From: Psammoneis japonica
Taxonomy: Eukaryota
Length of the DNA stretch: 64,000 nt
Assembly (NCBI GenBank): GCA_008632985.1
Contig: QPGO01000269.1
Location: 1 to 64,000, forward strand
Reading direction: 5' to 3'
In this document: one piece after another, positions 1 to 64,000 of the stretch
How the letters are laid out: each line of letters opens with the position of its first letter
Numbering within the stretch: position 1 is the stretch's first letter
Notes under the pieces: model-generated
What the model was told of the DNA's origin: nothing
Database searches by the model: none
What the model saw: only the letters and a program-made list of their open reading frames with translations
Position numbers and translations under genes: made by a program

Positions 1-2
1 CT

Positions 3-749
3 TGCGGCGGTGTCGACTTCGCGAACGGACCTTGTGATGCCCAAGATCATTGTGACGGTTCAGGTGGCTGTGTGGACAAGAAGCAACCGTTAACATTTGA
101 ATGCAGCCCGCCAGAAGGCCCTTGTCAGCATGCTGCGCATTGCGATGGCGAGACCGATGCATGCCCCGAAAAAGAATTCAAGCCTGCCACAACTGTTTGT
201 CTCGGGGACGGCAGCGACGCCTGCAATCCCGGCGAGCATTGCACCGGAACCGACGCTGATTGCCCAGAAGACATTGACCACAACAACGGTGGCTGTGCGT
301 TCAAGTGTGGAACAGACCAGCACATGTGTGGCGTTAAAGCTGGCCACGGTGGCGTCGAAATGAGAGCCAGAGGCAAAAACGTAATTCTCAGTGTTGGCGG
401 ATGCAATGTTGGCAACATCGACGACACGCACGAGCTCGATTGTCTCCAGTGCCAGCCAACCGGCGGTGATTTAGGCAGCATCAGACCGCAGGATGGCGAT
501 TGCACTTGCGGACACGGTGTGTCGAACTGGGCTGTTCTTGTCTGCGAGGATGATGGCGAGGGCAATCCCACTTGGTCTTGCTGTGGCAAGTGCGAGGATG
601 GCGATGGATGTTCCACCATTGACGGTGCTCCTGCTGAGTGCCCTGACACGCTCACTGCACGCCATTTGATTGGTTTGCGCCATTGGGGCGTGGATCCGTC
701 TGGATGTGCAGGAGTGGTGGATGGATGGATGGATGGATGGATTGGATGA
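3..749 (+). pseudogene. 3' part of a Cys-rich disintegrin-like repeat protein gene (cut by window edge), probably mutationally eroded
   Basis: Frame open from nt 3 (CGGVDFANGPCDAQDHCDG...). Repeats C-x(4)-C-x-G-x(4)-CP (CQHAAHCDGETDACP, CNPGEHCTGTDADCP). No Tyr in ~250 codons, His at the E-Y-C position, and the frame runs into a (GGAT)n microsatellite. Confidence 0.6.
717..748. repeat. (GGAT)n microsatellite
   Basis: ggatggatggatggatggattggatga seen directly. Confidence 0.9.
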
Positions 750-1564
750 CGACGGAAATTTGGAAAGTTGTGATGGAGGACAGCTGGATTGACAGTGAAT
801 TGGATTGGAGCGGCGGCTCGTGAGTGGAGGATACATGTGAATGCATGTTTGAACGAAAGAGGGCTCGGCGGAAGATCTAAAGAAGACGAGATGGCGGAAG
901 AGTCCCTGTTTTTGCATTTGCGATTTGAAAAACAGGAAAGCCTTGGTCCGTGAGTTGAACACAAGAACTGGCGATGTATGAAAAAACCCTCATGGATGCA
1001 AGAGAAAAAACCAACTGCACTGGATGGACAGCGTTGACATCTAATGGGAGCTCGGTGCGGTTGAAACATTGTGTGTAAGTAGAAACAGTTCAACAGTTGT
1101 CGTTTGCGATTGTTCGAAGCAACACCGTGCAACGAGCGGCGTTCGGAAAATGGTGCCGAAATCTGCGATGGAGCAATGCGGCCAGTTCGACTCAACACAA
1201 CGGCGAACGAAGCAAAACCTGCAACGTTTGTTGATGGATCGGGTCATCGACGCGAACACAACGATGCCATTGGAGCAGCAGTGGATTGCTCTTCGCAACA
1301 AGTCGCACTGATGGCGAAAAAGAAAAGCAAGACGCTTGCTGCCATCGGGGGCGTTGTCATCATCAGTCCGCACAGGCAGTGTTCATTCGAGTGGTGTGGC
1401 ATGTTCTTTGAAAGCACAACATCGCACACAGGTGCAAAGCAAAAGAGCGAAAGTGCACGTTTCGAAACACAAAGATGGAAGCCTAAAGCTGCTTCGGATG
1501 AGTGTGGCAATGTTCTGCCGCATGTTCGTGTGGTTTCGACAAAGACGATGGATGAGGCCTGGGT

Positions 1565-1772
1565 TGGGGGAAGTCTCCAGCCAGCTGCTGGCTGAAGAAT
1601 TTTATGTGGGATTTGCACTGAAAGAGTCTGTCGATCTGTGCATTAGGGAGTTTTGGTGAACGCTGGACAGACTCGTTTTCTTTAGCGTGCGTAAAAATTG
1701 CACTTGCAAAACCCCCAAACGCACTGACGAGCAGACTTTTTTCAGCCAGCAGCTGGCTGGAGACTTCCCCCA
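1565..1772. mobile_element. 208-bp MITE, copy 1 (TG...CA ends, 32-bp perfect TIR, 4-bp TSD GGGT)
   Basis: TIR tgggggaagtctccagccagctgctggctgaa at both ends; gggt at 1561-1564 and 1773-1776; second copy at 7705-7912. Confidence 0.92.
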
Positions 1773-2149
1773 GGGTTCCGTTGCCTGTGCACGACCATGT
1801 TGGGGGAAGCTCCACAGGGTTCTTGCACTGGCAACAAAGATCAATGCCTTGAGCCTCCAAGCGACGCTCAATCCATGGCATGCTGCCGCGTGCATGAGGG
1901 AATTGCTGGTGAACCGCCGCCGCCGCCCTCTCCTCTGATGCATTGACCTTGCGCTGCGCCTCCATGCGACGCAAAAAGTCGTGTTCTTTCACATCGCCGA
2001 CCAAACCACCAATGTTGGTCTGTCAATGTTTCCAAAGAGCAAAAGATGATGAGTGTTTGCATCATGGTGGACAACTGTGCATGAATGGTCACCAACGGAG
2101 CGAGTGGCCACCGATGGAACGAGTGGCCAACAATGGAACGATGCGAGTG

Positions 2150-2477
2150 CGGTGCTGCGAATTGCTGGACAATTGCGCGACACACGTGCCCGAAGGGTGA
2201 TTGTTGCTTCGGGCACGAAATTCAAGCTTTGCGCACGTAGAGACCGTAGAAAACACACCAGCATTCGAGAATGTCCGATTTGTGTAGATCACGCAGCACA
2301 GCACCACAGAGGTCATTGATGAAATTGCTTTGACGACTCATGCGACTGCAGCGAGATTTTCAATGCCACATGCCATGTGGAGTGGACATCTGCGCGAAGG
2401 AAGAATGTTGCTTCGGGCAATGACATTCGACCTTCGGGCACGTGCATCGCGCAATTGTTTTGCAATTTGCAGCACCG
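2150..2477. mobile_element. ~330-bp MITE-like element with ~48-bp imperfect inverted repeats
   Basis: cggtgctgcgaattgctggacaattgcgcgacacacgtgcccgaagg matches the reverse complement of 2431-2477; internal cttcgggca repeats; no clear TSD. Confidence 0.65.
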
Positions 2478-2547
2478 GCACCGGTTTGCATGGATGCGGC
2501 ACTTGACAGGCGCCGCCAAAGACGAATGCGCGCGGCTCGTGCGCGGA

Positions 2548-2692
2548 GAAAAGTGCGAGGTCGCTCACAAAGTGCGAGGTCCGGAAGTGCGCATGACGTC
2601 GGAAAGTGCGAGGCCGGAAGTGCAGTGTGCACGACATCGGAAATAAAGTGCGAGGTCTGGAAGTGCGCACGACGTCGGAAAGTGCGAGGTCA
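2548..2692 (+). repeat. Degenerate minisatellite (aagtgcgaggtccggaagtgcgcacgacgtcgg-type units)
   Basis: aagtgcgagg occurs five times with interleaved ggaagtgc...cgacgtcgg. Confidence 0.85.
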
Positions 2693-4659
2693 AGAAAAAC
2701 ATGAGCTCGCAATGGTGAGTTGGTCACAGACAACAGTCGAGCGAACGGGCACCACGAGACTGCACAGACAAAGGCACGCTGTGGATTTCGATGGGCAGTC
2801 AAGTTTGATTTGAAGGACGGTTCTCATGTTTCTCGTGTGACAATGAGACAAAAACAGGGGGAAACGTCAAGCCTGACGAAACCACAACGCCACCGAAACG
2901 CTTTGCACAGACACCATGGTGTCAAGTGCGACATTGTGGAAGCATCAAACGACATCAAAAGAGCAGAACGACGAAAGTGCCGTGTACAGATTGCTCCTCG
3001 CCCTTGAGCACACGAGGAAAAGTCAAAATGTGACGCGTTTGCCGAGAAACAAAGCCACGCAGCACTTGCCATGAGATTTCCATGCACCTCGGTGCATGAC
3101 AGAAGGGCACTGAGTGCCAAAGCGCTGAATGCAGCAGTCGTTTTCATCATGGGGTGCCGCATTGTTCGCTCAACAATGCTCGTTTTTTTGTTTTTTGACA
3201 CTGTTCAAAGCACTAGTTTTTTTGCGAGAGATCGACCCTCCAGCACCGGTTCTGTCACAACAAGGTAGAATCTACTGGTGTTTGCACCAGAGATGAAGAA
3301 AGAGTTGGCAAAGGCAACATCCAAGTGGGCGCACCACAGTTCTTGGCCCGTTCATTTTCTACATGGCCTGGCACAACCCAAATCTGTGTAGATTCAGCAC
3401 ATTTCGCCCTGTGGAACAGTTTTTGGGTGTGTTTTCTGGCTCACGACGCAAAACAACACGCAAAATGACACGGACAATGGCGTTTCGCCGATTTCAAAAA
3501 TGCGGTTGTTTCTGAGGTACTTTGTAGTGCACTCTCAACGGAGTGTCACATGTCATGGCACAAGGCATGTGATGAGCTCGAGAGTGCACAGGTTCACATG
3601 GGCAGATCATGGTGAAATTTTGAACTGAAGATTGGTGTTGACACCGCCGATTTTGTTGCATCAACACGCAACTCATGCATCACCATTCATGCTGTGCATT
3701 TCGTTGAGCACTCATGCGCTCATGTTCTTTCAACTTACACACACATTGTCTTTCCGCATTGTTGTTTTGTTCTGTAGGGTCTCCCTTGCCATGGGCCATC
3801 CCTGAGAGAGAAGTGCTTGCTTTGAATGTCGCTTCTACCTTGCAACGGCCACGGCAGTCTGACGACAAGTCCAAGTCACAGATGCAGCATCCGGATGACT
3901 TCACAACAAATGTGGAAGCTTGGGTCTGTGGTGTCTGAAGATGTTCAAGCTCTCAGCAGCTCAGATTTGTCGTCGAGCAATTTTGACGCGCATTTGATGT
4001 GCCTCCAGAAGGTGATGCGCAGTTTTGTTCGACAGAGAAACGAGCCATGGCGATTGTGATGGCTTACATTGAGTCTCACAGATGCAAGGTAGTTTATGAT
4101 GTGGAAATGTGTGACTCATTTGCCTCATCTGCTAAGCCTGTGCAACACATTCAGGTGTCAAAGTCGGGGCAAATTGTGCACAATGCCAAGTCTCCAAAAA
4201 CAGCACAAGAGTGCAAGCCCAAAAGAAGAATTGGCTTTGCAACTTATCATGGGAGTGTAGAGCTTATTTTTCTGGGGCATCATGTCTCTGTTGTTTTCAT
4301 GGAGTGGACATTCACTGGTGTTGTTGCCGCCAATGTGCGAGTTCGCCTTGACAACACGTTGCACTGCATTCTCTGAGAGTTTGGAATGAAAAAACAACTT
4401 GCATTTACATCACTCTATCATAACAGAAATGTATGAGCTATCCCTGGCCCTTTTGGAGAAATGGGGCAAGTGAAAGAGGAGCTACAGAAAGATGCGGACG
4501 ACGCCATTTTGATGGATTGTCGTCAGGTGGTGTGTCGAGAGGAGTCGTGATGGAGTGCCGCTTTGTGTTTTTGTACTGCGTCTATGTAGGAATGTACGTG
4601 CTTGGCTCTCGTGTAGTTTCTACGTAAAAAGTGTACCAGGCGATCTCTGGACCGCCCTC

Positions 4660-5210
4660 TTAACAATCCTTCCAAAATCGATCTGTCCTTTCTATGCAAG
4701 GATTCGGTAGCTGTCCAACGCATGGAAAAAGGCGGAGAAATTCAAGCTCTATTTAATGCAGTTCCTGACATCTTTTCCAGTGAATGTTAAATAGCCGGTC
4801 TTTGTCCAATCTAGGAATGTCACCGTTCAGTCTGCCTAGACAGATTGCCCCACTATCAGTTTTTAAGAGGGTATAGGACAAACGTTTAGTTAAAATATAG
4901 AAAATGTCCATACATTATTCCAACCCATCAAAAATGCGGAGACATACTCTATCCATTTAACGAACCTGACATCTTTTCCATTTAATGTTAAATGGACTCT
5001 TTGTGTCATGTCCAAGAATTGCTGTTCAGTGCTTTTACGATTAGAAACACATTGCCCCACTATCAGCAGTTTTAGTCACGAACGGAGAAACAGTTAGTCG
5101 TAGTTAAACGAATGCCTTGATACGCAGTTACTCCAACGATGAAAAGCGTGAGTCAGGCCATTTAACGCACTGACATCTTTTCTTGTGAATGTTAAATAGT
5201 CATGTCCGGG
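4660..5210 (+). repeat. Non-coding dispersed repeat with ~204-bp internal periodicity; paralogous to 18124-18620
   Basis: taacaatcc..ccaaaatcgatctgtcctttctatg shared with 18124; ctgacatctttt...aatgttaaat recurs near 4765, 4965 and 5170. Confidence 0.8.
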
Positions 5211-5349
5211 AAGAAGCTCCGCAGTTTCCCCGAGAGGTGATCGTGCTACGAGCACGTGCTTGTCCGTCCGTGTGCTTAGATTTTTTTGGGTGTGGCTTTT
5301 ACGAGCAAACTGGGAACATTTGGAGTGCACACCGGTCACCGCACCCTAC

Positions 5350-8300
5350 ATCGCATGCCTCTTCTTCCACTGCCTTCTCTTCCGCCACGCCGGTCCTTCT
5401 CTGACGAGATTTTGGCATGTGAGAAGAATGAAAGAGGTGGCCGCGGAGGTGGCCCAGAAGAACAAACTGAAAAGGAGAAAAAGGGAAGGAAAGAAAAAAA
5501 AAGAAACAAAGAAGAGAAAAAGAGAAGACATTGCTGGGCCAGCTGTCAACTTGGGGCCCTTGGCTGGGCTTGTGCCTGCAAAGCAGCTTGTCTGTAACTT
5601 GAGGTGCTGTGGTTTTGTGCTTGACAGCAAAGCTCCCGCAGCATGCAACCATGGAGTTGTTGTGTCAGTCTGTGACAGCTTCACAATGGTGTCTTTTGTG
5701 AGCATTTTGCTGCCAGTCTGCCATGGCTTCTTTTGGGCAGCTTGTTGTCCAAGCCTTGCCCCACCAGCTTGGCCACTGCTGTGGATCTACACCTTCTTCA
5801 TTCTCCAAAATTCAGTGCACACTTTGGCGGGTTTGGCTCCGTTGTGTTCAAACAATTCTCTGAAGTCTCCAAGTGAGAAAACACGGTGTCATCCTCTTCA
5901 AAAGCTCTTGACAAAAATCCCCATCGACAAGCACTGGCCTTCCCATCACATGTCATCAGCAGACCAGCACCTGCCTCAACAAGCTCACAACACATCTCCT
6001 GTGGCAGCATCTGTGGATGCTGTGCCCAAGTTTTGGCCTTGTGTGTCACAAAGTCTTGAGAGAACTTGTGTGACAAGCTTTGTCACCTGCTGCCACCTTT
6101 GGATTTCCAGTGCAGCCACAGCTGCTGCAGGAGGCTCATCCAACAACAGACAAGACAGGAGAAATTTCACATGCTTGTTGCTGCACTGCCAAGGAGAGGG
6201 GTTTTTAATGCCTTGCTCTTGCCAGTTCCCACTGGGACCTCAAATTGACCTGCAACCTTCTTCATTCCTGCTGCACTTTGCCTTGAATTTTGGATGGCCA
6301 GCTGAGCAAGAAGACCCCCTGACTGCCTGTGTTTCTCAGCTCATGTCTCTGGCTTTGTGACACATGGTGCAAAGCAACATCATAAAAATGCTTGTCGTTG
6401 TGCTTTCCCAACACTGTCCCATCAGCCAGTGCCTTGTGGCACAGCTCTTTGCTTGCTGGCTCCCAACTGGGAGCTCCTTGTGGTCTGGTGTCTTCTTCAA
6501 GCAAACCACACCCCATTCTTGCCCAAAGAGGGGGGTCAGACCAATGCACATGCCTGAAAGAGACCCTGTGTCACATCATGAGGTTCCACAATGAAAACGA
6601 GTGAGATGAATGAACAACAACACATCAGCTGCAACGGGAGCGGTTTTCTGCTTGTCTCTTCATTGTGCGAGTGTTGCGTGAAGCCTTTTTGATGTTGAAT
6701 CTACGCCACAACACACTGAGAGTGTACGCCACAAAATTTCAAAATTTCATTGATTTTGCACTGGGTCTGCGCCACTTGGCGCATGTAGAATCTCATGTAA
6801 AAATGATGTGCGCCACTGTGGCACAAAATTTGTGTGCACCCTGAACCATTCTGTGCCACTGGTGGCGCAGGGTCTGGCATGTTTTTTACACTTCTGGCAG
6901 GAATTTTTCCATTGTGACATGGACTTGCCCGATCTCTCTTGGCATCACACCACCCTGCCTCAAATTGCTTCCCACCTGCCCGTTCTCCCCCTCCTCTGCA
7001 TCTTCCTCCTTTTGCCATCCTTCTACTGCCACCCTGCTTTGCTCACTTTGTCTTTGATCCCTTGACCCCTTCCTGCTCTCCTCCCAGGCCCCCATCCTTT
7101 TGTTGCCCTCCCCGAGTCTGCCACTTCCTTCACCAACTTGGCACTGCTGTCAACCCTTTCTTCTTTCCTTTTCTGGCACTTGCTTGCACAATGGATCCCC
7201 AGATCTGGCCCTCCACATCCGCGAGTGCCTCCGTGGCCATGCAGCTGCTGGAGAACCTCCCCTCCCTTTTGTTTTTCAAGTTCCCACCTCCCTCTTTTTC
7301 TTTGACAACTTTGTCCTCCATGTCAACGATTGCCATGCCGACTCTTTTGGTGCCCCTGACATTGTCATGCCCAACCCAAGCTTTGCTTTGCCTCTCTCTC
7401 CCACATGACTGTGCCATCTTCCCTTTTCATCCTGCCCAACCCTTCCCCAGCTTTTGCAGCTCCTTTGATGCCTGCTTCTGCTGACCCTTCCACTTTTCAT
7501 TCATTTCATCAGGCTTTCCCAAACCTTGACATCTAAAAAAAAATGCTGTCACAGCACAAAAAAGAAATTGTTCTCTTGAGAACCGCAGCTGGCATGAGTC
7601 AATGACTGCATGTTCTGCTTCATCCATGCTCTGCCAGCAACTGAGGAAAAGATTGGGCATGTTGTCAGCAGCCAATGACTCTCTTGTGGGCAGACAACAC
7701 ACACTGGGGGAAGTCTCCAGCCAGCTGCTGGCTGAAGAATCTTGTGTGGAACTTGCACTGAAAGAGTCTGCCAATCTGTGCATCAGGGGGTTTTGGTGAA
7801 CGCTGCACAGACTCATTGTCTTTTGCGCACGTAAAAATCCCACTGGCAAAACCCCCAAACGCACTGACGAGCAGACTTTTTTCAGCCAGCAGCTGGCTGG
7901 AGACTTCCCCCAACACACACACACATCATTTTCCCCCGCTGTCCTCCTCAAAAGCTTTGGTGCATCATTTTCCACTTTCTTGTCAGATCCAAGTCCAAAA
8001 TTCTGCACAAACATTGTGCTGATTGTGCAAGCATGTGTTTGACAGTGCGCAGTGGACGCGACTGTTTGCAGAGCACATTTTGGAGGAAGTTGCAGGTGTG
8101 GCCATTTGCCCAGCACATTTTTTGTGATCACATTGGGCAAGACAGAAAATTTGGGTTGTGTGTCAACAGGAGAACAGGAGAAGTGGCTGGCATGTTTGCA
8201 TCACTCTCTTGACTGTGGCAGCATCTTTTGCAGGATGTTGTCATGCAGCACTGCTGGGCCAGACAAAAATGTGCTCTGCTCCTCATCAAACCATGCAAAG

Positions 8301-8730
8301 CTTGCAATGCCAGAGACAAAGAGAGGCAGGGTTGTTCATGGCATAGAGCTGAGCACCCCTGAGCAGATGGGGAAATGACTCATCTGCAACATTGGTTTCT
8401 TTGCGGGTGCTGTGCAGGTGCTGATGAGAAACCCCACCTTCACAGCCTGTTGCACCTGGATGAGTGGAGCTGGCAAGACATTGGCTGGGAAGTTGTTGAC
8501 TGCACCATGTGGTTGGGCAAATTTGGGATTGTGCACAAACCAAAAGACCACCCATCATTTTGTTTGACAACTGCCCCATGCTGGTGGTCAAAGCAGCCCT
8601 GGTTGGCAATGAGATTGCACTCAGTTGGCATCACCTTTTGGAGCAATGACCACTGCTGGGCAGGTGTGTGGTCCAGTCATCACTGGAATGCTGGGGCTGC
8701 ACCACCACTGCCATGTTGCACCAGTGCATG
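5350..8730. mobile_element. Unclassified decayed transposon-like pieces (TpA/CpG-depleted); possible LINE-like fragment near 8370-8730
   Basis: Near-absence of TA and CG; clustered (TA/TG)CGCCAC motifs at 6700-6870; hosts MITE copy 2; no unambiguous domain recognised. Confidence 0.45.
7705..7912. mobile_element. 208-bp MITE, copy 2 (TSD ACAC)
   Basis: Same 32-bp TIR and length as 1565-1772; acac at 7701-7704 and 7913-7916. Confidence 0.92.
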
Positions 8731-8799
8731 AGAGCAGAGCATGCAATTGACTCAAAATGACAAACAAATGAACTGATCATGCTGCATGACTTGCGCTCA

Positions 8800-11700
8800 C
8801 TTGTTGGGCTGTTGCACAACTGGAGACATTGAAAAAGCAGAAGCTCAAGGTTGTGCAAACTGGCAGCTGTTGTTGTTGCAAAAGCTTTTAACTGAAAATT
8901 GTCACTGCAATGTCAACCAGAGATTTTGATGGCAGAACTTGAAATTGGAATGTGCGAGATCATGCATGGCAGACAGGTGGAATGACAGATGTCAACACTC
9001 CCTCTCAACTGCAGAGCTGCTGGCATGAGAGACTCAACCAACCAGATGTAAACTTGTCAGTGATGAGTCCCTTTCACAAATTGATCAGCAAGCTGTGGAT
9101 CATCTCCTGCAGGCTCAATCCAGATCTCAAGACCCTCCACCTTCATTCAGAACCAATGACAGGGAACACCAATGTGCTTGGTGTGTGGAGAGGGCTTGGC
9201 CATTTTTGCAAACTTGAGGCATGCTTGGTTGCCTTTATGAACAACCACAAAGAAGGGATTGTGCCATCTTTTACATCAGAGAAGGCTTTGGACTTGGCAG
9301 TGGCAGGGGTCTTGCAGCCCTTGAGTCTGAATGCATGACTCTTGAATTCTTTCAAAATTTCACAAATTGGAGTCAAGTTGCACATGGCAGCCAACACAGA
9401 GTGAAGTGCTTGGCTTCAACAGCAGAAAGTGCAATCTGCATCTGCAGCTTGGACACCCACAAAATGGGACAATCACAATGCAAGATGACGTGCCCAGTGC
9501 AAAAGACTTGATGCTGACTGGGTCTTGAGAGTCTTCATGACCACAAAGGTCAGCAAAGTTGGCATCAACAAAGCAGTTGATGTGCTTGTTGTCACTGCGA
9601 CACAGACAGAGAGTCCCTTGTCCCTGGTGCCTTGCAAATGCAACAGAGTGCACTGCGCCACAACTGCGTGGGAGTGCTTGGAAGGACAGGAGAAGCAGGC
9701 AGCTTGGTGTGTGGTGCAGCAGATGTCGGGTTGGGAGCTCAATGACAAATGCACCAACATGCCAATGACAGAATGACAACCCCAGTTCTCTCATCAAATT
9801 TGGCTCCCTCTTTGTCCACATGACATGAAGAGGTGATGCTTGGGGCAGGGGCTGAGCAGCAATCTTCCACACCAGCCATCTTGAGGACCATGTCAATGAG
9901 TCCATGCTGTGTGAGAAGAAATTCCTTGGGGGGCAGTCTTGTGAATCTCAACACCAATGAAGCCACCAACTTCTCCCTTGGTTTGCATCCTGAACACGTG
10001 GCATTGATCTCTGTCTTGAATCCCTGGAGCCTCAATCTCACATTCTAGGACAGCTCCATCCTTGACAGTGAGAACAGCATCATTGACATGGACCACACAA
10101 ATCATCCTGTCCTTGAAGAATGCTGGGCATGGGTCAACTTGCAACTGAGTCCACCCTTCCAACAAGCCTTTGCACAGCTTGTGGTCAAAGAAGCTTTTGG
10201 GGGCTTGCTTGAGTCCACAGAGACTCTTGAAAAGCTTCAACGCAATGTTCTTGGATCCCAAGCTGGTGGCAAAACACTTGGGTGGCTCTGCATGAACAAC
10301 TTCCATCATCTTGGCCTGCGCAAATGCGCTGGTGTGGTTGACCTGATGGGTTGTTCAACCTTCTTGTGGGACAGCACTCAATGTGAGATGGAGAGTTGAC
10401 CACTGGACCGCTGGAGTGCAGGTCTCAAAGCTGTCTCAACTCTCTCTTTTTGCGGTTCCTCACAGACACAGAATTGTGCCTTGAACTTGAGCAGCATGCC
10501 ATCTGGCAGTCATTTCAACTTAAAGGCCCGCGTGGACTTGAGCACATTCACAGACTTTTTGTGCTTCACAAATTGCCACATTTTGCAGCGGACTGGAGCA
10601 GATGCTTTGGTTTTCATGGCTTTGATGTGTTGCTTGGCAAAATTGCCTGAGAGAGCTTTGCAAATGTTTGGGGTGTTGGCATGGCATTTGACCTTGGCAG
10701 CATGGGTTTGATGGTCTTGAACATCCAACATGTCTTGGTCACAGTTCACCTAGATCTCAGCTGAGCAGGCAAGCTGATTCTCCAACCACAACTCTTCCCA
10801 GTGATCTGGTGGTTTGCTCTCCCTTGCAATTGAAGGAGCAACCATGGTGAAGAGATCATCAAATGCAACATGACACTGGGGAGCAATGGAGCCAGCATTG
10901 AAATTGAGGACCAGAGGAACCTCGCTGGTGTGAACATCACCAAGACCAAGAAACACACCACAACAAGAACACAGCTGCCAACATGGGAGTTTCTTCCCTT
11001 CCTGCAACTTGAAATCCAAGACAAAGATGTGACACCCCCAAATGTGGAGATCATGGAGATGATGGTGTGAGATGGCAAAACCAGCACAGATGTTGGCAGG
11101 ACAAAGGCTGTGAGTTCCAGGAGTGGCAGTGCAGATGTGGGCAGCACAGCAGACTGCCACAAGAGGCCAAACAGAGTTGTTGACACCACCACCATGCCAG
11201 TGAGTTTTTGAGGCATGCAGGATCATGGCATGTGAGCCACGTTGGATGTCAACCAAATTGAGCACTCTGCAACCCCACTTTGATGAGGAGCATTTGTGCC
11301 ACAGAAGTGCACGCATTGCTGGGAGTCATTGATGTGTGAAACAATCTGGTTGGCCTTGAAAGCACCGCCATTGGTGAGGTGAGTTTGAACGATTGCACCA
11401 CATCCCATTGCCACAGTCTCATGTGCCTGTTTTGCTTGAGAACAGTTTTGACAGCACAGAATCTGACTTGGTTTTTGATGGGGATGCAACCAGAGGTGTG
11501 GTCAACAAAAATGCAGCCGCCATCATGCTGCTGGGAGGAGGGTTTTCATTGGGAATCACAGGTGCAACCCTTGAGACATGATTCAAAGTGAGCGACACTG
11601 ACAGACTGGCCAGGCTGGAGATGCTCAGAGCTTTTGTTGCCTGGTTGTGCTCAGGGTTGGATTTCTTGACAGCAGACTGCAGAGAATGGTGGTGAGCCTT

Positions 11701-13935
11701 GGTGTGCTTGCCTGTGTTGCACTCAGTGAGATCACACTTGGATGCGGCCTTGAACTTGTCATTGCCTCAAATGGACCACCTTGGAGAAGACCTTGGATCT
11801 TTGGAAAATGGAGGTGCCCAAAGTGTGCATGCCATTCAAGGAGAGATTTCTGTCCAGCAGACAGGTTGAGATTGTCTGTGCTGCCAACATTGCTCAGATT
11901 GACTTGTGGCACATGAACAGAGCCAAGAGTTGCATGGTCAGCTGGTGAGTGGGAGGAGTGCTTGCCACACTTGAGCATGAGCTCTGGCATTTCATCCAAA
12001 ACAAACTTTGAACATCTTGCTGTTTCCCCAAAAATGAATTTTGACACCATCTTCATGGAAGAGATGCTGTGGAGAGAGCAGCCAAACCCTGGAGGTTGGT
12101 GCAAGACAGGCGCAGAGCTGAGCAGTGATGTTGTGGCCCTTTCTGACCTGAAAGGTCCATGTGACGGAGCCCTCGCCGGCAATGCACATGCCTTCAGCCA
12201 CTGCGCCAAGGATCAGCAGGGTTTGGCAGCACTTGATGGGGCCATCGAAATCATTCTTGTTGGGAGTGACAGCCTGCTGGGATGCACCAGCATCAAAGAT
12301 GACCTGGAGGTCACCCGGTCCAACATGGAAAAGGGCCCACTGGGGATCAGTGGTGAGACATGTGAGTGGGGTCTCCCCAGACATGGCACAAATCACAGCG
12401 GAGGAGGGCAGAACAGGAGATGCAGACAGATCATCCAAAGCTGGCTTTGGGGCATTGGCACAATCAATGAAACAGTGAGCATGACACAGGTCAGTGACAC
12501 CAAAAATGTCTGCACTCATGCAGTTGGTCTCATGGAATGTTTCAGCATCAAAGAAGCCTTTGTGGGAGGTCATGAGCTCCGTGCATGCGTCTTGGTGAAT
12601 TGGGTGCTGTGGTTGACACACATCAAAGGGGCGGCTTGAGACATGGGATCTGGTGGAAACATTTGCACAAGAATTCAAAACAAAATGTCAAAATGGAAGC
12701 TCTTGACATCAGATTGATCGGAGTCTTCAGACGTGTTCCAGTTCCATGTGATGCACAAAATGACATTCCCTTTTGAGCACAATTTGCGCAAGCTTCGTGT
12801 GTTGAGGTTGTTCATTAAAAACACTTGTGCATCTGGCTTTTGCATTTGATTTTGACTGTGTGCATTTAAATGATTTTTTCATCAGTGTTTTTATCTCCAC
12901 AGAACACACATCACAACATTTTTCTGTGGAAACAATGCTGACTGTGCTTGGGCACTTGCACTGCAGAGATTTCTGTGTGCAAGTTGACCACTGCTACAAA
13001 ATGCACACAGAAATGTTTTGTGACAACCTTCAAACAGCAACAACATGTGGATCTTCAAAAATTTTGGCAAAAATCATTCATTTTGTTACAACTCCTTTGT
13101 TGCAATGAAAAAAAATTGATTGCACACAAAAAAACAACAATGTGTGACTGCTGAAACTGGTCTTGTCAGTGTTGCAAAACATTGAATTTGTGTGAATCTG
13201 TGATTTTGGTGGTGAAAGCTCATTTGCAAGTCAGAGACCATGCAAGAATCACACAAATGCCATTTTTGTGCATGTTTTGGTTCACATGTGGCTGGAGAAC
13301 ACGTCTGCCACGGAAACTCAACAATCAAACAGCAACAATCAGCACAGAGACACGCAGGGTTGCTTGAGGGGGGGCAGTCTTGACTTGGTGGGGACTCGGA
13401 GAGTTCTAAACAACGCAATCTGGGTTTGATGTTGCAACAGTTAAAAACAATGACTCACAACAATGGCAGATCTGGGTCCGTGGATTGGCTCCGGTGGCGC
13501 CAGAAGAATGCACTTGCGTGCCTGTCAACGAGAAGGAGGAAGGCTCAGCCACATGCAGAATCAATGTTGACAGACTGGAGATGTCTGTCAAATCAATGGA
13601 CAATGATGCCATTTGAAATGGGTGATCAAAGACTTGTTCTTGATGACAGTCATGTTCAATGACAGTCACGTTCGATGAAAACGTGGTGGCTCGGGGCGCA
13701 GCTCAGGCAAAAGAAGCTGCGCACACTTCTTTTGAGCTCGATGACCACTTGTTGCACCAACGCATGACCAGAGATGTCAAAGGAGCAGAAGTTCAAGGTT
13801 GTAAACCAGTGGCTGTTGTTGTTGCAAAAGCTGTTGACTGAAAATTATGACTGCAATGGCGATCAGAGATTTTGATGGCGGATTTTGAAGTTGGAACACG
13901 CGAGATCGCGATAGCGCAGACATGCAGAATGACAG
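8800..13935 (-). mobile_element. Decayed Ty1/copia LTR retrotransposon (CoDi-like)
   Basis: Minus-strand order: protease (VIFDAGAS), GAG-pre-integrase (LLEWHAHFGHL), integrase (NAPHQSGVAECSI), RT (KSLCGLKQAP, VVHVND), RNase H (CFVDANFA). PPT gagagggag abuts TG at 8997. Direct repeats at ~8800-8997 and ~13745-13935. Many stops and frameshifts; probable nested AT-rich insert ~12680-13300. Confidence 0.88.
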
Positions 13936-14196
13936 GGAGGAGCCACATGTTGCGGTGGTATTCGTAGATCTACTCTCTAAGTTCACAATGAAGTCGCAAG
14001 GAACGACAAGGCAGCAATACAAGTCATGGATAACAAGTCGCTACTAGATTAATATGCGTATATTGCTAGATGAATGGTTGAGATACCGCCGACGCAAGAT
14101 ATCGCTCAACTCATCATAAATGTTGTTTCAACTTCTTTTGTCACCAGCCAATAGCCAATCATGTCAATGATTGCTATTGCAAATTGCAAACCCACT

Positions 14197-16902
14197 TCAA
14201 TTCCCCCAACACAGCAATATCCGATATGTAATATAAAACGCAAATGTAATAATAGCAAAGGACCATGCTCCGACCGATCTCTTTCTTTTCCTAATCATGC
14301 AACGATTCCAGAACGCAAGTTGTGTAGTGTTTCTCTGTTTTTTGTTTTTCAATTCTCTCATGTAACAAAATATAAAACATGCAGCCAGCCAGCAACCACT
14401 GCATGCGCCTACGGAGTCACCTAAAGCAGCCGTCAAGGTACTGCGCTTCTGAATCGTGTATTGTGCACTGGTTACAGCATCACATGGACTATTGTCAGAA
14501 ACAGTGAAGGTGACCAATGCATCGGCACACTCGAAACAACCAATGCCATCAGACAAGTCGACGATGCAATCGAAACCGGTGCCGACAACCGTGCAGTCAA
14601 CCGGAGTACCGCCATCAAGGCTATAATTCACGGCATATACGGTACCACTAGGTCCTCCACCCACACTGCCAGTAAACGTAAGACTATCCAAATGACCGCT
14701 GGGAGGGACTGTTGCGCATTGTCCAGATGGCACAGAGTTTAAGGAAATTGACAAGGGTGGAATGACAGTGCCAACATCCGAGCCAGAGTAAGTACACGTG
14801 GTGGCGGGATCAGCGGGAGTGCACAATGGGCAAGCATCCGTCACCTCTACGCGGACAGTGTAGTCGCCAGGATCAAGATTCATCACTGGGCTCGCACCCC
14901 AGGGGTCACCGGAATCATCCGTGACCGAAATGACTCGATCGCCGGGGACACTGTGCGCCCTGATGCTTCCCATGAGTTCATAAGAATAAGCGAGTCTGCC
15001 GAAGCAATCACCAGTCGCGTTAACATCGACAGAAATTGGGTCATAGACCGAGACGGTAGCCGTACCCTCCGCAGAGCATGTAACGCCCAGACTGATCTCA
15101 TTCGACACCACGACAGTCCCATCGACAGACCCAGCAGGCACTTCAGTTTTAAAACCTGACTGAGTCGTAGAACCGGTAATAGTGTAAGTAGAGCTGCTAT
15201 GCTGAAAAGTCCACGTGTAGGTGTAACCGCTTTCAGTTCCGCCGCCAGGGGTTGCCAAATAGTCAAAGCCAGTGTCGCAATGCTCTGTAAGGGTGGCACT
15301 GGCGGTGACGTCCGGATGAATATCGATAGGTTCGGAATCAGTCCCCGAGCAGGTAGGCAAGTCAATCTCCGTTACCACAACGCTCACCGAGTGTTGACCT
15401 GCACCAGCAACTTCAATGCCGTTGCAATCGGTAGAAATAGGATCCGGGCTGTCACCCACAAACCATTCACAAGTATAATCAGCCGTCGAGAAACCAGTGA
15501 CACCAACCGTCACACCATGCGCCGCTCCATTGCAATGATCTTCGGTGGTGATAATTGGCACAGGTGGAGTGCAGCGGGTAATGACAACATTGAGAGGCGT
15601 TTCGGAGCATTTGCACTTGGCCTTGTTGGCAGGGGTGGTACCGAGCTGGTACGCATCATAATTAGTATTTGGTGGTAGAGCAATGGTTTCAAAATCATCG
15701 GGGCAAAGCTTATTTGCATCGCCCGGAATCTTCCAACCAACGCAGTAAGGGACATTGACGACTTCAGAAGAAGAAGTGGAGCTGCCGGCGCCACATTGCA
15801 CTTTGATGGTGCCCGAGTTCACAACTCTCTCAACGTTTGCACCACCACCAATATCTCCACATTCATCACTCTCGGGAGCATCAAGGTCCTCAAGATCACC
15901 AACCCCACTCGTCGTAAACCACACATGGGTGCAAGTTCCGGCTTCTGCATTACCCTCCGAGCTCTGGTCGTACCAAATTCCAATATCACTGCGCTTCTCG
16001 TTGGAGCTGGTAACAAGTACAGTCTCGAGTTCACCAAAGAATGTCTGGTCCTCAACGCAAGAGAAGCACGGGGGGTCATAGCCAGCGGGGCATGGGACAA
16101 TATCGAGAGGTGTACCATCCTCGTCATGTGCACCTGTAATCGTGGATTTGGCAATTCTAACGTCGTTGGCCTTGCAATTGAGTGCATTTGGATCTTTAAT
16201 GTTGATAAGGCCCGCAAGCAGGACTGCATCTCCCATGCAACCAGTGTCCTGTGTCACGTCGCCATAAAGCTTCCGGTGGGCATGATGATGCCAGGGATCA
16301 AAGGGTTCACCGACATGGCGAAGGTGAGGGTGCTGCTTGTTTTATGAATATGGATAGCAACGACATGCATCGCCAGATTTCAAAGATGATTGGGTTCGAA
16401 GGTGTTCGCCGTGTTCGAGTGTGAAATTGAAAAGGGACGACGGATGACAGACACGAAAACCCGGGAAGAGTACATGACGTCATAGATTGAAAATGACGTC
16501 ATATATTCAAGATGACGTAGGCGAGAGAGAAGCGAGAGCAGATAGAGAGAGAAGCGAGAAGCGGAGCGAGCAAAGTGCCGATACGGTAGTACGAGCAGGT
16601 AAAGAGGCGAGAGAGCAAGAATAAGAGAGAGCAATAAGAAACGTTAGAAATGATCATTGCAAAGAGCAGTCAAGCACAAAAATGCAAACGATTGACACGC
16701 TTCTCATCACAAAGGCTCGTCGTGATGAGTGCGCGCGTCGCCGGGACGACTGCAAAAACAACGATACAAGACGGGCGCGGGTCCAGACAACATCAGCGAT
16801 GCGATGAAGAAGACGCACCTTCAGCTCCGAGGCCCATCCTCCTCCCACCATTGTGGCCAAAGCCACTCCAACTAGCATCGAATGCTTCGCGACAAGCTTC
16901 AT
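14197..16902 (-). CDS. Secreted Cys/Thr/Gly-rich protein with PKD/Ig-like beta repeats (exon 1 16902-16819; exon 2 from ~16335)
   Basis: Exon 1 MKLVAKHSMLVGVALATMVGGGWASELK is signal-peptide-like and ends at AAG|GTGCGT; phase-0 join to the 686-aa ORF via HRKL propeptide-like motif; YTCEW/YTYTW strand motifs. True C-terminus uncertain (may end near 14390). Confidence 0.8.
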
Positions 16903-17190
16903 CTGAATGGGAGAAAGGAAGCAAGTGTAAAGTTAGTGGGCGCCAAGCGTCAGACGAGCAACAACAGCACGATCAAGTTTGAGGCAGCTTACCCTTTTCG
17001 TAAGTCTTTTTCTTACTTGCTGTGCTTCCTTTCGCTGAAAATCTTTGAAGAAAAAAGCAGTGCTGTGTTGGACACATGTGTGCAATTGGTGGCGATCAAG
17101 TGGACAGGACGCACGGATGCCATGATGAACAAACGATGCAATGGCCGAGGCACACGAGAAGGAATGCGAAAAGGAGATGTCACTTGGATT

Positions 17191-17406
17191 TGGTCGTGCG
17201 AACCCTCGTGTCATCGTGCGAACTCGAACTGTAAAGACGAGAACGACAAGCAATGTAAAGTTGACAAACTTGATTTTCATGCGGCACGAAGAGTACGATA
17301 AAGGGAAGGAAAGATGATCAAACGAAAGAATGACAAAGGTTGGGGTGAATGTGGTTGGGTCTGGTCGTGCGAACCCTCGTGTCACCTTTTGCGAACCCTC
17401 GTGTCA
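17191..17406. promoter_or_regulatory. Three copies of tgcgaaccctcgtgtca upstream of the secreted-protein gene
   Basis: 23-bp tggtcgtgcgaaccctcgtgtca at 17191 and 17362; 17-bp core again at 17390. Regulatory role is inferred. Confidence 0.45.
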
Positions 17407-18024
17407 AGAACACGATTGCCTGTCCATGAAGTGGATGAACGATCGTCGATGAAATGAATGGCATGGAAAACGGCCGCGACGAATAGAGGAGCCGCTAGTG
17501 GTGTTGTCTGTCGACGCACGATACAATTGGAATGCGATTGCGAGACGAATGCGGTCTACAGTCGTGGCACTTTGCAAGTAAAAGAAGAATCACAGTGGCA
17601 ATGTGGAAAAGGACAAGACGTGACGATCCGAATCAAACAATCGTGTCCGAACTCCACGTTCAAGCAACGACGAATCGATCATGTTGTGGCCTCGTTGTGC
17701 TGTTACGACGAACGAAGAATTCATGTGGTATTTTCGATCAAATCGGAGAGTTAAGAGGCAGCATAGTGTGGTCAAGCAGTGGGTAAAATCAATCGTGTGC
17801 CCGGACCATGCGAACTGCTGTCAAGTGATGCAAAACACTGCAATCCGCCTCTCTTTCGTGGAATCTCTGTGGCATTCCTGTGGACATGACGATTGCACGA
17901 CACTCAAGAAGCAAGCAGACTCAGTGTGCTTTGATGAACGATTGAACTCACTCTCGTTGTATTTTGTTGTTTTGCTGTGTTTTGTTTTTTGTTTTTATGA
18001 GAACGCCTGATGTGATTGAGGTGT

Positions 18025-18620
18025 TCTGCGAGAGATCCTCCATTCAGTGCCGGTTCTGTCACAACAGGTAGAATCTACGAGCATTTGTACCAGAGACGTA
18101 GAAGGAGTTCGTAATCGCAACATTTAACAATCCAGCCAAAATCGATCTGTCCTTTCTATGCTCTAGCACTACTCTAGGCCCCACTAGCTACTCTCTAGAG
18201 CTGGGGCCCTACTGGAGTCAGTCTCGGTAGCTTTCCAAAGCATTCAAAGGCGGAGAAATCCAAGCTCTGCTTTGACGCACGTTCTGACATCTTTTTTCCA
18301 GTGAATGTTAAATGTCCAGTCTTCATCCTGTCTAGGAATCTCGCCGTGCAGTTCTCCTAGATGCATTGCCCCACTGTCAGGTTTTGAGAGACGAATGGGA
18401 CTAACATTTATCGGCTGTTATTTTTCATGAAAATGTCTCTAGCAGGAGCTAGCTAATCTATCCAATGTATTCAAAAATGCCGAGATGCCCTGGCCATTTA
18501 ACGAAACTTATATCTTGTCCAACAAATGTTTTGAATGGCCTTTTTCTGTCATGTTCACGATCCTCGCTCTCCCTTTCTAGTACGACCAAACACAACATCA
18601 GTCACGAACACTGTCTAAAA
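18025..18620 (+). repeat. Dispersed repeat paralogous to 3222-3320 and 4660-5090
   Basis: gcgagagatc...ccggttctgtcacaaca(a)ggtagaatctac shared with 3222-3275; downstream part aligns to 4660 onward. Confidence 0.8.
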
Positions 18621-18849
18621 TTTACTGTGAGAAAAGGCTACGAGCAATGTCTCAATCTCATTCGGATTTCTGTCAGGGAACTTTCCACGGAACGTTCTTT
18701 CTGGCAGGGTGTCAAAGTCCCGGTCATTCGAATCTTCCGAATCTACTCTTGATGACGCACTCATGACGTGGAGGTTCACTTCATCCTGTTTGCCTTCGAA
18801 AAATGCAACACAGTGCCTTGCGAGACATGTTTTCCCAAAAAAAGCACTC

Positions 18850-21014
18850 CAGATTCAGAAGTGTTGTTTGTGGCATCATCTCAAGAAACCAGAGAGCATG
18901 AAGATCCAATCGCCACTTGGGTCCAAGAAGGGAACAAAGACCTCAAGCTCTGTCCTCTCATTGAGGAAAATCAGAGCACCAAGGATGACGAGCTCAAGGA
19001 TGTTCTCTGCGACATTGTGCCTTGCAAATGGCAGCACCAGTCAACTCTTCAATGTTTTGAAATTTTGAAACACATGCCTTTAATGAGTTGGTCAAGTTTT
19101 TGTGGAGCACATCTGGAGGTTGCCACCGAAGGATGTCTTTGACTCCACCCATGTCAAGGCTGATGCAAGCAATGAACCTGGATCAAAAGCCAATGATGGG
19201 TCTAATCATGGACCCAGATTGGTTGCCAATCTGGCACCAAAAAACAATCTGAGTGGTGTGCACATGCCCTTTTTCACTCAAAAACATTGTTTTTGTGGTG
19301 TGTCAAACATCTGAGACATTTTGTTTAAATGATTGCGTCAATGGCTTTTAAGCAGCAAAACATGCAGATGGAATTTGAACCAAGCAACAGCCAAAATGGC
19401 CATGGCTTTCAGGGACCATGACGGCCTGCTTTTTTCAACCTTGTGGAAAATTTTTAATGACGCAGCGAGGGCCGCAGCATTTTGTGCAGTTTGTGTCATC
19501 AATGACAACAGTGAGGGTGCTTGTTGCAGGCTGCAGTGCAGCACAAGAGGACTGGTCTGTGAGCAACAGCAGTTGAGCCTCATTTCACTCACAATTTGCC
19601 TCTGAGGATGAGCCTTTTTCCATTGCCATGTGTGTCACACCTCCAAAGTGTCGACTGACAAAAGTGGTTCAGTCGTTTGTGTCAACATGGCAGTGAAATG
19701 GGGTCCAAAGTCAATGCCATTGCATGGGCTGACTTTATTTCTTCTCATGTCTTCCAAAAATTGGCAATCAACAAATGTTTTGTTTGGTCTGTTGAGAGTG
19801 AGTTGCACTTGCACATTTTGACAAAAGTGCTTCATGCAATGTTCAAGGGTTGATTTGCACATGTGACAACTTTTGCTTTGTGTTTTTGTGCGCACATGAT
19901 TGCGGTCATAAATTGCTTGTCAGAAACCAAGCTCTCATTTTGGGGCACAATTTGGCAACCAACAACTCAATCCACCCTCAGTTTTGAATGCATGGGTGCA
20001 TGCACGAATGCACGAGACCTTTTCTGCATGCACCCACAACAACACATTTGAAGATTGTCATGTTTGAACTTTTGAAAATTGCATCAAAAGTTTGGACCAT
20101 GCATTTCATGCAAAAAGGGGCATTTTTTGCACCTGTGTGCACCCAAGTCTGGAGCAAGTCTCCAACAAGCTGTGCAGCTGTTGTGAAAAACCACTCATGA
20201 CACGGAAAAGTGCTTGGTCACCAAAAGACACCAGCAAAAAAAATGACGTGGGAATTGCAGGCATGATCCAAAGTGGCATTGTTCAAATGTCAATCACATG
20301 TGGTCACATTGCAATGATGAAAATGCTGCTCACAAAGAAGAGTTAAATGCTGCGGTCATTCAGGCAGTTCAAAAAACACTCAAGACAAGTGCTTTGAACA
20401 AAAATGCAAATTGCCAGAGCAAAAAGTGTGGCTCTGACCCCCTCAGTGAAAAAAACTGTCATCAATTTGAAAAACTGATGTGCAGCAATTCTAAAGGATG
20501 ACCAGCTCCGCTTCAGAGATCTTGCACCCTGACAGACATTGGGAAGCCCAGAAAAAGGGTCAAAGTGATTTGCACTGGTCCAGCAGTCATCTCTTGCATG
20601 AACACCTCAGGTGAAGCAAAAAATGAGCCTCTGTGCATTCTCCTTGAGACAGCAGAATGTCGTCAACCACAATTTGCACAAATTCATGCAGAAACTGAGA
20701 ACAAAATTTTCCACAACCAAATTTGGGAAACCAAAGGAGGGCTCTTCAGGAATGATGGTCAGTGTAAAATCCAGCTCCCTTTGCTGGAATTTGACAAACA
20801 TGTGATGATGGAGACAACAGCACATGTTGACAACACCCCTTCTTCTTTGAGTCATTGTGACATGATCATGGAATGCAACTTGATGGCCAGTCTTGAGATC
20901 ACATTGGACTTTGCAAACAAAGAAATCAAATGGGAGGATGCAACCACACCCATGAAGAATGTTGACACACTCTCAAGTGCTGATGTTTTCAAGTTGATCA
21001 TCAGAGACCTGTAG
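18850..21014 (+). mobile_element. Decayed Ty3/gypsy gag-protease fragment with an internal insertion
   Basis: DDELKDVLCDIVPCKW gag-like segment; WETKGG...LLEFD...VD...CDMIMECNLMASLEITLDF...IKW...PMK matches the retropepsin C-terminal YDMIIGRDL pattern. Confidence 0.7.
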
Positions 21015-21465
21015 AAATGGCCTTGAGTCACAGGCCATCGAACCCCACCATCTCATGGCGTGCCCACGCGCGCAAACACTGGGTGCTCCCCCTCCTGATT
21101 TAATTTGACATTCACTTGTTAGCGCCAAAATGTTTTCACACTTTGCTGATTGCCATGTCACTCAATTGTTGCTCCCAGACATGTTTTGTTCAATTGGCAC
21201 TTGTTGACTTGAATGCCAACATGCCAAGTCACATGGCTGCATCATCTCATTGACGGTGGACAGTTGCATTGTGTCCCAACTGAAAAATGTTTATTTTCAC
21301 ATTGCATGTGGCATTTTTGCCAAAAGTTCTGCATTTCCATCCTCATTCTGGATGTCAATCATTCCGCCAAATTTTCACCTTTTTCTGTGTCCCCTCCACA
21401 ATCCCTCCTCACCGGCAAATCACAATGTTTCATTTGCACCATTCACCTGAGCAATCACGCATGGG

Positions 21466-21665
21466 AACATGGAATTCTTCTGCAGAGCAAAACACCAGCA
21501 GCAGCAGTTTGTCAGCTGTGGCCGGTCTGTCAGCTGGCTGTTGCATGTGAGCCACCACCACACTGTAAAAAATGGAGATGCACAAACAAACAAAATTTTG
21601 CTGTGTGTCACCCTGTCACATTGTGCAGAAAACCAGTCTGCAAAAAAGATCACCCAAGCACATTG

Positions 21666-21717
<52 letters not shown>

Positions 21718-22239
21718 GCACAGATCTGATGATGATTTTTTGTTGGCTGGGGGCTGTCTGCTCAGCAAGTGCATGTGTGAGGAGCCCACATGCAATGTTG
21801 CCTGGCTGTGCAGTGATCATGACAGATGCTGCAGCAGGACAATGAAACTGGGTCACACAGATGGGAAATTGGGCAGGTTTGGGGGGAGGGGTGGCAAGGT
21901 GCATGTGTGCAGCTTTGCTTGGTGGAGCAGTGAGACCAAGTTGGTCCACAAGAGACATGGCAACAACCACAAGGCTGGGGCTCCAGAAGCCCCACCAGAG
22001 TGGCATGGTGGAGTGATGAGTGAGACCCAAGTGGGTCACAGATGGAGCATTTTTCCATGCTGTGATGGCAGCTTGGAAGATGGCAGAGGGGTGAGAGCAT
22101 TGGCCACAGGTGTGTGCAGCATGGGCTGCCGGGTGCTGGAAGGAGGATTCAGAATTTCAAGGTGGAGCTGGGTGAGCTGGCACTGGATGATGATGGTCAG
22201 CACCAAATGGCGCAGGCAGTGGGAGAAGCATCCGGGGGC
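21466..22239 (+). repeat. ~770-bp direct repeat, copy A (contains (GA)n(GACA)n at ~21668-21717)
   Basis: Colinear with 27513-28278, e.g. shared caggtgtgtgcagcatgggctgccgggtgctggaaggaggattcagaatttcaaggtggagc. Confidence 0.88.
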
Positions 22240-22811
22240 ACTCTCCACAGTGAGACCATGCATTGATCATTTTGACCAAGCCCAAAGGTTGCCACATGGA
22301 CTCATGCAGAAGTCAGATGGATGTTTTGTTGCAATGCCTCTGGAATCCCAGCATGAATCTGCATGCACAAAAAAATTTCTGTGGAGAACTCTGCAGGAAA
22401 CATGCCAGGAGGCATGGCAACAAATTGTCTGCATGCAGCCCTGGCACATTGTCTGTCTTGCTTCCACAAGAGTCATCTGTGAGGACACAACATTGTGTGT
22501 GCACAATGCATGCAACAACAGTCAACACATGGACTCATGATGGAGAGTGATCCACCCAGGGGGGCATTGAGGTGATGGTCAATGGTGAATGGGATGAAAT
22601 GCTGCACCATCACGCAGCGAGACCTGTCCAAACTGGACCATGCCTGTGCACATGCCTGATGTCATGAAGCCTTTTTGCAGACATCACCATGTCACACCCA
22701 TGCAGTGCTTTCCCAACTGCATCACACTTTCATGCACACCCCCACTTCATCCACACAAGAATGTGTCGCTGCCCTGATTTTGTGTTGTTTGCACTGATGA
22801 AGGTTGATCAT

Positions 22812-24382
22812 TTGTCAACGGGGACCCCCCCGTAAGTCTGTGCATTGACCGTGGATGCTTCTGCCCTGTGACAAATGTGCAATGTGTTTCCCACCACAAA
22901 AACATCAAACCAACCATGAAGATTGCAGAGGCCACAACGTTTCTTGTCACTGCATTTTTGGCCAGCTTGCAAGGTGTGTGGATGGATCCTCACTTTGCAC
23001 ATGAGGCACTGCAGCATGGTGGCTTTCTGGACTTCACAAGTCCAGAATCTCATCTGCCCTCTGATGCACCTCAAAGTTGGTTGCAGCCCCATGCACCAAC
23101 AACTGCTGCAAGGGATGTGGGATGTGCTGATGCGCTGTCGCTCGGTCCGGTGACAACTCCAGTGCAGATGCCATGAAGCACAGGAGTCAAAGAGTGTTTG
23201 CTTCTGAGGATGCAATGATTTCCAGAGAGCATCCATTCAATGATGATCAGAAACAGGCTGTCCAAGAAAACTCAATGCGATGGGCATGTTGGGCATTTTA
23301 CTGCACGGGAGTCACTCAAGCATCAACGACCTTTTGAGACATCAATGCAACGCTTCACAGATCATTGCCATTGGAAGAAACCCAGAATCAACAGTTGTAG
23401 AATGACAACCTGGATTGTCCCAGAGCTGTGGCAAATGCTCTGTCACGCCAACAAAAACAGCAGTGCTTCTAGTCACAGCATGGTTGTCCCAGCTCTGCAC
23501 ACTTTTGCAGTGGTCCTTGCCCTTGCCGTTCTCTGATGGGTGGGCATTGCGAACATCCCAAAGGATTCTTTGGTTTCCATTGCCTCTGACAATGCATGCA
23601 TTTGCTTGACACTGCCAATCCACAAAAGACACCGTTTGTGGTCACTTTTGTGTTCAAAACTTCTCCATCAACAAAGAGACAGCAAGGGGCATTCCATGCC
23701 TCCCACTTGTGACTCTTCGTTCATTTCTTTTCATCATTTGGGTGGCCTTGGTGGAGGCTCATGTTTTGTTGCTGCTCAGCAATGGGGACATTTGAGACAC
23801 ACAATTCTTGTCATCACAAAAATCTTTCTGCTGTCAATCCTTTTGATCAAATCTCACCCATGGAATCAGAACAAATGATTTGCAGGAAAGGATCAACAAC
23901 ATGACAGCGGCAACAACCAAAGAAACATTTGTGAGACACGAGACGTTGACGCAACACCACAAAGAACATTGACATTTTGCGACTTGCTCCTGGCACTGAA
24001 GCTCTTGTTTTCTTCCATGCCAGCACCATGCATCATGTGCCAGGATTGCATGCTTCTTTTGTCACTTTTTTCTTTCATTTGGCTGGGCTTGGACGAGTTT
24101 GGCGCATCATTGCTTGGTGAGACGGCAACATTCAGAACCACAATTGTCATCATTGAAAAAACACTTTCACCTGGCAATCCTTTTCTCACCAAAACTTGGT
24201 GGCAGGAGCAGAACAAACGATTTGTTGAAAAGGATTGCCAGCAGAACAGCTGGAACAAGGTTGGCATGCAACAGACTGAAACAGAAATTGTCGCGGTGAC
24301 AACACAAGAAGGGTTGCGTTTCACTTGCAAAAAATGCTCCATCAGATGGTCATACAGACTTGCGGGGGGTTCCCATTGACAA
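22812..24382. mobile_element. ~1.6-kb TIR DNA-transposon relic, superfamily unresolved
   Basis: ttgtcaacggggacccccccgtaagtctgt versus reverse complement of acagacttgcggggggttcccattgacaa (~30-bp imperfect TIR). Confidence 0.7.
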
Positions 24383-25439
24383 GGGCATTGAACCAACTAG
24401 AGTCAATCCCAAAACAAGACCTGGCACAAATTAAGACCCACGTGGGGCATGGCACAAACATGCACAGAATTTTCTGTTGGCAAAAAAAAATTGAGAGGCA
24501 TCGCGTTCAAAACAGCATGACGAGTGCATTTGATTGCCGCCCTTTTTGCCCCCCAGAAAAATCTTTGGCCCTTGCGGGGTCCATCTGTTCTCCAGTGCTG
24601 AAATCACATGGATTTCTGCATGGGTCTTAAATCACCACCTGCCCATCCGCATCGGCTCGTTGGACATTTTGGCTGGCGCACTGAAACCAATGAACCAACC
24701 AGATTTGAAAAAGAGGGTGGGATTTTTTTGTTGCAACTTCAATGAGATCTTTCATGTCCATGCACAAAAAGTTGCATTGTGTGTGCATGGAGAAATTTTG
24801 GTGGCTGATGATCTTTGGTGGGTCTCAATGTGTGATTGACTCTACATTGATGAAGTTGGAACAAAACAGAACAAAAACACACAAGGAGAATGACGGCACC
24901 ATGATGACAAGAATGCAGCCATGCCACAACAATGAGCCAAGCAGAGAACAAAAATCAATCACAATGTTAAAGTTGTGTGTGGCTTGTCCATTGACAACTT
25001 TGCCATGCAAGCAAATGCCACGGATTGACTGAGAGAATGTTCAAGAAAAATGCCAAGTCGCAACAAGACAAGTGTGGCGCACAATGCACCCCAACGCAGC
25101 AAGTGCCTCACATGTGACAAGGTTGTGGGTTGTTCTTAGATGAGATGCAGCCATGCACGCTTTTGTTGCATGAAAAAGCCACTTCTGGGTCATTTCGTGT
25201 GTCGGCTTGCTTGGGGGTGTGGTGTTTGGGGCATGATGTTTTTAGGGAACACTGTTCACCCCAGAACAGTTTTCCTCACAAAAGTTGGCATGGCCTAAAA
25301 TCACATCATGCATGGGGCTGACAACCACCAATTTTTTCTGAGAGGCTCATTTTTGGCACTGTGACATCAACAATCAAATGGAACAGAAGGACAACTCATG
25401 TTCACACTTGCAGGGGCCACAACAGAGGCAGCATGTTCA

Positions 25440-26460
25440 CTCAAAAGAGTGAAGAATTTGGCTGAACAACAGAGAGAATGAAGGCCCTGGAGACCAACTG
25501 GCATGGATGGAAGTGTTCTGGAGATGTGACAAGCAGATCATCAGTGGTGGCATGCAGAAACAATCATGCCAGATCTTGCACAAAAAAGCCAATGGGAGCA
25601 GCAAATGAATGACAATCAAATGACACCAAAGGATGACACTTGCACTTTTGCTGGAAAGGGCTGGAACAGAAGTGGCACTTTTGTCCAAGAGCAAAGGGCT
25701 TGACAGAACAGTGGAGAAAGGAAGTGGCATCAAAGACCAGCTGGCAAGGACAAAAAGCAGTCTGGAGATGTGACATGCTGATCATCAGCACTTTCTGTGG
25801 ATTTGCAAGGAATTTGCACTGGAAGCTGTGCACAAAATTTTCTGAGACAACAGAAAATTTCAAGAAACAACATCCAGCATGTGGGCCACAACAAGGCTTC
25901 AACACTTGTCATTTTCTGCTGGTGAGTGTTGCTCATCATGCTGCAATGAGGTCATGCCATTGGCAAATGTGGACAAAAACATCTGAGAAGGGCAACACCA
26001 GTGCAAGAAGTTGTGCAGACACCTGCACAGAAGCTGAGGGCATGTGGCTGATGTCAAAAAGTGACACACAATCACCCCAATTTGGTTGAGGAGGCAACAC
26101 AGGTGTTGGAAATGTGCAGAGCCACCAACAAGAAATCTGCGGACACAAGTTTTGCACAAATGAAAAAAAGCAGATCAAATGCTGGAAATGCAATGCATGT
26201 GAAGAGGAATTGTCCAACGGCAATGATGATGATCATTTCAATGATGGAGCTGGGTCATGTGGGCCACAGATGTTGGCAGAGTGGTCAAAAAGTGGTGCCA
26301 GACATGGCATGCTTTCCAAGTGTCACCCTCCTGCAGTCAGCGCACATGAGGCCAATCAATCAAAGGCTTGTGCAAAAGAGTGTGTTGGGACATTCAGGTG
26401 GCTGCAAGGCAGCTTTCGCAGGACAGACAGAAAATGTTGCAGTTTGCAGGACACACTGAC
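25440..26460 (+). mobile_element. Possible non-LTR (LINE) 3' fragment, heavily decayed
   Basis: FCGFARNLHWK...HPAC...NTCHFLL loosely resembles the LINE C-terminal zinc-knuckle region; TA/CG-depleted. Confidence 0.3.
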
Positions 26461-27512
26461 AATGGCCAATGATGTGGCAAATTTACACTGGTCACTCAGG
26501 TTGAGCTGCGGGTCTTGTGCTGACTTTCGGCTTCTGCTGCACCTGGTTCACATGACAATGGCAGTTGACAGCATCAAGAATGTGTTTGCGAGCCACAGGG
26601 TGAGCTTGCAGTTGGTGAGATCAAGGATGCACCAGTTGGCAAGCCACAACACTCCAACATGTGGGGGCACTTGCTTTGTCCATTTGTTCAGCTCACAGAA
26701 GTTGCCAATGCACTGCACTGCCATTTGGTTGATTTTTTCACTTTTTCAGCAAACTCCACATCTTTGCACTTCTGTCATTTGTCATCAGAGTCAAGTGAGC
26801 TGCAAAGACAGAATGGTCAAGCTGAGTTCTCCTTTGGGGAAATTGTGAGCACTGTGTAAATGGCATCATTGCAAACCTGGCCAGATGCCTGACAGAGCAC
26901 TGTCAGTCTTCAAAACATCTGTGGATGCTTGTTCATCCTTGTGCCCACAGAGATCCCATCATGGAGGACATCACTGCTTGAGCCAGGAACACCACACAAG
27001 ATTTCTCTGGGAGCAGATCTTGAAAGGCCTTGCACAAAACCCCTCATCATGTTGCCAATGGCTTGTCTCAAAGTTGAAGATGAAAACAATCTGCTGGCAC
27101 ATGCAACGCAGCAAGATCAAAGACCAAAATGCTCAGATGCGGCAATGCTGAGCACCTTTTGGCGCCATCGTTCAGCACCACACATGTGGTGATGGCAGCA
27201 CAACAGTGCAAAGTGGCACAGATGACAGCGCCAGCTGGGCACACAGCAAAATGTGAAGAGGTCAAAGCCAAAAGGTGTCAGGCAGGCCCCATCAGTTGCC
27301 AACATTTTTGTGCCGCAACAGATCACACAACAACACACAACATGTGTCAGACATCCGAGACGGGGAGTGCACTCCCTTTGTGTCAGACTGACTGGCACAG
27401 ACAGACAGGAGAGATCCAATCATCTCTCCTTTGCTCACTTTTTTTCTCCTCCAGCACATGATTGGCATCTGCCCCAGACATCATTAGATCATCCCAACAC
27501 CAGCAGCCCGCA

Positions 27513-28278
27513 AACATGGAATTCTTCTGCAGAACCAAACACCAGCAGCCGCAGCTTGTCAGCTGCTTCCGGTTTGTGTCAGCTGACTTTTGTGCGCAAA
27601 CCAGCATGTTGTTTTTTCAGAAAAAAATGGAGATGCACAAACATGCAAAATTTGGCTGTGGCACCTGTCACATTGCATTGAACGCCAGTCTGAAAAAAAA
27701 TGCCCAAGCGAGAGCTGCGAGGAGAGAGAGAGACAGTTGGTGGTGAATTTTTTGTTGGCTGGGGGCTGTGTGCACACATGAGGAGTTCACATTCAATGTT
27801 GCCTGGTGGTGCAGTGTGGATGATGGATGCTGCAGCAGGGTGAAGAAGCTGGGTCTCATGCAGGTGGGTCTGGGAAATGGGCTGGGTTTTGGGGGGTGGG
27901 GTGGGGGGTGACAAGGGGTGCATGTGCAGCTTGGCATGGAGCAGTGAGAGCAAGTTGGTCAGCAATGGAATTGGCAATCACAAGGAGGGTGAAGCTCTGG
28001 AGGTTCCACTGGAGTGGCGTGGTGGAGTGATGAAGAATGATGAGCCTGAAGTGGGTTGTGGATGAAGAAGCATTTTTCGCTCCATGCTGTGGTGGCAGCT
28101 AGAAAGATGGCAGAGGGAGAGTGTTGGGTGCAGGTGTGTGCAGCATGGGCTGCCGGGTGCTGGAAGGAGGATTCAGAATTTCAAGGTGGAGCCGGGTGAG
28201 CTGGGATCTGCTGCTGCTGCTGATGATGATGATGGTCGGCACCGAACTGCAGCGGCGGTGGACAAAGCATCCGGGGGC
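27513..28278 (+). repeat. ~770-bp direct repeat, copy B
   Basis: Colinear with 21466-22239; ends about 190 bp before the GST start codon. Confidence 0.88.
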
Positions 28279-28471
28279 GGGATGAGGAGGCAAGAAGATG
28301 CCCGCTTGCGGTTCTGTCGAGAGACGCACGTCCCCCAAAACTGCCACGTCATCATTCCCACGTGCTCACTTTTTTTCTGTCATCTTTCTCGGTTCTCGGC
28401 ACAAACATTGTCTCTCTCTACATATTACAAGTACTAGCAAGCAATAAGACAGTCTTCCAACAACACCAGTG

Positions 28472-30142
28472 ATGCTGTCAATTCGACTACTTCTTCCTCA
28501 GCTATTGCTTCTTTCGAGATGCCTAGTAGTCTTTGGCTTTGTTGCAACGCCGCACTACCATGCCAGCATTACGCGCGCAACAACATCCTCCTCTACTTGT
28601 TTGCATGTGGATGGCAAGGGCATGGCGGGCGGTACACAACACTTGGTGGGTGATGTGATTCGTGCTTTACAGCCACGTTATCTTGATCAAGTCAAGAATG
28701 CCATGGTGGGTAATTTGCAAGGACCCGCCGAGCTGGATCTGTCGGGTCTGGTCGACAATGCCCCGACGTGGGAGGAATTGAAGCAAAAGAAACAATTGCC
28801 AACAACAAACGACAATAACGACAAGAAAAATTCAGCCAAGGCTACGGAACGATTATTTGGTGCCAAGGAACCAGTCATGAAGTTATACCGCGATTCGGCA
28901 TCGTGGTGTCCGTATTGTCAAAAGGTCTGGATTACCTTGGAAGAAAAACAAGTTCCGTACGTTGTGGAGAAGGTCGACATGCGGTGCTATGGCAATGGCA
29001 AGCCGTCGGAATTTCTTGCTCTTCAACCCAATGGTAACCTTCCTTGTGCCGTGTTGCTTGATACAAACGAGGTGATTTCAGAGTCGGATCATATTATTGA
29101 TGTTGTGGACAGGTTGGGTGAACCGGGGACTCCCGTGTTGCGACCACCCGAGGCCAAGGAGAGAATGGTGTACTTGTGCGATGACGGACGATACAATTCG
29201 TTGGAACGGAGATTGTACCTTTCTTGGATGTGGTGGTTGACTGGGTCGAGAAGGCCGGAAGAATACAAACAAAATTATGTAACCTTGCTGGATGAATTGG
29301 AAGAGGCACTAGCGGAAGAATCGAGCGGACCCTTCTTTCTTGGGAGAGAAATTTCCTTGGCCGACATTAAGTTTATACCCTTTATGGAACGACAAATTGC
29401 ATCCTTTGCCTATTACAAGGGATTCGAAATTCGTGATGCAACAGAACGACCGAATCTAGTAAAGTGGCTTCAAGCCATGGAGAGTCGGCCGTCCTATCAA
29501 GCAACCAAGAGCGACTATTATACGCACAGCCAAGCGTTGCCTCCACAAATATCGGGGCCCATGAAACCGGATTCAACAGCGGAAGCAACAGCGTTTCAGT
29601 CTCGTATCGATGCCTTGCCACGAGGCGATGCAGCTACCAATAACGACGACAATGATTGGATGGAACCCGGCTGGGACTGGTGTAACAACCCAAAAGACGC
29701 GAGATTCGAAGCGGCCACGAATGTCTTGAACAATCACGAGAATATTTGCAAGTTTGCCGCACGTTCCGCCGGTACGCCCGGATTTCCGGCGGCATCCGCA
29801 CCGCTTGCCGATCCTAGTGCAGTTAGCAACAGTGAGGCCTTTTCTGCTGTGGATGTGTTTTTGCGACACATTGTGAGCTCTTTGTTGGGCACATCCAATC
29901 GCTCTTCTATCGGAGCACCTGCTGCTGCTGCCGCCGCTGCGGCAAATCTTGACCAAGAAACATCCGTGATTGTTGCAGATTGTCTAGACTATCTGCGAGC
30001 ACGGGTTGGTGTCCCACGGGACATGTCTCACCCTGCCGCGCAAGAACTGAGAGCGGAACTCAAGGCCATTTCATCCATGCTTCGATCGAAAACAGAGGCC
30101 GTTGCACAAGAAACTGCAAACGCTACTGCGGCAGTTCGGTAA
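28472..30142 (+). CDS. Cys-type glutathione S-transferase (omega/lambda-like), probably plastid-targeted
   Basis: WCPYCQKVWITLEEKQVPY thioredoxin-fold motif; GPFFLG..ISLADI C-terminal domain motif; signal peptide ending VFG-F followed by S/T-rich transit-like peptide. Confidence 0.9.
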   Translation: MLSIRLLLPQLLLLSRCLVVFGFVATPHYHASITRATTSSSTCLHVDGKGMAGGTQHLVGDVIRALQPRYLDQVKNAMVGNLQGPAELDLSGLVDNAPTWEELKQKKQLPTTNDNNDKKNSAKATERLFGAKEPVMKLYRDSASWCPYCQKVWITLEEKQVPYVVEKVDMRCYGNGKPSEFLALQPNGNLPCAVLLDTNEVISESDHIIDVVDRLGEPGTPVLRPPEAKERMVYLCDDGRYNSLERRLYLSWMWWLTGSRRPEEYKQNYVTLLDELEEALAEESSGPFFLGREISLADIKFIPFMERQIASFAYYKGFEIRDATERPNLVKWLQAMESRPSYQATKSDYYTHSQALPPQISGPMKPDSTAEATAFQSRIDALPRGDAATNNDDNDWMEPGWDWCNNPKDARFEAATNVLNNHENICKFAARSAGTPGFPAASAPLADPSAVSNSEAFSAVDVFLRHIVSSLLGTSNRSSIGAPAAAAAAAANLDQETSVIVADCLDYLRARVGVPRDMSHPAAQELRAELKAISSMLRSKTEAVAQETANATAAVR

Positions 30143-30221
30143 CAAAAGGCGTAGAGCGTAGAGATATAAACTAGCATTTCTCCTTTTACATTTTACTTTA
30201 TTGTTGTAAACTCTCTAAAAA

Positions 30222-31550
30222 TCACGGCACTACAATTTCTGCTGCTCTCTTCCATTTTGTCGATGCTGCATTGGCCTCTCGCATGAGAACATCCAACTGA
30301 ATCTTGACCGATCCTTGACAGTAGTCTTCATTGTCGAGTGGATCCAAAAACACCTTGGACAAGTCCAATAGTCCGTGGTAGAAAAACGTCAAGACACCCA
30401 CGGAAAGGATGGAGAAATCGCCGAGTTCTGCATAGAGAGCAAAGGGTGCAAAGAGTAGAAATAAATCAACCAGCAACTGGACTAAATGAGCATATGCTAG
30501 TGGCATTCTGCCGGCCAGCCGACTGCTAATGCCACCATAAGCGCCCCTCAGAGCACAAAGCTTATCCATGATTAATGCGTGCAATCCCGTGGCTGTCCCG
30601 ATAAATATTCTGTCATCCTGCAATCCATCTCGCACCGAAATCATGATCCATTCCAAAAAGGCCGTTTGCAACTGCGTCGGGCTCAAATCCAATTGTTTCA
30701 AAGCTTCGTATTGTTCTTGGGTAATCACATTGCGTTCCATCATTCGTCTCATTCCAGACGGCGTCAGCAAGACGCGGTATTCTCGCGCACAACTTGCCCA
30801 ATGCAATATATGAAAGGCACGCATTTTTTGTGCCACGCTAGTCAACAAATCATTGGCTTGTCGTGTGTAGCCGCCGCCGGTGCGTCGATTGCGTGTGGCG
30901 TGCGTTGCGAGAAGAAGGGACATGTCATTTAAACGACCCTGAATCGACCGTCCCATGCTGTACACATCCTTCCACAATTTATACGATTCTCCCAAAAAGA
31001 AGGTCAAGGTAAAGGTTGTAATGGTCATGATGTACTTCCACACTTTGGAAAAGACTTCCAATCTTGCAATCATGACATGAGAGCTTGCATCAGGAGCGAG
31101 ACCGATGGCCCATGTGCCACCCGTTTTTCGTTTAATCGCTACACAGAGACACGTGGTGGCAAGCATGTGAAACAATACGGAGGGCAAGACTTCACTCAAG
31201 ACGGTTCCTCTCCAACGAGTCCACAGCCAAAGCCGATTGGGTTGAATGGGTCGAAAAATGTCTCCACCCTTGGTCCCCGTGACTTGATCGAGGACCAAAT
31301 CAATGTCGTGTGTCGATGTTATTTGATCCAATTGTTCCAACGTCATTTTGTCCTTGTGTTTTTGTTTCAAAGTTACTTTTTGAATATTGTTGTTTTGGGG
31401 GGATTTTGCTCGCGCATCATCCAAGAGACATCGTGTGTTTGCATGACCTTTTCGCCGGAACGCCGCAGTCGCATGGTTTGCAATTATCAGTGCTAAAAGC
31501 AACAGCCAGGAAGTGACCATGAAAAATAGGCTGGGTCTTGAACGCTTCAT
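30222..31550 (-). CDS. Bestrophin-family anion channel, probably plastid-targeted
   Basis: TFTLTFFLGESYKLW, MPLAYAHLVQ and FLDPLDNED motifs; signal peptide ending ATAA-F. Confidence 0.85.
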   Translation of the reverse strand: MKRSRPSLFFMVTSWLLLLALIIANHATAAFRRKGHANTRCLLDDARAKSPQNNNIQKVTLKQKHKDKMTLEQLDQITSTHDIDLVLDQVTGTKGGDIFRPIQPNRLWLWTRWRGTVLSEVLPSVLFHMLATTCLCVAIKRKTGGTWAIGLAPDASSHVMIARLEVFSKVWKYIMTITTFTLTFFLGESYKLWKDVYSMGRSIQGRLNDMSLLLATHATRNRRTGGGYTRQANDLLTSVAQKMRAFHILHWASCAREYRVLLTPSGMRRMMERNVITQEQYEALKQLDLSPTQLQTAFLEWIMISVRDGLQDDRIFIGTATGLHALIMDKLCALRGAYGGISSRLAGRMPLAYAHLVQLLVDLFLLFAPFALYAELGDFSILSVGVLTFFYHGLLDLSKVFLDPLDNEDYCQGSVKIQLDVLMREANAASTKWKRAAEIVVP

Positions 31551-31929
31551 TGGTTCTAAAATGACAATTAGAGCTGAAAGCTACCAGACGTCTCATTCAG
31601 GATGTTTCTCTTGCTCTTTGCTTGTTGCCTGCACAAGTTGTGTCGATCGATGTTGACGTTGTGGGTTGGTATCTTTTTCTGAAAAGTTTCATGTTTCCTT
31701 TAGATCTGTATATGCAATATTAGATATTTTGGTTTCCTAAGTATCTTTTTATGTGTTATTTATTCGCTAATACATGAAAATATTTCCAACGGCTTTTGTC
31801 GGACTCTCGTGCGTGCATACTCGAATAAATTTTGTTTCCTTCACTTTGCTGCCGTGATTTTTGTTCTCAGAACTCACTCTGGCCATGATGATTGCTTTGA
31901 TCTTCAGTATTTGACAAAACACCACAAAC

Positions 31930-33027
31930 ATGGATGAGAAGGAATCATGTTGTATAGAGATCGAGAAGGAAGGTTCATTCTCAAAACAAAAGAAATCTGC
32001 ACCATCCTGGGAGAATTCGATTGGCAACACGGCGACTGTTATTTTCGTCATGATGATGTTGCATGAGCTCGCCGTGGAAAACGCCAGTCGAACGTTTGGT
32101 AAACAACTAAACATTCTTCCGTATTCAGTGGCTCTGTCTCAACACGGATGTTGTTTTTTATTGCCATGGATTGTGTTTCGAAAGCAAGAAGAATTTTCGT
32201 TCCAACAAGCAAGTTCCCCCGGTCGACCGATCATTATTCCTCTGGCTGTGACCATGGTGAGCGCTTCCGTTCTATGCAGCATGTCACTCCGATATGTATC
32301 GTACCCGACCAAAATTGTGTTCAAGTCAACCGCACAACTGTTTTCACCAATCTTGTCGTTCGCGTCACGTCGAGACCCGATTCTGACATTCTTGGCGATC
32401 ATCATGGTGTTGGTTGGAATGGCGGGATATGGTATGGATGAATTGGAGTATGGTGATGATGCTACAAGTTTGTTTGGATGGCTTCAAAACAATTGCTTTG
32501 GTCTCTTGCTCTTGACTACAAGTCTTGTGTGTGACGCCTGGGCGTTTAAACTTCGACAGGATTTGGTGGATGCCAGAAACGACAACGGCAATAACGAAAA
32601 GACAATACACACAACAGAGCAACCCACATCATTATGGATACAGTCCATGATACTTTGTCATGGGATTGGATTTGGAATTTTATCCTTGGGTTTGATATTG
32701 ACGGGTCAAGTGTCGACGCTCTTTTCCTTTTGTTGCTTGCACAACAACTTGACAATGTCGCTCCTTATGCTCGGAATTAGTTTGTCGTGCGCCATTATGG
32801 CTACAAATCATCAACAACAAAATCAATCGAGCTGTATCAGTTTGACTACTCGAAATTTTCTTTCCACGGTACAAAAGACGGCATCCGTGGGCTTGTCGTT
32901 TTGGGTATTTCCCAAGGCGTTGCTATCCAATCACATCTATGGTGGCATTTCCGTCTTGGCTGGAACGGCACTCTTGTTTACCAACACGCGACAAGACGAA
33001 AAACGAATAGAAGCGCCAATATTATAA
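31930..33027 (+). CDS. Nucleotide-sugar/PAPS transporter, UAA (SLC35B)-like, divergent
   Basis: SLRYVSYPTKIVFKS signature; ~9-10 hydrophobic segments. Confidence 0.8.
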   Translation: MDEKESCCIEIEKEGSFSKQKKSAPSWENSIGNTATVIFVMMMLHELAVENASRTFGKQLNILPYSVALSQHGCCFLLPWIVFRKQEEFSFQQASSPGRPIIIPLAVTMVSASVLCSMSLRYVSYPTKIVFKSTAQLFSPILSFASRRDPILTFLAIIMVLVGMAGYGMDELEYGDDATSLFGWLQNNCFGLLLLTTSLVCDAWAFKLRQDLVDARNDNGNNEKTIHTTEQPTSLWIQSMILCHGIGFGILSLGLILTGQVSTLFSFCCLHNNLTMSLLMLGISLSCAIMATNHQQQNQSSCISLTTRNFLSTVQKTASVGLSFWVFPKALLSNHIYGGISVLAGTALLFTNTRQDEKRIEAPIL

Positions 33028-33178
33028 TGGGGATGAAAATACTTTTTAAATATGCATTCTATAACTCAAAAGGAGCTTATATATACAGCAAAATAACAGA
33101 AGCTCTTTGACACGACTCTTTGATACACGCCGCGCTGTTAACCTTGTCGTCCCCATTGATTTTCAGTCTACCTCTTCT

Positions 33179-33805
33179 TTATACCCATTGTTTCTTCTTT
33201 TCCATATACAGCTTGACTTGTTCTCGTAGCTGCAGGGCACACACTATAAATTGGTGTAAATCGTCCTTGAGTTCGGTATAATGCGGTGGATTCCGTTCTG
33301 CCATCGAACCAAACGACAATTGGAAATAATTCTCTTGATACAAAACATTAATCTTGTCGCTCTGCATGGTCGATTGGACCATGTTGTTCCATTCTACAAG
33401 AGTTTCATCCATATCATCATCCTTGTCATTGTTATACACTTCAACAGTCTCATCATGCAACAATGTTTTTGTGGAAATGTTCAAAGTACCGTTTTGTTGT
33501 TGTTGCGTCAAATCAATCGACAAACCATTGTATTGAAGTGTAAAGCTTCCGACACAATCCAAAGCTAAATCCACTTGTCGTAAATGATTATTTAAAAAAT
33601 CAAACAAGGATTGTCTTCGATGATGGAAAGGTCGAAGTCGCAACGACGACGAGGATTTTGGTGGTGCCAGTCCCTCGCTCTCACCACGACTCAGTTTTTT
33701 CGTCAACAACAACGACTTGTTTGGATTGTTGTTTTGTGAATCATCCAACGTAAGTTCATTGTTGGAATTCATTTTCTCTTTGGACGACACACTGTTGGGT
33801 GGCAT
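33179..33805 (-). CDS. Hypothetical protein, 208 aa
   Basis: ATG-initiated ORF in unique DNA with normal composition; no motif recognised. Confidence 0.65.
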   Translation of the reverse strand: MPPNSVSSKEKMNSNNELTLDDSQNNNPNKSLLLTKKLSRGESEGLAPPKSSSSLRLRPFHHRRQSLFDFLNNHLRQVDLALDCVGSFTLQYNGLSIDLTQQQQNGTLNISTKTLLHDETVEVYNNDKDDDMDETLVEWNNMVQSTMQSDKINVLYQENYFQLSFGSMAERNPPHYTELKDDLHQFIVCALQLREQVKLYMEKKKQWV

Positions 33806-34253
33806 GTTACATAATGATGAATGAATGAGTGTTGTGGTGCTCTTGCAGAAACAATAATAGACACCGTGTCGCTTCGCAAGCTGTCAAGAACAACGCCGAA
33901 TTTTCAAACATGGCACGATTGACACAACCGCGGTTTATTTTTTTTTGTCGGTCGTGACTGATTTTTCTGTCCGTCGACCGAATTTGTCTGTTCACCTCCA
34001 CGTGGCGACGATGAATCATCGATCTTTCAAGAGAGAGCTCGAGCACGGACGAAATGACGAGAGAAAAAGATCGCAAGCAAACTCGCACCTCGCACTCGCC
34101 GCCGGTCATTGTTGCTGTGTGGGTGCGGCGCGATAGTTGTTGTGGTTGTTGGCTGTTGGTGGTATACAGTATTGCTTTCGGTTGTGTCATACACCGAGTT
34201 GGAGTTGCTATTGCTGATTGAGTCCTTGACAGTGTCTCTCTTTTGTTTCCATC

Positions 34254-37200
34254 ATGTCGGGTTCGACCACAGAAACGACTCCTCAGTCGTCATCATCGTC
34301 GCAAGCATTGAATCAGTTGTTGCATCTCGTCTATTGGGTCTTGATTGCACTCGGCTTTTACAGTGCTTTGCTTGCAGCATATGAGATTCGTCTCTATGCA
34401 CTCAAGGAGTATGGTATTGTCATTCACGAGTTTGATCCGTATTTCAATTACCGTGCTACCGAGTATCTCTGGGAACACGGTTGGAACGCCTTCAAAACAT
34501 GGTTTGATTACATGGTTTGGTATCCACTCGGACGGCCTGTGGGGACAACGATTTATCCAGGAATGCAAGTCACGGCGGTCTTTCTCAAGAGCTACATCTT
34601 TCCGTCGTGGAGTGTCAATGATATTTGTTGCTACATTCCCACGTGGTTTGGAGTGTTGGCTACCGCATCCACGGCCGCATTGTGCTTTGCGTGTTGCAGT
34701 GAAGACGGCGTGTACACGAGTGTTTTGGAGGAAATTCCAATCATTTCGTCCATTTACAAGCTGCTTGCCAAGTTGGGATGCATTGTGTTAAAGTTGATTG
34801 CAAAGTACACGGGTTCTACGTGGGGACTTGTGGCGAGTGAAAAAAAGAAATCGTCCAGCCCGGCATTGGAGAGCGCTCTGTTTACGGCCTGTATCATGTC
34901 GATTGTACCGGCTCACTTGATGAGAAGTGTCGGGGGTGGTTACGACAATGAAAGTGTCGCTACAACCGCCATGGTGACAACCTTTGCCTGTTGGGTCCAG
35001 TCCTTGCATACGGTTTCCCAGAGGTGGAAAACACTCCTTTGGGGCACACTGACGGGCGTTGCCTACTTTTACATGGTGGCCGCCTGGGGTGGGTATGTCT
35101 TTGTCCTGAATCTTGTTGGGTTGCATGCTGCATTCTTGGTGGGAATGGGACGGTATTCGACCAAACTCTATTGTGCTTACACCATGTTTTACGTGGTTGG
35201 AACAACGCTGGCGATTCAAGTACCCGTCGTGGGATGGACACCCCTCAAGAGTTTGGAACAACTCGGACCACTCGGGGTGTTTGGTATTCTCCAAGTCTTA
35301 CAACTCTGTCGATTCATTCAAGAAAAGCGGTACAAGAACAACTTGACGCAAACACAGGTTTGGATGTTGCGCGGCACCGTCCTGCTGGCATGCATGGTGT
35401 TGGCATCGCCCGTGGCGTACTATTTGTGGAGCATTGGTTACTTTGGTCCCATTTCGGCTCGAGTCCGTGGATTGTTTGTCAAGCACACTCGTACCGGCAA
35501 TCCCCTCGTGGACAGTGTCGCCGAACACCAAGCCGCCTCGGCGGGGGCCTACTTTCAATACCTCGATGCCATTTGTTACATTGCTCCCGTCGGATTCTTG
35601 TGGATTGCCTTGAGGAAATTCAGTGACTCATCGAGTTTTCTCTTGATTTACGGAGGCGCCACGTATTACTTTTCTCATCGCATGGTGCGTCTCATTCTAC
35701 TCACGGCGCCCATTGCGTCCGTCTTGGGAGGGATTGCACTCGGACACTTTTGGTCGTGGTGCATGGTGTCGAGTGTCTTTTCGCAAGACAACAAACCCAA
35801 TCTGTGGGGGTGGTATGATAGTCTTGTGAGCACAAAGACGCAAGACAAGGAGAAGAAAAATGGAAACAAAGCAGTCAAGGAGGATGAGCTTGTCGCGTGT
35901 GATAATCTCGTTGCACGTGCACTTCGTGTCTTGTTGGCGTGGGTTGTCTTTACCATGTATATCAAGCCGTTTGCATTCGACTTTTATACGAAATCCCATG
36001 AGATTGCAAAGCAACTGAGTCATCCTTCCATTATTCAAAAGGCGCAGCTGCGGACCGGCCAAGAGGTTCTCGTTGATGATTATCGCGATGCGTATTTTTG
36101 GCTTCGAGACAACACTCCGGAGGACGCTCGCATCATGGCATGGTGGGATTATGGCTATCAAATTACAGCCATGGCGAACCGCACCACCATTGCCGACGGC
36201 AACACGTGGAATCACGAACACATTGCGTTGCTGGGACGTGCTCTGACGTCTCCCGAACGGGATGGACACCGGATTGCCCGGCATTTGGCAGACTATGTCT
36301 TGCTTTGGACCGGTGGTGGTGGTGATGATTTGGCAAAGAGTCCGCATTTGGCGAGAATTGCAAACTCCGTCTATCGGCACATGTGTCCCGGAGATCCGAC
36401 GTGCCGGTCTTTTGGAATGACGGTATGTAACTATGTGGCTGTGTCTTGTTGATTCGTCTCACAGAATGTGTAACTAATAAGCGATCTGTTCTTTGTTTGC
36501 GTTGGATAATTACAGCGCGATGGGACGCCGACGCCAATGATGGCTGCAAGTCTGCTTTACAAGCTTCATAGTCATCAGCTGGTACCGGGTGTTGAAGCTG
36601 ATCGGAATCGGTAAGTTAGTTGTTGGTTCTTGCTTTTCTATCTCTTGTTGCCATCTTTCACAGGTTCTTACGACTTTGATATTGTCCTCCATGTCAACTC
36701 TCTAGGTTCAAGGAAGTGTACAAGAGCCAATACGGCAAGGTTCGGATCTTCAAGATTCTAAGCGTATCCAAGGAATCCAAAGATTGGATCATTGCGAATC
36801 GTGTCTGTGACGCTCCCGGTAGCTGGTATTGTCCAGGTCAATATCCTCCGGCGCTTCAAAAGATTCTCAAGGAAAAGAAGGACTTTCGTCAATTGGAAGA
36901 TTTCAATGTCGATCGCGAGCACGACGCCGAATACCAGAAGAAATATATGGAGCATCTAAAGTGAGTTGTGCAGAGTTGTTGTGACGTGACTTGATTCCTA
37001 TTTTATTTGATTGGTTTCCTCACTAACCAAACGAAAATGATTCGCATCTTTCCAATCCCCAGCAACCCCGAAAAGGCCAAGCAACAAGCCATGGGGGATA
37101 TGAAAGCCAGGGGTTCCTCTTCTGAAATGAAGAAACTTTCTCAGCCCGAAATCGATCGCATCAACCAAAAATGGGAGGATAATGAAATGTCGACGGCAAT

Positions 37201-37429
37201 GTGGCAGCTGATAGCCAACGACGATCGACGTGGTTTGGTAGATGCTTTGACGCAAGCACCGGGTCTTGCCCACATTCGGAGCAGTGATGGTCGTGGGCCA
37301 ATGTTCTGGGCACACGAGCATGGTAGAAAACCAATTATCAAGCTTTTGAAGAAGTTGGGAGTTAGTGAAAGCTTGCAAGACGCCGACGGGATGACTCCAC
37401 TCGAGTTATCCAAATCAGACGAATTGTAG
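34254..37429 (+). CDS. STT3: Oligosaccharyltransferase catalytic subunit STT3 with C-terminal ankyrin-like repeat (introns 36423-36515, 36611-36705, 36961-37062)
   Basis: IHEFDPYFNYR, GGYDNE, SVAEHQ, WWDYG and DGNTWN motifs; three GT-AG introns keep frame; last exon DGRGPMFWAHEHG...LLKKLG...DADGMTPL. Confidence 0.95.
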
Positions 37430-38409
37430 TCGCGTTTAACTAGTAGATAGCAGCCAGGGAACGGAAGTTTTCTCTACTCTTAAAAGGTCTTTGATTCGCG
37501 ACGCTAGATCCTATGAATATGGTCGGCATCCAAACAGTGAGCTTTGGACTTCCCGCCCTAACTTTACAACAGCCAAGGATAGAAAATTAAATGATATATG
37601 TAAATGCCTCAGAGACGAACATAAATTTATATTCCCAGTAGACCGCGTAGATTGTGCACCGGTGAAAATCCACCGTCTGTCAACTCACTCAGTAGTAATT
37701 CTACGTATATTCTACTTACACCTCACGCACGGACACACCCCTACACGGTCTAAAGAATCAATCAATCATCGCGCCCGACACCACGATACGATGACACGTT
37801 CTGTCGAACGAGTTCCGGCCCACCCGGAATAGTTACCAAGCCATTTGGGAACAGCTAACGGTATATCAATGAGGTACTTGCGGATCATATTATATGTCCC
37901 ATTGGCTTGGTAACTCTTCCTGGTTGATAAAAAATGAACGACGGCAAAGGATTCACGTGTTGTTTTGTCGTGCTTTGTCGTCAACAGCCAGGTTAGTCGA
38001 GTTAATCCCATGAGAAAACCTACAGTATGTACCGGTACTGTGTAGGCCTACCTACCGTACAGTACATAAGTGCGGCAACTTCACTTTGCAATGAAAATCT
38101 GCCACCAAACTGTTTTGTCTAGCGGAGAGCCGCTTTCGATTGTTTAACGCATTGATGTCGTCAGACAGATTAATTATGGAACGAGATATTCTTTATGTCT
38201 AAACGAGAGTCATATGACCGTATGTATTATATGCTGGATGTGTCCTTGCCTATAATTGGTGCTAAGCAACGTGCCAAACAAGATTGAAAGAATAGAGAAA
38301 TTCGACATTCTCGAAAGAAAAGAGTTGTTCACCTCAGCTCGCCCGGTTGTTCCCTCATATTTCCCCATACCATCGAACCTTGGCGGAACAAAACAAACAC
38401 AGCTTCATC

Positions 38410-41400
38410 ATGGCAAGTACGAAGATGAATCATCTCGTGGTGGTGGTTCTCTTGTCCCTTGCCTCATTTGGTGAATCGCAGTCGATCGGAGGAAGGAGTC
38501 TTGACAGCAGCACTTCTAGCCGCTTGTCGTCGATTCTCGCCAAGGTCGAAGAGATGACCGCAAAATCAAATCTCTTCAACTCATCATCCCGACAGAGTGG
38601 AGAGGAACTGTTCCTTAAATCTTCTAACCGGGAACTGAAGTCGATTTGCGTCAATTCAGAGACCTGTGGTACCGGTGATCCAAACGACTGCACCGACAAC
38701 CTTGGATCAATCGGAGATTGCTCCTGCAAGGCGTTGGATCCGGCTAATCAATTGATGCAGTGTGGGTTGAATAGTGGTATGATCGGTGACAACGCTTGCA
38801 ATGAAGCGGATGGAACTAACCAGTGCTTCTTCAATCAAGGAAAGATTGCGAAAGAATCATGCAATGGCGGAATCGGGGATTTCATTTGCGGGTCGAATTT
38901 TGGGGAGATTCAATGGGATTCTTGCAATGACGGCTCAGCCTTTACGTGTGATTTAAATGGAGAGTCTGGGATTGCAATTATAGGACGAGATTCTTGCAAC
39001 AACGTACGTTGCGTCTTGTCATTGCATGCTTTGACCACCAATCTCGAAAAAATTCTCACTTCCGTTTGTTTGAATAAACTTATTTTAGGGTGGGGTAGAG
39101 ACCTGCGCCCGTAATGGTAAAGATGGCGAAGGCGAGATTGGACAAAACTCTTGCAATAACGGTGGACCCTCTACTTGCAGGGCTAAGTGAGTAGCCCTTG
39201 TTCTGCAGCTGCATCTTGGAAAGCCTTCTGCAAGGCTGATCCACAGGCATCCGTCACAAACGAGACTCGCTCAACCTTTCCATTGCCCCTTTTTCGTTTT
39301 TTTCGTTTCGTTCAGTGGTGCAAGTGATGGTAAGGGTGTCATTGGCGCGAGCTCATGTAACAACGGTGGTGAAGGTGCATGTTTGGGAAATGGTGGTGAA
39401 GGTGAGAGCAAACTTAATTCTACTCTTAAACATTACAAACTTAATTCGATTCTTAAACTTTACAACTAATTCGACGCTGACGACAAGGAGGCAGTGGATC
39501 TATCGGAAGTGACTCTTGTAACAACGGAGGCGACTTCACATGTTTTCTCAATGGTGCCGGTAAGCCTTCAACTTTTTCCTCAGTTTTGCTTCCTGCCATT
39601 TCACCTCATGTGAGCTTCTCTATTTTTTCTTTTCGCTGTTCTCAGGGTTCAACTCGACTGATGGCAACGGCGTCATTGGGGACGGCTCGTGCAATGGAGG
39701 AGGGATTGATACATGCAGCTTGAATGGTGAAGGCGGCAATGGCTTCATTGGAGACTGCTCCTGCAACCCAAAATTTAACGGCGTGGGCACAACATGTGCT
39801 GCAAATGGAATCGATCAAGTAAGTGCCATACCCTCCACAATATCGAACAGGGCTTGCAATGCACCAGACGCCTGCAACGACAATCAAGGCTTCATTTCGG
39901 ACCTGGCATGTAATGCTCCCGGTAAGCCTTCAACTTTTTCCTCGGTTTTGCTTCCTGCCATTTCACCTCATGTGAGCTCTATTTTGTTTGTTTTTTTCGC
40001 TGTTCTCAGGCGCCTGCAATAACAACCAGGGCACTATTGAAACTGGATGTTGCAACTACCAAGGGGCGTGCCAGAGCAATCCTCCAGGAACTACCATTTC
40101 CAAGGATAGCAATCCAGGTTTATGCCAACATGATGAAGCCTCGCCAAAGGAAATAGCATGTCCAATCCTTGGAGCTTGCTGTAACTTTTTGAAACGCGAT
40201 TGCTATTTAGCATATGAAGGAGATTGCCAAGACGTGGATGGTGGAGACGTTTGGAAGGGTCCGGGTTCTACTTGTAAAGACGACTGCAAGGGCGCTTGCT
40301 GTCCAAAAGCGGGGTCTGATCGCCGTTGTTTCAAGGGTTCGATTAACGAGTGTAACGCTAATGGTGGTATCTTCCAAGACTTTGGCGTAACTTGTGGTGA
40401 TGCAACTTGCCCAACCTTGCCGCCTACCACGTCTCCTACCCCAGCTCCGACTCCGGTTTCCGCTACCCCGGCTCCAACCACGCCTCCCACTACGCCGGTT
40501 CCTACCGCGTCTCCTACCCCGTCACCAACGCCCTTTAAAGACTCTCCTGGCGCTTGCTGTACCTTGTTTCGCGGATGCAAGAAACTTTCGCAGGAATCGT
40601 GCAAGTTGGATGGCGGCAAATTTCTGGCACCAGGCCTCGAGTGTGACGACCCAAAGGCCGAATGCCCGACCAAGGGAGCTTGCTGCTTGGAGGATGGATG
40701 TAAGATAACCTTCAAGAAGGAGTGTACCAACCAAAAGGGCGAGTTCAAAGGATTTGGTGTGAAGTGTGAACTCGGCTTGTGCCCGACTAAACCGCCAACC
40801 CCGGCTCCAACCACCGCTAAGCCTACCATGAAACCCACAGTTACTCCTCCCCCGACTGGAGCATGTTGTGATGTTGAGGAGGGTACCTGTGAGCAAACCA
40901 CAGAAGAAGATTGCGACACAGGCGTTTTCCTCGGACTTGGAATTAAGTGCAAGCCCGGTATTTGTCCTACAAGAACGTCCCCTGGGGCTTGCTGCCTCGC
41001 CACTGGAGAGTGCCGCTTTTGGTCTCAAAGGACGTGCGCTACGAACGGAAATTTCTTTCTAGGTCCAGGTACCGTCTGCAAGAATGTTGTATGCCCCGTC
41101 AAGACTCCAAGCCCAACTCCGACACCCCAGAAGAAACCGATTGGTGCGTGCTGTTTCGAAAATGGACTATGTCGCAACCTAAGGCCCGCCGTGTGCAGGA
41201 AGAAGTACGGCATGTTCTTGGGTATCGGCACCGCATGCACTGCGGATTTCAGTTGTCCCATTTCGGACGGTGGCAAGCCTGGAGCGTGTTGCTTGGTGGA
41301 TAAAAGGATGTGCAAGATGCTCGATATGAAGACCTGTACCAAGAGCGGAGGATACTTCTCTGGATCAGGCAGCAAGTGCAGTAAGAAGACCTGCCCTGTG

Positions 41401-41657
41401 GCGTACGGCGCTTGCTGCTTGCCCAATGGATATTGTGCCGTGACGAACAAGAAATCCTGTGCTAAGAAGTATGGAAACTTTGTTGGATTCGGTACCAAGT
41501 GCAAGAAGGGCACCTGCTCCTCTAAATCCGGGGCCTGCTGCTGGAAGAATGGCAATTGCATGCTATTGAAGCAAGCCAAGTGCTGGAAGCGTGGGGGGCA
41601 TTCAAGGGAGCTGGTGTCATGTGCACGAAGGACACCTGCCCTGTGACGAACAATTGA
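38410..41657 (+). CDS. Large secreted Cys-rich repeat protein (IGxxSCN repeats, GACC repeats, PTPAP linkers); introns 39004-39088, 39187-39315, 39402-39487, 39560-39645, 39922-40009
   Basis: Signal peptide, GRSL/RELK propeptide-like motifs, in-frame splicing of six exons, about ten GACC...C...GG.F.G.G..C...CP units. Apparent 1-nt frameshift at G6 41593-41598 (stop at 41646 as written, 41657 if corrected). Confidence 0.88.
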
Positions 41658-42030
41658 GAGGAATAAATCGACCTTCGTCATGGGATCCCCTCTATGATAC
41701 ATAATTTAGTTCTGTATTTCGACCATGATACCTCTGCATAAAGTGTTTCAATTTCGTGTTCAGTTGATCTTTCGCCCTGGACTACGCGGTCTCTAAAGTA
41801 AAGTAGAAATCTAGGTGTTTTTTACTTTCAATGATTGGTTGCCGTTCCTTCTTTCTAACTTACTGCGTGGAATATCAGCCGTCGTGAGACGGGAGAGCTG
41901 AACATCACAACATCCATCATGTCGGTCGCTTCTATCATGGAAGTACTGCTGCATAAATCACTATTGCATCACAACTAAATCTCTATAGTAGCAGCCATAT
42001 AGTAGATTCCAATTTTTCTTTAGAAGCCAT

Positions 42031-42495
42031 TCAGTATCCCAAAAGCTTGCGGCCTTTATCACTGGTAAAATCTAAACCGGGAATCGACAAGGCCGGCGGT
42101 TTGTCCTCTCCCTTTACGACAGTCCCAGTTCCAAACGTCCCTCCAAGTATTCCAACTTCACCCGATTCTGCAGATACACTCCCCGACAAGCCGTCCGTGC
42201 GGTCGGGTTGATCGCAGTAGTCTTTGCAGGTTTCTTGGCAGTACCCAAGATCTTTTGGTGCGATAATTTTACAGTTTTTAAAACAGTCCGACATGCAGTC
42301 GGCAGCCGCAAACGCGGGAGAAACAATCACTCCCCAACTGGCGGCCGTTGTTGCGGCAGTCGACAAGAGGCTTCGACGAGACATTGACACGGTACCGTCA
42401 GCATGCTTGTTGTTGTTGTGGAGTGACGGGGACAAGGCATCAACTCGAGCGACCGTCAAAATAATGGCAACTGCAAAGGCGGTACGAACAGTCAT
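42031..42495 (-). CDS. Small Cys-motif protein with tripartite thylakoid-lumen targeting
   Basis: Signal peptide (..VDA-L), SRRSLL twin-Arg, AFA cleavage site, mature CxxxCxxxC...CxxxCxxxC. Confidence 0.8.
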   Translation of the reverse strand: MTVRTAFAVAIILTVARVDALSPSLHNNNKHADGTVSMSRRSLLSTAATTAASWGVIVSPAFAAADCMSDCFKNCKIIAPKDLGYCQETCKDYCDQPDRTDGLSGSVSAESGEVGILGGTFGTGTVVKGEDKPPALSIPGLDFTSDKGRKLLGY

Positions 42496-42679
42496 TTTTG
42501 TGCGAAGAAACAGTACAAGTCGGAAGCACGATGCTTTCAACGCGTCGTTGATGTCAAGATTGGCTGTGCCGATTGAATCCAGTAGCCAAGATGAGCAACG
42601 ACTACAGCAGAGGGAGTAAATGAAAGCGATGACGGATGACGTTATTGAACGTTGTGGATGTCGCGCGTGTACCATAGTT

Positions 42680-43445
42680 TTGCCGCGCAAAAAAAGCTGC
42701 TGAGGACACCGCCAGCAGAAGATGCTGGGCTGTGCGCCGAATCATCAGTTGGCATGAGGCTGCCACTGCATGCTGGGGGACCCTGCTGGCCTTGGGAGAA
42801 GACCTTCACAGTGCCAGCAAAGTCATGTCCACTCCCAAGGTGCAATGACATCTGTGCACTTTTTCAGAAGAGAGAACTGAAAAAAGGTTTGTTTTTGGGT
42901 TTGGCGCTGGCGAGTTGCTGCGCCGCTCTCGATGAAAGCTCAACAGGTGGCTGTCCTCATCCAGTTTCTGCATCCAAAATGTGTCATCACTGGTTAAGCT
43001 GGTGGTGCATTTGAGCTTGCTATGGGGGGCACCACTCAAACTGCGGCCACTGCTGGCCCCGCTTTGGACATTTTTTGTGCGGTTTGTCGTTTGTCAGCAG
43101 CACACCAAGGGCGAAGCCCTGCCCTTTGTTACAGCACAGCAATTGCTCCCACCTCTCTCTGTCCCTGCTGCTCATCAGCTTGGGTTTGGAAGAAGAGCTT
43201 TTTAGCACCGGCAAAGTGGTTTGTGCTCCCAACTTTGTGTGCACCCGCTCAGCTGTTGGAAAAGATTTCTCAAAGGAGGAGCTCTTCCGTGAAAACCCAT
43301 CTGGTTGAGGCAAGCCAAAGAGTCAGCCAGCTCATCCAGGATGGGACAGCAGCAGTCCAGCCAGCCTCAGTGGTGCCATGGGAACACCTGCTGAACGATG
43401 GGGGAAAACGCAGATGACGCAAACGGCTGGTGCACCGCTGGGTGT
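42680..43445. mobile_element. Isolated ~760-bp decayed insertion (TpA/CpG-depleted island)
   Basis: Abrupt composition change on both sides; weak terminal inverted similarity gtgtacca..gttttgc / gtgcacca..gtttgc. Confidence 0.55.
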
Positions 43446-43864
43446 TTTAGCGTTCGTGATTTAAATGTCCTAGATGACATCCGTACGACAATTATTTAAA
43501 TATTTAGTACCGTTGAGTTTTTATCGTTAAAGACTCAATCGTGGCACATCACTATGAAAATAAGGCATTTTCTTTTAGTTACTAAGTCAATAATTGAAGA
43601 AGTGACCGCCACCCACTCGAAAATATGTCGGTTCTACTCGTAATTCCAGTTCAGAATTCACGACTAGAATCCCTTAATTGATTCGTTGTCCCGCGTACGT
43701 GAGTCAGCCTCCAGTAAAAAATCACGATTAGGAAAGAACAGTGTTTCAAGGAAACCACAAAAAATCGCTTTTCGATGCGAGTTTCACACGATAAGCACCT
43801 CGCCGACTTCTCCTTTTAGCATTATCACCATACTGTTAGTGGCGATTCGATACCTTTTGTTGCA

Positions 43865-45124
43865 ATGCAACAGCCAAATGGGAATCACTCCTATTCGGAA
43901 GACCGACAGCACGTATCAGAGGCTCTTGAGCTGCTTATGCTTCAACAAGAACAGCTTCAGCAGCAATTAGACGCTCAAATGTGTAGAACAAACAATGAAG
44001 CCCTTATGATGCAACAACAGTATGCCGCGCAACAGCAGCTTTCCATGCAGAACGCTCAAAAGCAACAGCAGCAGCAAATGTTTTCTGATTTTTCTATGGC
44101 TGGAGGATATAACACCGCAATCTTAGGCGCTTCCGGTCTTTCCGCTCCAAGGCTTGCAAGTACCTCGCCGTCCTCTACGGGAAGCGAATACACTTCAATA
44201 CCCTCTCTGAATGTGCTTCGATCAGCATCACAACGTCTGGAGAGTTATTCAAATGACTTGAATGCTTCTTTATTTCAGGAGCAGCGGCAACAACAAGAGA
44301 TGCATCTTGCTCAACACCATCAAACACTCGAGCAGATGGATCCGTTAAACACCCCAACGGCCCAGTCACTTGTGACTGTACTCCAAAATACCAAACCTCT
44401 ACACAATCAAAGACAAGAGTGCATTGATGACAATGTCCTCAAAGCACCACCACCGCTCCCTATTCAAGAAAACATTTTGATGCAAGGTGCAACAACGACA
44501 CTATCACCACCACAACAGAAAAACGATCCTTCCATGTACCTGCTTCATCAAGCGTGTCGGTTGTACGCCTCGACACCGTCCGTGATTGAATGTGCACTGA
44601 GAGCTGACCCGGCAAGCGCCTTTCGTCGACAGCCTTGTCCGAAAAACGCTCGTGGAAATCCCAGTAAGTACGTTTACCCCATCAACATTGCCTTATCCAA
44701 CAAGGCCAGTTTTGAAGTGCTGCATTTGCTGGCGCACGCGGCTCCTGAGACACTGTTGGAACCCGATGGACCCGACGCTTGCAGTACTGTGGCCTTGGCA
44801 TTGTCGGAATTGGATGACACAAACGCCCTGCTGGCAGTATTGAATTTGTTTTCTAAAGTGAATCCTCGGTATGCGTCCACAAGAGACGCCAAGAAAAACT
44901 TTCCCTTGCATAATGCGTGTTGCAAGGTTTTGCCCGTACAGGTGGTTCAGAAAATTGTGGAATCGTGGCCTCAAGCGCTACACGCCAGAAATTTTCATGG
45001 GCAAGCTCCGTTGGATATTGCGCAACGGAGTGGGAACATTTTGCAGTCTTCGGATGAGGTCGTGAATTATCTACAAAAAGCGTGTTTTGATAAACTGGAA
45101 GAGAGTGCGTGCCATTTGGACTAA
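43865..45124 (+). CDS. Gln-rich protein with C-terminal ankyrin-like repeats
   Basis: LLHQAC, YPINIAL, FPLHNAC and GQAPLDIA repeats; poly-Q N-terminus. Confidence 0.85.
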   Translation: MQQPNGNHSYSEDRQHVSEALELLMLQQEQLQQQLDAQMCRTNNEALMMQQQYAAQQQLSMQNAQKQQQQQMFSDFSMAGGYNTAILGASGLSAPRLASTSPSSTGSEYTSIPSLNVLRSASQRLESYSNDLNASLFQEQRQQQEMHLAQHHQTLEQMDPLNTPTAQSLVTVLQNTKPLHNQRQECIDDNVLKAPPPLPIQENILMQGATTTLSPPQQKNDPSMYLLHQACRLYASTPSVIECALRADPASAFRRQPCPKNARGNPSKYVYPINIALSNKASFEVLHLLAHAAPETLLEPDGPDACSTVALALSELDDTNALLAVLNLFSKVNPRYASTRDAKKNFPLHNACCKVLPVQVVQKIVESWPQALHARNFHGQAPLDIAQRSGNILQSSDEVVNYLQKACFDKLEESACHLD

Positions 45125-45267
45125 CAAAACATGAACACAATTTTAATACAATAAAGAGTTCATACTGAATACCCTCCTATCTCTACAGCAGTTGTCTACC
45201 AGCTAGAGCTAACTCGGCAGTTCCGCTCCTGACTAGAAATACTGTGTTCCGTTTAGTTTAGTGCTAC

Positions 45268-47440
45268 TCAACGCAAAGCTGCCCGTCGATTAAAGAACCT
45301 CTGACGGCCACGAACATCCCTGGCTAGAGCTTGTGGTCGAGCATGCGTCAAGTCATTGAACCACCAGGTATCAATCGAACAACGAATACGACCCTGTTCT
45401 TTCCCGTCCTTGACGAGGGGTTCGTCAATTTCGATTGTTGTCATGTCGTCTCCGTGGTGTGCTGCTGCAGATGTTGCTGAATCGTGGGCCCTAGCGCCAC
45501 CAAAAAACATGGAACTACGTCGAAAGAGACCTGATCGTCGGCTTTCCTGACTGCTACCAATGGAATTCGCCGACGCCCGGAGCGCGTCACTGTGTTCCTT
45601 GCTTGTCAAGTACAGTTGCGCTAGATTGAGAGCAAAGGTTCCAATGACATTGTCATCCAAAACCGACTTTTGGTCGTGCACCGTAATGAGTAACAACGCG
45701 CCCGTCAAATCTTGTTCCTCATCGGTCTTTGGATTCTTCATGATTAAATGAATCTCTTCTCCACTCCAATCCGGATCACTGCAATTCAGCTTTCGACTCG
45801 TTCGCGTCCATCCCCGTGATGTACGCTGTACAACACCACTCTTTTCCTTCTTTTTCACACGCGACGAAATGCGCAGCTTGTGTTTGAATTTTTGCCACTT
45901 GGTCAACTCTTGTCGTACGAGCTCTTTTGGTATCGACACAAAGGTAATGTACGGATCGGGTTTGGTGTTTGCTGAAATCCAAGACTTGAGATTGGTACAC
46001 TTGAGTTCATTGAAAAACAAATGCAAGCTGTCGTCCTTGACACGATCGGGTGTAGGAGCAAACAAGTTTCGCATGGATTTTCTGCAAAAGAGATGCGAAA
46101 GGACCAAAAAGTTTAGATATATTGCAAGCTCCGCGCAAAAAAGGAATTCTCTCGACATTCACATACCTTCGTAAGGAGTGGTGACCTTCGGATACTCGTT
46201 TGATTTCTGGATTCAAGGTGATTTCAAAAGCGCCCCGAATCGGTTTGTGGTCCGACGTGGTAAAGGCTTCAATGGGTTCATAGGTGAGCGGCTTGACCCG
46301 GTTACTCAATTGATGTGCACAGTTCCACACGATTCGGTCCGTATAACTCGGTGTCCGGCTCGCCTTGTACTGAAACCCCGGTTCGCGATCCACCTTGAAG
46401 GTGGGTGGAAACTCACAGGGCAAGGTTTCAAATCCCACCAAACAGTCCTTGTTTTTCAGGGCATAGTGCAATTCATCCGCATCATTCAATTCATGCCACT
46501 GCTTCTCATCAATCATTTCCTGTACAGTCGCATTGATGTTATCCTTGTCCTTGACGTCCTTTAGCAAACTCGTAATGGTTCGAAAGTTCAAATCGCCACT
46601 GACAAAACAGTAATGATTGGTCAACGTGGCATCGTACAAGAATCCACCGCTTGTATTGGTGGTGGAGGTACCGTGCAAAATTTCTGCCAAATTCGAACAC
46701 CGTCCTTGATAATGCGTCGTACCCTCGTGAGCTTCCAAATGTGCCGAAACAAAGGCCAACCGCGTGCCACCACCCACCGTGATGGAAGCGACAATGCCGC
46801 CCTTGTTGGCCGCGACACTGGCAAGGCCCGTATTTTCCGCCTTTACAGATTCCACCTTGACGGGTATGGAATCTTGATGTGTCAAGACAATCATTCGCAT
46901 TTGTCCCCGTTGAAAGGCAACATGCCACGTATATGACGGCAAGCGCTTGGCAATCAAATCGTGCAACACTTTTGTGCCGCCCACCCAGTCGGAGGGGAGT
47001 TTGAGCTTTTTCTTGGTATGATCCTTGGAACCCGCCAATTGTTGAACTGTATTGAGCACTTCCTTTCCAACCTTTTCGGCTCCCTTGACAACGACGTTTT
47101 CCACGAGAATCTTTTCTGGACTGCTAAAGCCTCCTTTTTTCGAAGAATCCACGTCTTTGCCGTTTTCTTTTGTTTTTTGTTCAAACGTTGCTTCTTGCAT
47201 TCCAATTACAATCATGTCAAAATATTCTTGTGATGGTTGTGATGCATGGAGGCGGCTATCGAATTTGACACACCGATCACTGCCGTTGGGTTCTTGGTCG
47301 TCGTTGTCTTGTTGTCGTTGCTGCACCACCTCGTCGATTGCGCCGTCCTTGGGCAACCACGCATGTATGGATTCTAAATTGGGTTCGGCGTTGCCCATGT
47401 TGGCAGAACAAATCAATAATTTGTACTTTTTGTCCAGCAT
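45268..47440 (-). CDS. Inositol polyphosphate 5-phosphatase with C2-like C-terminal region (intron 46166-46082)
   Basis: IGMQE, NKGG, SAHLEAH, GDLNFR, PSYTDRI and SDHKPI motifs; intron keeps frame. Confidence 0.92.
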
Positions 47441-47664
47441 GGTTCTTGTATCATACAGCACGACTACTGCACCAATGACAAGAACAACAACAACAGGCAG
47501 CGTGAAAGCGACACAGCGCACTACTACAGCAAAAACCAAAGACAACAACTACTAAAACACAAAAATGAGTCTTGTGTGTTGTTGGCAGATTCAAGATGCG
47601 CGGATTTTCAGTTTTTCATTTTTTCGTAGAATCTACGACAATTTTTGTACGAGCACTGTGTTGA

Positions 47665-50120
47665 TTTTCCGACCATCTGATTGGCTTGCCACGTCACGAC
47701 TGCAGCGGCGAGGCAGACATAAAAGTGTGGCTCATGGCATGTCACACCTCTCCATGCATTTCAGTGTTGGAGTGGCCACTGGAATTGACAAATCTGCTGA
47801 TCATTGGATGGAGTGAGCATGCACAAAAACACACAACACCTCCTCCCAGCATGTGGCTGCCTGGCAGCTCATGTGTGCAACAAAAGAGGGCTGCCATGGT
47901 GCCAGCCAGTGGCAAGCAAGGCCCGCGCTGGGGAACATTGTGCAAAATGCTGCTGCTGTGCTGCTCGCACTTTTGCAAGCTGAACTTGTCACACAAACAA
48001 TTTCACTTGTTGGCTCTCATGACTCAAGGTGAGACAATTTTGTTCTCCATCCAACAGTGGCATCACACCCCAGCACAGCATCATTTTTCTTGCACCAGAA
48101 AACACCCCTCAAAAAATCTCAAGACACCCGCAGCAGCACACCATCCCAACATGCCCATCTTCTGCCCTCCCTCTTCTCCCAAAATCCCAAGTTTGGTCTC
48201 CAAGAACTGTCTTGTTGCACCACCTGTGGTGCACTGTGGATGCTGGGGCTTTGGAGGAGGCAGGCGTGCTTTTCACACACCAGCATGCCAGCCAAAGAGC
48301 CGCTTCTGTTGGAGTTTCACAGCTTGCCAACCAGCATGCATTGGTCTCACCAACCCTGAACTCACCATGTGGGTTGCAAACACATTGCTGTTGACCACTG
48401 TTGCCATGTCAACTGGGTGCCCAAGGCTAAAAAGTGAGCACACAAGAGACCCGCAACTCAACCCGAGCTTCAATCTTAAATTCACCACATCATCCACAAT
48501 TGTCAGCACATCTCATGCTGCAACTTTGTCTGTCTGTGCCACAAAAAATGCCTCCAAACCAGATGTTCCAACACACTTCTTTGCATGAGCTGTCAATCAA
48601 TTAGAGCCTCACATGCATCAACAAAGATGGGAGGATGGCACTTGGAAGTTGCGCCACCCCCAACACCACATTGACTGTTGTGTGCCAATTCTCGCTATCT
48701 GCATCACCCGCTGACTCCGTCAGGACAATCCCTCTTCAGATGTCCAACTTTGTCCACACTCAGCTGCTGTGTCCTGGCACATCTTTTCCAGGACTCATGT
48801 TTGAGTTTCGCAGCTTTTTGCCAAAACAGCCGAGCACTTTTTGCATCACCAACCCTGACACAATTTGGCCACCCCCTTTTTCAGCTGACCCTTGACAGCT
48901 TCTTTGACAGCAAGGCTCTCCAGAGATTGTTTTTTTTTTGCCCTCCTCCTCATCCAGCCAGCTCATTTGCTGTGATCCATTGGCATGAGTTGTGCCTTTG
49001 GATTCCTGTCAAGTTCCCAACTTCCCACCCAGCTCTTTTTCTTTTGTGCAGCAACTGAGCTGGACAAGTGCTTGCTTGTGCTCACTTTTACAGCAGCTTT
49101 CAGGAAACCCAGGTTGGTTTTGCATTGAATCGGTGTTCAACCTGAAAATGTTTGGTCAGCTTGGCCATGCCAACTGGCTTGCTTTTAGAGAGAAGCTCTG
49201 AAATGTGCCACACACCTCCTTGTGGCCTGCAGGCATGTGCACAGAAATGTGTTTTTACCAGAGCGAGGCTCACTTTTTTATGTTGATGGTGCTCAACCTC
49301 TTTTTTGGCTTGCTCTGCTCACAAGCGTTTGAGCTCATTTTGGTGAGAGTCACAGGTGATGCCCAGCAAAAACATTCTTGCTGTGCAGCAAAGGGAGGCA
49401 GACAACTGACAATTGTGTTGACAGGTGTTTAAGCTGAGTTTGTTTCTTCTTGCCAGAGCATGCCAAATCTCCTTGCACTCACTGGGTGGAACAGCCACAC
49501 AAAAACAACTCTGAAGGCACGTTGTGCATTTTGCGCAAGCAGCTGCACAGATTTCTGCACAGGAGGCTCTTCCATCTGCTGCCACGGGCCATTTCCAGTT
49601 GCCACAATGTTGCCATCATCATTGTCATTGCACCATGAACATTGATTTTCACAATCAAGAGCGCTCGCCAAAAACAGTCATCAGAAACACGCGCAGTCAC
49701 TTTGCAGCGGCCACAACTCTCCTGGGATCACTTTGCTTTGACACAGCCTGAGGATGCAACAAAGCACCAAGCCTCACACAGGAAGCACCATTTTGCCTTT
49801 TGTGAATGTTCTGCTGTGCTTTGGGTTTCCAAACTGCAACATCTCACATTGTCAGTGTTGGCGCCTGCAACCACCTGACTGTGTGATCATTCACAAAATT
49901 CTGAAAGAAACTCAGCTTCATTTTTTTGCCGCACCAAAGGTGCATCTGCTCCTGCTGCAACCCACTCTAAAGTTTTGGAAGATTCCCATTGATCTGTTCC
50001 AACAGCCATGACACTGACATTGCAAGACAAAGAGACAGAAATGCCGAACAATGATGTTGACCCAAAAATCAATCACTCCCGTTGTCAAAACGCGCGACTG
50101 AACAAACGCGGATGCACGCA
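47665..50120. mobile_element. Unclassified decayed transposon-like block
   Basis: TA/CG-depleted with sharp edges; preceded by palindrome cgtagaatctacg at 47626; no domain recognised. Confidence 0.5.
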
Positions 50121-50238
50121 CGATACATACATAAAAGATAAACCGCCAGATAAACCGCGAAGCGAACGCCAGTCCCAAGAGCGACGACCAATGAACGACT
50201 ATCACAATGCAAACGGCACATCGTGCGAGACCTGACTC

Positions 50239-50766
50239 ATGCCATCCCAGACTGTCGAAGAAGCAAACAAGAAAATTGAAAAGGCTGAGGGGAAGCTCGA
50301 ACTCTTGATAACCGTCGATACATTCTTGGCAGGATTCCTTCTTTTTGGAATTACTGGCTCAAGCCCCTCAGACTCCAGTGGTAAATTAAATTCTCAGGAG
50401 GCGCAGGTCATCATTGAACAAATATGGGCATTCTGTCTCTTCTTTGGATCGACGTTTTCCTCGACCGCCTTCCTGGTGTTCAAAAAGTTCAAAGACTCCT
50501 CCCCGCATGGACAACCCAAAGAGAGAGACTGCTACAGAAGATGGTCACTTGCCTTGCCATGCATCTGGTCAATGGCAGGAATCTCATTGCTATTTTCCTC
50601 CATGTTCAAGGCAGCAGATGTGCAGTTCACAACGGAAAATAATCCGCAATTTGTGGAAGACGGATACCCGATAGGGCATTTTGTGGGAGGGATTCTTGTG
50701 GCAGTTTTGCCCGTTCTTGTTTCTATGGGTATCACGTGTTACTATACAGGACGTTTCTTTTTGTAA
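50239..50766 (+). CDS. Hypothetical 4-TM membrane protein, 175 aa
   Basis: Four hydrophobic helices; ATG start; normal composition. Confidence 0.7.
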   Translation: MPSQTVEEANKKIEKAEGKLELLITVDTFLAGFLLFGITGSSPSDSSGKLNSQEAQVIIEQIWAFCLFFGSTFSSTAFLVFKKFKDSSPHGQPKERDCYRRWSLALPCIWSMAGISLLFSSMFKAADVQFTTENNPQFVEDGYPIGHFVGGILVAVLPVLVSMGITCYYTGRFFL

Positions 50767-51159
50767 ACAACTTCGGATCATCCCTGTACAAGGCTTGTTT
50801 AGACTATGCTTAGAACTAGACTAGTCTGATTCACAGAAGAGAAACGTGTTTTGCCAGAATTGTTGACGATACAATACGAAAAGGTGCTCACCAAACTCAT
50901 CTTTTGCTGCAATAGTATCGCGCCGCTTCTTCCACCGAGTGGTGTTGCTGGATTTAGGCTATGTCAACGAAGTTCTCGTCGTCAAGCTCAAGTTGCAGAG
51001 GACTTCCATGTCTCTGTACAATCGTTAATCGCTTCTTCGTTGGATTTCAGATTACCAGTCTTTTCCAGTCACTGACTGAGGCATGTCGTACTGACACTTT
51101 GTGGCATTCTCTCGTTCACGAGGCAGTGAGCAATTCTAGCGCCATGAGTACACACTAAT

Positions 51160-51636
51160 TCATTCCTTCGTTCCTTCAACTGCCACGGCAAGGCCGTCCA
51201 AATCCTTCATAATGGCGGCTTGTGCTTTCCTGCGTATTCTTGAACGAAAAATGGTTGTCCAGCATTTTGACCACAAGTGATTAGACACCATGGCATAGGA
51301 AACCGTGACAAGACATGACTTGTCATCAATCGCTTCGACTGTGCTTGTTGACGTTCTTGTTGCTCCTTCGCTAGTGACAGTAATGACAATGGAAGAGTTT
51401 GCTTTTAATTCTGTGACTGTGGCGACAGCATTGTAGTATCTCTTTCCGATACGACCCGTCTCTCGCCATTGGGAACCCTCCTTCAACGACTCGTTCCGAT
51501 CAATGCCGAGACGCTCGACAGAGATGCACGTGGAGTATGTTGAAGGATACGATTCTACGTCAATGATGCATTGCCATACTTTGCAGAGTGGCGAATGAAT
51601 CTCCCGAGCTCCAGCAACTGCCAATCCAGTCGGCAT
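51160..51636 (-). CDS. SRPBCC/START-like (polyketide cyclase family) protein
   Basis: IHSPLCKVWQCIIDVESYP...GSQWRE...DLDGL pattern. Confidence 0.75.
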   Translation of the reverse strand: MPTGLAVAGAREIHSPLCKVWQCIIDVESYPSTYSTCISVERLGIDRNESLKEGSQWRETGRIGKRYYNAVATVTELKANSSIVITVTSEGATRTSTSTVEAIDDKSCLVTVSYAMVSNHLWSKCWTTIFRSRIRRKAQAAIMKDLDGLAVAVEGTKE

Positions 51637-51812
51637 GTTGCCTTTTGCTGTGGACAGCGCCTCTATGCATTACCGTCTTATTTTTATTATTACCATACGG
51701 CACCTTATTGAACCTGGATGCGATGCATGAAGTTAGTGGTTTCTACTGTGTAGGGATTGGGATGCGCGCCTCGCTCTCGGTTGTCGTGCGACAGCCTCTG
51801 CTGTACTCGGCG

Positions 51813-54800
51813 TTTGAGCTGGAAGGGAGAAAGACAGACGCCGCAGCCACTCACAGCCTTGGGACTTGAACGGACCGAATGCCAATGGCATTCTTTGTTG
51901 CAGCTTGTTGCCGCCTGTCGAGGCCGCAGCAGTGGCCAATCAGTCAGGGGCCCCACGTTGCCAGCTCGGCCATTGTTTTGGATGGCTCCTGCCACTTCTC
52001 GCCAGGCTTGCAATGGGGTGAGATTGCGGTCGAGTGTGTTGGGTGGACACAGGCGTGGGGCACTTGCACCATGTGTCGCATGAGGATCGTTTCGGTGTCT
52101 GCGGCACCGTCGGTTTGCAGGGGAATGAGCTTGTTGGTGGTGAGTCCACCTTCTAACGTGGTCATGTTGGCGACTGTGGGTGCGACCTGAGGACCCACAA
52201 TGGCAAAAGGGTCGAGTGGGAGCCTCAGCATGTCGTCGACGCGCTCCAGACGCAGGTGGGAATCCGTGTGACATTGGTCCCGTAGAATTCTACATGCAAG
52301 CTCTGTACTGTAAAATCATCAGGCAATTAATGTGCAAATGATCGCCAACAGAAAATGAGGCAATTTTGCGAATGCACAAACTCGTCCATGATTGAAGCAC
52401 ATCATTTTCCACTTGGCCAGTTACATTCTTCAGACATTGAAGAATGCACCTGGCACATTTGTGTTCCTGTGCTTTTGTCAAATAAAATGTCTGGGGTTTT
52501 GCAAAACAGCAAGTCTGGAACAATTTTTTTGAACAACACATGCACAAATGTGCACGCGAAACATGCGACGGATGACAAAAAACAATTGTGTCACACGTCA
52601 GCACTGCGAGCTCCCACCCAGGCCTGGAATGCGTCCGTCAATGAAGTTGCCTGGGAGCACATCACCTTGGGAACAGAATGATTCACTGTCCCATGGCAAT
52701 GTGGTCACGGGTCATGAATGTGCCACGATGGACAGTGGATGCAGGTGACGCAACAGCACCCGTCTTGGATCGCCAAGGCCAACGGTGCCTTGGGAACCAC
52801 GTCACTCGAGGCATCAGGTGCTCGAGCAAGTCAGCCGAAGGTGCTGGGGCTGCCCAAGTGGTGGAAAAACGATTGAGGAGGTTTGCACAATTGCTGCCAA
52901 GATGATCGCCCTCAGTCATCAACTTGTCTTGGCAAGTCTTTGGGGGCGCTGGAGGGGCTCCAGCCCCACCTGGTGTGACTGGAGGGACAGCAGCCATTGG
53001 GATGTGTGGTGCGTGGTGCTCCTTTTCTTCAATTGCAACTGCTGCTGCAGCCTTGACAGGCAGCAACCACAGTTGGGGCCAGTTTACATGATGAAAATGA
53101 TCTGTCAGATGGCTTCTGTTGGGTGGGGATGCATCCCGCCAACATTCCTGAACTCGGCATTGCATTCCTGGTTGGACCTGGGGAAGAACCACTCATTGCA
53201 CTGCCGCCAGTCCTCCCCATGGGTTGGACCAAGAGTCCACCATTCTTCTGCACTGGCACCAAAATGACAGTGGACCTGGCAAACACCTGCACCAACACAG
53301 GCTGGGGTCTGCCAGTGCATCCTCTCTAGAAGCCCCCGTGTTGATGCCTGCACCACCAACCGACACCCTTTGCATTGACGTGCCACCTCCAAATCCACAA
53401 GTGCCTGCTGACCACATGCGTGAGATGCCCAAACCTTGCACTCTGCACCACAAACAACAATGTGTGCCATGCCCTGTTCAACATTTTGACATTTACGTGG
53501 ATGACAAAGTTGGTGTGGCGCAAGGCGGCAAGGCTCATCTCAACCAACTGAGATGATGCTTGCTGCATGTTAACAACCAGGTGTTTTGCCCCAACACTGC
53601 CTCGGACCAGCACTGGCAACACGAAACTGTCTCCCTCAAGAAGCTGTTCAAAGGAGACATGTCCTGGTCCACCATCAAGACAATCTTTGGTTGGATCATC
53701 GATTCCCTGGCTGGCACCATCGAGCTGCCACAACACCGCCAAGAGTGCCTCCTCTTCATCCTCAACAACACCATGCAGTGCCATTGCATCTCCAAAAAAC
53801 ATTGCCATTGCCTGCCAGGCAAAGTTTGCAGCATGCTCCTGGTCATTTCTGGCAGTGCCGGGTTGCTTTCCAACCTGCAACACTCCCTGTTGACCTCAAA
53901 AAATTTCCACATCAGAATCGATCGGCACACTCGCCGTCAACTCCAAGACCTTCACACCTTGGCTCTCAACATCTCCTTTTGCCCAACGTGAATCACAGAA
54001 CTGTTCGCTGCAGTTGATGGCCACCTCTGTGGCGCATGTGACACCACCAAAAACCAGGTTTTGGTGGCATGTTCCTGCCATCACCCAGTGACTCCTTTCC
54101 ACCGACTGCTTGGCAACTTCCGCTTCCACCCAATCTCCAAGCCAAAATTGTCTCCAACTCCAACCCCAATGGCACCATCACCAACTCTGACTTGGAGCTT
54201 GCCGGCACCATCCTGTGCAAATCCGTTGGTGCACAAGTGATGGACATCTGTGAAAAAACAGTGCACACATGTTGTGACAACACTCCATCCATCTCACACC
54301 AAGGCAAAGGCTCAGTCACCATGCCAGGCCCAATGGCTGACATTGTTTGTGCTGGAAGCTTGCAACAGTGCCGACTGCGCTGCATCCTGTGCCTGCATTG
54401 CATGCCTGGGCCAGCCAACCTCCTTGCTGACACCTGCTCCCAAAGGTTTTCCACCACAGCTCACCTCCTTGTCACGTCCTGCCTTGCCCCACAGAACAAA
54501 CCCTGGCAAATGCCTCATCCCTCAAATGCCATTGTTTCTGTGTTGATCTCTGCCTTGCATCATCAAAAGCCCATGAAGCTGTCACTCAAGAGCATGCCCA
54601 TGTGCCACTGACTCTGTCTGGGCAAAATGCTGGCTCCCATTCTTGTCCGACATTGGCGTGGATGACCCTCTCCTCACCAGTGTCAATGACAAAATCCTGA
54701 TGCTCAAAGTCTTTGTCCATTGCCTTGGGGATGGACGCCTCAGCTGCAGCAGTCACCCAATCTCAGCTCTGCACGTTTGTGATGAAATCTTTCATGTTGC

Positions 54801-56136
54801 AAAGACGTTCACTGAACTGGGGGCCCTCAACCTGCATTCAAACCACACGGCAGCATGGATCCTTGCTTGACATGACTGCACAGTGCCTTCAAGAAGGAAG
54901 ACCCACCTCTCAATCAAGTCAAACCTCTCCCCACACAAATTGTGCACCTGGCAGAAACACTGGCAGATGCCGCGCCCAATGCTCTTGACGATGCCATCAT
55001 TGACATGTGTTGGATTGGGCCATTTTACTTGCTGCAGCCTGGCAAACACTGCAAGAGCAAAGACAATGACCCCCTCTTGTCCTTGCTGACATCAAACTCC
55101 TGATTGGTTGACAACCACCGCTGGACCACATGATGTGCAACCTGGGCTGACTCCGAATGGCCACACACAGCAGTGTCACTTTTGACACACAGGAGAAGAA
55201 CCGGGAACATGGTGAAGTCATTGGCCATGGCTGCAGTTCTCACTCCAATGCCTGCCCCATCCTTGCCCTTGCTTGCCGTGTCCATTGACTCCAATCACAT
55301 GGTGCAGGCAAGCGTGCGCCGCTTTGCACCATCCGGGTTCACAATCGATGGACAGCGGTCACAAGCAAATCCATCACCACCACCTTGCAAGCATCCACCA
55401 CTGCCCTCCCACATCTTGGCTTTCTCCCCAAAGATGTTGCCACCTGCAGCCTGCGAGTGGGTGGGGCTGCAGTGCTGTTGTGTGCCAAAGTTGACACCGA
55501 TGTCATTCGTCTGGTTGGCCGGTGGAAATCCGGCGCTGTGCATCATCACCTGCATGCACAGGCATTGCCACTGATCACCAGCCTTTCCTCCAAAATTTTA
55601 AACCACGGAAACTTCACCCTTTCACCTGGCTCTGACACATTGCCAGTTGCCCAACAAATTGCAAATCAAGCCACACTGACAGACACCCCTTGATTTTTCC
55701 CACCCTTGGCTCTGCCTTCTTTCCCACCCCACTTGTTTGCCCCCAAGATTGGTGGCACCGGTGATTCTGGGCCAGGGAGTTGTCACCCTGGCAAAGCCTG
55801 AAGCCACCAAAACTGCCGCCACATTTGGCAGGACGAACTCCCAAGCAGCATTGGCAGCATTGGCAATTTGAGCTGGAAGGGAGAAGGACAGATGCCACAG
55901 CCACTCACAGCCTCGAACGAACCGAGTGCCAATGGCATTCTGTGTTGCAGCTCATCGCCGCCTGTCAAGGTTGCAGCAGTGGTTGTGGTTGACCCTCCTC
56001 TCCCTCCCTGGGCTGCCTGGTGGCGGTTCTGGGCCAGGGAGTTGTCAGCCTGGCAAAGCCTGAAGCCACCAAAACCGCCACCACATTTGGTGGGACAAAC
56101 TCCCAAGCAGCGGCCAGCTCGCTCGGCGGGCAATTT
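51813..56136 (+). mobile_element. Decayed Ngaro-type tyrosine-recombinase retrotransposon with split direct repeats A1...B1-A2-B2
   Basis: A1 51816-51935, B1 ~55760-55869, A2 55870-55982, B2 ~56022-56136, with TTT at the 5' end, B1/A2 junction and 3' end. RT (DLSDGF, LPMGWTKSPPFFC, YVDD), RNase H (ITNSDLELAG, DNTP), YR (SLRVGGA...IRLVGRWKS). Confidence 0.9.
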
Positions 56137-56139
56137 GGA

Positions 56140-59000
56140 ACACAACAGAAAACAAACCATTGCTTTGTTTAAGAAGAATTCCATTGAAAGTCAGAGTGAG
56201 ACATTCATTTGTGAATGCGCCATCACGCACGTCTGACATCTCATGGCAACAATGGTCACACACAATCTCTCTCTTGCAAACCAATTTCCTGTGTTTGTTC
56301 AATGTTTCCCAGATCCTGGTTCTTTTCCCTTTCTGTTGAAATGATGGCACAATTGCACATGAAACAATTGTGGATCCATCCACATCAATCACATTTGGCA
56401 AAGTTTCTCAAAGGCTGACAAGTGTGTGAAAAACTTGAGAAACAGCACTGTGAGAAAAGCGGTTGCATGTCAGTCTGAAAGCATCTGTGTGTCAGGAACC
56501 AGCGATCTGTGCCAGCATCCCACTGGTGATGATTGCCTTTGAAGGTCCTTAAGAAACAACTGTTCCTCATAAGGAAGAAGGTCAGGAGCAGCAACCAAAA
56601 GGACTGCCAAAGAAAAATGAAAGGGGGTGTGTGTCTTTGTCGAATGTGGAAGCCAGGTTTTTCATTTCCATGGCAGCTGCAGTGGTCGGTTGCTTCTGTT
56701 CCTTGATGATGGTTGCAATGAACAACCACCCATTGTCAGGTCTCTGGCACACTGCAAGCAATGTGCCACAAGGTTCTCAACTGTGTCAGAGTTGCTTCCT
56801 CCAGAGACCGCACCAGTGCCCACATTGCCCGTGATGCCAGGAAGGCCATCTCATGCAGAATTTTCTGAAGAGATTTGACTGCCAACATGGAGCTGGCTTG
56901 AGAAGGAACTGGCTTCTGGCCTTGGTGTTTTGACACTTCAAGCAAGCTGTGTGTTGTGCCCAGAGCTCTGTCAATGAAGGCATGCAGTTTTCTCCTTCCC
57001 GACCCTGCATTGGTGCAATCTCTCAAGGCCCTGCCAGCTCAGAGTTCCCCCCAATGCCTCTGACTGCTCCTTTTTGAAGCTCAAGAATTTTGTGGAGCAT
57101 TGAGTGTGACTCTCATCTGAGTGGAAAGACAAAAAAGGAATCTCAAAGAAATGCCACATTGTCTGTGCCTCTTTTAACTGCCACCCAAGACTTTGACTCT
57201 GTTCTTGCCCAACATGTGGAGCAGCTTGTGCAATTTTTGAAGAACACCAGCATGCTCAGCATTGCTCTTTTGACAAAACTTGGAAGGAACAAGACTGGCC
57301 AAACAAAAATGATCTGTGGCCCCTCAGAGTGTTTTGAGTTGATTGCTCAAATGACCCAGAGTTGTGTTGCAGGAAACCTGGCTGTGAGGAAAGAGCATTC
57401 TTGGAAAGATCTGGGCAAGAGATGCCAGACCAGGTGTCGCGCATCATGATCCTTGAAATGCAGAGCACAACAGCATTTGACAAGGACCATGATCTGTCTG
57501 ACCTCATTCCTCCAAGGATGATGGTGATCATCAGTCATCAGATGATGAGCGACATTGTTGTCCTCTTTGAGCAATCCACTTTGTTGTCATCTTGGGCATT
57601 TGCCAGGGTTGTTGGGATCAAATGGGAATGAGCAGATTGTGTCATGTCTGCTGGAGGTGCTGCAATGGGTTTCTTGCTTGCTGCAGAGCAGTGCTCAGTT
57701 TTTGTTTCAAATCTCAAATCAAGATTCTCTTGTGCTCCTTTGGCTTAAAATGAAAATCATGTCAACTGCACCACAGGAAATCCAACTGTCATTCTCAATT
57801 TCAATGGCTGTTCTGATTGCATGCTCATGGCATTCTCAACCACTTTGTCCTCACTGTTGAAAAGGTGCTAAAACCACCCCACATCTTCCATGTTGTTAAA
57901 GAATCAGCAGCCCTGGGAAAATGCAAAATTGACAGGTGCTTTGACTGTTTTGCTCTCCACAATCTTTGATTGCACTGCCCACAGTTGCTGCATCTGCGTG
58001 TCTCATCCGGAGGTCAGACATTCATCAGGCAGAGCTGCCAACGAGGCTCCAAGGGCATCTCTCACACCACCTGCACCTCATGCAGAAGGGGCAATTGTCC
58101 ACAGAGCAGTCCAGGTTCTAGAGCCCAGGGTGCTTCCATGGTTCTGTGCTCTGGCAGAGAGTGATTGTAAGAAGTTTTAAGTCAACAAAAGACAACAGTG
58201 ACCTCCACCTTGGCGATGTCATGCAAAGCACCATTCTTTCAATTTGGTCCATGTTGGAGCATGGAAAGGCTGCACTGGCATGTCAACGGGGTTTCAGAAA
58301 GTGCAAGAAGGGCAATTTGGGTGCTTGGAAAAAAACAGTTTGCCCTTCCACCACCACAACTTCAGATGGGGGGCATGCTGCACTCACTGCCACTGTGGTC
58401 TCTGCAGAAAGGACAGATTGAAACACCTCACTCTGCTTGTTTGTCTTGCAGACCAAGGCATCTTCTTCAGACAGTTCTTGTCACTCTGAGCACAAATGGA
58501 AGACCCCCCATTGTGAAAAGCAGCCATTGGAATGACCCCCATTGACGTCACAACAGCTTTGTCTGAGAGACAGAAGGGAGCACACAAAGGTCAATGGCAG
58601 CAGCTCAGCAGCAATGACATTGGAGCTTGCTTGGTTTCAGAGCTGTGATCTCTCTGCACAAAAATCAATTTTGGCTCTGCGAAAAGAGCTGCTTCAGCCA
58701 TGGTGCTGAGACAGCACCACAACTCATGGGCAATTGATCTGCACCAGAAGCATTTAAAAAAAACAGTCAATGAAAAGGCAAAAGACTGTCATTGTCAGCC
58801 CAGTTGAGCTGACAAGAGATTGCTTTGTGGCCGAGTGTTCTCTCCATCTGCTGCTGTTGACAGGAGAGCCATGCGGCCACTGGAAAGTGATGGCGTGTGC
58901 TCCACCCACAGAAAACGGAGCACCAATTTGAAGCTGCTGCTTTGTGGTCAAACGAGCTCACCATTGGGAGTGCATGCAAGGAACGGTCACAGAAGGTGCT
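56140..59000. mobile_element. Unclassified decayed repeat block
   Basis: Continuous TA/CG depletion; no credible ORF. Confidence 0.4.
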
Positions 59001-59243
59001 CCAAATGCCAAGGCAGTTTTGATGTGCTGTAGAAAGGAGTTGTGGAGGGAAATGTTCGAGGCCGATCAAGCTCCAGATTGAGATTTTAGTTGCACAAGTT
59101 GAAGCCACATCACCGCACAAAAAAGAATTCAAAAGCCGTCGAAAGTTGAAACAGCCAAAAACCAACCATGGTTCTTTGCCATCATGCTCCCACATTGTGC
59201 TTCCACCATGACCCGAGCCATGAACCATTGTGGCAGGTAGAAA

Positions 59244-60506
59244 ATGACAGCCCAAGAACAAGAGCTTGAAACCAGATTGCGCCGAATCACACAAGAGGAG
59301 GTTGGAAAAGCCTTTAAAAAATCTTGACAGCAAGTTTGAAGAGCTTGAGAACAAGCTTCTTGGGACAAGCACAGACAAAAATGCATCCAAGTTTACGCCA
59401 ACAATCAAACAAGTCCTTGTGGACACAGCAAAAACAATGGAGACATTGGCGATGATGATGGAAACAGGGCAAACATTGGCCATGGCCTCGTCATGGCCGT
59501 TGGCAAGTTTGTCCACCTTGTGTCTGCAGCGCATGTCCTTGTGGAACTCATCAACCTCCAAGCAACAAATGATGAAGCAGCAAAGCAATCCCGTTGTGTT
59601 GCTGCACATGCAGCTTCAGGGTGCTCACCACCTGTGTTTGAACTGCGTTGGCGAGCAGACGAAAAATGCCAAGATCCTGCTGGCAACGCGTCACCCTTTC
59701 AAATGACAAACTTGAACTTGCCAGAAGACCATGTCTCAAGTGGCAAGAATGACATTGCCTGCGCCCAGCTGTGCAGTGACACAAAGAAAAGGCTTGAGAA
59801 TTCTGGATCTTTTTCCCGTCAGAAACTAAAGCTCGAAAGGTGCAGAGGTGTGGTTGGAAGACTGGTGATTGGGCACGGAAGCATTCACACAAAAGGGCAG
59901 GTCATCGAAACACAGGAAACGTGATTGACAGTGGTCACTCATTCTGTGCCTGGGTGCAGTGGTTGTCCCCTGATGGATGATGATTGCAATCTACTTGGCC
60001 TTGTTCATGGCACATCAATGCACCAAGGCACATGTCACTCAACTGCCGCTTCAGGACAGATCTCAAGTGTTGTCCATGCAGACTCATTGAAGGGGTGCAA
60101 ATGAAAGTGGTGCCCAGAGATTGCTGTCATTTTCTCAACCTGGCTGGAACTGCACCCGTTGAGGCAGAAGGTGATGGTGCGAGAACTCCATTTTTGCTAC
60201 TTTTGCAGGATGGGCTTAACGGCGAACATCTGAGGGAGCTGTCAGAGCTTGCAAAGTGCTTGTCATTAGGACATGGAGTTGAATGGGAAAATGACAAAGA
60301 CAGAGAAATTGACCAAGGCGTGTTGGACCTTGGACCTGTGTGGATGGCATGATCTGACAGTTGAGGTCCTCATGAAGAAGCTACGTGACAGGCTCTGGTC
60401 TTCGGGAGACCGTGATCCTGCCTCGCTGCCCTTGCTCGAAAGTGAACCTGCCTCGCTATCTTTGCACGAAAGAGAAGACTTTTTTTGTGTTCCAAAAAGC
60501 GGGTAG
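59244..60506 (+). pseudogene. Pseudogene with coiled-coil N-terminus and trypsin-like peptidase remnant
   Basis: MTAQEQELETRLRR...FEELENKL; HSVPGCSGCPLMDD..NLLGLVHG resembles the G-x-S-G-x-P...G-x-x-x-G motif; in-frame TGA and frameshifts. Confidence 0.55.
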
Positions 60507-60535
60507 AAGTCAACAAACATGCAACATAGGTACGG

Positions 60536-60797
60536 GTGAGAGAGCTATGAATCAATCTCGAAGATTGTTCAGGTATAAAAGGAAAGCATAGAGGGGCTAT
60601 GCATTCAATCAGAAAAGACATTGACAAAGCTATTAGAAGTTTCGAGACTGCTTTGTCACGTCGCTATGAGTGAGAGAGCTAAGAATCAATCTTGAAGATT
60701 GTTCGGGTATGAAGGAAAGCATAGAGGTGCTATGCATTCAATCAGAAAAGACATTGACAAAGCTATTAGAAGTCTCGAGACTGCTCTGTCACGTCGT
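60536..60797 (+). repeat. Tandem duplication, 134-bp period, two copies
   Basis: gtgagagagcta.gaatcaatct.gaagattgttc... starts at 60536 and 60670; near-identical. Confidence 0.95.
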
Positions 60798-61016
60798 TGC
60801 CACGACAGGCATAAATTCCTAGAGTGCCGCTGTAAATTTAGGAGCATACCGGTAGTGAATCGACGTTTACCACTCGCCACGCTACAGTGTTTATTGATGC
60901 CGGATGTGCTTCAGGTACCCTACCAGGTAGCCGCTTATGCTAAACACGAAAACGAAGCTTATTATTATTTCATTAGCAAAATGTCAATAAACCAGCCACA
61001 TATTGATGTAATGCAC

Positions 61017-62741
61017 CTAATCTTTGAGGAAATGCGCTGCGACTATTCGCCTCTGAATCTTTCCCGTGGCGGTCTTTGGTAACTTATTGTCAAAGAACAC
61101 CTTGGTTGGAATCTTGAAGGAAGAAATCTTGTCTACTAGAAACTCTTGTAAACCCTTTTCGGTTAGCTCGCCTCCCTCCTTTAGCACAATTGCCGCTGCA
61201 ACTACCTCGCCATACTTTTCGTGAGGCATGGAGAATGAGACAGCCTCGGCCACCGACGGATGCGCAAGCATGGCAGCATCCACCTCCAAGGGACTAATCT
61301 TTTCTCCTCCCCGATTTATCAGTTCCTTGATTCGACCCGTCAGTGTCAAGTATCCGTCCTTGTCGAGCTTACCTTGATCCCCAGTGTGGAACCACCCGCC
61401 GGCAAAGGCTTCCTTGTTGACTTCATCGCTGACTCCAATATAACCACTAGTCACGTTCTTTCCTCGAATACACACTTCACCCTCGGTATCAGGTGTAGCA
61501 ACAACATTGTTTTCCGGATCCAAAATGGCAACCGCCACGCCCGTGCCTTTCCCGACAGTACCAGGCTTGCGCTCTCCATCAATTGGGTTGGAACACATTT
61601 GGTGACTTGCTTCCGTCATGGCATATGCCTCAACACAGGGAGCATGGAATTTCTCTTCAATTTCCTTGAGAATCGACGGCGCCAAGGCAGAACTACAGCT
61701 TCGAACAAAACGAAAGTTTGGAGCTCCTTCCGACGGGTAATCTTGGCTGTACCTCAGCAGTAGCACCTGATAAATGGTGGGTACGCACGTGGTCCAAGTC
61801 GCCTTTCCCACGGACGCATTGTGCCAAAACTTTGTAGCGCTAAACTTGATTTGCGGCGGAAGAATGACCGTTCCGCCCGTGGCCAGTGTCGACAGCAAGG
61901 CCGACATGAGGCCATGAACGTGAAAGAGAGGCATGACCAACAACACTGCATCGGACGGGACCAAGCTATACGTCCGAGAAATATTGTTCATGCTGGCAAT
62001 CAAATTGGCGTGTGACAATGGAACTCCCTTTTGTTACACGTATGCACCATGGGATTGTTAGAAACGATGTTTGATTACGGGTCACATCTTGAAACATGAG
62101 ACAGGCCGATCACTCACTTTGGGTTTTGCAGTAGTGCCAGATGTATGCAGAAAAAGAGCAATATCTGAAGGCTCGGGATCGAAGGTAAGTTTTTGTTTCT
62201 TGTCCACCGTGGAACTTTCCTCAGCACCATCCACTCGGGTTCGCCCCGACTTGTGCTTCACCACAACACTAGGTTCAGGCTCAGACTGGCTCCAATCTAC
62301 AGAATAGACGGCAATTCCCAACGTGGCTGCCGCCGCCTCGGCAGCAGGAATACCCTCTGAAGGAACCAAGAGCAGCTTCGATTTGTTGTCCTCCATGTAA
62401 AACTTGTACTCGGACTCGGTGTAGTTTTGGTTGAGTGGGGCCGAAACGCATCGGGTCCATGGCACGGCAAGAAAGGCCAGAACAAATGGCACGCAGTTTG
62501 GCATGACAATGGAACAAATATCCCCTTTTTGTACGCCACATTTTTCAACTAGACTTGTTGCGGTAGACTCGATCAAATCGTGAAGCTGCTGATAGGAAAT
62601 CTCAATGGCGGATTTGTCGTTCTCGTGCGGAATGCAAATTGCTGCCGCCGACGTTGAATGAGAAATATTGGGGAGTTGTCGCAATGTATTCACGCCGGTG
62701 AGATATTGATAAGTAGGAACGTCAGGGCCAGCTTCCGCCAT
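61017..62741 (-). CDS. AAE3: Oxalate-CoA ligase-like acyl-activating enzyme (AAE3/PCS60 family; intron 62117-62028)
   Basis: LFLHTSGTTAKPKGVPLSH, MPLFHVHGL, RFVRSCSSAL, EAYAMTEASHQM, KELINRGGEKISP and PKTATGKIQRR motifs; no C-terminal PTS1. Confidence 0.88.
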
Positions 62742-63152
62742 GGTGTTGTTTCAAGTAATACTAAAATTGGCAAGCACAAACTTGATTGAAGCAGCAGAGT
62801 GTGAAATGGTTTCAAGTTTCAAGTGAAGTTATCGCGATACCGGTAGGGCTATGTCATGATTGCCGATGAATCATCACACATGCATCATCGCTGTCACCCA
62901 TCGCGCGATTGGGTTGAAGATTTCGGAAAAGATACCCAAGTTGAAGATTCTATTCGTACGTACGATCCTGAGCGAAAAAAGTGACAAAAAAGGAATGTCA
63001 ATTGCAGGTGGAATGAGAAAGTTAGTGGGACTTGCTTGTAACTCTAGAGTGAGAAAACGAAGGAAGCGGCTGCAAGCTGCAAGCGCTGCCTGCAAGAGAA
63101 AAGCACAGCACAGCATCACCTCCAAGAACTATAGAGCTGGAGAGACACTACC

Positions 63153-64000
63153 ATGGCGACCAACAGTGCCAGCGATGATGTCAAGTACAATGTGTTGATT
63201 CTCGGTGCTTCCTATGGATCCCTCTTGGCCACAAAGATTCTTCTTGCCGGTCACAACGTTACGTTGGTATGCCGAGAGGCCACAGCGGCGCTCTTCAACA
63301 CCGAAGGGTCGGTCGTACGCATTCCTACACGCTCGGGCGAGGTGATTGTACTACATTCAAACGACTTGACTGGAACACTGCAGGCCCAAGCTCCCGAAAA
63401 TGTGTCGGTGAAGGAGTTTGATTTGGTGGTACTGGCCATGCAAGAGCCTCAGTACAGCGCTCCGGGCGTTCGAGAGTTGGTACAAGCGATCGCCAAGAGC
63501 CGCAAACCAACCATGGCTGTCACCAACATGCCTCTTTTGCCGTATCTCAAGAGAATTCCCAACTTGGACGTGTCTGGCGAAGAACTCCGATCATGCTTTG
63601 CCGAAGCTGAATTGTGGGACGATTTTGATCCTTCCGTCCTGACGCAGTGCAGGTAAGATGTCTCGTGTCTGTGGAGAGTTGCCTTGTTTTATAACAGAGA
63701 CAAAGCTTACATGCATGATACTACTCGCTAATTTTTTTAACAGTCCTGATCCACAAGCATTTCGGCCTCCAGATGAAAAGAACAATGTGTTGCAAGTTCG
63801 ACTTGCCACCAATTTCAAGGCATCAGGTTTTGCTTTGCCACAACACACGCAAATCTTGAAGGATCTGGAACGTGGCATTGAATCTGCTCGATTCGGACAG
63901 CAGCAACAACAAGTACCTGTGAAACTACGTGTTTACGACTCTGTCTTTGTACCTCTCGCCAAGTGGTCCATGCTCATGACGGGAAATTATAGATGTATCC
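63153..64000 (+). CDS. Ketopantoate-reductase-like NAD(P)-binding Rossmann protein (intron 63653-63743; runs off window)
   Basis: VLILGASYGSLLA..GHNVTLVC dinucleotide-binding start; DLVVLAMQEPQY; spliced CSPDPQAFRPP...FVPLAKWSMLMTGNYRC. Confidence 0.8.

Follow-up and report, generated by a model that had tools for sequence, protein, structure and literature searches.

A single-copy Cys-rich gene beside MITEs in Psammoneis japonica bears a TpA-directed mutational footprint and was probably recoded as collateral damage

The Cys-rich repeat-protein gene at the very start of contig QPGO01000269.1 of Psammoneis japonica (assembly GCA_008632985.1) is depleted of TA dinucleotides, and this deficit lies at the DNA level. 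We think it probable that this host gene, which adjoins transposable elements (TEs), was collaterally recoded by a TpA hypermutator of the type described in Bigelowiella, and probably to its detriment. Below, we describe the block in which the gene lies, the gene and its relatives, the protein columns that were recoded, and the miniature inverted-repeat elements (MITEs) beside it, and we weigh the alternative readings in the discussion.

RESULTS

TA depletion of the block and the gene

The window, by which we mean the whole 64,000-nt stretch analyzed (C270:1-64000), is the first 64 kb of its contig in an assembly of 91.4 Mb and 597 contigs. Along it, gene-rich stretches (about 37.5 TA/kb) are interspersed with blocks of 3 to 8 TA/kb. 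The features at its start are as follows.

1 to 4000 (no strand): TA-depleted block holding the Cys-rich gene; 7.5 TA/kb vs 37.5 in TA-normal parts; CpG largely kept to about 3250
3 to 686 (+): 3′ fragment of a single-copy Cys-rich repeat-protein gene, codons 1 to 228 of the visible frame; 5′ part beyond the contig start; seven homologues of the C-terminal domain
3 to 272 (+): three disintegrin-like Cys repeats (C..A.G.CD..E.C.G type), residues 1 to 90; weak PF00200 match
273 to 647 (+): Cys-rich C-terminal domain without a name, residues 91 to 215, opening at the homologues' G-Y-T-[FY]-K-C; placed by homologue alignment
651 to 686 (+): terminal basic motif LTARHLIGLRHW, with counterparts at the ends of homologues (R-R-x-L-R/G...W); TGG at 684 to 686 encodes an original Trp or arose from TAG
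687 to 749 (+): 20-codon tail to TGA, with (GGAT)6 at 719 to 742; C-poor and G-rich like the 3′ flanks of the family
786 to 1099 (+): non-coding 3′ flank common to two other Cys-rich repeat-protein genes (C67, 76%; C65, 62%)
1565 to 1772 (no strand): MITE-like element of low copy number, its terminal inverted repeats 35 nt long; second copy at 7705 to 7912
2150 to 2477 (no strand): high-copy young MITE, 1.4 kb downstream of the gene

An earlier note on this DNA had described an open frame of about 250 codons without Tyr and with few TAs, and this is what we found: the frame at 3 to 746 (+) is open for 248 codons with no Tyr, 11 His, and 27 Cys, ends at TGA (747 to 749), and carries 5.4 TA/kb and 71 CG/kb. 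The description of the frame as otherwise intact is right in that there is no stop inside, but the open reading frame (ORF) is cut by the contig start, and the statement covers a 3′ fragment only.

Codons 1 to 228 contain 4 TA in 684 nt vs 22.5 expected (Poisson P = 2e-6), the expectation coming from 10 coding stretches hand-chosen as TA-normal controls. At codon junctions, a codon that begins with A is preceded by T in 1 of 46 cases, vs 358 of 1,644 in the same control stretches (P = 1.7e-4). These junction steps are independent of Tyr, which places the deficit in the DNA. CpG is intact in the gene (40 C-G junctions observed vs 40.0 expected). Three of the surviving TA steps in codons 1 to 228 lie inside Leu or Val codons and one at a junction; none is in a Tyr codon. 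The lack of Tyr would by itself be weak evidence, since the relatives compared, 153 proteins (the top 150 of 1,087 plus 3 from a separate search), contain 1,421 three-repeat runs, of which 898 are also without any Tyr.

The non-coding 3′ flank is depleted too, with 6 TA in 440 nt vs 15 in 370 and 34 in 520 in the two other copies. Seven TA steps of the C67 copy differ in the window, where six of the seven read TG or CA.

Within the block at 1 to 4000, the best-surviving TA contexts are CTAC/GTAG and CTAA/TTAG, unlike in the deep TA-poor blocks of the window (5500 to 13500, 19000 to 28000, and 52500 to 59800). There, TA falls to 3.3/kb, CpG is gone too, and the best survivor is TTAA (25 observed vs 40.7 expected). 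Pfam searches with 10 ORFs of the TA-poor blocks gave two hints below the cut-offs and nothing more.

The TA-normal parts of the window encode host genes, among them a GST-like protein (28448 to 30139), a bestrophin (30225 to 31580), a UAA transporter (31915 to 33024), a protein with a weak ankyrin match (43820 to 45121), a C2 domain protein (45271 to 46158), and an AMP-binding enzyme (61020 to 62033). Two TA-normal Cys-rich genes are also found in the window. One (14200 to 16341, −) lies between two TA-poor blocks, has 22 Tyr in 714 codons, and gave no match in a Pfam search; it has an N-terminal domain without a name in common with the C65 paralogue described below (27% identity, E = 3e-12; L005 4254-4900). 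The other (39976 to 41643, +) has many GACC-type Cys repeats with Pro/Thr linkers and 66 Cys in 556 codons, likewise without a Pfam match.

The gene and its relatives

As far as its sequence tells, the gene belongs to a small family encoding modular Cys-rich repeat proteins, of which it is an ordinary member present in one copy. The Cys repeats match PF00200 at E = 0.017 and 16.3 bits, under the curated cut-off of 35.1; homologues P0107 and P0113 pass that cut-off through their many repeats, and L019 does not. The repeats have 1,087 relatives at E ≤ 0.001; those with names, from a Myxococcales bacterium and Saprolegnia parasitica, are hypothetical proteins. The RGD/KGD loop of disintegrins binds integrins; neither tripeptide occurs in the visible translation, which is a 3′ fragment of the protein.

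The C-terminal domain is common to seven sequences, namely the C65 paralogue and six metagenome proteins, which are 27 to 32% identical to the fragment. It had no PDB match, no usable Atlas hit, and no Pfam match, and no relative among the viral contigs, phages, and prokaryotic genomes searched. An AlphaFold prediction from a 5-row alignment had a mean pLDDT of 32.3. Two homologues start with an apparent signal peptide, judged by eye; as the gene's own 5′ end is missing, its protein is, by comparison with these relatives, probably secreted. An adhesion role would be a guess.

The gene had been taken as either multicopy or TE-adjacent. It is the latter, with MITEs 0.8 and 1.4 kb downstream. The multicopy reading fell: a DNA search with positions 3 to 700 gave a single match in the assembly (which may be incomplete), and DNA and protein searches together turned up a single copy plus a distant paralogue, about 34% identical. 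Neither a close paralogue nor the 5′ part was found in the assembly by searches with the DNA, the gene's own protein, P0107, the C65 domain, P0005, or PF00200. Two matches were considered as the missing copy or 5′ part and rejected; that on C108 is a different gene, and that on C3 has no homologous ORF. The C108 gene (L032 196-3084, −) is modular and combines disintegrin-like repeats with an extended region rich in Pro and Ser; it is TA-normal and lies near TA-poor blocks at a contig start.

The C65 paralogue has long near-identical tandem repeats and is TA-normal, with 4 Tyr in the 912 residues of its repeat region. A one-base frameshift within the near-identical repeats (L004 ~1440) may be an assembly error or a sign of decay. 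Its C-terminal domain stops early (L004 2071-2300). Farther downstream, RLLRS...GWMD is encoded in a different frame and bears a loose likeness to the window tail; this likeness reached a score equaled by 3 of 500 shuffles and concerned one of 13 segments tried.

A 3′ flank of about 300 bp is found in the same orientation at three large Cys-rich repeat genes (window 786 to 1099; L008 1482-1795 on C67; L004 ~2225-2580 on C65), and its 22-nt core occurs exactly three times genome-wide. The C67 gene has HYR-like repeats and a C-terminus of another kind. The flank is possibly the mark of a mosaic gene family that shuffles domains in a common cassette, or else a conserved 3′ untranslated region element. 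Further stretches of the window (2509 to 2593, 2735 to 2777, 2851 to 3154, and 3322 to 4661) show homology, in part inverted, to DNA on both sides of the C67 gene (L010, L011). Window positions 4201 to 4661 retain TAs lost by the C67 copy, in which 14 of 16 read TG or CA.

His and Cys at columns where homologues have Tyr

The following codons are the candidates for recoding or the additional Cys of the gene. Because the homologues are only 27 to 32% identical, the ancestral codons are deduced and not read from an unedited copy.

48 to 50 (+): His16 (CAT), candidate Tyr-to-His, at the QDHC column; Tyr in 5/7 and His in 1/7 homologues; weakened by native DHC in the paralogue
237 to 239 (+): His79 (CAT, GEHC), candidate Tyr-to-His; Tyr in 2/7, Phe in 2/7
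294 to 299 (+): Cys98-Ala99 (TGT GCG); homologues have Tyr in 5/7 (aromatic in 7/7) and Thr in 5/7
321 to 323 (+): His107 (CAC), candidate Tyr-to-His; Tyr in 4/7, aromatic in 7/7
441 to 443 (+): Cys147 (TGT), extra Cys; Tyr in 2/7, Cys in 0/7
507 to 509 (+): Cys169 (TGC), extra Cys; Asn in 5/7, Tyr and Cys in 0/7

The comparison with paralogue and homologues that the earlier note had called for reveals an enrichment. In the alignment, His and Cys are concentrated where the homologues carry Tyr: at columns with at least two Tyr among the seven homologues, the window has His (16, 79, and 107) or a non-structural Cys (98 and 147) at 5 of 11, vs 10 of 195 other columns (Fisher P = 3.6e-4). The other 6 of the 11 read K, F, L, T, W, and L. 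When each homologue was taken in turn as the focal sequence, His or a non-structural Cys appeared at 1 of 55 Tyr-rich columns. The aligner mildly favors His opposite Tyr, and for 6 of the 11 His (43, 93, 115, 143, 221, and 227), the homologues have no Tyr and no His in the column, so that the table offers no explanation.

At the clearest site, the homologues' G-Y-T-[FY]-K-C reads G-C-A-F-K-C in the window. Two adjacent TA-to-TG edits, one within a codon and one at the junction, explain both Tyr to Cys98 and Thr to Ala99.

The idea that His stands where such repeats typically have Tyr survives in part. It holds for QDHC and partly for GEHC (the columns of His16 and His79), and it fails for AAHC, where Tyr is found in 0/7 homologues. 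Among 2,044 motif cases in the 153 relatives, the residue before Cys is T in 422, S in 336, Y in 232, N in 225, V in 196, F in 180, and H in 55, which means that Tyr is not the typical residue. DHC is native in 11 occurrences in the repeats of the TA-normal C65 paralogue. Three His in a row are nonetheless unusual, with 0 of the 1,421 three-repeat runs.

The proposal that Tyr was recoded to His or Cys without gaining stops agrees with the TA-to-TG/CA signature, with the 5 of 11 Tyr-rich columns that are now His or Cys, and with the open frame. The case that the earlier note had named as refuting, orthologues that likewise lack Tyr and share the C-terminal extension, did not turn up among the homologues: all seven carry 4 to 9 Tyr in the aligned span, and the extension is absent from the five that have the terminal basic motif.

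MITEs beside the gene

Of 308 candidate matches to the MITE at 2150 to 2477, 40 were scored, and 39 of these proved to be other full-length matches; the 9 best-scoring sisters were aligned. The window copy has lost 18 of 21 consensus TA, all to TG (7) or CA (11), compared with 3 of 26 CG; 6 of 228 other columns differ. All three surviving TAs are in GTAG. Its only two private changes outside TA and CG (columns 33 and 247) are both A to G, possibly off-target activity of the same process.

Sister copies have lost 0, 0, 1, 1, 2, 2, 3, 12, and 13 of the 21 TA, such that seven of nine lost 0 to 3. The MITE family is young, because six of the nine sisters differ from the consensus at 0 or 1 other columns. 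We infer that the window MITE had already inserted when it was edited, in place, and the editing episode looks recent. The two heavily edited sisters (12 and 13 lost) each have a TA-poor flank; sister L022 also has a TA-poor flank but has lost only 2 of 21 TA, which counts against a domain rule. In a check of strand context, itself a weak test, the MITE had no YTAR site, and YTAY sites in the three edited copies read TG in 5 cases, CA in 3, and TA in 4.

The gene has kept a share of its TA (4 of 22.5 expected) similar to that kept by the MITE (3 of 21). This similarity would fit editing of both in one episode, with the reservation that the MITE strictly dates its own editing only.

The TGG codon at 684 and the tail

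The frame does pass through TGG (684 to 686) after RHLIGLRH and into a microsatellite, as had been pointed out. Five of the seven homologues end in a basic motif (RRRFLRA, RRNLRTSWSLF, RRNLRNAFGLW, LTRRRLGAHLSW, and KRLLRGLW). None of these five has the 20-residue tail, and one ends a single residue past LR. The window tail crosses a tetranucleotide microsatellite, and TGG-684 is the sole codon before it that is one TA edit from a stop; all these points favor stop loss. On the other side, Trp is the last residue of three of the five comparable homologues, in one case at the 12-residue register of LTARHLIGLRHW, and a TAG at this site would have stood in TTAG, among the best-surviving contexts of the block (6 observed vs 12.9 expected). 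A change point in composition falls at 701 to 713 and does not single out 684. We regard a TAG-to-TGG stop loss at 684, judged from these sequences, as nearly a toss-up.

A TAG of the C65 paralogue placed opposite TGG-684 was rejected, the local DNA alignment scoring 69, less than the best of 200 shuffles (76), and the placement being absent in 12 other settings. A reading of (GGAT)n as an edited (GATA)n is unneeded, as GGATGG is also found in the TA-normal C65 flank.

DISCUSSION

Collateral recoding by a TpA mutator

Our favored account is that the gene, which lies on the margin of a block rich in MITEs and TEs, was exposed to a local DNA mutator that converts T-A to T-G or C-A across the block (A to G on either strand at TpA) to about 80 to 85% saturation. 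Targeting would follow from position in a marked domain and not from the gene's own copy number. The chemistry is probably adenine deamination on DNA, with A converted to inosine and read as G, as has been proposed for Bigelowiella. Such a deaminase would act at TpA within repeat-marked domains and would reach at least 1.4 to 2.1 kb from the high-copy MITE into the gene, where codons would suffer missense but no nonsense changes as collateral damage. Three things are seen at the locus or strongly implied by it: the signature, the organization in domains, and TA loss after insertion. For the enzyme and its targeting, we adopt, as most likely and by analogy, the hypothesis of Mettrop et al. as set out in the accessible text of their preprint (10.64898/2026.01.13.699255). 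Matches to PF00383 (deaminase) occur at 9 places in the genome and say nothing on this point, because 12 of 14 control genomes also have matches.

Damage, diversification, and other readings

The earlier note had argued that a gene recoded without gaining stops is being diversified rather than inactivated. This step does not follow. In a full enumeration, no TA-to-TG/CA edit turned a sense codon into a stop, and 228 codons would remain free of stops in the absence of selection with a probability of 0.82 to 0.72 at a background of 1 to 1.6%, which is what the private non-TA changes of the window MITE amount to (substitutions only). The open frame and the retained Cys thus carry little information on function, because TA edits can neither make stops nor destroy Cys codons. 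The gene reads Cys and His at two columns that are aromatic in all seven homologues, and it has three Cys at positions without Cys in any homologue. There is no sign in the sequence that selection protected Tyr codons, on roughly 5 to 6 that would be expected. It seems more likely that the edited copy was impaired than improved, through missense damage without nonsense.

That the mutator recodes secreted Cys-rich proteins to useful effect, leaving the edited gene expressed with new Cys and His and possibly a longer tail, we therefore hold to be improbable. In its favor are the open frame of 248 codons, a process unable to create stops, the retention of all 14 Cys columns invariant in the seven homologues, and the fact that Cys98 and Cys147, with Cys169 as a third extra Cys, could in principle pair; in fungi, repeat-induced point mutation (RIP) is reported to raise the allelic diversity of nearby genes, according to the accessible text of PMC10823647. 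Yet neither the Cys nor the frame could have been lost to TA edits, and their retention is no evidence of selection. No Tyr codon survived, although three TA in Leu or Val codons and one at a junction did, and the two fully aromatic columns were lost. Searches of assembly DNA and proteins found no copy array to diversify, and TA-normal relatives adjoin the same kind of TE blocks unedited. The broader proposal is more doubtful still. It holds that the TpA mutator doubles as a diversifier, by which genes for secreted, modular Cys-rich surface proteins that lie at block borders and share a flank would be recoded wholesale (Tyr to His or Cys, Thr to Ala, and stop read-through) without nonsense and be expressed with new options for disulfides or metal binding.

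An already silent or dead copy, truncated or captured by a TE, might have been edited as repeat-like chromatin without consequence. The position at the contig start, the failure to find the 5′ part elsewhere in the assembly, the MITEs 0.8 and 1.4 kb downstream, and the 3′ flank and further stretches common to the surroundings of the gene near the C67 contig end would all suit this idea, which we consider unlikely: 228 codons are free of stops and frameshifts and collinear with homologues, CpG is intact, unlike in the deep TE blocks of the window, and a contig break is to be expected inside a tandem-repeat gene whose paralogue has long near-identical repeats. It is very improbable that no mutator acted on the gene and that naturally Tyr-poor Cys-rich repeats, with chance or codon preference, account for the TA deficit. 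The Tyr-free runs of the relatives (898 of 1,421) and the 4 Tyr and native DHC in the repeats of the C65 paralogue agree with such a view, which cannot explain the single T-A among 46 junctions, the TA loss in the non-coding flank, the 18 of 21 TA lost in the adjacent MITE, or the Cys and His at aromatic columns of the non-repeat domain. Hardly credible at all is an assembly or base-calling artifact at the contig end; the gene does form the first 750 bases of the contig, and the paralogue's one-base frameshift may be an assembly error, but what is seen are transitions restricted to TpA on either strand, along 4 kb and again in blocks inside the window. We know of no sequencing error that gives both-strand transitions confined to TpA.

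Comparison with known systems

Collateral recoding by a TpA mutator has a close counterpart in Bigelowiella natans, where the accessible text of the preprint by Mettrop et al. describes TpA-only A-to-G/T-to-C hypermutation of a single-copy region in integrated NCLDV/virophage DNA, seen de novo in a subset of mutation-accumulation lines at about 1,000-fold above background, and names an ADAT2-like deaminase as the candidate enzyme (10.64898/2026.01.13.699255). As in that account, the changes here are TpA-to-TpG/CpA transitions on both strands (18 of 18 in the window MITE and 6 of 7 in the flank), they form local domains (7.5 vs 37.5 TA/kb; seven of nine sister MITEs lost 0 to 3 of 21), and they affect single-copy DNA (one DNA match of the gene in the assembly); the TpA-depleted coding sequences described there include domains of likely host origin. 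The difference lies in the targets. There, viral inserts are affected, and the NCLDV region has about 1.8-fold lower TpA than the rest of the genome, whereas here a near-saturated footprint lies in MITEs, TE relics, and a host-type gene. No relative of the C-terminal domain of this gene was found among the viral contigs, phages, and prokaryotic genomes searched; its repeats have bacterial and oomycete relatives, and its neighbors are MITEs.

RIP leakage in ascomycetes, in which a defense mutator of repeat-rich domains spills into non-repetitive DNA, is similar in that it pseudogenizes or diversifies genes for secreted proteins, and dissimilar in that RIP is a C-to-T process with a CpA-to-TpA bias and a gain of TA, as given in the accessible text of PMC10823647, while TA is lost and TG and CA are gained here. 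With respect to a RIP-style duplication trigger, the gene is single-copy, but high-copy MITEs lie within 1.4 kb. RIP creates stop codons through its gain of TA. The process in the window, by contrast, removes TA, removes Tyr, and cannot create stops.

Diversity-generating retroelements offer another likeness to the window gene, namely adenine-directed mutagenesis of a surface-type protein gene. They depend on a reverse transcriptase and a template repeat, and within a short variable region they replace A by any base. The gene differs in having no template copy (positions 3 to 700 give the single DNA match) and in changing A to G at TpA only, on both strands, in coding and non-coding DNA.

At the protein level, tandem Cys-rich repeats in large modular proteins are found in the disintegrin-like Cys-repeat proteins of Myxococcales, oomycetes, and metagenomes and in diatom adhesives, the latter compared by description only from the accessible part of 10.1101/2023.03.06.531300. 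The C-terminal domain without Pfam, PDB, or Atlas match sets the window gene apart from both.

Implications

Our literature search, which mostly covered work outside subscription journals, found TpA hypermutation described for neither diatoms nor host genes, apart from the Bigelowiella preprint, whose supplementary tables S6 to S11 may list host genes. That 2026 preprint on chlorarachniophyte viral inserts, in its accessible part, is also the sole literature case that we found of a natural sequence-specific A-to-G DNA mutator. The P. japonica locus would add the same signature, near saturation, in a second genome, with positional action on a young MITE and a single-copy host-type gene. We regard the footprint as real and the example as moderately informative, the gene being read from its sequence as a lone edited 3′ fragment.

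A defense of this kind would come at a cost to neighboring genes, which are recoded but never truncated, so that annotation will call them intact genes. A simple test of selection for edited genes would be to compare TA survival in Tyr codons with that at codon junctions. Should edited genes prove to be expressed and kept, proteins would have a new source of variation in this process, and if the diversifier reading were true, it would constitute a eukaryotic route to surface variation through A-to-G editing of DNA.

Follow-up and report, generated by a model that had tools for sequence, protein, structure and literature searches.

TpA depletion without CpG depletion in repeat blocks of the diatom Psammoneis japonica points to two separate mutation processes

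In a 64-kb window of Psammoneis japonica DNA (the whole stretch analyzed here, which is diatom nuclear DNA), TpA has been erased almost completely from blocks of foreign and repeat DNA, and CpG has been lost in the interiors of these blocks. Because TA loss covers whole repeat blocks while CG loss is confined to interiors, we consider it probable, though far from certain, that two separate processes act on repeat DNA: a fast, block-wide TpA transition mutator followed by a slower CpG decay of the interior.

The observed/expected (o/e) ratios of dinucleotides in the whole window were 0.30 for TA, 0.63 for CG, 1.49 for CA, and 1.52 for TG. Block boundaries for TA and CG were taken from a hidden Markov model (HMM) segmentation of the window, and three composition states were distinguished. 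Normal DNA had a CG o/e of 0.95, a TA o/e of 0.55, and CA/TG of 1.24. In the TA-only depleted state (positions 1 to 4064), CG o/e was likewise 0.95, TA was 0.13, and CA/TG was ~1.5 (1.53). In the doubly depleted cores, which the earlier sequence-only reading had described as lacking both dinucleotides, this description was borne out: CG o/e was ~0.2 (0.17 to 0.30) and TA was 0.05 to 0.08, with CA/TG raised to 1.8. The CA/TG gain thus rises with state, and the cores show a TG/CA gain over the TA-only DNA. Altogether, six blocks combined a TA o/e of 0.05 to 0.13 with a matching CA/TG of 1.5 to 1.9. The GC content was 0.52 in the TA-only block versus 0.475 in normal DNA. In 400-bp windows, no overall excess of TG-versus-CA strand bias was found in depleted DNA (SD of z of 1.1 to 1.3 compared to 1.34 in normal DNA); a few local windows do show such a bias.

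The loss of TA is restricted to foreign or repeat DNA, and ordinary genes are spared. Host genes in the window had a TA o/e of ~0.5, and the glutathione S-transferase (GST), bestrophin, UAA transporter, STT3, 5-phosphatase, and AMP-binding genes all lie in TA-normal DNA. The depleted blocks contain a copia element, MITEs, and repeat pairs, the exception being the end of a disintegrin-repeat gene at 1 to 746. When 292 open reading frames (ORFs) of at least 70 amino acids from depleted blocks were searched against Pfam, the sole solid match was RVT_2 (E = 1.1e-8); weak matches were gag_pre-integrs (0.0061), VPS9 (1.1e-4), PH_SPT16 (0.0041), a zf-like domain (0.0045), and DUF5814 (0.008). No solid transposon protein domain was found among these ORFs in cores C, E, and F. 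Features of the window are listed in Table 1.

Table 1. Depleted blocks, CG-keeping margins, and repeats in the window.
Feature	Position	Strand	Composition and remarks
TA-only depleted block	1..4064		CG o/e 0.95, TA 0.13, CA 1.50, TG 1.57; left end beyond window
Open frame, C-terminal part of Cys-rich disintegrin-repeat protein (P0122)	3..746	+	248 aa; 1056 relatives at E <= 0.001
MITE-like element, 208 bp	1565..1772		35-nt terminal inverted repeats; 7 CG, 4 TA; 92% identical to 7705-7912
328-bp element	2150..2477		55-nt inverted arms (84% complementary); TA-free, CG-rich
TA-depleted domain B	5351..13800		CG-depleted core 5453-13300
MITE copy inside core B	7705..7912		5 CG, 1 TA (7 CG, 4 TA in copy 1565-1772)
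Degenerate copia-type retroelement	8798..13935	-	RVT_2 9896-10354; weak gag_pre-integrase match 11628-12212
CG-keeping TA-poor margin, domain B right	13300..13960		26 CG (o/e 0.68), 6 TA (o/e 0.14); copia 5' LTR and leader
Partly TA-depleted intergenic zone	17000..17990		TA o/e 0.25, CG 1.24; strand-biased (TG 1.58, CA 1.13)
TA-depleted domain C	18648..28417		CG-depleted core 18826-28153
~770-bp repeat, interior copy	21466..22239	+	4 CG, 1 TA
~770-bp repeat, edge copy	27513..28278	+	15 CG, 1 TA; 71% identical to interior copy
CG-keeping TA-free margin, domain C right	28153..28417		17 CG, 0 TA
Small intergenic island, TA and CG depleted	42678..43447		CG-depleted 42743-43391
Domain E	47726..50113		TA and CG boundaries coincide (offsets -12, +34 bp)
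Domain F repeat pair	51792-51935 (edge), 55846-55982 (interior)
CG-keeping margin, 1.1 kb, domain F left	51807..52909		55 CG (o/e 0.71), 8 TA (o/e 0.13); begins at repeat copy 51792-51935
TA-depleted domain F	51807..60195		CG-depleted core 52909-60156

TA loss with intact CG is seen at the left end of the window. Region 960 to 3250 has 160 CG (o/e 1.04) and 15 TA (0.12) and is part of the larger TA-only block found by the HMM. Five intervals had been listed in the sequence-only reading as keeping abundant CG with almost no TA: 1085 to 1480 (33 CG, 0 TA), 1780 to 2230 (30 CG, 0 TA), 28240 to 28410 (14 CG, 0 TA), 51816 to 52280 (29 CG, 1 TA), and 50075 to 50120 (7 CG, 0 TA). Judged by TA counts against the normal state, four of them are real, and the last, of 46 bp, is too short. 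At the TA density of the normal state, the Poisson probability of TA counts this low was 6e-16 for 960 to 3250, 2e-7 for 51807 to 52909, 2e-5 for 13300 to 13960, 1e-3 for 28153 to 28417, 0.012 for 18648 to 18826, 0.086 for 5351 to 5453, and 0.37 for 50075 to 50120. Block 1 to 4064 contains TA-free runs of 404, 546, 359, and 341 bp, where CG o/e is 0.85 to 1.26; the longest such runs in ~22 kb of normal genic DNA (28.4 to 42.7, 43.4 to 47.7, and 60.2 to 64 kb) were 158, 198, and 176 bp. The coexistence of a TA o/e of 0.13 with a CG o/e of 0.95 over 4 kb upholds the proposal that TpA loss does not arise as a by-product of CpG decay. No Pfam match was obtained in any ORF of at least 70 amino acids from 747 to 4064, a stretch with MITE-like elements and tandem repeats that could be assigned to no family; an exact search of metagenome contigs with the MITE end gave no matches. 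The right edge of the block is graded, with TA o/e going from 0.15 through 0.35 to 0.77 across 3.5 to 5.0 kb. Unmutated repeats (4660 to 5200 and 18124 to 18600, as well as 60536 to 60796) adjoin mutated blocks, and an unmutated repeat sits between zone 17000 to 17990 and domain C.

In the rest of the window, all five CG-depleted segments are nested within TA-depleted ones, except for 12 bp at one edge, and ~6.3 kb of 33.8 kb of TA-depleted DNA retains CG. At the 10 domain edges, TA loss extended beyond CG loss by 102, 500, 178, 264, 65, 56, −12, 34, 1102, and 39 bp; a shared-boundary null gives offsets with a mean of 8, an SD of 33, and a 99th percentile of 100 bp. Nine offsets are positive, and five exceed the null 99th percentile, with TA loss running 102 to 1102 bp past CG loss; at no edge does CG loss run more than 12 bp past TA loss. 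The two depletions are thus uncoupled, as had been proposed. At the other five edges, the two boundaries coincide within noise.

CG boundaries are step-like when self-aligned (o/e changes from 0.12 to 0.92 inside one 150-bp bin). The CG-keeping margins are GC-rich (0.53 to 0.60) and partly decayed rather than spared (CG o/e 0.68 to 0.81). In margin 28153 to 28417, the last 139 bp (28279 to 28417) lie past the aligned repeat end, directly upstream of the GST ORF (28448 to 30142). Element ends could be placed at two edges, the copia LTR end at ~13935 to 13960 and the repeat start at 51792. At both, TA loss halts where the element ends, with the CG-keeping margin inside it; normal TA density is back ~25 bp beyond the copia LTR end. 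The earlier idea that TpA loss is the wider of the two therefore fits, mostly in the sense that CpG decay stops short of element ends. The wording that TpA loss spreads further, which suggests leakage into flanks, is not supported at these two ends, and there are no more than hints that TpA loss leaks into host DNA. CG retention at promoter-facing edges was considered as a rule and discarded, since edge 47714/47726, which adjoins the phosphatase gene on its 5' side, has no offset.

Copies of the same repeat at an edge and in an interior were compared in three pairs: the copia direct repeats (LTRs; 8798 to 8988 and 13746 to 13935, 76% identical), the ~770-bp repeat, and the domain F pair. CG numbers at the edge versus the interior were 8 versus 1, 15 versus 4, and 9 versus 5, respectively, while TA numbers were 3 versus 1, 1 versus 1, and 1 versus 0. 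Internal evidence that both copies are LTRs of a single element exists in the copia pair only, and copies in the other two pairs may differ in age. Sites that keep CG in the edge copy and have TG/CA in the interior copy outnumbered the reverse by 6:0, 9:2, and 5:2 (total 20:4, binomial p = 0.0015), the direction of change being read from a few dozen sites of old pairs with 71 to 79% identity. In a control pair, both of whose copies are interior, CG numbers were 5 and 4. The edge/interior pairs are old, with 5.8 to 10% transversion differences. The few informative sites with TA in one copy and TG/CA in the other were distributed 2:0 in the MITE, 3:0 between 3184 to 3320 and 17985 to 18123, and 2:1 in the copia LTRs; in the second pair, the copy in the TA-only zone has TG/CA at all three sites where the other has TA. 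The MITE copy in core B appears to be a younger insertion in which TA loss preceded CG loss.

A coding read-out of the change is available at 3 to 746. P0122 has no Tyr and 11 His in 248 amino acids, compared to a family Tyr content of 2.0%. His occupies positions that hold Tyr or Phe in relatives; of 1177 aligned cases of Tyr in a relative, 444 have His in P0122. Judged from these alignments, the Tyr-free, His-rich composition appears to be the coding read-out of TA-to-CA change, and the TA-free state of the frame appears derived with respect to its family, not ancestral. A 372-aa ORF on the opposite strand (128 to 1243) was rejected as a gene: it is antisense to the real frame, a search found no relatives, and its existence is most plausibly a side effect of missing TAA/TAG.

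The few surviving TA sites depend strongly on context. Survival was 0.02 to 0.06 after A versus 0.20 to 0.24 after T; none of 83 ATAT sites survived, and TTAA made up 31 of 136 surviving TA. The preference for the 3' base was T > C > G > A. TA flanked by C and G survived more in TA-only zones (0.21 to 0.25) than in cores (0.06 to 0.10). This context dependence suggests enzyme-like action. CG survival in cores by 5' base was 0.15 for T, 0.19 for A, 0.26 for C, and 0.40 for G, a 2.7-fold range compared to ~9-fold for TA. Residual TA and CG were also compared in 64 windows of 500 bp within TA-depleted DNA and were positively correlated (Spearman 0.59, p = 3e-7), which fits dose as well as time. 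In the four windows with a CG o/e of at least 0.9, TA o/e was 0.12 versus 0.55 in normal DNA, i.e., ~78% of TA was already lost. This agrees with the suggestion that TpA loss comes first; the accompanying suggestion that the processes differ in reach or speed is partly supported, as the sequence alone does not fully separate the two.

The process we favor would start with a TpA-specific transition mutator converting TA to TG or CA (A:T to G:C), probably an enzyme and perhaps an ADAT/TadA-type adenine deaminase that acts on DNA. It would hit whole blocks, fast and near completion, up to element ends. Later, CpG would decay to TpG/CpA, most likely by deamination of 5-methylcytosine in repeats presumed to be CpG-methylated; this decay would be slower and would fade or stop ~100 to 1100 bp short of some block edges. 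CG-rich TA-free zones, whether whole blocks (1 to 4064) or outer margins of old elements, would represent TpA-mutated DNA with little, brief, or no methylation. The order would therefore be TpA loss first, filling the block, and CpG loss later, in the interior only.

An age mosaic, in which both processes hit identical DNA and CG-rich TA-free zones are younger insertions or duplications with CG loss pending, is unlikely. It would account for the correlated residuals, the better retention of C- and G-flanked TA in TA-only zones, the still open frame at 3 to 746, the MITE in core B, and the step-like CG boundaries, as mosaic units would give. However, the copia LTRs are equal in age by definition and yet differ 8 to 1 in CG, the CG-keeping margin of copia is inside the element, and edge copies of old repeat pairs still keep CG. 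We find it very improbable that a single enzyme is responsible for both losses, with strong TpA adenine and weaker CpG cytosine deamination, CG loss reflecting a higher dose instead of methylation. Nesting of CG loss in TA loss, correlated residuals, and the somewhat 5'-base-dependent survival of CG in cores are in line with it, as is the reported editing of both A and C in DNA by ADAT2 enzymes, cited in 10.64898/2026.01.13.699255. The context range of CG is, however, far weaker than that of TA, edge copies fully stripped of TA with CG hardly touched call for different spatial rules, and CpG methylation of diatom repeat blocks, documented in the accessible part of PMC5124317, explains CG decay with no new activity.

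It is also possible to imagine that no mutator acted in the TA-only zones and that these are natively TA-poor, CG-rich DNA (CpG island–like or codon-biased) or, as considered in the sequence-only reading, families with a TA-free consensus. The margins are indeed GC-rich, coding DNA is normally TA-poor, and 747 to 4064 carries unassigned repeats. Nevertheless, we judge this highly doubtful. The TA o/e of 0.11 to 0.13 is below the first percentile (0.22) of 1683 windows from related environmental loci (539 kb), in which low-TA windows had a GC content of 0.65 to 0.77 with no CA/TG excess, bar one borderline window. Host genes in the window keep a TA o/e of ~0.5, and CA/TG reaches 1.5 in the TA-only zones. 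A TA-free consensus is unlikely where it can be assessed: P0122 has His in place of Tyr, repeat 3184 to 3320 differs from its copy in one direction only, and edge and interior copies differ in CG, not in TA. An assembly or base-calling artifact, with modified heterochromatin bases systematically read as TG/CA for TA or CG, is barely credible. In its favor, 62% of 31-mers sampled from 1 to 10000 were present in the single DNA run found; against it, changes are site-consistent with an approximately even TG/CA split, are coherent at the codon level in P0122, differ between repeat copies, and match in signature Illumina mutation-accumulation data from another alga, Bigelowiella natans, as given in the available preprint text.

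Repeat-induced point mutation (RIP), which acts in Neurospora and other fungi, is likewise a block-wise transition hypermutation of repeated DNA and kills transposons. RIP is known to leak into adjacent unique DNA, and the graded right edge of 1 to 4064 and the partial zone 17000 to 17990 resemble such leakage. Unlike here, RIP changes C to T mainly at CpA, making TpA and lowering GC; in this window, TpA is destroyed and GC is raised, so the RIP signature of TpA gain and GC loss is absent. By the genetic code, TA-to-TG/CA changes also make no new stop codons, unlike those of RIP. The closest known case is hypermutation at TpA in giant-virus and virophage DNA integrated in B. natans, for which TpA-only A:T-to-G:C hypermutation was measured in mutation-accumulation lines and an ADAT2-like adenine deaminase was proposed (Mettrop et al., bioRxiv 2026, 10.64898/2026.01.13.699255). 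According to the available text, there too TA alone changes to TG or CA on both strands within particular blocks, with long-term TA depletion and CA+TG enrichment, and reverse transcriptase and DDE domains are overrepresented among TA-poor coding sequences. In contrast, B. natans is a chlorarachniophyte whose main targets are integrated viruses, and its depletion is moderate (Rho TpA of 0.45 in the NCLDV region versus 0.05 to 0.13 here). CpG and diatoms are unmentioned in the text of that paper, which leaves the relation of TpA loss to CpG decay uncovered there.

Diatom methylation is mainly CpG and lies in repeat blocks, with gene-rich DNA unmethylated (e.g., Cyclotella cryptica; accessible part of PMC5124317). 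Methylation-driven decay gives the pattern seen here for CG, with repeat blocks poor in CG and enriched in TG/CA next to gene-rich DNA of normal CG content; it explains the CG part alone, and neither TA loss nor TA loss with intact CG. Fungal ADAT (Tad2-Tad3) mRNA editing prefers U at position −1 (available text of PMC11156358), and the TA-specific loss seen here resembles it, at the level of signature only, in that the A is preceded by T/U. ADAT/TadA enzymes act on RNA loops (tRNA A34 and fungal mRNA), whereas the change here is heritable and in DNA. Full-text literature searches turned up no description of TpA being erased in diatoms. Environmental loci surrounding relatives of STT3 (76 loci, 539 kb; gene-centered, mostly short contigs) contained no block that combines low TA with CA/TG excess; they served solely as a background distribution and are uninformative on absence in other diatoms.

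A broader and rather speculative reading is a two-tier diatom defense, in which a rapid, element-bounded TpA-erasing mutator that can hit copies of cellular genes would act first and CpG methylation would follow later and more narrowly; the mutator might occasionally leak strand by strand ~1 kb into single-copy DNA and could erase TATA-like motifs and host Tyr codons. If two separate processes are indeed at work, transposon control in diatoms would have a mutational arm that is separate from DNA methylation and works faster, and the TpA mutator lately reported in a chlorarachniophyte would gain a second, distant lineage. CpG o/e and GC content would need rereading as methylation proxies in diatom genomes, and estimates of repeat age would change because TA and CG sites would not be clock-like. 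Long stop-free ORFs in dead repeats would be explained, because TA-to-TG/CA changes cannot create stop codons. TA-only zones would then be natural places to catch the mutator acting, separable by experiment from methylation.

The window is eukaryotic and densely packed with genes. In its TA-normal parts, long open reading frames (ORFs) encode GST, bestrophin, UAA-transporter, STT3, inositol-phosphatase-type, and AMP-binding domains. The STT3 frame (34230–36452) is 51 to 61% identical to diatom proteins across most of its length, with named matches that include Striatella, Amphora, Epithemia, Mayamaea, Pseudo-nitzschia, and Phaeodactylum; we take the window to be diatom nuclear DNA. Observed/expected (o/e) ratios for the whole window are 0.30 for TA, 0.63 for CG, 1.49 for CA, and 1.52 for TG. 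Three compositional states were distinguished: normal DNA, DNA depleted of TA only, and domain cores depleted of both TA and CG.

Coordinates and composition of the depleted segments, TA-free intervals, and elements
Feature	Coordinates	Strand	Details
Normal DNA			CG o/e 0.89–0.96; TA 0.50–0.60; CA/TG ~1.24; GC ~0.475
TA-only state	1–4000		CG o/e 0.95; TA 0.13; CA 1.50; TG 1.57; GC 0.52
Doubly depleted cores			CG o/e 0.17–0.30; TA 0.05–0.08; CA/TG 1.6–1.9
TA-depleted segments (HMM)	2–4064, 5351–13800, 18648–28417, 42678–43447, 47726–50113, 51807–60195		33.8 kb
CG-depleted segments (HMM)	5453–13300, 18826–28153, 42743–43391, 47714–50079, 52909–60156		27.4 kb
CG-rich, TA-poor interval	1085–1480		33 CG, 0 TA
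CG-rich, TA-poor interval	1780–2230		30 CG, 0 TA
CG-rich, TA-poor interval	28240–28410		14 CG, 0 TA
CG-rich, TA-poor interval	51816–52280		29 CG, 1 TA
Open frame, Cys-rich repeats	3–746	+	start of block 1–4064
MITE-like element	1565–1772		208 bp, 35-nt inverted ends
Element	2150–2477		328 bp, 55-nt inverted arms

To delimit the two depletions, one two-state HMM was applied to the probability of A after T and another, separately, to the probability of G after C. All CG-depleted segments are nested in TA-depleted ones, save 12 bp at one edge, and no CG-only depleted state was found among the HMM segments of the window. The claim of the sequence-only reading that TpA loss does not arise as a by-product of CpG decay is thus well supported within the window, both by this nesting and by the existence of a TA-only state. 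A 0.77-kb island between two genes (42678–43447; 4 TA among 184 T) is depleted of both dinucleotides, so small size is no bar to CG loss.

At the 10 paired edges, the TA boundary lies beyond the CG boundary by 102, 500, 178, 264, 65, 56, −12, 34, 1102, and 39 bp. We compared these offsets to a shared-boundary null sampled from the window’s normal DNA, in which both depletions end together and the boundary is the first TA or CG outside (mean offset of 8 bp, SD of 33 bp, 99th percentile of 100 bp). Five of the 10 edges exceed the 99th percentile; the other five are within noise. With the TA boundary as the reference point of the alignment, TA o/e rises from 0.02 to 0.65 within one 150-bp bin, and CG passes through 0.37, 0.63, and 1.1. 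Alignment on the CG boundary likewise shows a step in CG (0.12 to 0.92), and TA takes the following 600 bp to recover (0.25, 0.39, 0.46, 0.45, and 0.78). The margins, i.e., the TA-poor, CG-keeping strips at domain edges, are not CG-intact, with CG o/e of 0.68 (13300–13960), 0.71 (51807–52909), and 0.81 (28153–28417).

Five intervals had been singled out as keeping abundant CG with almost no TA. Counts confirm four of them (see the table); in the fifth, the 46-bp interval 50075–50120, the TA deficit is within chance (P = 0.37), chance expectation being set here and below by the normal-state TA density. The deficit is strong in 960–3250 (P = 6e-16), 51807–52909 (P = 2e-7), and 13300–13960 (P = 2e-5) and marginal in 18648–18826 (P = 0.012), and there is none at this density in 5351–5453 (P = 0.086). 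Block 1–4064 contains TA-free runs of 341 to 546 bp with CG o/e of 0.85 to 1.26; in ~22 kb of normal genic DNA, TA-free runs reach at most 158 to 198 bp. An outside background of 1683 windows of 600 bp, drawn from environmental loci that surround STT3 relatives (539 kb), has a median TA o/e of 0.65 and a 1st percentile of 0.22. Its few lowest-TA windows have a GC content of 0.65 to 0.77 and lack CA/TG excess, with the exception of one borderline window (GC 0.54).

In 64 windows of 500 bp in TA-depleted DNA, residual TA correlates with residual CG (Spearman 0.59, p = 3e-7; 0.46 without block 1–4064). The relation misses the origin: in windows whose CG o/e is at least 0.9 (n = 4), mean TA o/e is already 0.12, which supports the proposal that TpA loss comes first. 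TA o/e drops merely from 0.14 to 0.025 while CG goes from 0.6–0.9 to below 0.1. It looks as if a fast first phase strips about four-fifths of TA before visible CG loss and a slow tail follows. A MITE copy in the core of the 5351–13800 domain, which shares 92% identity with the one in block 1–4064, has 5 CG and 1 TA versus 7 CG and 4 TA, and all four TA/CG-type differences are losses in the core copy.

The slow tail of TA loss has a sequence basis. Relative to normal DNA and with both strands counted, TA survival after a 5′ A, G, C, or T is 0.023, 0.056, 0.10, and 0.20 in cores and 0.06, 0.21, 0.25, and 0.24 in TA-only zones. ATAT has no survivors at 83 expected-scale sites, and TTAA accounts for 31 of the 136 surviving TA. 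ATA/TAT is therefore lost first, TTA/TAA resists loss, and TA-only zones represent an earlier point on the same series as the cores. Across all TA-depleted blocks, the survival values imply the target order TAT > TAC > TAG > TAA. In cores, CG survival differs 2.7-fold between 5′ bases, compared to ~9-fold for TA; this weaker range fits a different chemistry but is no proof of it. TG and CA are balanced in depleted DNA overall; one-strand TG:CA bias is seen in the 400-bp windows 401–800 (56:27), 27201–27600 (30:63), and 28001–28400 (49:23).

Differences in age or family consensus could produce CG-rich, TA-poor margins, and repeats at domain edges bear on both explanations. Self-comparison of the window revealed direct repeats, 76% identical, at 8798–8988 and 13746–13935. 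Between them lie an RVT_2 match at 9896–10354(−) (E = 1.1e-8) and a weak gag_pre-integrase match at 11628–12212(−), a layout suggesting a copia element of 5.1 kb in minus orientation at 8798–13935. Dense TA returns ~25 bp past the outer LTR end and CG depletion already ends at 13300, so the margin would be the element’s own 5′ LTR and leader. The 1.1-kb margin 51807–52909 starts at the left copy of another repeat (51792–51935; other copy, 55846–55982). At the right end of the 18648–28417 domain, the repeat copy 27513–28278 stops 139 bp short of the TA boundary; the intervening stretch (9 CG, 0 TA, P = 0.016) may have been reached by leakage on the promoter side of the GST gene, or it may be a part of the repeat that did not align.

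In these three pairs, edge and interior copies have 8 versus 1, 15 versus 4, and 9 versus 5 CG, while TA is equally gone (3 versus 1, 1 versus 1, and 1 versus 0); in a control pair whose copies are both interior, the CG counts are 5 and 4. Sites where the edge copy has CG and the interior copy TG/CA outnumber the opposite kind by 6:0, 9:2, and 5:2 (total 20:4, binomial p = 0.0015). Since the putative copia LTRs are equally old and began as identical sequences, their CG difference is explained by neither age nor family consensus and points to an effect of position; for the two other pairs, equal age of the copies is an assumption. Transversions (11 of ~190 aligned sites in one pair, 80 of ~770 in another) indicate that the pairs are old; the margins thus had ample time to lose CG, yet kept it. 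The suggestion that TpA loss reaches wider has support at the five edges beyond the null, but mostly in the sense that CpG decay stops before reaching the ends of the elements.

For TpA loss truly extending into the host flanks there are no more than hints. Block 1–4064 has a graded right edge, with TA o/e of 0.15 (3.5–4.0 kb), 0.35 (4.0–4.5 kb), and 0.77 (4.5–5.0 kb). Intergenic DNA at 17000–17990 is half depleted (TA o/e 0.25, P = 1e-4; CG 1.24), with TG alone raised (1.58 versus 1.13 for CA), a one-strand pattern. A TA-rich repeat (17990–18647, TA 0.69) sits between it and the 18648–28417 domain, and a second copy comprises 3184–3320 plus 4660–5200. If the repeat was inserted later, one may speculate that 17000–17990 once abutted the domain. 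The first locus (3184–5200) is interrupted by 1.3 kb (3321–4659). The repeat copies 4660–5200 and 18124–18600, 70 to 95% identical with an internal unit of ~200 bp, adjoin depleted blocks yet show no TA depletion (TA o/e 0.6–0.7). A TA-rich, unmutated 133-bp tandem repeat (60536–60796; two copies, 93% identical) sits 340 bp beyond the right end of the 51807–60195 domain. Weak matches to VPS9 (22316–22534(−), E = 1.1e-4) and SPT16 PH-like (21451–21726(+), E = 0.004) domains in the core of the 18648–28417 domain could be what remains of host genes that were captured or duplicated.

The TA signature agrees with the only documented TpA case, that of Bigelowiella natans. In two integrated viral regions of its mutation-accumulation lines, 230 of 231 mutations were A-to-G or T-to-C, all 230 on TpA and in some lines only, and an ADAT2-like deaminase was proposed (10.64898/2026.01.13.699255). 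The part of that preprint’s text considered here mentions neither CpG nor diatoms (10.64898/2026.01.13.699255). ADAT-type editing prefers A following U (PMC11156358), and we infer that an ADAT-type deaminase might cause the TA loss here. In diatoms, methylation falls mostly on CpG and occupies repeat blocks of up to 30 kb next to gene-rich DNA that is unmethylated (PMC5124317); deamination of 5mC, with methylation presumed from other diatoms, would be the economical explanation of CG loss. A full-text literature search found no report of TpA erasure in diatoms.

The frame that opens block 1–4064 encodes a 248-residue protein, P0122, which is itself below Pfam’s reach. A representative library yields 1056 relatives of it at E ≤ 0.001, many with 5 to 23 matched repeats, and all three relatives scanned are Pfam Disintegrin-repeat proteins. 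P0122 contains 0 Tyr and 11 His; the best 150 of the 1056 relatives average 2.0% Tyr and 1.0% His. In 972 local alignments, a Tyr of the relative is aligned with His in 444 of 1177 cases, and the repeated D-H-C-D/T-G motif has H where relatives carry Y or F. These His codons are CAT, which TAT→CAT would yield. The absence of Tyr, with His at the relatives’ Tyr positions, therefore speaks for the TA-free state being derived and for TA loss having struck a cellular-type gene, or a copy of one, at 3–746.

In 747–4064, no ORF of at least 70 amino acids has a Pfam match, and no relatives were found for a 372–amino acid antisense ORF at 128–1243(−). The block also carries short tandem arrays at 2551–2691 (34- to 38-bp units) and 2083–2139 (19 bp), whose copies differ at CG versus TG/CA sites and at one TA versus CA site. 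In TA-free DNA, both strands carry long ORFs, as at 128–1243(−) and 3–746(+), which the genetic code would lead one to expect: change of TA to TG or CA removes TAA and TAG, yields TGA only from TAA, and so never makes a new in-frame stop. The length of ORFs is thus a poor guide to coding inside TA-depleted blocks.

What the first reader, a model, noticed from the sequence alone, without database searches (positions are those of the whole stretch)
5350..13950. Repeat-targeted TpA->TpG/CpA hypermutation ('reverse RIP') on top of CpG decay
Seen: transposon domains (about 1-4390, 5350-13950, 18760-28410, 42680-43445, 47665-50120, 51810-60370) are almost free of TA, while genes and unique intergenic DNA beside them are TA-rich. 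Conserved motifs give the direction of change: copia KSLYG->KSLCG (10217-10219) and YVDD->HVND; gypsy YDM->CDM (20856); Ngaro DGFYR->DGFCW (53117-53122, TA->TG next to CG->TG). Known: CpG->TpG follows from CG methylation of diatom transposons, and fungal RIP creates TpA rather than removing it, so neither explains TpA loss. Inference: a heritable repeat-directed A:T->G:C mutator. Candidates are error-prone repair of T:G mismatches by a Pol eta-like polymerase (TA is its hotspot in somatic hypermutation) or an adenine/thymine modification followed by deamination. I know of no description of this, but could not search the literature.
Basis: partly seen in the sequence, partly recalled or inferred. 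Interest (0 to 1): 0.95.

Follow-up and report, generated by a model that had tools for sequence, protein, structure and literature searches.

The report
TpA-erasing hypermutation of diatom transposon relics
In this diatom DNA, old mobile-element relics have had nearly every TA step turned into TG or CA, on top of ordinary CG decay, which matches a mutation process first reported in 2026 in an unrelated alga and suggests it is more widespread.

Summary
Six sharply bounded domains cover 33.9 of the 64 kb. They hold 4.0 TA per kb, against 38.5 per kb in the flanking gene DNA. The finding's own stretch holds 30 TA where 332 are expected.

The direction of change is supported. In the one element confirmed by homology, a Ty1/copia relic, 0 of 11 conserved Tyr columns survive; 9 are now His or Cys. 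None of 19 conserved Arg columns survive, while other residues are kept at 38-93%. The missing TA plus missing CG (66.0 per kb) equals the extra TG+CA (64.1 per kb). One domain lost TA but kept its CG, so the two decays are separate processes.

Surviving TA sites reveal an extended motif, T-A-Y. The same motif appears in a 97%-identical pair of metagenomic copia copies, where 39 of 90 differences lie at TpA.

AA is untouched, which argues against the Pol eta idea. TAG is disfavoured, which argues against an ADAR-like enzyme.

The process is already in print for the chlorarachniophyte Bigelowiella natans (bioRxiv 10.64898/2026.01.13.699255). My searches found no report for diatoms. The host genes here are diatom-like. 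I therefore file this as a new member of a very recently described kind. The enzyme is unknown.

The parts
5348..13801 (.). TA-poor, CG-poor domain of the finding (27 TA; TA o/e 0.05, CG o/e 0.20)
   Evidence: Two-state segmentation; per-kb counts and mass balance
5348..7704 (.). Unclassified repeat relic (TA o/e 0.08, CG 0.23)
   Evidence: no Pfam match in its ORFs
7705..7912 (+). 208-bp MITE-like insert with inverted ends of about 35 bases. It is 92% identical to the copy at 1565-1772. It keeps 5 CG but only 1 TA (the sister copy has 4).
7913..8835 (.). Unclassified relic (1 TA and 6 CG in 923 bases)
8836..8988 (-). Copia LTR, downstream in the element's own orientation; fully converted
   Evidence: Self-BLAST pair with 13784-13935
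9066..12315 (-). Decayed copia gag-pol, spread over three reading frames. 360 conserved columns, 223 retained; Tyr 0 of 11, Arg 0 of 19.
   Evidence: tblastn of 39 homologues
9896..10354 (-). Reverse-transcriptase piece (Pfam RVT_2, 35 bits) with KSLCG and HVND in place of KSLYG and YVDD
13784..13935 (-). Copia LTR, upstream in the element's orientation, at the domain edge. It still holds TA (13802, 13846, 13912) and CG where the other LTR has TG/CA.
1..4064 (.). TA-poor domain that keeps its CpG (TA o/e 0.13, CG 0.95); runs off the window; unclassified
   Evidence: no Pfam match or homologue
18640..28418 (.). TA-poor, CG-poor domain. It holds direct repeats 21466-22239 and 27513-28278 (72% identical), which may be LTRs. 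It ends 30 bases before the ORF of the GST gene.
42680..43445 (.). Short TA-poor domain (4 TA; o/e 0.10; CG 0.41)
47649..50123 (.). TA-poor, CG-poor domain; shares a 290-base repeat with 26371-26659 on the opposite strand
51805..60197 (.). TA-poor, CG-poor domain with internal repeats (51813-51935 / 55867-55982)

Best explanation
A mutation process in this diatom's nucleus acts on DNA already integrated in the chromosome. It turns the step 5'-TA-3' into TG or CA (A:T>G:C transitions on either strand), and it acts only inside silenced mobile-element relics. It has run to near saturation there, leaving about 5% of the expected TA. This erases every Tyr codon and the stops TAA and TAG, and so destroys the elements' genes. 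It prefers an A flanked as T-A-Y. It is independent of, and apparently faster than, the CG>TG/CA decay caused by cytosine methylation, which has also hit five of the six domains.

It is the same kind of process as the TpA hypermutation of integrated viral DNA measured in Bigelowiella natans.

Shown here: the dinucleotide pattern, its borders, the direction of change, the flanking motif, and its independence from CpG decay.

Inferred: that part of it is post-integration; that the targeting signal is a chromatin or 'foreign DNA' mark rather than repetition; and the enzyme. My best guess for the enzyme is a TadA/ADAT2-type adenine deaminase acting on DNA, about 0.45 on its own. The confidence below is for the process, not the enzyme.
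For: 1. Size and borders. The domains hold 4.0 TA per kb against 38.5 in the flanks. Borders are sharp to 250 bases or less. One lies 30 bases from the ORF of a host gene.

2. Mass balance. TA deficit 34.5 plus CG deficit 31.5 gives 66.0 per kb, against a TG+CA excess of 64.1 per kb. In 1-4064 there is no CG deficit; the TA deficit is 31.2 and the excess 36.3.

3. Polarity. Across 360 conserved copia columns, Tyr is kept 0 of 11 times (6 His, 3 Cys, 2 Phe; Fisher P = 6e-6 against the rest). Arg is kept 0 of 19 times (5 His, 3 Gln, 5 Cys, 3 TGA, 3 other). Other residues are kept at 38-93%. Of 137 replaced columns, 17 need one TA>TG/CA change and 39 need one CG>TG/CA change. 18 need another transition, 34 a transversion, and 29 need two or more changes.

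4. Relatives are not TA-free. 33 metagenomic copia loci have TA o/e 0.31-0.81, median 0.57.

5. After integration. The two copia LTRs differ by TG/CA double differences in 4 of 8 double differences. The edge LTR keeps TA and CG where the inner one has TG/CA. In the second repeat pair, CA/TG accounts for 19 of 84 double differences; the next most common class has 6. The MITE copy inside the domain lost 3 of 4 TA but kept 5 of 7 CG.

6. Motif. TA survival relative to the flanks is 0.265 for YTAR, 0.100 for sites with one favourable strand, and 0.018 for RTAY (chi-square 73, P = 1e-16).

7. Independent data. L016 is an intact copia (1224-aa pol ORF; RVT_2 138 bits). L017 is a 97%-identical copy. 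39 of their 90 differences lie at TpA, and L016 holds the TA in 33 of the 39. 33 of 105 TA sites are changed. The target A is followed by Y at 29 of 104 sites and by R at 4 of 106 (P = 9e-7). Six other locus pairs show 7-14% of differences at TpA. Four of the 33 loci (L017, L020, L021, L022) have RTAY as only 1-9% of their TA sites, against 19-36% in the other 29.

8. Precedent. In B. natans mutation-accumulation lines, 230 of 231 mutations in two viral inserts were A>G or T>C, and all of these fell on TpA, at about 6e-7 per site per generation.
Against: - No whole genome and no reads could be examined. Polymorphism, current activity and an assembly artefact are therefore not tested directly for this window.
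- Only one of the six domains is a homology-confirmed transposon.
- Ancestral TE composition is inferred from flanks and distant relatives, not from a family consensus.
- CA/TG double differences can come from CG as well as from TA.
- The T-A-Y rule predicts Cys rather than His at Tyr codons preceded by a pyrimidine. The count there is 3 Cys and 3 His. This is a mild tension based on few sites.
- The strand bias seen in L017 (24 TG, 9 CA; P = 0.014) is absent from the window, where TG and CA are balanced and randomly ordered.
- Nothing here identifies an enzyme.
Confidence: 0.8

Rival explanations
1. Same in-situ process, but the chemistry is on thymine. A TET/JBP-type dioxygenase marks T at (R)TpA in silenced elements as 5hmU or a derivative. 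Mispairing or faulty repair then gives T>C.
For: T-A-Y on one strand reads R-T-A on the other, so the data cannot tell which base is attacked. In dinoflagellates 5hmU is enriched on repeats and silences transposons, and older work found it replacing T preferentially in TA and TC (PMC11572971, passages read).
Against: The passages of that paper I read report no link from 5hmU to T>C hypermutation. No TET/JBP gene could be looked for here. I know of no report of 5hmU in diatoms (recalled, not searched).
Confidence: 0.2
2. Editing of the retrotransposon RNA by an adenosine deaminase before reverse transcription, so that elements arrive already mutated.
For: L017 shows a sense-strand bias, 24 TA>TG against 9 TA>CA. 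The partly converted copy at 18224-18560 shows 10 TA/TG against 2 TA/CA differences.
Against: The two LTRs of one insert differ at such sites. A MITE and unclassified non-coding repeats are hit as well. TG and CA are balanced and randomly ordered in the window. About 95% conversion is too much for one round. In B. natans the changes arose de novo in a resident single-copy insert. TAG, the ADAR optimum (review PMC10661471, Table 1), is disfavoured.
Confidence: 0.07
3. Sequencing, base-calling or polishing artefact at heavily modified bases. The real DNA still has TA and CG.
For: No reads could be laid. Modified bases are known to cause systematic miscalls in some long-read assemblies (recalled).
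Against: The copia relic also carries frameshifts, 34 transversion-type and 29 multi-step replacements, while host ORFs of 556-740 aa are intact. The same signature and motif occur in the metagenome contigs L017 and L020-L022 and in Illumina mutation-accumulation data of B. natans. Run X1 holds 63% of the sampled 31-letter words of the stretch, but it may be the source sample and so is not independent.
Confidence: 0.04
4. Error-prone patch repair by a Pol eta-like polymerase after T:G mismatches from 5mC deamination.
For: TA is the stronger half of the WA hotspot (recalled). TA loss and CG loss coincide in five of six domains.
Against: AA is not depleted (o/e 1.20 vs 1.19). Domain 1-4064 lost TA with CG o/e 0.95. 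Locus L033 has a window with CG o/e 0.02 and TA 0.41. The young MITE copy lost its TA faster than its CG.
Confidence: 0.03
5. The elements were TA-poor when they arrived, or selection removed TA.
For: None found.
Against: Conserved Tyr survives 0 of 11 times, so no working reverse transcriptase is possible. Relatives have a median TA o/e of 0.57. Unrelated repeats share the same 0.05-0.13. The excess TG+CA balances the deficit.
Confidence: 0.02

Closest known systems
TpA hypermutation of integrated NCLDV and virophage DNA in Bigelowiella natans (Mettrop et al., bioRxiv 10.64898/2026.01.13.699255; abstract, Results and Discussion read)
   Same: Both show A:T>G:C transitions only at TpA, giving TpG or CpA depending on strand. 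Both are confined to foreign or mobile DNA. Both leave a long-term signature of low TpA with high CpA+TpG. In B. natans the low-TpA coding sequences are enriched for reverse transcriptase and DDE domains.
   Different: The host here is a diatom (stramenopile), not a chlorarachniophyte (rhizarian). The targets are LTR-retrotransposon and unclassified repeat relics. Conversion is near saturation (TA o/e 0.05) against a 1.8-fold TpA drop in the NCLDV insert. CpG decay is superimposed. An extended T-A-Y motif is seen here that the preprint's main text does not mention; its supplementary tables were not available to me. No rate was measured here.
Repeat-induced point mutation (RIP) of fungi
   Same: Both inactivate mobile DNA heritably by dinucleotide-specific transitions within sharply bounded domains.
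   Different: RIP is C>T, mainly at CpA, and creates TpA. Here TpA is destroyed and G+C is gained. Dependence on repeats, a premeiotic stage and a RID-type methyltransferase are not shown here.
CpG decay of methylated transposons (5mC deamination)
   Same: CG>TG/CA is present in five of the six domains. Conserved Arg survives 0 of 19 times, and 16 of those are now His, Gln, Cys or TGA.
   Different: It cannot remove TA, and it is absent from domain 1-4064, which nevertheless lost its TA.
ADAR hyperediting and APOBEC editing of viruses and retroelements in animals
   Same: Both are deaminase-type, context-specific hypermutation of parasitic nucleic acids. ADAR also favours a 5' U.
   Different: ADAR prefers UAG on dsRNA (PMC10661471, Table 1), whereas here TAG is disfavoured and integrated DNA is changed. 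APOBEC gives C>T. ADARs are restricted to animals (recalled).
5hmU marking of transposons in dinoflagellates (PMC11572971, passages read)
   Same: A repeat-targeted base modification in a SAR protist, with a reported preference for T in TA.
   Different: It is described as an epigenetic mark. The passages I read report no mutational outcome, and it is not known in diatoms.

Membership tests
TpA hypermutation of foreign DNA (B. natans type) | Changes are A:T>G:C transitions | tested here: met
   Conserved Tyr became His or Cys in 9 of 11 columns. 17 replaced columns are explained by a single TA>TG/CA change. The TA and CG deficits balance the TG+CA excess.
TpA hypermutation of foreign DNA (B. 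natans type) | Restricted to the TpA dinucleotide | tested here: met
   AA and AT o/e do not differ between domains and flanks. 39 of 90 L016/L017 differences lie at TpA, against 7-14% in six other pairs.
TpA hypermutation of foreign DNA (B. natans type) | Confined to foreign or mobile DNA, with neighbouring genes spared | tested here: met
   Six domains with borders sharp to 250 bases or less. Only one is a homology-confirmed transposon; the others are repeats or unclassified.
TpA hypermutation of foreign DNA (B. natans type) | Arises de novo in resident DNA at a rate orders of magnitude above background | not testable with these tools
   No genome, reads or strains were available. The LTR and MITE comparisons show only that part of it followed integration.
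Fungal RIP | C>T at CpA, creating TpA and lowering G+C | tested here: not met
   TpA is depleted about ten-fold. G+C in the domains is 0.47-0.52, against 0.44-0.48 in the flanks.
ADAR-type hyperediting | 5' U and 3' G neighbour preference (UAG), acting on dsRNA | tested here: not met
   3' G is disfavoured: 2 of 58 target sites in L016/L017. YTAR sites survive best in the window. The LTRs of one insert differ at such sites.
Pol eta WA-hotspot mutagenesis | Both TA and AA are mutated, downstream of a C-deamination mismatch | tested here: not met
   AA o/e is 1.20 in the domains and 1.19 in the flanks. TA loss occurs without CG loss in 1-4064.
TadA/ADAT2-type adenine deaminase as the agent | Target A preceded by U/T and followed by C, as in the tRNA anticodon loop; deaminase gene present | tested here: inconclusive
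   The T-A-Y preference fits the ACG context listed for TadA/ADAT2 in PMC10661471, Table 1 (data). Eukaryotic ADAT2/3 substrates mostly have G or A at position 35 (recalled). The gene could not be sought because no genome is held.
Ty1/copia LTR retrotransposon (element at 8836-13935) | RVT_2 reverse transcriptase, gag/integrase remains, flanking LTRs | tested here: met
   RVT_2 at 35-41 bits and a weak gag_pre-integrs match. tblastn with 39 homologues covers 9066-12315. The LTR pair is 82% identical.
   No Pfam match reached significance in the ORFs scanned. No homologue was found for 22808-24376. The copia homologues do not hit these domains. The elements may simply be too decayed.

The most novel reading that the evidence does not exclude
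Diatoms, chlorarachniophytes and perhaps other SAR protists share a dedicated genome-defence enzyme that edits adenine (or thymine) at T-A-Y in chromosomal DNA of silenced mobile and viral elements. It would be a RIP-like system of opposite polarity that wipes out Tyr codons and two of the three stop codons. Its catalytic part would be a natural DNA adenine deaminase descended from TadA/ADAT2.
Probability: 0.4. Interest if true: 0.9.

Novelty: new member of a known kind. Interest (0 to 1): 0.72.

Why it matters
Until 2026 no cellular system was known that removes TpA from invading DNA, and the single report concerns one rhizarian alga.

- **Spread.** Finding the same signature at saturation in a diatom, plus an intermediate stage in environmental copia copies, suggests a widespread and ecologically relevant genome defence rather than an oddity of one strain.
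- **A handle on the enzyme.** The T-A-Y motif gives a concrete biochemical clue and a cheap diagnostic: loss of RTAY sites appears first.
- **Biotechnology.** As far as I recall, no natural enzyme that deaminates adenine in DNA with this specificity is known. Such an enzyme would interest base-editing work.
- **Annotation.** Converted elements keep only TGA stops. They throw up long, Tyr-free false ORFs and escape Pfam-based transposon detection.

Tried and rejected
- **Whole genome:** not held, so no genome-wide scan, no family consensus and no search for deaminase or dioxygenase genes.
- **Sequencing runs:** one holder, X1, with 63% of the sampled words; it may be the source sample. No RNA holder was listed.
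- **ORF 3-746 in domain 1:** no Pfam match and no homologue.
- **Gypsy and Ngaro identities:** not confirmed.
- **Strand-coherent bursts:** the TG/CA order in the converted domains is random (z = +0.6, +1.4, +0.7, -0.9, -1.7). In L016/L017, clustering of hits (P = 0.07) and of strand (P = 0.13) is weak.
- **Region 17000-18000:** it looked partly converted (TA o/e 0.25, TG 108 vs CA 62), but its RTAY share is normal (0.22). I do not count it.
- **P0254 in metagenomes:** its own locus was not retrieved; the best match was 50% identical.
- **Earlier notes of this scan:** nothing relevant.
- **Literature searches for diatoms:** searches found no diatom report. The passages checked hold no mention of TpA or transposon hypermutation: PMC2806351, 10.1101/2025.10.24.684338, PMC6604790 and 10.64898/2026.07.24.739820.

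Full report
**1. The observation.**
The window has no N and 48% G+C. In 1-kb windows, TA observed/expected (o/e) drops to 0.00-0.15 in blocks and is 0.4-0.75 elsewhere.

A two-state segmentation on TA density gives five TA-poor domains:

| Domain | TA o/e | CG o/e |
|---|---|---|
| 1-4064 | 0.13 | 0.95 |
| 5348-13801 | 0.05 | 0.20 |
| 18640-28418 | 0.05 | 0.25 |
| 47649-50123 | 0.07 | 0.29 |
| 51805-60197 | 0.06 | 0.34 |

A direct count confirms it: 4 TA, o/e 0.10, CG 0.41.
- Of the 16 dinucleotides, only TA and CG are low and only TG and CA are high (1.78 and 1.72, against 1.26 and 1.24 in the flanks). AA and AT are unchanged.
- The finding's own stretch holds 30 TA against 332 expected at the flank rate (P = 1.8e-101).
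- Borders are sharp at 250-base resolution. Domain 18640-28418 ends 30 bases before the ORF that encodes a glutathione S-transferase.

**2. What the DNA is.**
Host ORFs encode ordinary proteins: STT3, GST, a bestrophin-like channel, a sugar-nucleotide transporter, an inositol-phosphatase-type enzyme and an AMP-binding enzyme.

Every named hit among the 120 listed STT3 matches is a diatom, and none exceeds 61% identity. The window is therefore from a diatom with no close relative in that database. It is unlikely to be Bigelowiella natans.

Inside the TA-poor domains, Pfam recognises only one thing: a Ty1/copia reverse transcriptase at 9896-10354 on the minus strand, at 35-41 bits.
- Self-comparison gives its LTRs as 8836-8988 and 13784-13935.
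- The same comparison finds a second direct-repeat pair, 21466-22239 and 27513-28278.
- It also finds a 208-base MITE-like insert present in two domains (1565-1772 and 7705-7912).
- Smaller repeats are shared within and between domains.

The quoted letters are present.

**3. Direction of change.**
I searched the 153-residue RT piece against 1.84 billion representatives. 421 matched, and the best 150 were returned.
- All four columns in which Tyr is the majority residue are His, His, Cys and His in the window, with codons CAC, CAT, TGT and CAT.
- I then aligned the 39 homologues of 350 residues or more, out of the 150, to 8700-14000 by tblastn. I kept minus-strand matches only, and only columns with at least 8 homologues and at least 60% agreement.
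- That left 360 columns over 9066-12315, of which 223 are retained.
- Tyr is retained 0 of 11 times (6 His, 3 Cys, 2 Phe).
- Arg is retained 0 of 19 times (5 His, 3 Gln, 5 Cys, 3 TGA, 1 Lys, 1 Thr, 1 Leu).
- Every other residue is retained at 38-93%. Fisher P is 6e-6 for Tyr and 1.5e-9 for Arg.

The 137 replaced columns break down as follows:

| Change needed | Columns |
|---|---|
| One CG>TG/CA change | 39 |
| One TA>TG/CA change | 17 |
| Another transition | 18 |
| A transversion | 34 |
| Two or more changes | 29 |

The matches jump between three frames. The element is therefore old and truly decayed.

The missing dinucleotides are fully accounted for. The TA deficit of 34.5 plus the CG deficit of 31.5 gives 66.0 per kb, against a TG+CA excess of 64.1 per kb. 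The balance also holds domain by domain.

**4. The elements were not TA-poor on arrival.**
Thirty-three metagenomic loci encoding relatives of a copia protein have whole-locus TA o/e of 0.31-0.81, with a median of 0.57. That is the same as this diatom's gene DNA.

**5. TA loss is separate from CpG decay, and faster.**
- Domain 1-4064 lost its TA but has CG o/e 0.95.
- Conversely, locus L033 has a window with CG o/e 0.02 and TA 0.41.
- The two MITE copies are 92% identical. The copy inside domain 5348-13801 has 1 TA and 5 CG; its sister has 4 TA and 7 CG. The surrounding relic has CG o/e 0.1-0.2. The insert therefore arrived after most of the CpG decay, yet has already lost its TA.

**6. At least part of the change followed integration.**
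The two LTRs of one insert are identical when it integrates.
- Here they are 82% identical.
- 4 of their 8 adjacent double differences are CA against TG.
- The LTR at the domain edge still has CG and TA where the inner one has CA or TG.
- In the second repeat pair, CA/TG accounts for 19 of 84 double differences, and the next most common class has 6.

One caveat applies. Double differences can derive from CG as well as from TA.

**7. An extended motif.**
Surviving TA sites are not a random sample. Their density relative to the flanks is 0.265 for YTAR, 0.100 for sites with one favourable strand, and 0.018 for RTAY (63, 67 and 7 sites; chi-square 73, P = 1e-16). Coding bias in the flanks cannot explain this, because the raw ratio of 63 to 7 compares with an even expectation. 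The pattern is what one expects if the A of T-A-Y is the preferred target on either strand.

TG and CA are balanced and randomly ordered in the converted domains. This fits site-by-site hits decided by local context.

One tension remains. Tyr codons preceded by a pyrimidine should mostly give Cys, yet the count is 3 Cys and 3 His.

**8. Independent confirmation at an earlier stage.**
Among the metagenomic loci, L016 is an intact copia, with a pol ORF of 1224 aa and RVT_2 at 138 bits. L017 is a 97%-identical copy lacking about 1.3 kb.
- Of their 90 differences, 39 lie at TpA, and L016 holds the TA in 33 of the 39.
- Six other locus pairs show 7-14% of differences at TpA.
- Of 105 cleanly aligned TA sites in L016, 33 are TG (24) or CA (9) in L017.
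- The base 3' of the target A is a pyrimidine at 29 of 104 opportunities and a purine at 4 of 106 (odds ratio 9.9, P = 9e-7).
- Four of the 33 loci (L017, L020, L021, L022), which are also the four with the lowest TA o/e, have RTAY as only 1-9% of their TA sites. The other 29 have 19-36%.
- In the window, the same index is 0-4% in five converted domains, 13% in 1-4064, 15% in the two repeat-bearing spacers beside them, and 28-38% in the five gene-bearing flank segments.

Three of the 150 RT homologues from public data have no Tyr at all, including P0254 with 330 residues. Converted copies are therefore being annotated as proteins elsewhere.

**9. What is known.**
A 2026 preprint (10.64898/2026.01.13.699255; abstract, Results and Discussion read) reports a mutation-accumulation experiment in B. 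natans.
- 231 of 302 nuclear mutations fell in two integrated viral regions.
- 230 of those were A>G or T>C, and all of these GC-biased changes were at TpA.
- The rate was about 6e-7 per site per generation, and only some lines were affected.
- They proposed an ADAT2-like DNA adenosine deaminase.
- The main text mentions neither diatoms nor a flanking-base preference. Its supplements were not available to me.

Six searches of the library found no report of this in diatoms. In four papers I checked only passages around search terms. These were on Phaeodactylum retrotransposons, diatom transposons, the Phaeodactylum mutation rate and phytoplankton mutation spectra. None mentions it.

**10. Mechanism.**
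The core is well supported: a TpA-specific A:T>G:C mutator acting on integrated DNA within silenced mobile-element domains.

The agent is inferred.
- The Pol eta proposal is disfavoured, because AA is untouched and TA loss does not need CG loss.
- An ADAR-like enzyme is disfavoured, because TAG, its optimum (PMC10661471, Table 1), is the poorest context here. Resident DNA also changes.
- A TadA/ADAT2-type deaminase fits a 5' T and a 3' C, matching the U-A-C of the anticodon loop. The ACG context is listed in the same table. The early base editors' YAC preference is recalled, not checked. Eukaryotic ADAT2/3 substrates do not generally have a pyrimidine after A34 (recalled).
- The data fit attack on the T of R-T-A equally well. 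In dinoflagellates, 5hmU marks and silences repeats and was reported to replace T in TA and TC (PMC11572971, passages read).
- What directs the process to these domains was not addressed here. Candidates are chromatin state, small RNAs or repetition. In B. natans the main target is single-copy.

**11. Verdict.**
The Pol eta mechanism is not, and the claim that nothing similar has been described is outdated.

This is a new member, in diatoms and at saturation, of a kind of system first described in 2026. It adds a flanking-base rule, T-A-Y, that can be tested at once in the published B. natans data.

Noticed in passing
window 1565-1772 and 7705-7912: A 208-base MITE-like element with inverted ends of about 35 bases. 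The two copies are 92% identical. The second copy sits in a CA-rich tract that appears duplicated at both ends.
   Followed up: partly
window 1-4064 (ORF 3-746, + strand): A TA-poor domain that keeps normal CpG. It holds a 248-residue Cys- and His-rich ORF with no Tyr, no Pfam match and no homologue. Whether it is a transposon, a viral insert or a hit host gene is unknown.
   Followed up: partly
window 4700-5250 and 18224-18560: A repeat of about 190 bases with TGAATGTTAAAT-type units lies just outside two converted domains. The second copy differs from the first by 10 TA/TG against 2 TA/CA differences. Both spacers have an intermediate RTAY share (15%), which suggests partial, strand-biased conversion.
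   Followed up: partly
window, all TA-poor domains: Only TGA stops remain (for example 228 TGA against 13 TAA and 4 TAG in 5348-13801). All six frames therefore carry many ORFs of 90-370 codons that are not genes. Gene finders would call Tyr-free false proteins here.
   Followed up: yes
proteins P0254, P0219, P0238: These public-database 'proteins' related to copia RT contain no Tyr and have Cys or His at conserved Tyr positions. They are probably translated from similarly converted elements in other organisms. Their origin could not be looked up.
   Followed up: partly
L033, 1-kb window starting at 3501: A metagenomic copia-bearing contig with CG o/e 0.02 and TG/CA 2.09 but TA o/e 0.41. This is pure CpG decay without TA loss.
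   Followed up: no
window 17000-18000: TA o/e is 0.25 with normal CpG, and TG exceeds CA (108 vs 62). No Pfam match. The RTAY share is normal (22%), so this is probably ordinary composition rather than conversion.
   Followed up: partly
window 60536-60663 and 60670-60796; 39550-39646 and 39912-40010: Short direct repeats (94% and 88% identical; the first pair adjacent, the second about 270 bases apart) in otherwise ordinary DNA.
   Followed up: no

Follow-up and report, generated by a model that had tools for sequence, protein, structure and literature searches.

TpA-restricted hypermutation of integrated viral DNA has been described in the chlorarachniophyte Bigelowiella natans (Mettrop et al., bioRxiv 10.64898/2026.01.13.699255, 2026). 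According to the main text of that preprint, 230 of 231 mutations in two integrated viral regions of mutation-accumulation lines were A>G or T>C, all at TpA; the hypermutation was episodic, occurring in 11 of 15 lines; and the genome contains TpA-poor, CpA+TpG-rich clusters enriched in reverse transcriptase (RT) and DDE domains. The main text reports neither flanking preferences outside TpA nor an analysis of CpG, and covers no diatom; its Discussion notes that adenosine deaminases of the ADAT/TadA/ADAR lineage prefer U or T 5' of the edited A. Repeat-induced point mutation (RIP), as described in the cited part of PMC2621366, is instead a C-to-T change, chiefly at CpA, through which TpA arises and CpA/TpG disappear. 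In Phaeodactylum tricornutum, transposon methylation depends on DNMT5a (PMC9998398).

Here we analyse a window of 64,000 nucleotides of nuclear DNA from the diatom Psammoneis japonica, in which intron-poor genes are interspersed with high-copy repeats and retrotransposon relics. The narrow contexts in which TAs survive in these repeats are most likely the sequence fingerprint of a TA-directed mutator. We consider it probable that this is a context-selective TpA mutator of the Bigelowiella natans kind, acting on transposons and separable from CpG decay.

Domains of TpA and CpG depletion

Two-state segmentation of the window on TA and CG counts yields six depleted domains (Table 1), which total 28.8 kb and hold exactly 100 TAs, with observed/expected ratios (o/e) of 0.04-0.11 for TA and 0.18-0.33 for CG. 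We also drew boundaries for three states, that is, fully depleted (in TpA and CpG), depleted in TpA only, and normal. The fully depleted relics (27.9 kb) have a TpA o/e of 0.05 and a CpG o/e of 0.2, and their CpA/TpG is raised by a matching amount. In a further 5.8 kb only TpA has been lost, CpG being near normal; thus, TpA loss is separable from CpG decay. The TpA footprint coincides with that of CpG decay and extends slightly past its edges. The margin beyond the 3' LTR, where the first TA lies at 28419, is insignificant alone: normal DNA (30.3 kb) has 10 TA-free gaps of at least 139 nt. A search of the open reading frames of at least 100 aa in the TpA-only domain 1..4000 found no Pfam family.

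Table 1. Depleted domains, elements and repeat copies in the window (o/e, observed/expected).
Feature	Position	Strand	Basis or content
Two-state depleted domains	5401-6700, 6801-13800, 18801-28200, 42701-43400, 47701-50100, 52401-60400		segmentation
Fully depleted domain (within the interval of the sequence-only reading)	18801..28200	.	32 TAs; TA o/e 0.05, CG o/e 0.21, CA/TG o/e 1.86
Fully depleted domain	5401..13300	.	25 TAs; TA o/e 0.05, CG o/e 0.17
Fully depleted domain, small	42701..43400	.	4 TAs
Fully depleted domain	47701..50100	.	11 TAs
Fully depleted domain	52901..60400	.	28 TAs; TA o/e 0.06, CG o/e 0.28
TpA-only domain	1..4000	.	TA o/e 0.13, CG o/e 0.95, CA/TG o/e 1.54
TpA-only margin adjoining fully depleted domain	51801..52900	.	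9 TAs; TA o/e 0.15, CG o/e 0.70
TpA-only margin	13301..13800	.	2 TAs; CG o/e 0.61
TpA-free, CpG-normal margin	28201..28400	.	covers LTR end and 139 nt of flank
5' LTR of degenerate LTR element	21460..22240	+	alignment to 27507-28279
3' LTR	27507..28279	+	end is the point where CpG density becomes normal again
Direct repeats, copia-type relic region	8797-8989 and 13745-13936		repeat comparison
Copia-type reverse transcriptase relic	9896..10354	-	Pfam RVT_2, E=1.1e-8, 35.4 bits (cut-off 31.6)
Gag-pre-integrase, weak match	11628..12212	-	PF13976, E=0.0061, 16.8 bits, under curated cut-off 28.4
MITE-like element, less mutated copy	1563..1773	+	terminal inverted repeats of ~33 nt; 4 TAs
MITE-like element, second copy, in fully depleted domain	7703..7913	+	191/211 positions identical to 1563..1773
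Repeat copy in TpA-only domain	3220..3324	+	pairs with normal-DNA copy 18024-18127

In the depleted DNA the dinucleotide balance is TA -907 and CG -1227 against CA +959 and TG +993, and CA and TG are locally balanced, a strand-symmetric outcome. Since the AA/TT ratios (o/e 1.20/1.25, versus 1.19/1.16 in normal DNA) and the G+C content (0.488 versus 0.476) are nearly unchanged, the change is restricted to the TA and CG steps. TC/GA is hardly reduced (o/e 0.94/0.98 versus 1.07) and TT/AA hardly raised, and no APOBEC-type change of TC to TT is seen in the dinucleotide ratios of depleted DNA. The survival of CpG peaks in GC-rich flanks (0.59 for GCGC, versus 0.12 for TCGA).

Conversion of TpA in place

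TA has been turned into CA or TG in place, and this change is confined to repeat DNA, as the following comparisons of paired LTRs, of MITE copies, of normal with mutated repeat copies and of a copia RT relic with its relatives show. The domain 18801..28200 is high-copy repeat DNA, with a summed depth reaching about 2500 in the contigs of run X1, versus about 60 in the adjoining unique gene. The paired LTRs found there are identical at 557 of 721 aligned positions, and differ by 98 transitions and 66 transversions; at 18 dinucleotide sites one LTR reads CA and the other TG, which is informative because the two LTRs of one element are identical at insertion. No recognisable protein domain was found in the internal part, 22241-27506 (Pfam, six frames of 22240-27507), where the sole match, to VPS9, is not convincing (E=0.0086, 16.9 bits versus a cut-off of 27). 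A diverged, inverted copy of 26231-26659 occurs at 48307-48730.

The domain 5401..13300 carries, on its minus strand, the relic of a Ty1/copia-type retrotransposon, in which the weak gag-pre-integrase match sits upstream of the RT relic, as in the copia gene order. The RT relic has 421 relatives at E<=0.001, of which 24 were used in the alignment. Tyrosine makes up 3.8% of residues in the relatives and none of the 153 in the relic, where all four columns with at least 40% Tyr read His, His, Cys and His; the LYGLKQ-type position has become LCGLKQ, and the YVDD-type position HVND. Three of the four TAs of the MITE-like element are gone from its copy at 7703..7913 (to TG, CA and TT), leaving only CGTAAAA; two of seven CGs have been lost as well. 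The repeat copy 3220..3324 keeps two of the six TAs of its normal counterpart (GTAGA and TCTAC); three are now CA (from GTAC, GTAA and TTAA) and one is AA. Similarly, 51792-51935 retains CGs and a GTAC where copy 55846-55982 has TG/CA and GCAT. The repeat copy 18024-18560, which lies beside a depleted domain, is unmutated.

It might be supposed that no mutation in place occurred, either because the elements were poor in TA and CG on arrival (whether natively, through a foreign origin, or through editing of their RNA prior to reverse transcription), or because modified bases caused a sequencing or assembly artefact. Retroelements do go through RNA, and the window may have been assembled from the very run in which its sequence is reproduced. 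This explanation is already largely refuted, however, and its two forms taken jointly are very improbable: the 18 CA-versus-TG sites separate LTRs of one insertion, a DNA-type MITE nested in a domain is also mutated, and copies outside the domains retain their TAs and CGs. Editing of RNA would act on one strand and hence bias the strands, whereas the CA and TG gains are equal and locally balanced; an RT without tyrosine cannot be functional native composition; and miscalls are argued against by an independent contig build of the public run (X1), possibly from the same sample, which reproduces the depleted sequence exactly, with 0 differences from the window over pieces of 546, 786 and 812 nt, at a word depth of about 60x.

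Sequence context of the surviving TpA sites

The 100 TAs of the two-state domains comprise 29 TTAA, 21 GTAA/TTAC, 18 CTAA/TTAG, 11 CTAC/GTAG, 10 ATAA/TTAT, 7 CTAG, 3 ATAG/CTAT and 1 ATAC/GTAT, with no ATAT or GTAC. The sequence-only reading had held that survivors are very often TCTA or TAGA, that most others are TAA or TTA, and that RTAY is nearly extinct. All 26 positions it gave as TCTA or TAGA are correct, and the counts agree with it: TCTA/TAGA accounts for 25/100 survivors versus 147/1103 TAs in normal DNA (odds ratio 2.2, Fisher P=0.0027), TTA/TAA for 78/100 versus 450/1103, the two classes together for 94/100, and RTAY for 1/100 versus 346/1105 (31%). Within 18760-28410, the 32 TAs are 10 TCTA/TAGA, 21 TTA/TAA only, and one other, the single RTAY. 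For the three-state sets, TAGA/TCTA makes up 26/100 in fully depleted, 15/41 in TpA-only and 156/1157 in normal DNA, and GTAGA/TCTAC 11/41 in TpA-only versus 53/1157 in normal DNA (odds ratio 7.6, P=4e-6). The TpA-only domain 1..4000 has 30 TAs, 11 of them TCTA/TAGA and 9 GTAGA/TCTAC.

As the rule itself, however, TCTA/TAGA is too narrow. If each TA is written as half-sites T-A-n1-n2, T seldom occurs at n1, and 112 of the 200 half-sites carry A at n2, irrespective of n1 (TAAA 61%, TACA 64%, TAGA 59%); with three-state boundaries n2 is A in 114 of 200, versus 61 expected from dinucleotide transitions (P=9e-15). That is, the survivor rule is T-A-(not T)-A, of which TCTA/TAGA is one instance.

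Survival relative to normal DNA, a gene-rich baseline that may differ from the ancestral composition of these elements, ranges from 0.68 (TTAA) down to 0 (ATAT, GTAC). By n1, half-site survival is 0.25 for TAA, 0.10 for TAG, 0.05 for TAC and 0.03 for TAT; by n2, it is 0.18 for A versus 0.05 for C, 0.09 for G and 0.04 for T in fully depleted DNA, and 0.33 for A versus 0.09-0.13 for the other bases in TpA-only DNA. All ten tetranucleotide classes agree, to within sampling error, with a multiplicative two-flank model. Between three separate depleted domains and the TpA-only set, the 16 half-site survivals are correlated (Spearman rho 0.55-0.76, P 0.0007-0.03). The sample is limited to 141 TAs and about seven polarised sites. 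TAAA survives equally in TpA-only (0.34) and fully depleted DNA (0.36), while other contexts drop further; this constancy looks like regeneration, or near-immunity.

The idea that TAGA/TCTA and TAA/TTA were kept as protein-bound or functional sites gains something from the recurrence of GTAGA/TCTAC in TpA-only DNA, but we find it hardly credible, given that survivors are spread randomly through non-coding, decayed DNA of unrelated elements, that the rule is a graded preference at two positions and not a defined site, and that at +3 and +4 the profile hardly departs from background, with no conserved longer motif.

Selective loss versus selective gain

As chance backgrounds we used the contexts of normal DNA, the contexts of CA/TG, AA/TT and GA/TC precursors in depleted DNA, and a first-order Markov model of depleted DNA. 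All of them predict 19.5-31% RTAY and 17-31% YTAR, and the observed RTAY and YTAR depart from these values, with binomial P of 1e-7 to 1e-16 in the first case and no more than 1.2e-5 in the second. The survivor contexts are thus not those of the background, and none of the background and origin models tried reproduces the signature (RTAY P<=1e-7).

A biased gain might produce such contexts as well. In that case the mutator would remove all TAs alike, and present TAs would be mostly new, made on the abundant CA/TG by a second, context-biased process, C-to-T at T-N-C-A (G-to-A at T-G-N-A), whose signature we would be seeing. An additive selective-gain model fits the tetranucleotides as well as the multiplicative selective-loss model does (log-likelihood 130.0 for loss and 129.2 for gain; nulls 63.6 and 86.6). 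TA density is uniform across different kinds of element, as at equilibrium (3.2-4.6 per kb in all fully depleted domains, near Poisson with variance/mean 1.06-1.25), and at 21292 a T (TTTA) stands where 14 of 14 other copies have C, so that this TA arose by C-to-T in TTCA. Moreover, NTAA sites lack the strand-outcome bias predicted by the loss model: by a baseline-dependent estimate 41-55% resolved to CA, instead of the roughly 90% expected if its own 3' neighbour governed each strand's A. For this reason it may be the duplex, and not a single strand, on which the flanks act, or regeneration may contribute more to the TAA excess.

We nevertheless regard selective gain as unlikely. Four survivors, in the contexts GTAGA, TCTAC, CGTAAAA and ATTTA, are common to copies and hence ancestral: the first two are common to a normal and a mutated copy, one (CGTAAAA) to both MITE copies, and one to two old copies, and two of the four belong to the TAGA/TCTA class. 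Two unshared LTR TAs (GTAAAA, CTAGAA) face AA and TT in the partner LTR and so point to transversion, not C-to-T, yet have the same contexts. Outside TA there is no sign of a strong C-to-T mutator directed at TC, TC/GA being hardly depleted, and the signature is no weaker in the TpA-only domain, where CpG shows negligible C-to-T decay. Unbiased gain, from any precursor, predicts 21-25% RTAY. That survivors of different histories have the same contexts favours a filter on loss over a single source of gain. On the best reading, ancestral TAs and TAs of recent origin both occur among the survivors, having gone through one and the same filter. It had also been suggested that these contexts are simply where new TAs arise; this holds for at least one site (21292) and fails for the ancestral survivors.

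A model of context-selective loss

The depleted domains would be transposon and repeat DNA altered in place by two separable transition processes. In the first, TpA-directed hypermutation would change TA to TG or CA (A-to-G on either strand, equivalently T-to-C); in the second, CpG would decay to TG/CA, as methylated transposons would show. The mutator would read the half-site T-A-n1-n2 on either strand, with a speed of loss ordered T > C > G > A at n1 and slowed several-fold when n2 is A. RTAY, unfavourable on both strands, would be wiped out, while TTAA, TAAA, TAGA/TCTA and TACA would persist. The approximately 3.6 TAs per kb would then form a floor population, in part ancestral TAs in refractory contexts and in part new TAs, arising by ordinary transitions or transversions and lasting only in such contexts.

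An enzyme with an extended context preference is the most economical reading of the flank selectivity. We infer that the filter is an enzyme's specificity, with a DNA adenine deaminase as the foremost candidate in view of the parallel with Bigelowiella, and that the mutator may still be active in this diatom. The sequence-only reading had rightly set flank selectivity apart from general GC-biased drift, and the enzyme it proposed may well be responsible; nothing supports the protecting protein it offered besides.

Conceivably, TpA in silenced transposons is enzymatically marked, for example as 5-hydroxymethyl- or 5-formyluracil or as a modified adenine, and is lost by low-frequency miscoding, just as 5-methylcytosine erodes CpG; the flank rule would then be the specificity of a writer and not of a deaminase 'weapon'. 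Oxidised thymine is able to pair with G. Both TA and CG are self-complementary steps with a strand-symmetric outcome, and TpA loss occupies the stretches where presumably methylated transposons show CpG decay, reaching slightly beyond them. Dinoflagellates offer a precedent, in that a TET/JBP enzyme makes 5hmU, which is enriched on repeats and helps to silence transposons (PMC11572971, in the part cited). Such a by-product is quite unlikely, in our judgement: at 9% divergence the MITE has lost 3/4 TAs versus 2/7 CGs, which would need a very high miscoding rate, and the episodic nature of the Bigelowiella process (11/15 lines in the preprint's main text) better fits a triggered mutator than the steady decay of a mark.

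Comparison with known systems

Like RIP in ascomycete fungi, the process in the diatom is defence-like: repeated and mobile DNA is riddled with transitions, reading frames are destroyed, and blocks of skewed dinucleotides stand beside normal genes. Its chemistry and signature are the opposite, however, as TpA is removed and CpA/TpG created (compare the cited part of PMC2621366). RIP depends on duplication and has a premeiotic stage; in the diatom, one repeat copy beside a depleted domain (18024-18560) is unmutated. As in the CpG decay of methylated transposons, CG goes to TG/CA only in transposon DNA, and GC-rich flanks survive best. Deamination of 5-methylcytosine accounts only for the CpG half, however, and cannot remove TpA, which is lost even where CpG is intact (1-4000).

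The hotspots of polymerase eta (WA) include AA and the TAA consensus, whereas in the diatom AA remains intact and no context resists more strongly than TAA. On the 3' side ADAR prefers G most and U least, an order that is reversed in the diatom, where T is the most mutable. We know of no deaminase or polymerase signature that fits T-A-(T>C>G>A)-(not A).

The T before the changed A is nonetheless shared with the adenosine deaminases (ADAT/TadA/ADAR), as the Bigelowiella preprint's Discussion characterises them. The targets described in its main text are giant-virus and virophage insertions with a TpA rho of 0.45 or above, whereas those in the diatom are LTR/copia and MITE-bearing repeats with a TpA o/e down to 0.05. 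Unlike in that description, CpG decay accompanies TpA loss in the diatom, separably; and the Bigelowiella rate was measured directly in mutation-accumulation lines, whereas the diatom process is known from its end state alone. As far as the preprint's main text describes Bigelowiella, the two systems agree in that TA becomes TG/CA without a general AT-to-GC drift, both strands are targeted, the change is limited to kb-scale blocks of foreign or mobile DNA, and its long-term result is TpA depletion with CpA+TpG enrichment, RT- and DDE-bearing sequences included.

Composition of the depleted domains

Averaged over the whole window, the observed/expected (o/e) ratios are 0.30 for TA, 0.63 for CG, 1.49 for CA and 1.52 for TG, and these values combine very unlike parts. 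A two-state segmentation, based on the numbers of TA and CG in each 100 nt, places 28.8 kb in six depleted domains with TA o/e of 0.04-0.11 and CG o/e of 0.18-0.33; the segmentation rates were set after inspection of a 1-kb profile, so that depletion, though not flank context, is partly built into the definition of these domains. A three-state segmentation distinguishes normal DNA (30.3 kb; TA 0.50-0.58, CG 0.77-1.04), DNA depleted of both dinucleotides (27.9 kb; CG o/e 0.17-0.33), which we call fully depleted, and 5.8 kb of TpA-only blocks, in which TpA is low and CpG near normal. At 1-4000, for example, the o/e is 0.13 for TA, 0.95 for CG and 1.5 for CA/TG. Across the blocks at 1-4000, 13301-13800 and 51801-52900, TpA o/e is 0.06-0.15 and CpG is retained at 0.61-0.95. 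Thus, the footprints of TpA erasure and CpG decay differ. TpA-only blocks either adjoin fully depleted cores or stand apart from them.

In depleted DNA TA falls to an o/e of 0.05 and CA/TG rise to 1.76/1.83, whereas the remaining twelve dinucleotides are nearly identical in depleted and normal DNA. AA/TT are spared (1.20/1.25 depleted versus 1.19/1.16 normal), AT stands at 0.86 versus 0.95, and G+C at 0.488 versus 0.476. Relative to the o/e values of normal DNA, with gene-rich DNA standing in for the ancestral composition, the fully depleted class lacks 907 TA and 1227 CG and has gained 959 CA and 993 TG, and the TpA-only class lacks 142 TA and 36 CG and has 108 and 122 extra CA and TG. TA density is 3.2-4.6 per kb in every fully depleted domain and nearly Poisson, with no significant clustering of the surviving TAs.

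Genes with Pfam domains are found in normal DNA only (see the table of features). The largest reading frames lie in this DNA of ordinary composition, and their domains are ordinary eukaryotic ones. The closest relatives of STT3, at 53-62% identity, are diatom or environmental proteins, the named ones including Striatella, Amphora, Epithemia, Mayamaea, Pseudo-nitzschia, Nitzschia and Phaeodactylum, so that the window is diatom nuclear DNA without a close relative in the protein collection searched. Near-tandem and tandem duplications of 92-133 nt (89-94% identity) occur in normal and depleted DNA alike.

Features of the window
Feature	Positions	Strand	Remark
GST-like protein	28448-30142
Bestrophin	30222-31580	minus
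UAA-type sugar transporter	31915-33027
STT3	34230-36452		frame without interruption
Endonuclease/exonuclease/phosphatase-family protein	46007-47548	minus
AMP-binding enzyme	61017-62033	minus
TpA-only blocks (three-state)	1-4000; 13301-13800; 28201-28400; 51801-52900
CpG-rich tandem repeat	2551-2691		34-38-nt unit, about 3 copies, inside TpA-only domain; CpG o/e 1.49 (250-nt bin)
MITE-like element, 211 nt	1563-1773; 7703-7913		second copy nested in depleted domain
RVT_2 relic, copia type	9896-10354	minus	within 5401-13300
Direct repeats framing the Ty1/copia relic	8797-8989; 13745-13936
LTR pair	21460-22240; 27507-28279
(GA)n then (GACA)n	21658-21724		in 5' LTR, missing from 3' LTR
(GACA)-like tract	27389-27421		summed contig depth about 15000
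Repeat, first copy	18024-18560		adjoins depleted domain; TA and CG content normal
Repeat, second copy	3220-3324 + 4660-5017		split by insert of about 1.3 kb; TpA-depleted in left part only
Local duplications	60536-60796; 39550-39646 + 39912-40010; 55759-55850 + 56021-56112

Mutation of mobile elements in place

The two LTRs of one element are identical at insertion. The LTR pair that ends the interval 18760-28410, to which the sequence-only reading had assigned its observation, is now identical at 557 of 721 aligned positions; transitions account for 98 of the differences and transversions for 66. At 18 dinucleotide sites one LTR has CA and the other TG, as expected if an ancestral TA or CG had resolved independently in each. 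The end of the 3' LTR is the point where CpG density becomes normal again. Six X-masked frames of the LTR-flanked interior (22240-27507) gave no convincing Pfam match. We also considered strand-coordinated tracts, since the CA/TG double differences between the LTRs stand at 13:5 and include a one-polarity stretch; a runs test lends them no support (P=0.33). An apparent spread of TpA loss into the 139 nt of unique DNA past the LTR was likewise set aside as not significant, TA-free gaps of this kind occurring ten times in the 30.3 kb of normal DNA.

A public sequencing run contains 90% of the window's words, and its contigs were compared with the window; the run possibly derives from the same sample, so its independence is incomplete. 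Contig pieces of 546, 786 and 812 nt agree with the depleted sequence at every position (word depth about 60), and 1169 further related contigs stack to about 2500 in summed depth over the depleted part but not over the adjoining gene. Therefore, this DNA is high-copy, and its composition is no artefact of consensus calling.

Among the 117 open reading frames of at least 100 codons in depleted and TpA-only DNA, a single one matches Pfam convincingly: the reverse transcriptase of the copia relic (RVT_2, E=1.1e-8, exceeding the curated cut-off), with a weak gag-pre-integrase match upstream. A full HMMER search with this relic recovers 421 relatives, whereas a word-indexed protein search with it finds no match. 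When the relic is aligned with 24 relatives, all four columns with at least 40% Tyr, including those of the LYGLKQ-type and YVDD-type motifs, read His, His, Cys and His instead, and its 153 residues contain no Tyr at all. The Tyr codons TAY have thus turned into CAY or TGY.

The two copies of the MITE-like element are 91% identical, and the nested copy has lost three of four TAs (to TG, CA and TT) and two of seven CGs. The terminal inverted repeats of the element are about 33 nt long (GGGGGAAGTCTCCAGCCAGCTGCTGGCTG...). A degenerate 40-nt probe for it had no match in a metagenome collection. Two further pairs of copies show the same polarity: at 3220-3324 (TpA-only) versus 18024-18127 (normal), the milder copy has TA or CG where the harsher has CA or TG, and at 51792-51935 versus 55846-55982, TAs and CGs in the milder copy face CA/TG in the harsher. 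Among the TA sites that differ between well-aligned copies, 8 of 12 pair with TG or CA and the rest with TT (two) or AA (two); this tally covers the MITE, P2, LTR and 3220/18024 pairs and leaves out the 26231/48307 pair, which is 65% identical. With the Tyr columns and the balance of dinucleotide losses and gains, this tally identifies the changes as A>G and T>C transitions at TpA, giving TpG and CpA. A self-comparison of the window recoded as purines and pyrimidines yielded no additional repeat pairs.

The segmentation, the LTR pair, the RVT_2 relic, the MITE, the contig depth and the placement of the genes together confine the mutation to mobile DNA, in discrete blocks beside normal genes. 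The repeat copy at 18024-18560 is unmutated, and therefore repetition alone is insufficient for mutation.

Decay driven by 5-methylcytosine (5mC) leaves a CpG deficit with a gain of TpG and CpA, limited to methylated repeats. The CG o/e of 0.17-0.33 and the CG-versus-TG/CA differences between copies are consistent with such decay, and the CpG half of the pattern fits the decay of methylated transposons, methylation being presumed here. Phaeodactylum deprived of DNMT5a loses methylation, and its young transposons are released; many diatoms have DNMT4, which is related to RID, the enzyme of fungal RIP (PMC9998398). Among the CpGs that survive in fully depleted domains, relative survival is 0.59 for GCGC, 0.37 for GCGG/CCGC and 0.12-0.14 for TCGA and ACGA/TCGT, the fastest decay being that with A/T flanks.

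Processes excluded

The gains of CA and TG are equal and locally balanced, without over-dispersion at 100-1000 nt (ratio 1.1). Because of this balance, and because of the evidence from the LTRs, the copia relic, the MITE and the other copies, we exclude native composition, RNA editing before integration and general GC-biased drift. ADAR-like editing of retroelement RNA, in particular, would act on the sense strand only and before integration, but CA and TG are balanced, the LTRs diverged after insertion, and a DNA-transposon-like MITE is affected. For APOBEC-type C-to-T change at TpC the shifts are marginal (TC/GA 0.94/0.98 versus 1.07/1.07; TT/AA 1.25/1.20 versus 1.16/1.19). The signature of fungal RIP, TpA excess with a deficit of CpA/TpG, is the opposite of what is seen.

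None of 1470 windows from 71 metagenome loci around STT3 relatives (393 kb) has TA o/e below 0.15 together with CA/TG above 1.5; these loci are gene-rich contigs, repeats assembling poorly, and say little on the repeats of other diatoms. They show that the signature is no commonplace of gene-adjacent DNA in related organisms.

Context of the surviving TpA sites

The sequence-only reading held that the TAs left in depleted DNA are mostly TCTA/TAGA or TAA/TTA, and that RTAY is nearly extinct. All 26 positions that it listed are TCTA or TAGA. Across the 100 survivors of the two-state depleted set, TCTA/TAGA accounts for 25, against 147 of 1103 TAs in normal DNA (odds ratio 2.2, P=0.0027), TTA or TAA for 78 (450 of 1103 in normal DNA), and the two classes jointly for 94. 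RTAY is reduced to a single survivor (346 of 1105 in normal DNA), and YTAR rises to 54 (192 of 1105). Within 18760-28410, the 32 TAs comprise 10 TCTA/TAGA, 21 that are TTA/TAA only and one other. Three-state boundaries change little, with RTAY at 2, YTAR at 52 and TTAA at 28 of 100.

Contexts of 100 TAs in the two-state depleted set
Context	TAs
TTAA	29
GTAA/TTAC	21
CTAA/TTAG	18
CTAC/GTAG	11
ATAA/TTAT	10
CTAG	7
ATAG/CTAT	3
ATAC/GTAT	1
ATAT	0
GTAC	0

These counts were compared with five expectations: the contexts of TAs in normal DNA; the contexts, in depleted DNA, of CA/TG (modelling new TAs by transition), of AA/TT and of GA/TC (modelling new TAs by transversion); and six precursors pooled. 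They predict 21-31% RTAY, 17-26% YTAR and 1.4-9.5% TTAA, and binomial P-values for RTAY and YTAR range from 1e-9 to 1e-16. A first-order Markov model of depleted DNA predicts 19.5% RTAY (P=1e-7), 31% YTAR (P=1e-5) and 9.9% TTAA (P=3e-7). Survivor contexts therefore depart from background under every expectation computed.

The context rule is wider than TCTA/TAGA. Reading each site as two half-sites T-A-n1-n2, one per strand, n1 in survivors is A in 54%, G in 23%, C in 17% and T in 7% (23, 20, 30 and 27% for TAs in normal DNA), and n2 is A in 56% versus 29%. The preference for A at n2 holds irrespective of n1 (TAAA 61%, TACA 64%, TAGA 59%); among TAG half-sites, 27 of 46 are TAGA, compared with 26% at matching positions after CA/TG (P=2.5e-6). 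Beyond n2, the third base after TA shows a mild A/T richness, and the fourth does not differ from background.

Survival of half-sites relative to normal DNA
Half-site	Fully depleted	TpA-only
TAAA	0.36	0.34
TAAG	0.23	0.12
TAGA	0.19	0.46
TACA	0.08	0.26
TATG	0.047	0.055
TATC	0.016	0.031
TATT	0.012	0.049
TATA	0	0
TACC	0.011	0.074

TAGA/TCTA is strongest in TpA-only DNA: it makes up 15 of 41 TAs there, compared with 26 of 100 in DNA that is fully depleted and 156 of 1157 in DNA that is normal. For GTAGA/TCTAC the TpA-only count is 11 of 41 and the normal count 53 of 1157 (P=4e-6, odds ratio 7.6). The evidence base is one 64-kb window, whose mutated DNA contributes 141 TAs and in which about seven sites are polarised; within it, the survivals of the 16 half-sites correlate across three separate depleted domains and the TpA-only set (Spearman rho 0.55-0.76), and this agreement is an internal replication.

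Selective loss versus selective gain

A skew among survivors can arise from selective loss, or from selective gain, in which survivor contexts are set by a biased source of new TAs. We compared a multiplicative loss model, with a survival factor for each flank (A 0.83, G 0.31, C 0.16, T 0.08), and an additive gain model, in which the base 5' of the mutated C determines how fast CA/TG gives rise to new TA (rates T 0.049, C 0.017, G 0.002, A 0). Log-likelihoods are 130.0 for loss and 129.2 for gain, with nulls of 63.6 and 86.6; the two fit equally well, and context counts by themselves cannot choose between them.

Whether survivors are ancestral or derived, the polarised sites suggest a mixture. 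Ancestral ones include GTAGA and TCTAC, common to the 3220/18024 copies, whose other four TAs are gone from the mutated copy; CGTAAAA, present in both MITE copies; and ATTTA, common to 26231-26659 and its inverted copy. At least one is derived by contig comparison: at 21292 (TTTA), where the window has T, all 14 of the other contigs have C, as selective gain would have it. Two LTR TAs, in GTAAAA and CTAGAA, are unshared, and face AA and TT, not CA/TG, in the opposite LTR, so that these TAs were probably derived by transversion. Survivors of unlike history and mutational origin thus obey one context rule, and mainly for this reason we prefer selective loss, acting as a filter, to a single biased source of gain. 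Moreover, a C-to-T mutator directed at TC is not visible outside TA, and the context rule is at least equally strong where CpG is undecayed. We regard selective gain as unlikely. The near-Poisson, uniform density of TAs agrees with a floor kept by gain together with context-dependent loss.

A simple strand-by-strand version of selective loss is opposed by two results. If the 3' neighbour of each A governed how readily it was hit, about 90% of NTAA losses should yield CA, whereas the noisy and baseline-dependent estimate for fully depleted DNA is 41-55% (estimates for other contexts and for TpA-only DNA scatter widely); and TAAA survival, unlike that of other contexts, does not drop from TpA-only to fully depleted DNA. 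The flanks may therefore exert their effect on the duplex step instead of on one strand, or the TAA class may be fed by regeneration.

The sequence-only reading had taken the flank selectivity to point to an enzyme or a protecting protein, not to general GC-biased drift. That interpretation is supported in part: the selectivity and the exclusion of drift both stand.

Discussion

In depleted and TpA-only DNA, TAA and TAG are nearly absent and TGA is the sole frame stop; the 117 reading frames overlap on both strands in about 34 kb, and their products are rich in Cys, His and Trp and almost free of Tyr. Since nearly all TAA/TAG stops and Tyr codons have been lost, the depleted domains yield long spurious reading frames on both strands, likely to be called as genes, and the transposon proteins within them escape profile searches. 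Both effects skew the gene and repeat annotation of diatom genomes. Because TpA loss and CpG loss differ in footprint, two silencing-linked processes become distinguishable from sequence alone.

To our knowledge, none of the signatures of ADAR, TadA/ADAT, APOBEC or polymerase eta matches T-A-(T>C>G>A)-(not A). Read from the survivors, this would be the recognition rule of a mutator: TA followed by T>C>G>A and then by 'not A'. The rule is a testable handle on a candidate deaminase or thymine-modifying enzyme, comparing TATC/TACC with TAAA/TAGA, and if our reading is true it offers a direct assay by which to identify the enzyme. Instead of a deaminase, the agent could be a mark on the T or A of TpA that miscodes; 5hmU in dinoflagellates, written by TET/JBP, is reported to mark repeats and help silence them (PMC11572971), and we regard this alternative as improbable, slightly more so than selective gain.

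We found no diatom report of TpA-restricted hypermutation in the open-access literature searched, where the phenomenon is so far described in one 2026 preprint on one chlorarachniophyte. In mutation-accumulation lines of Bigelowiella natans, two integrated viral regions acquired 231 mutations, of which 230 are A>G or T>C, all of these at TpA, at about 1000 times the background rate and in some lines only; the genome has TpA-poor clusters, rich in CpA and TpG, that are enriched in reverse-transcriptase and DDE domains (bioRxiv 10.64898/2026.01.13.699255). Its authors put forward a DNA adenosine deaminase, with an ADAT2-like protein as named candidate, and the main text is silent on flank context, CpG and diatoms (bioRxiv 10.64898/2026.01.13.699255). 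The flank observation is thus confirmed and generalised here, the phenomenon being a variant of this very recently described genome editing. We take the window to show the end state of a Bigelowiella-type process, whose rate was measured there and which is viewed here in the sequence only.

An end state in diatom LTR and MITE transposons, twenty-fold below expectation, would add a second major algal lineage and extend TpA hypermutation from viruses to transposons. Tentatively, and at somewhat under even chances, we propose that diatoms have a chromatin- or repeat-targeted mutator that erases TpA from transposons independently of CpG decay, and that it is an ancient algal defence shared with Bigelowiella. 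Such a mutator could mark DNA where CpG is still intact, and TpA-directed editing would then be an old genome defence common to stramenopile, alveolate and rhizarian algae.

Fungal RIP is triggered by sequence duplication and needs a RID-type DNMT. It makes TpA from CpA, and the window is its mirror image, as the proposed mutator would be. Compared with Bigelowiella, the window belongs to another algal lineage and the targets are ordinary transposons; depletion is far more advanced, and the survivors give a readable flank rule.
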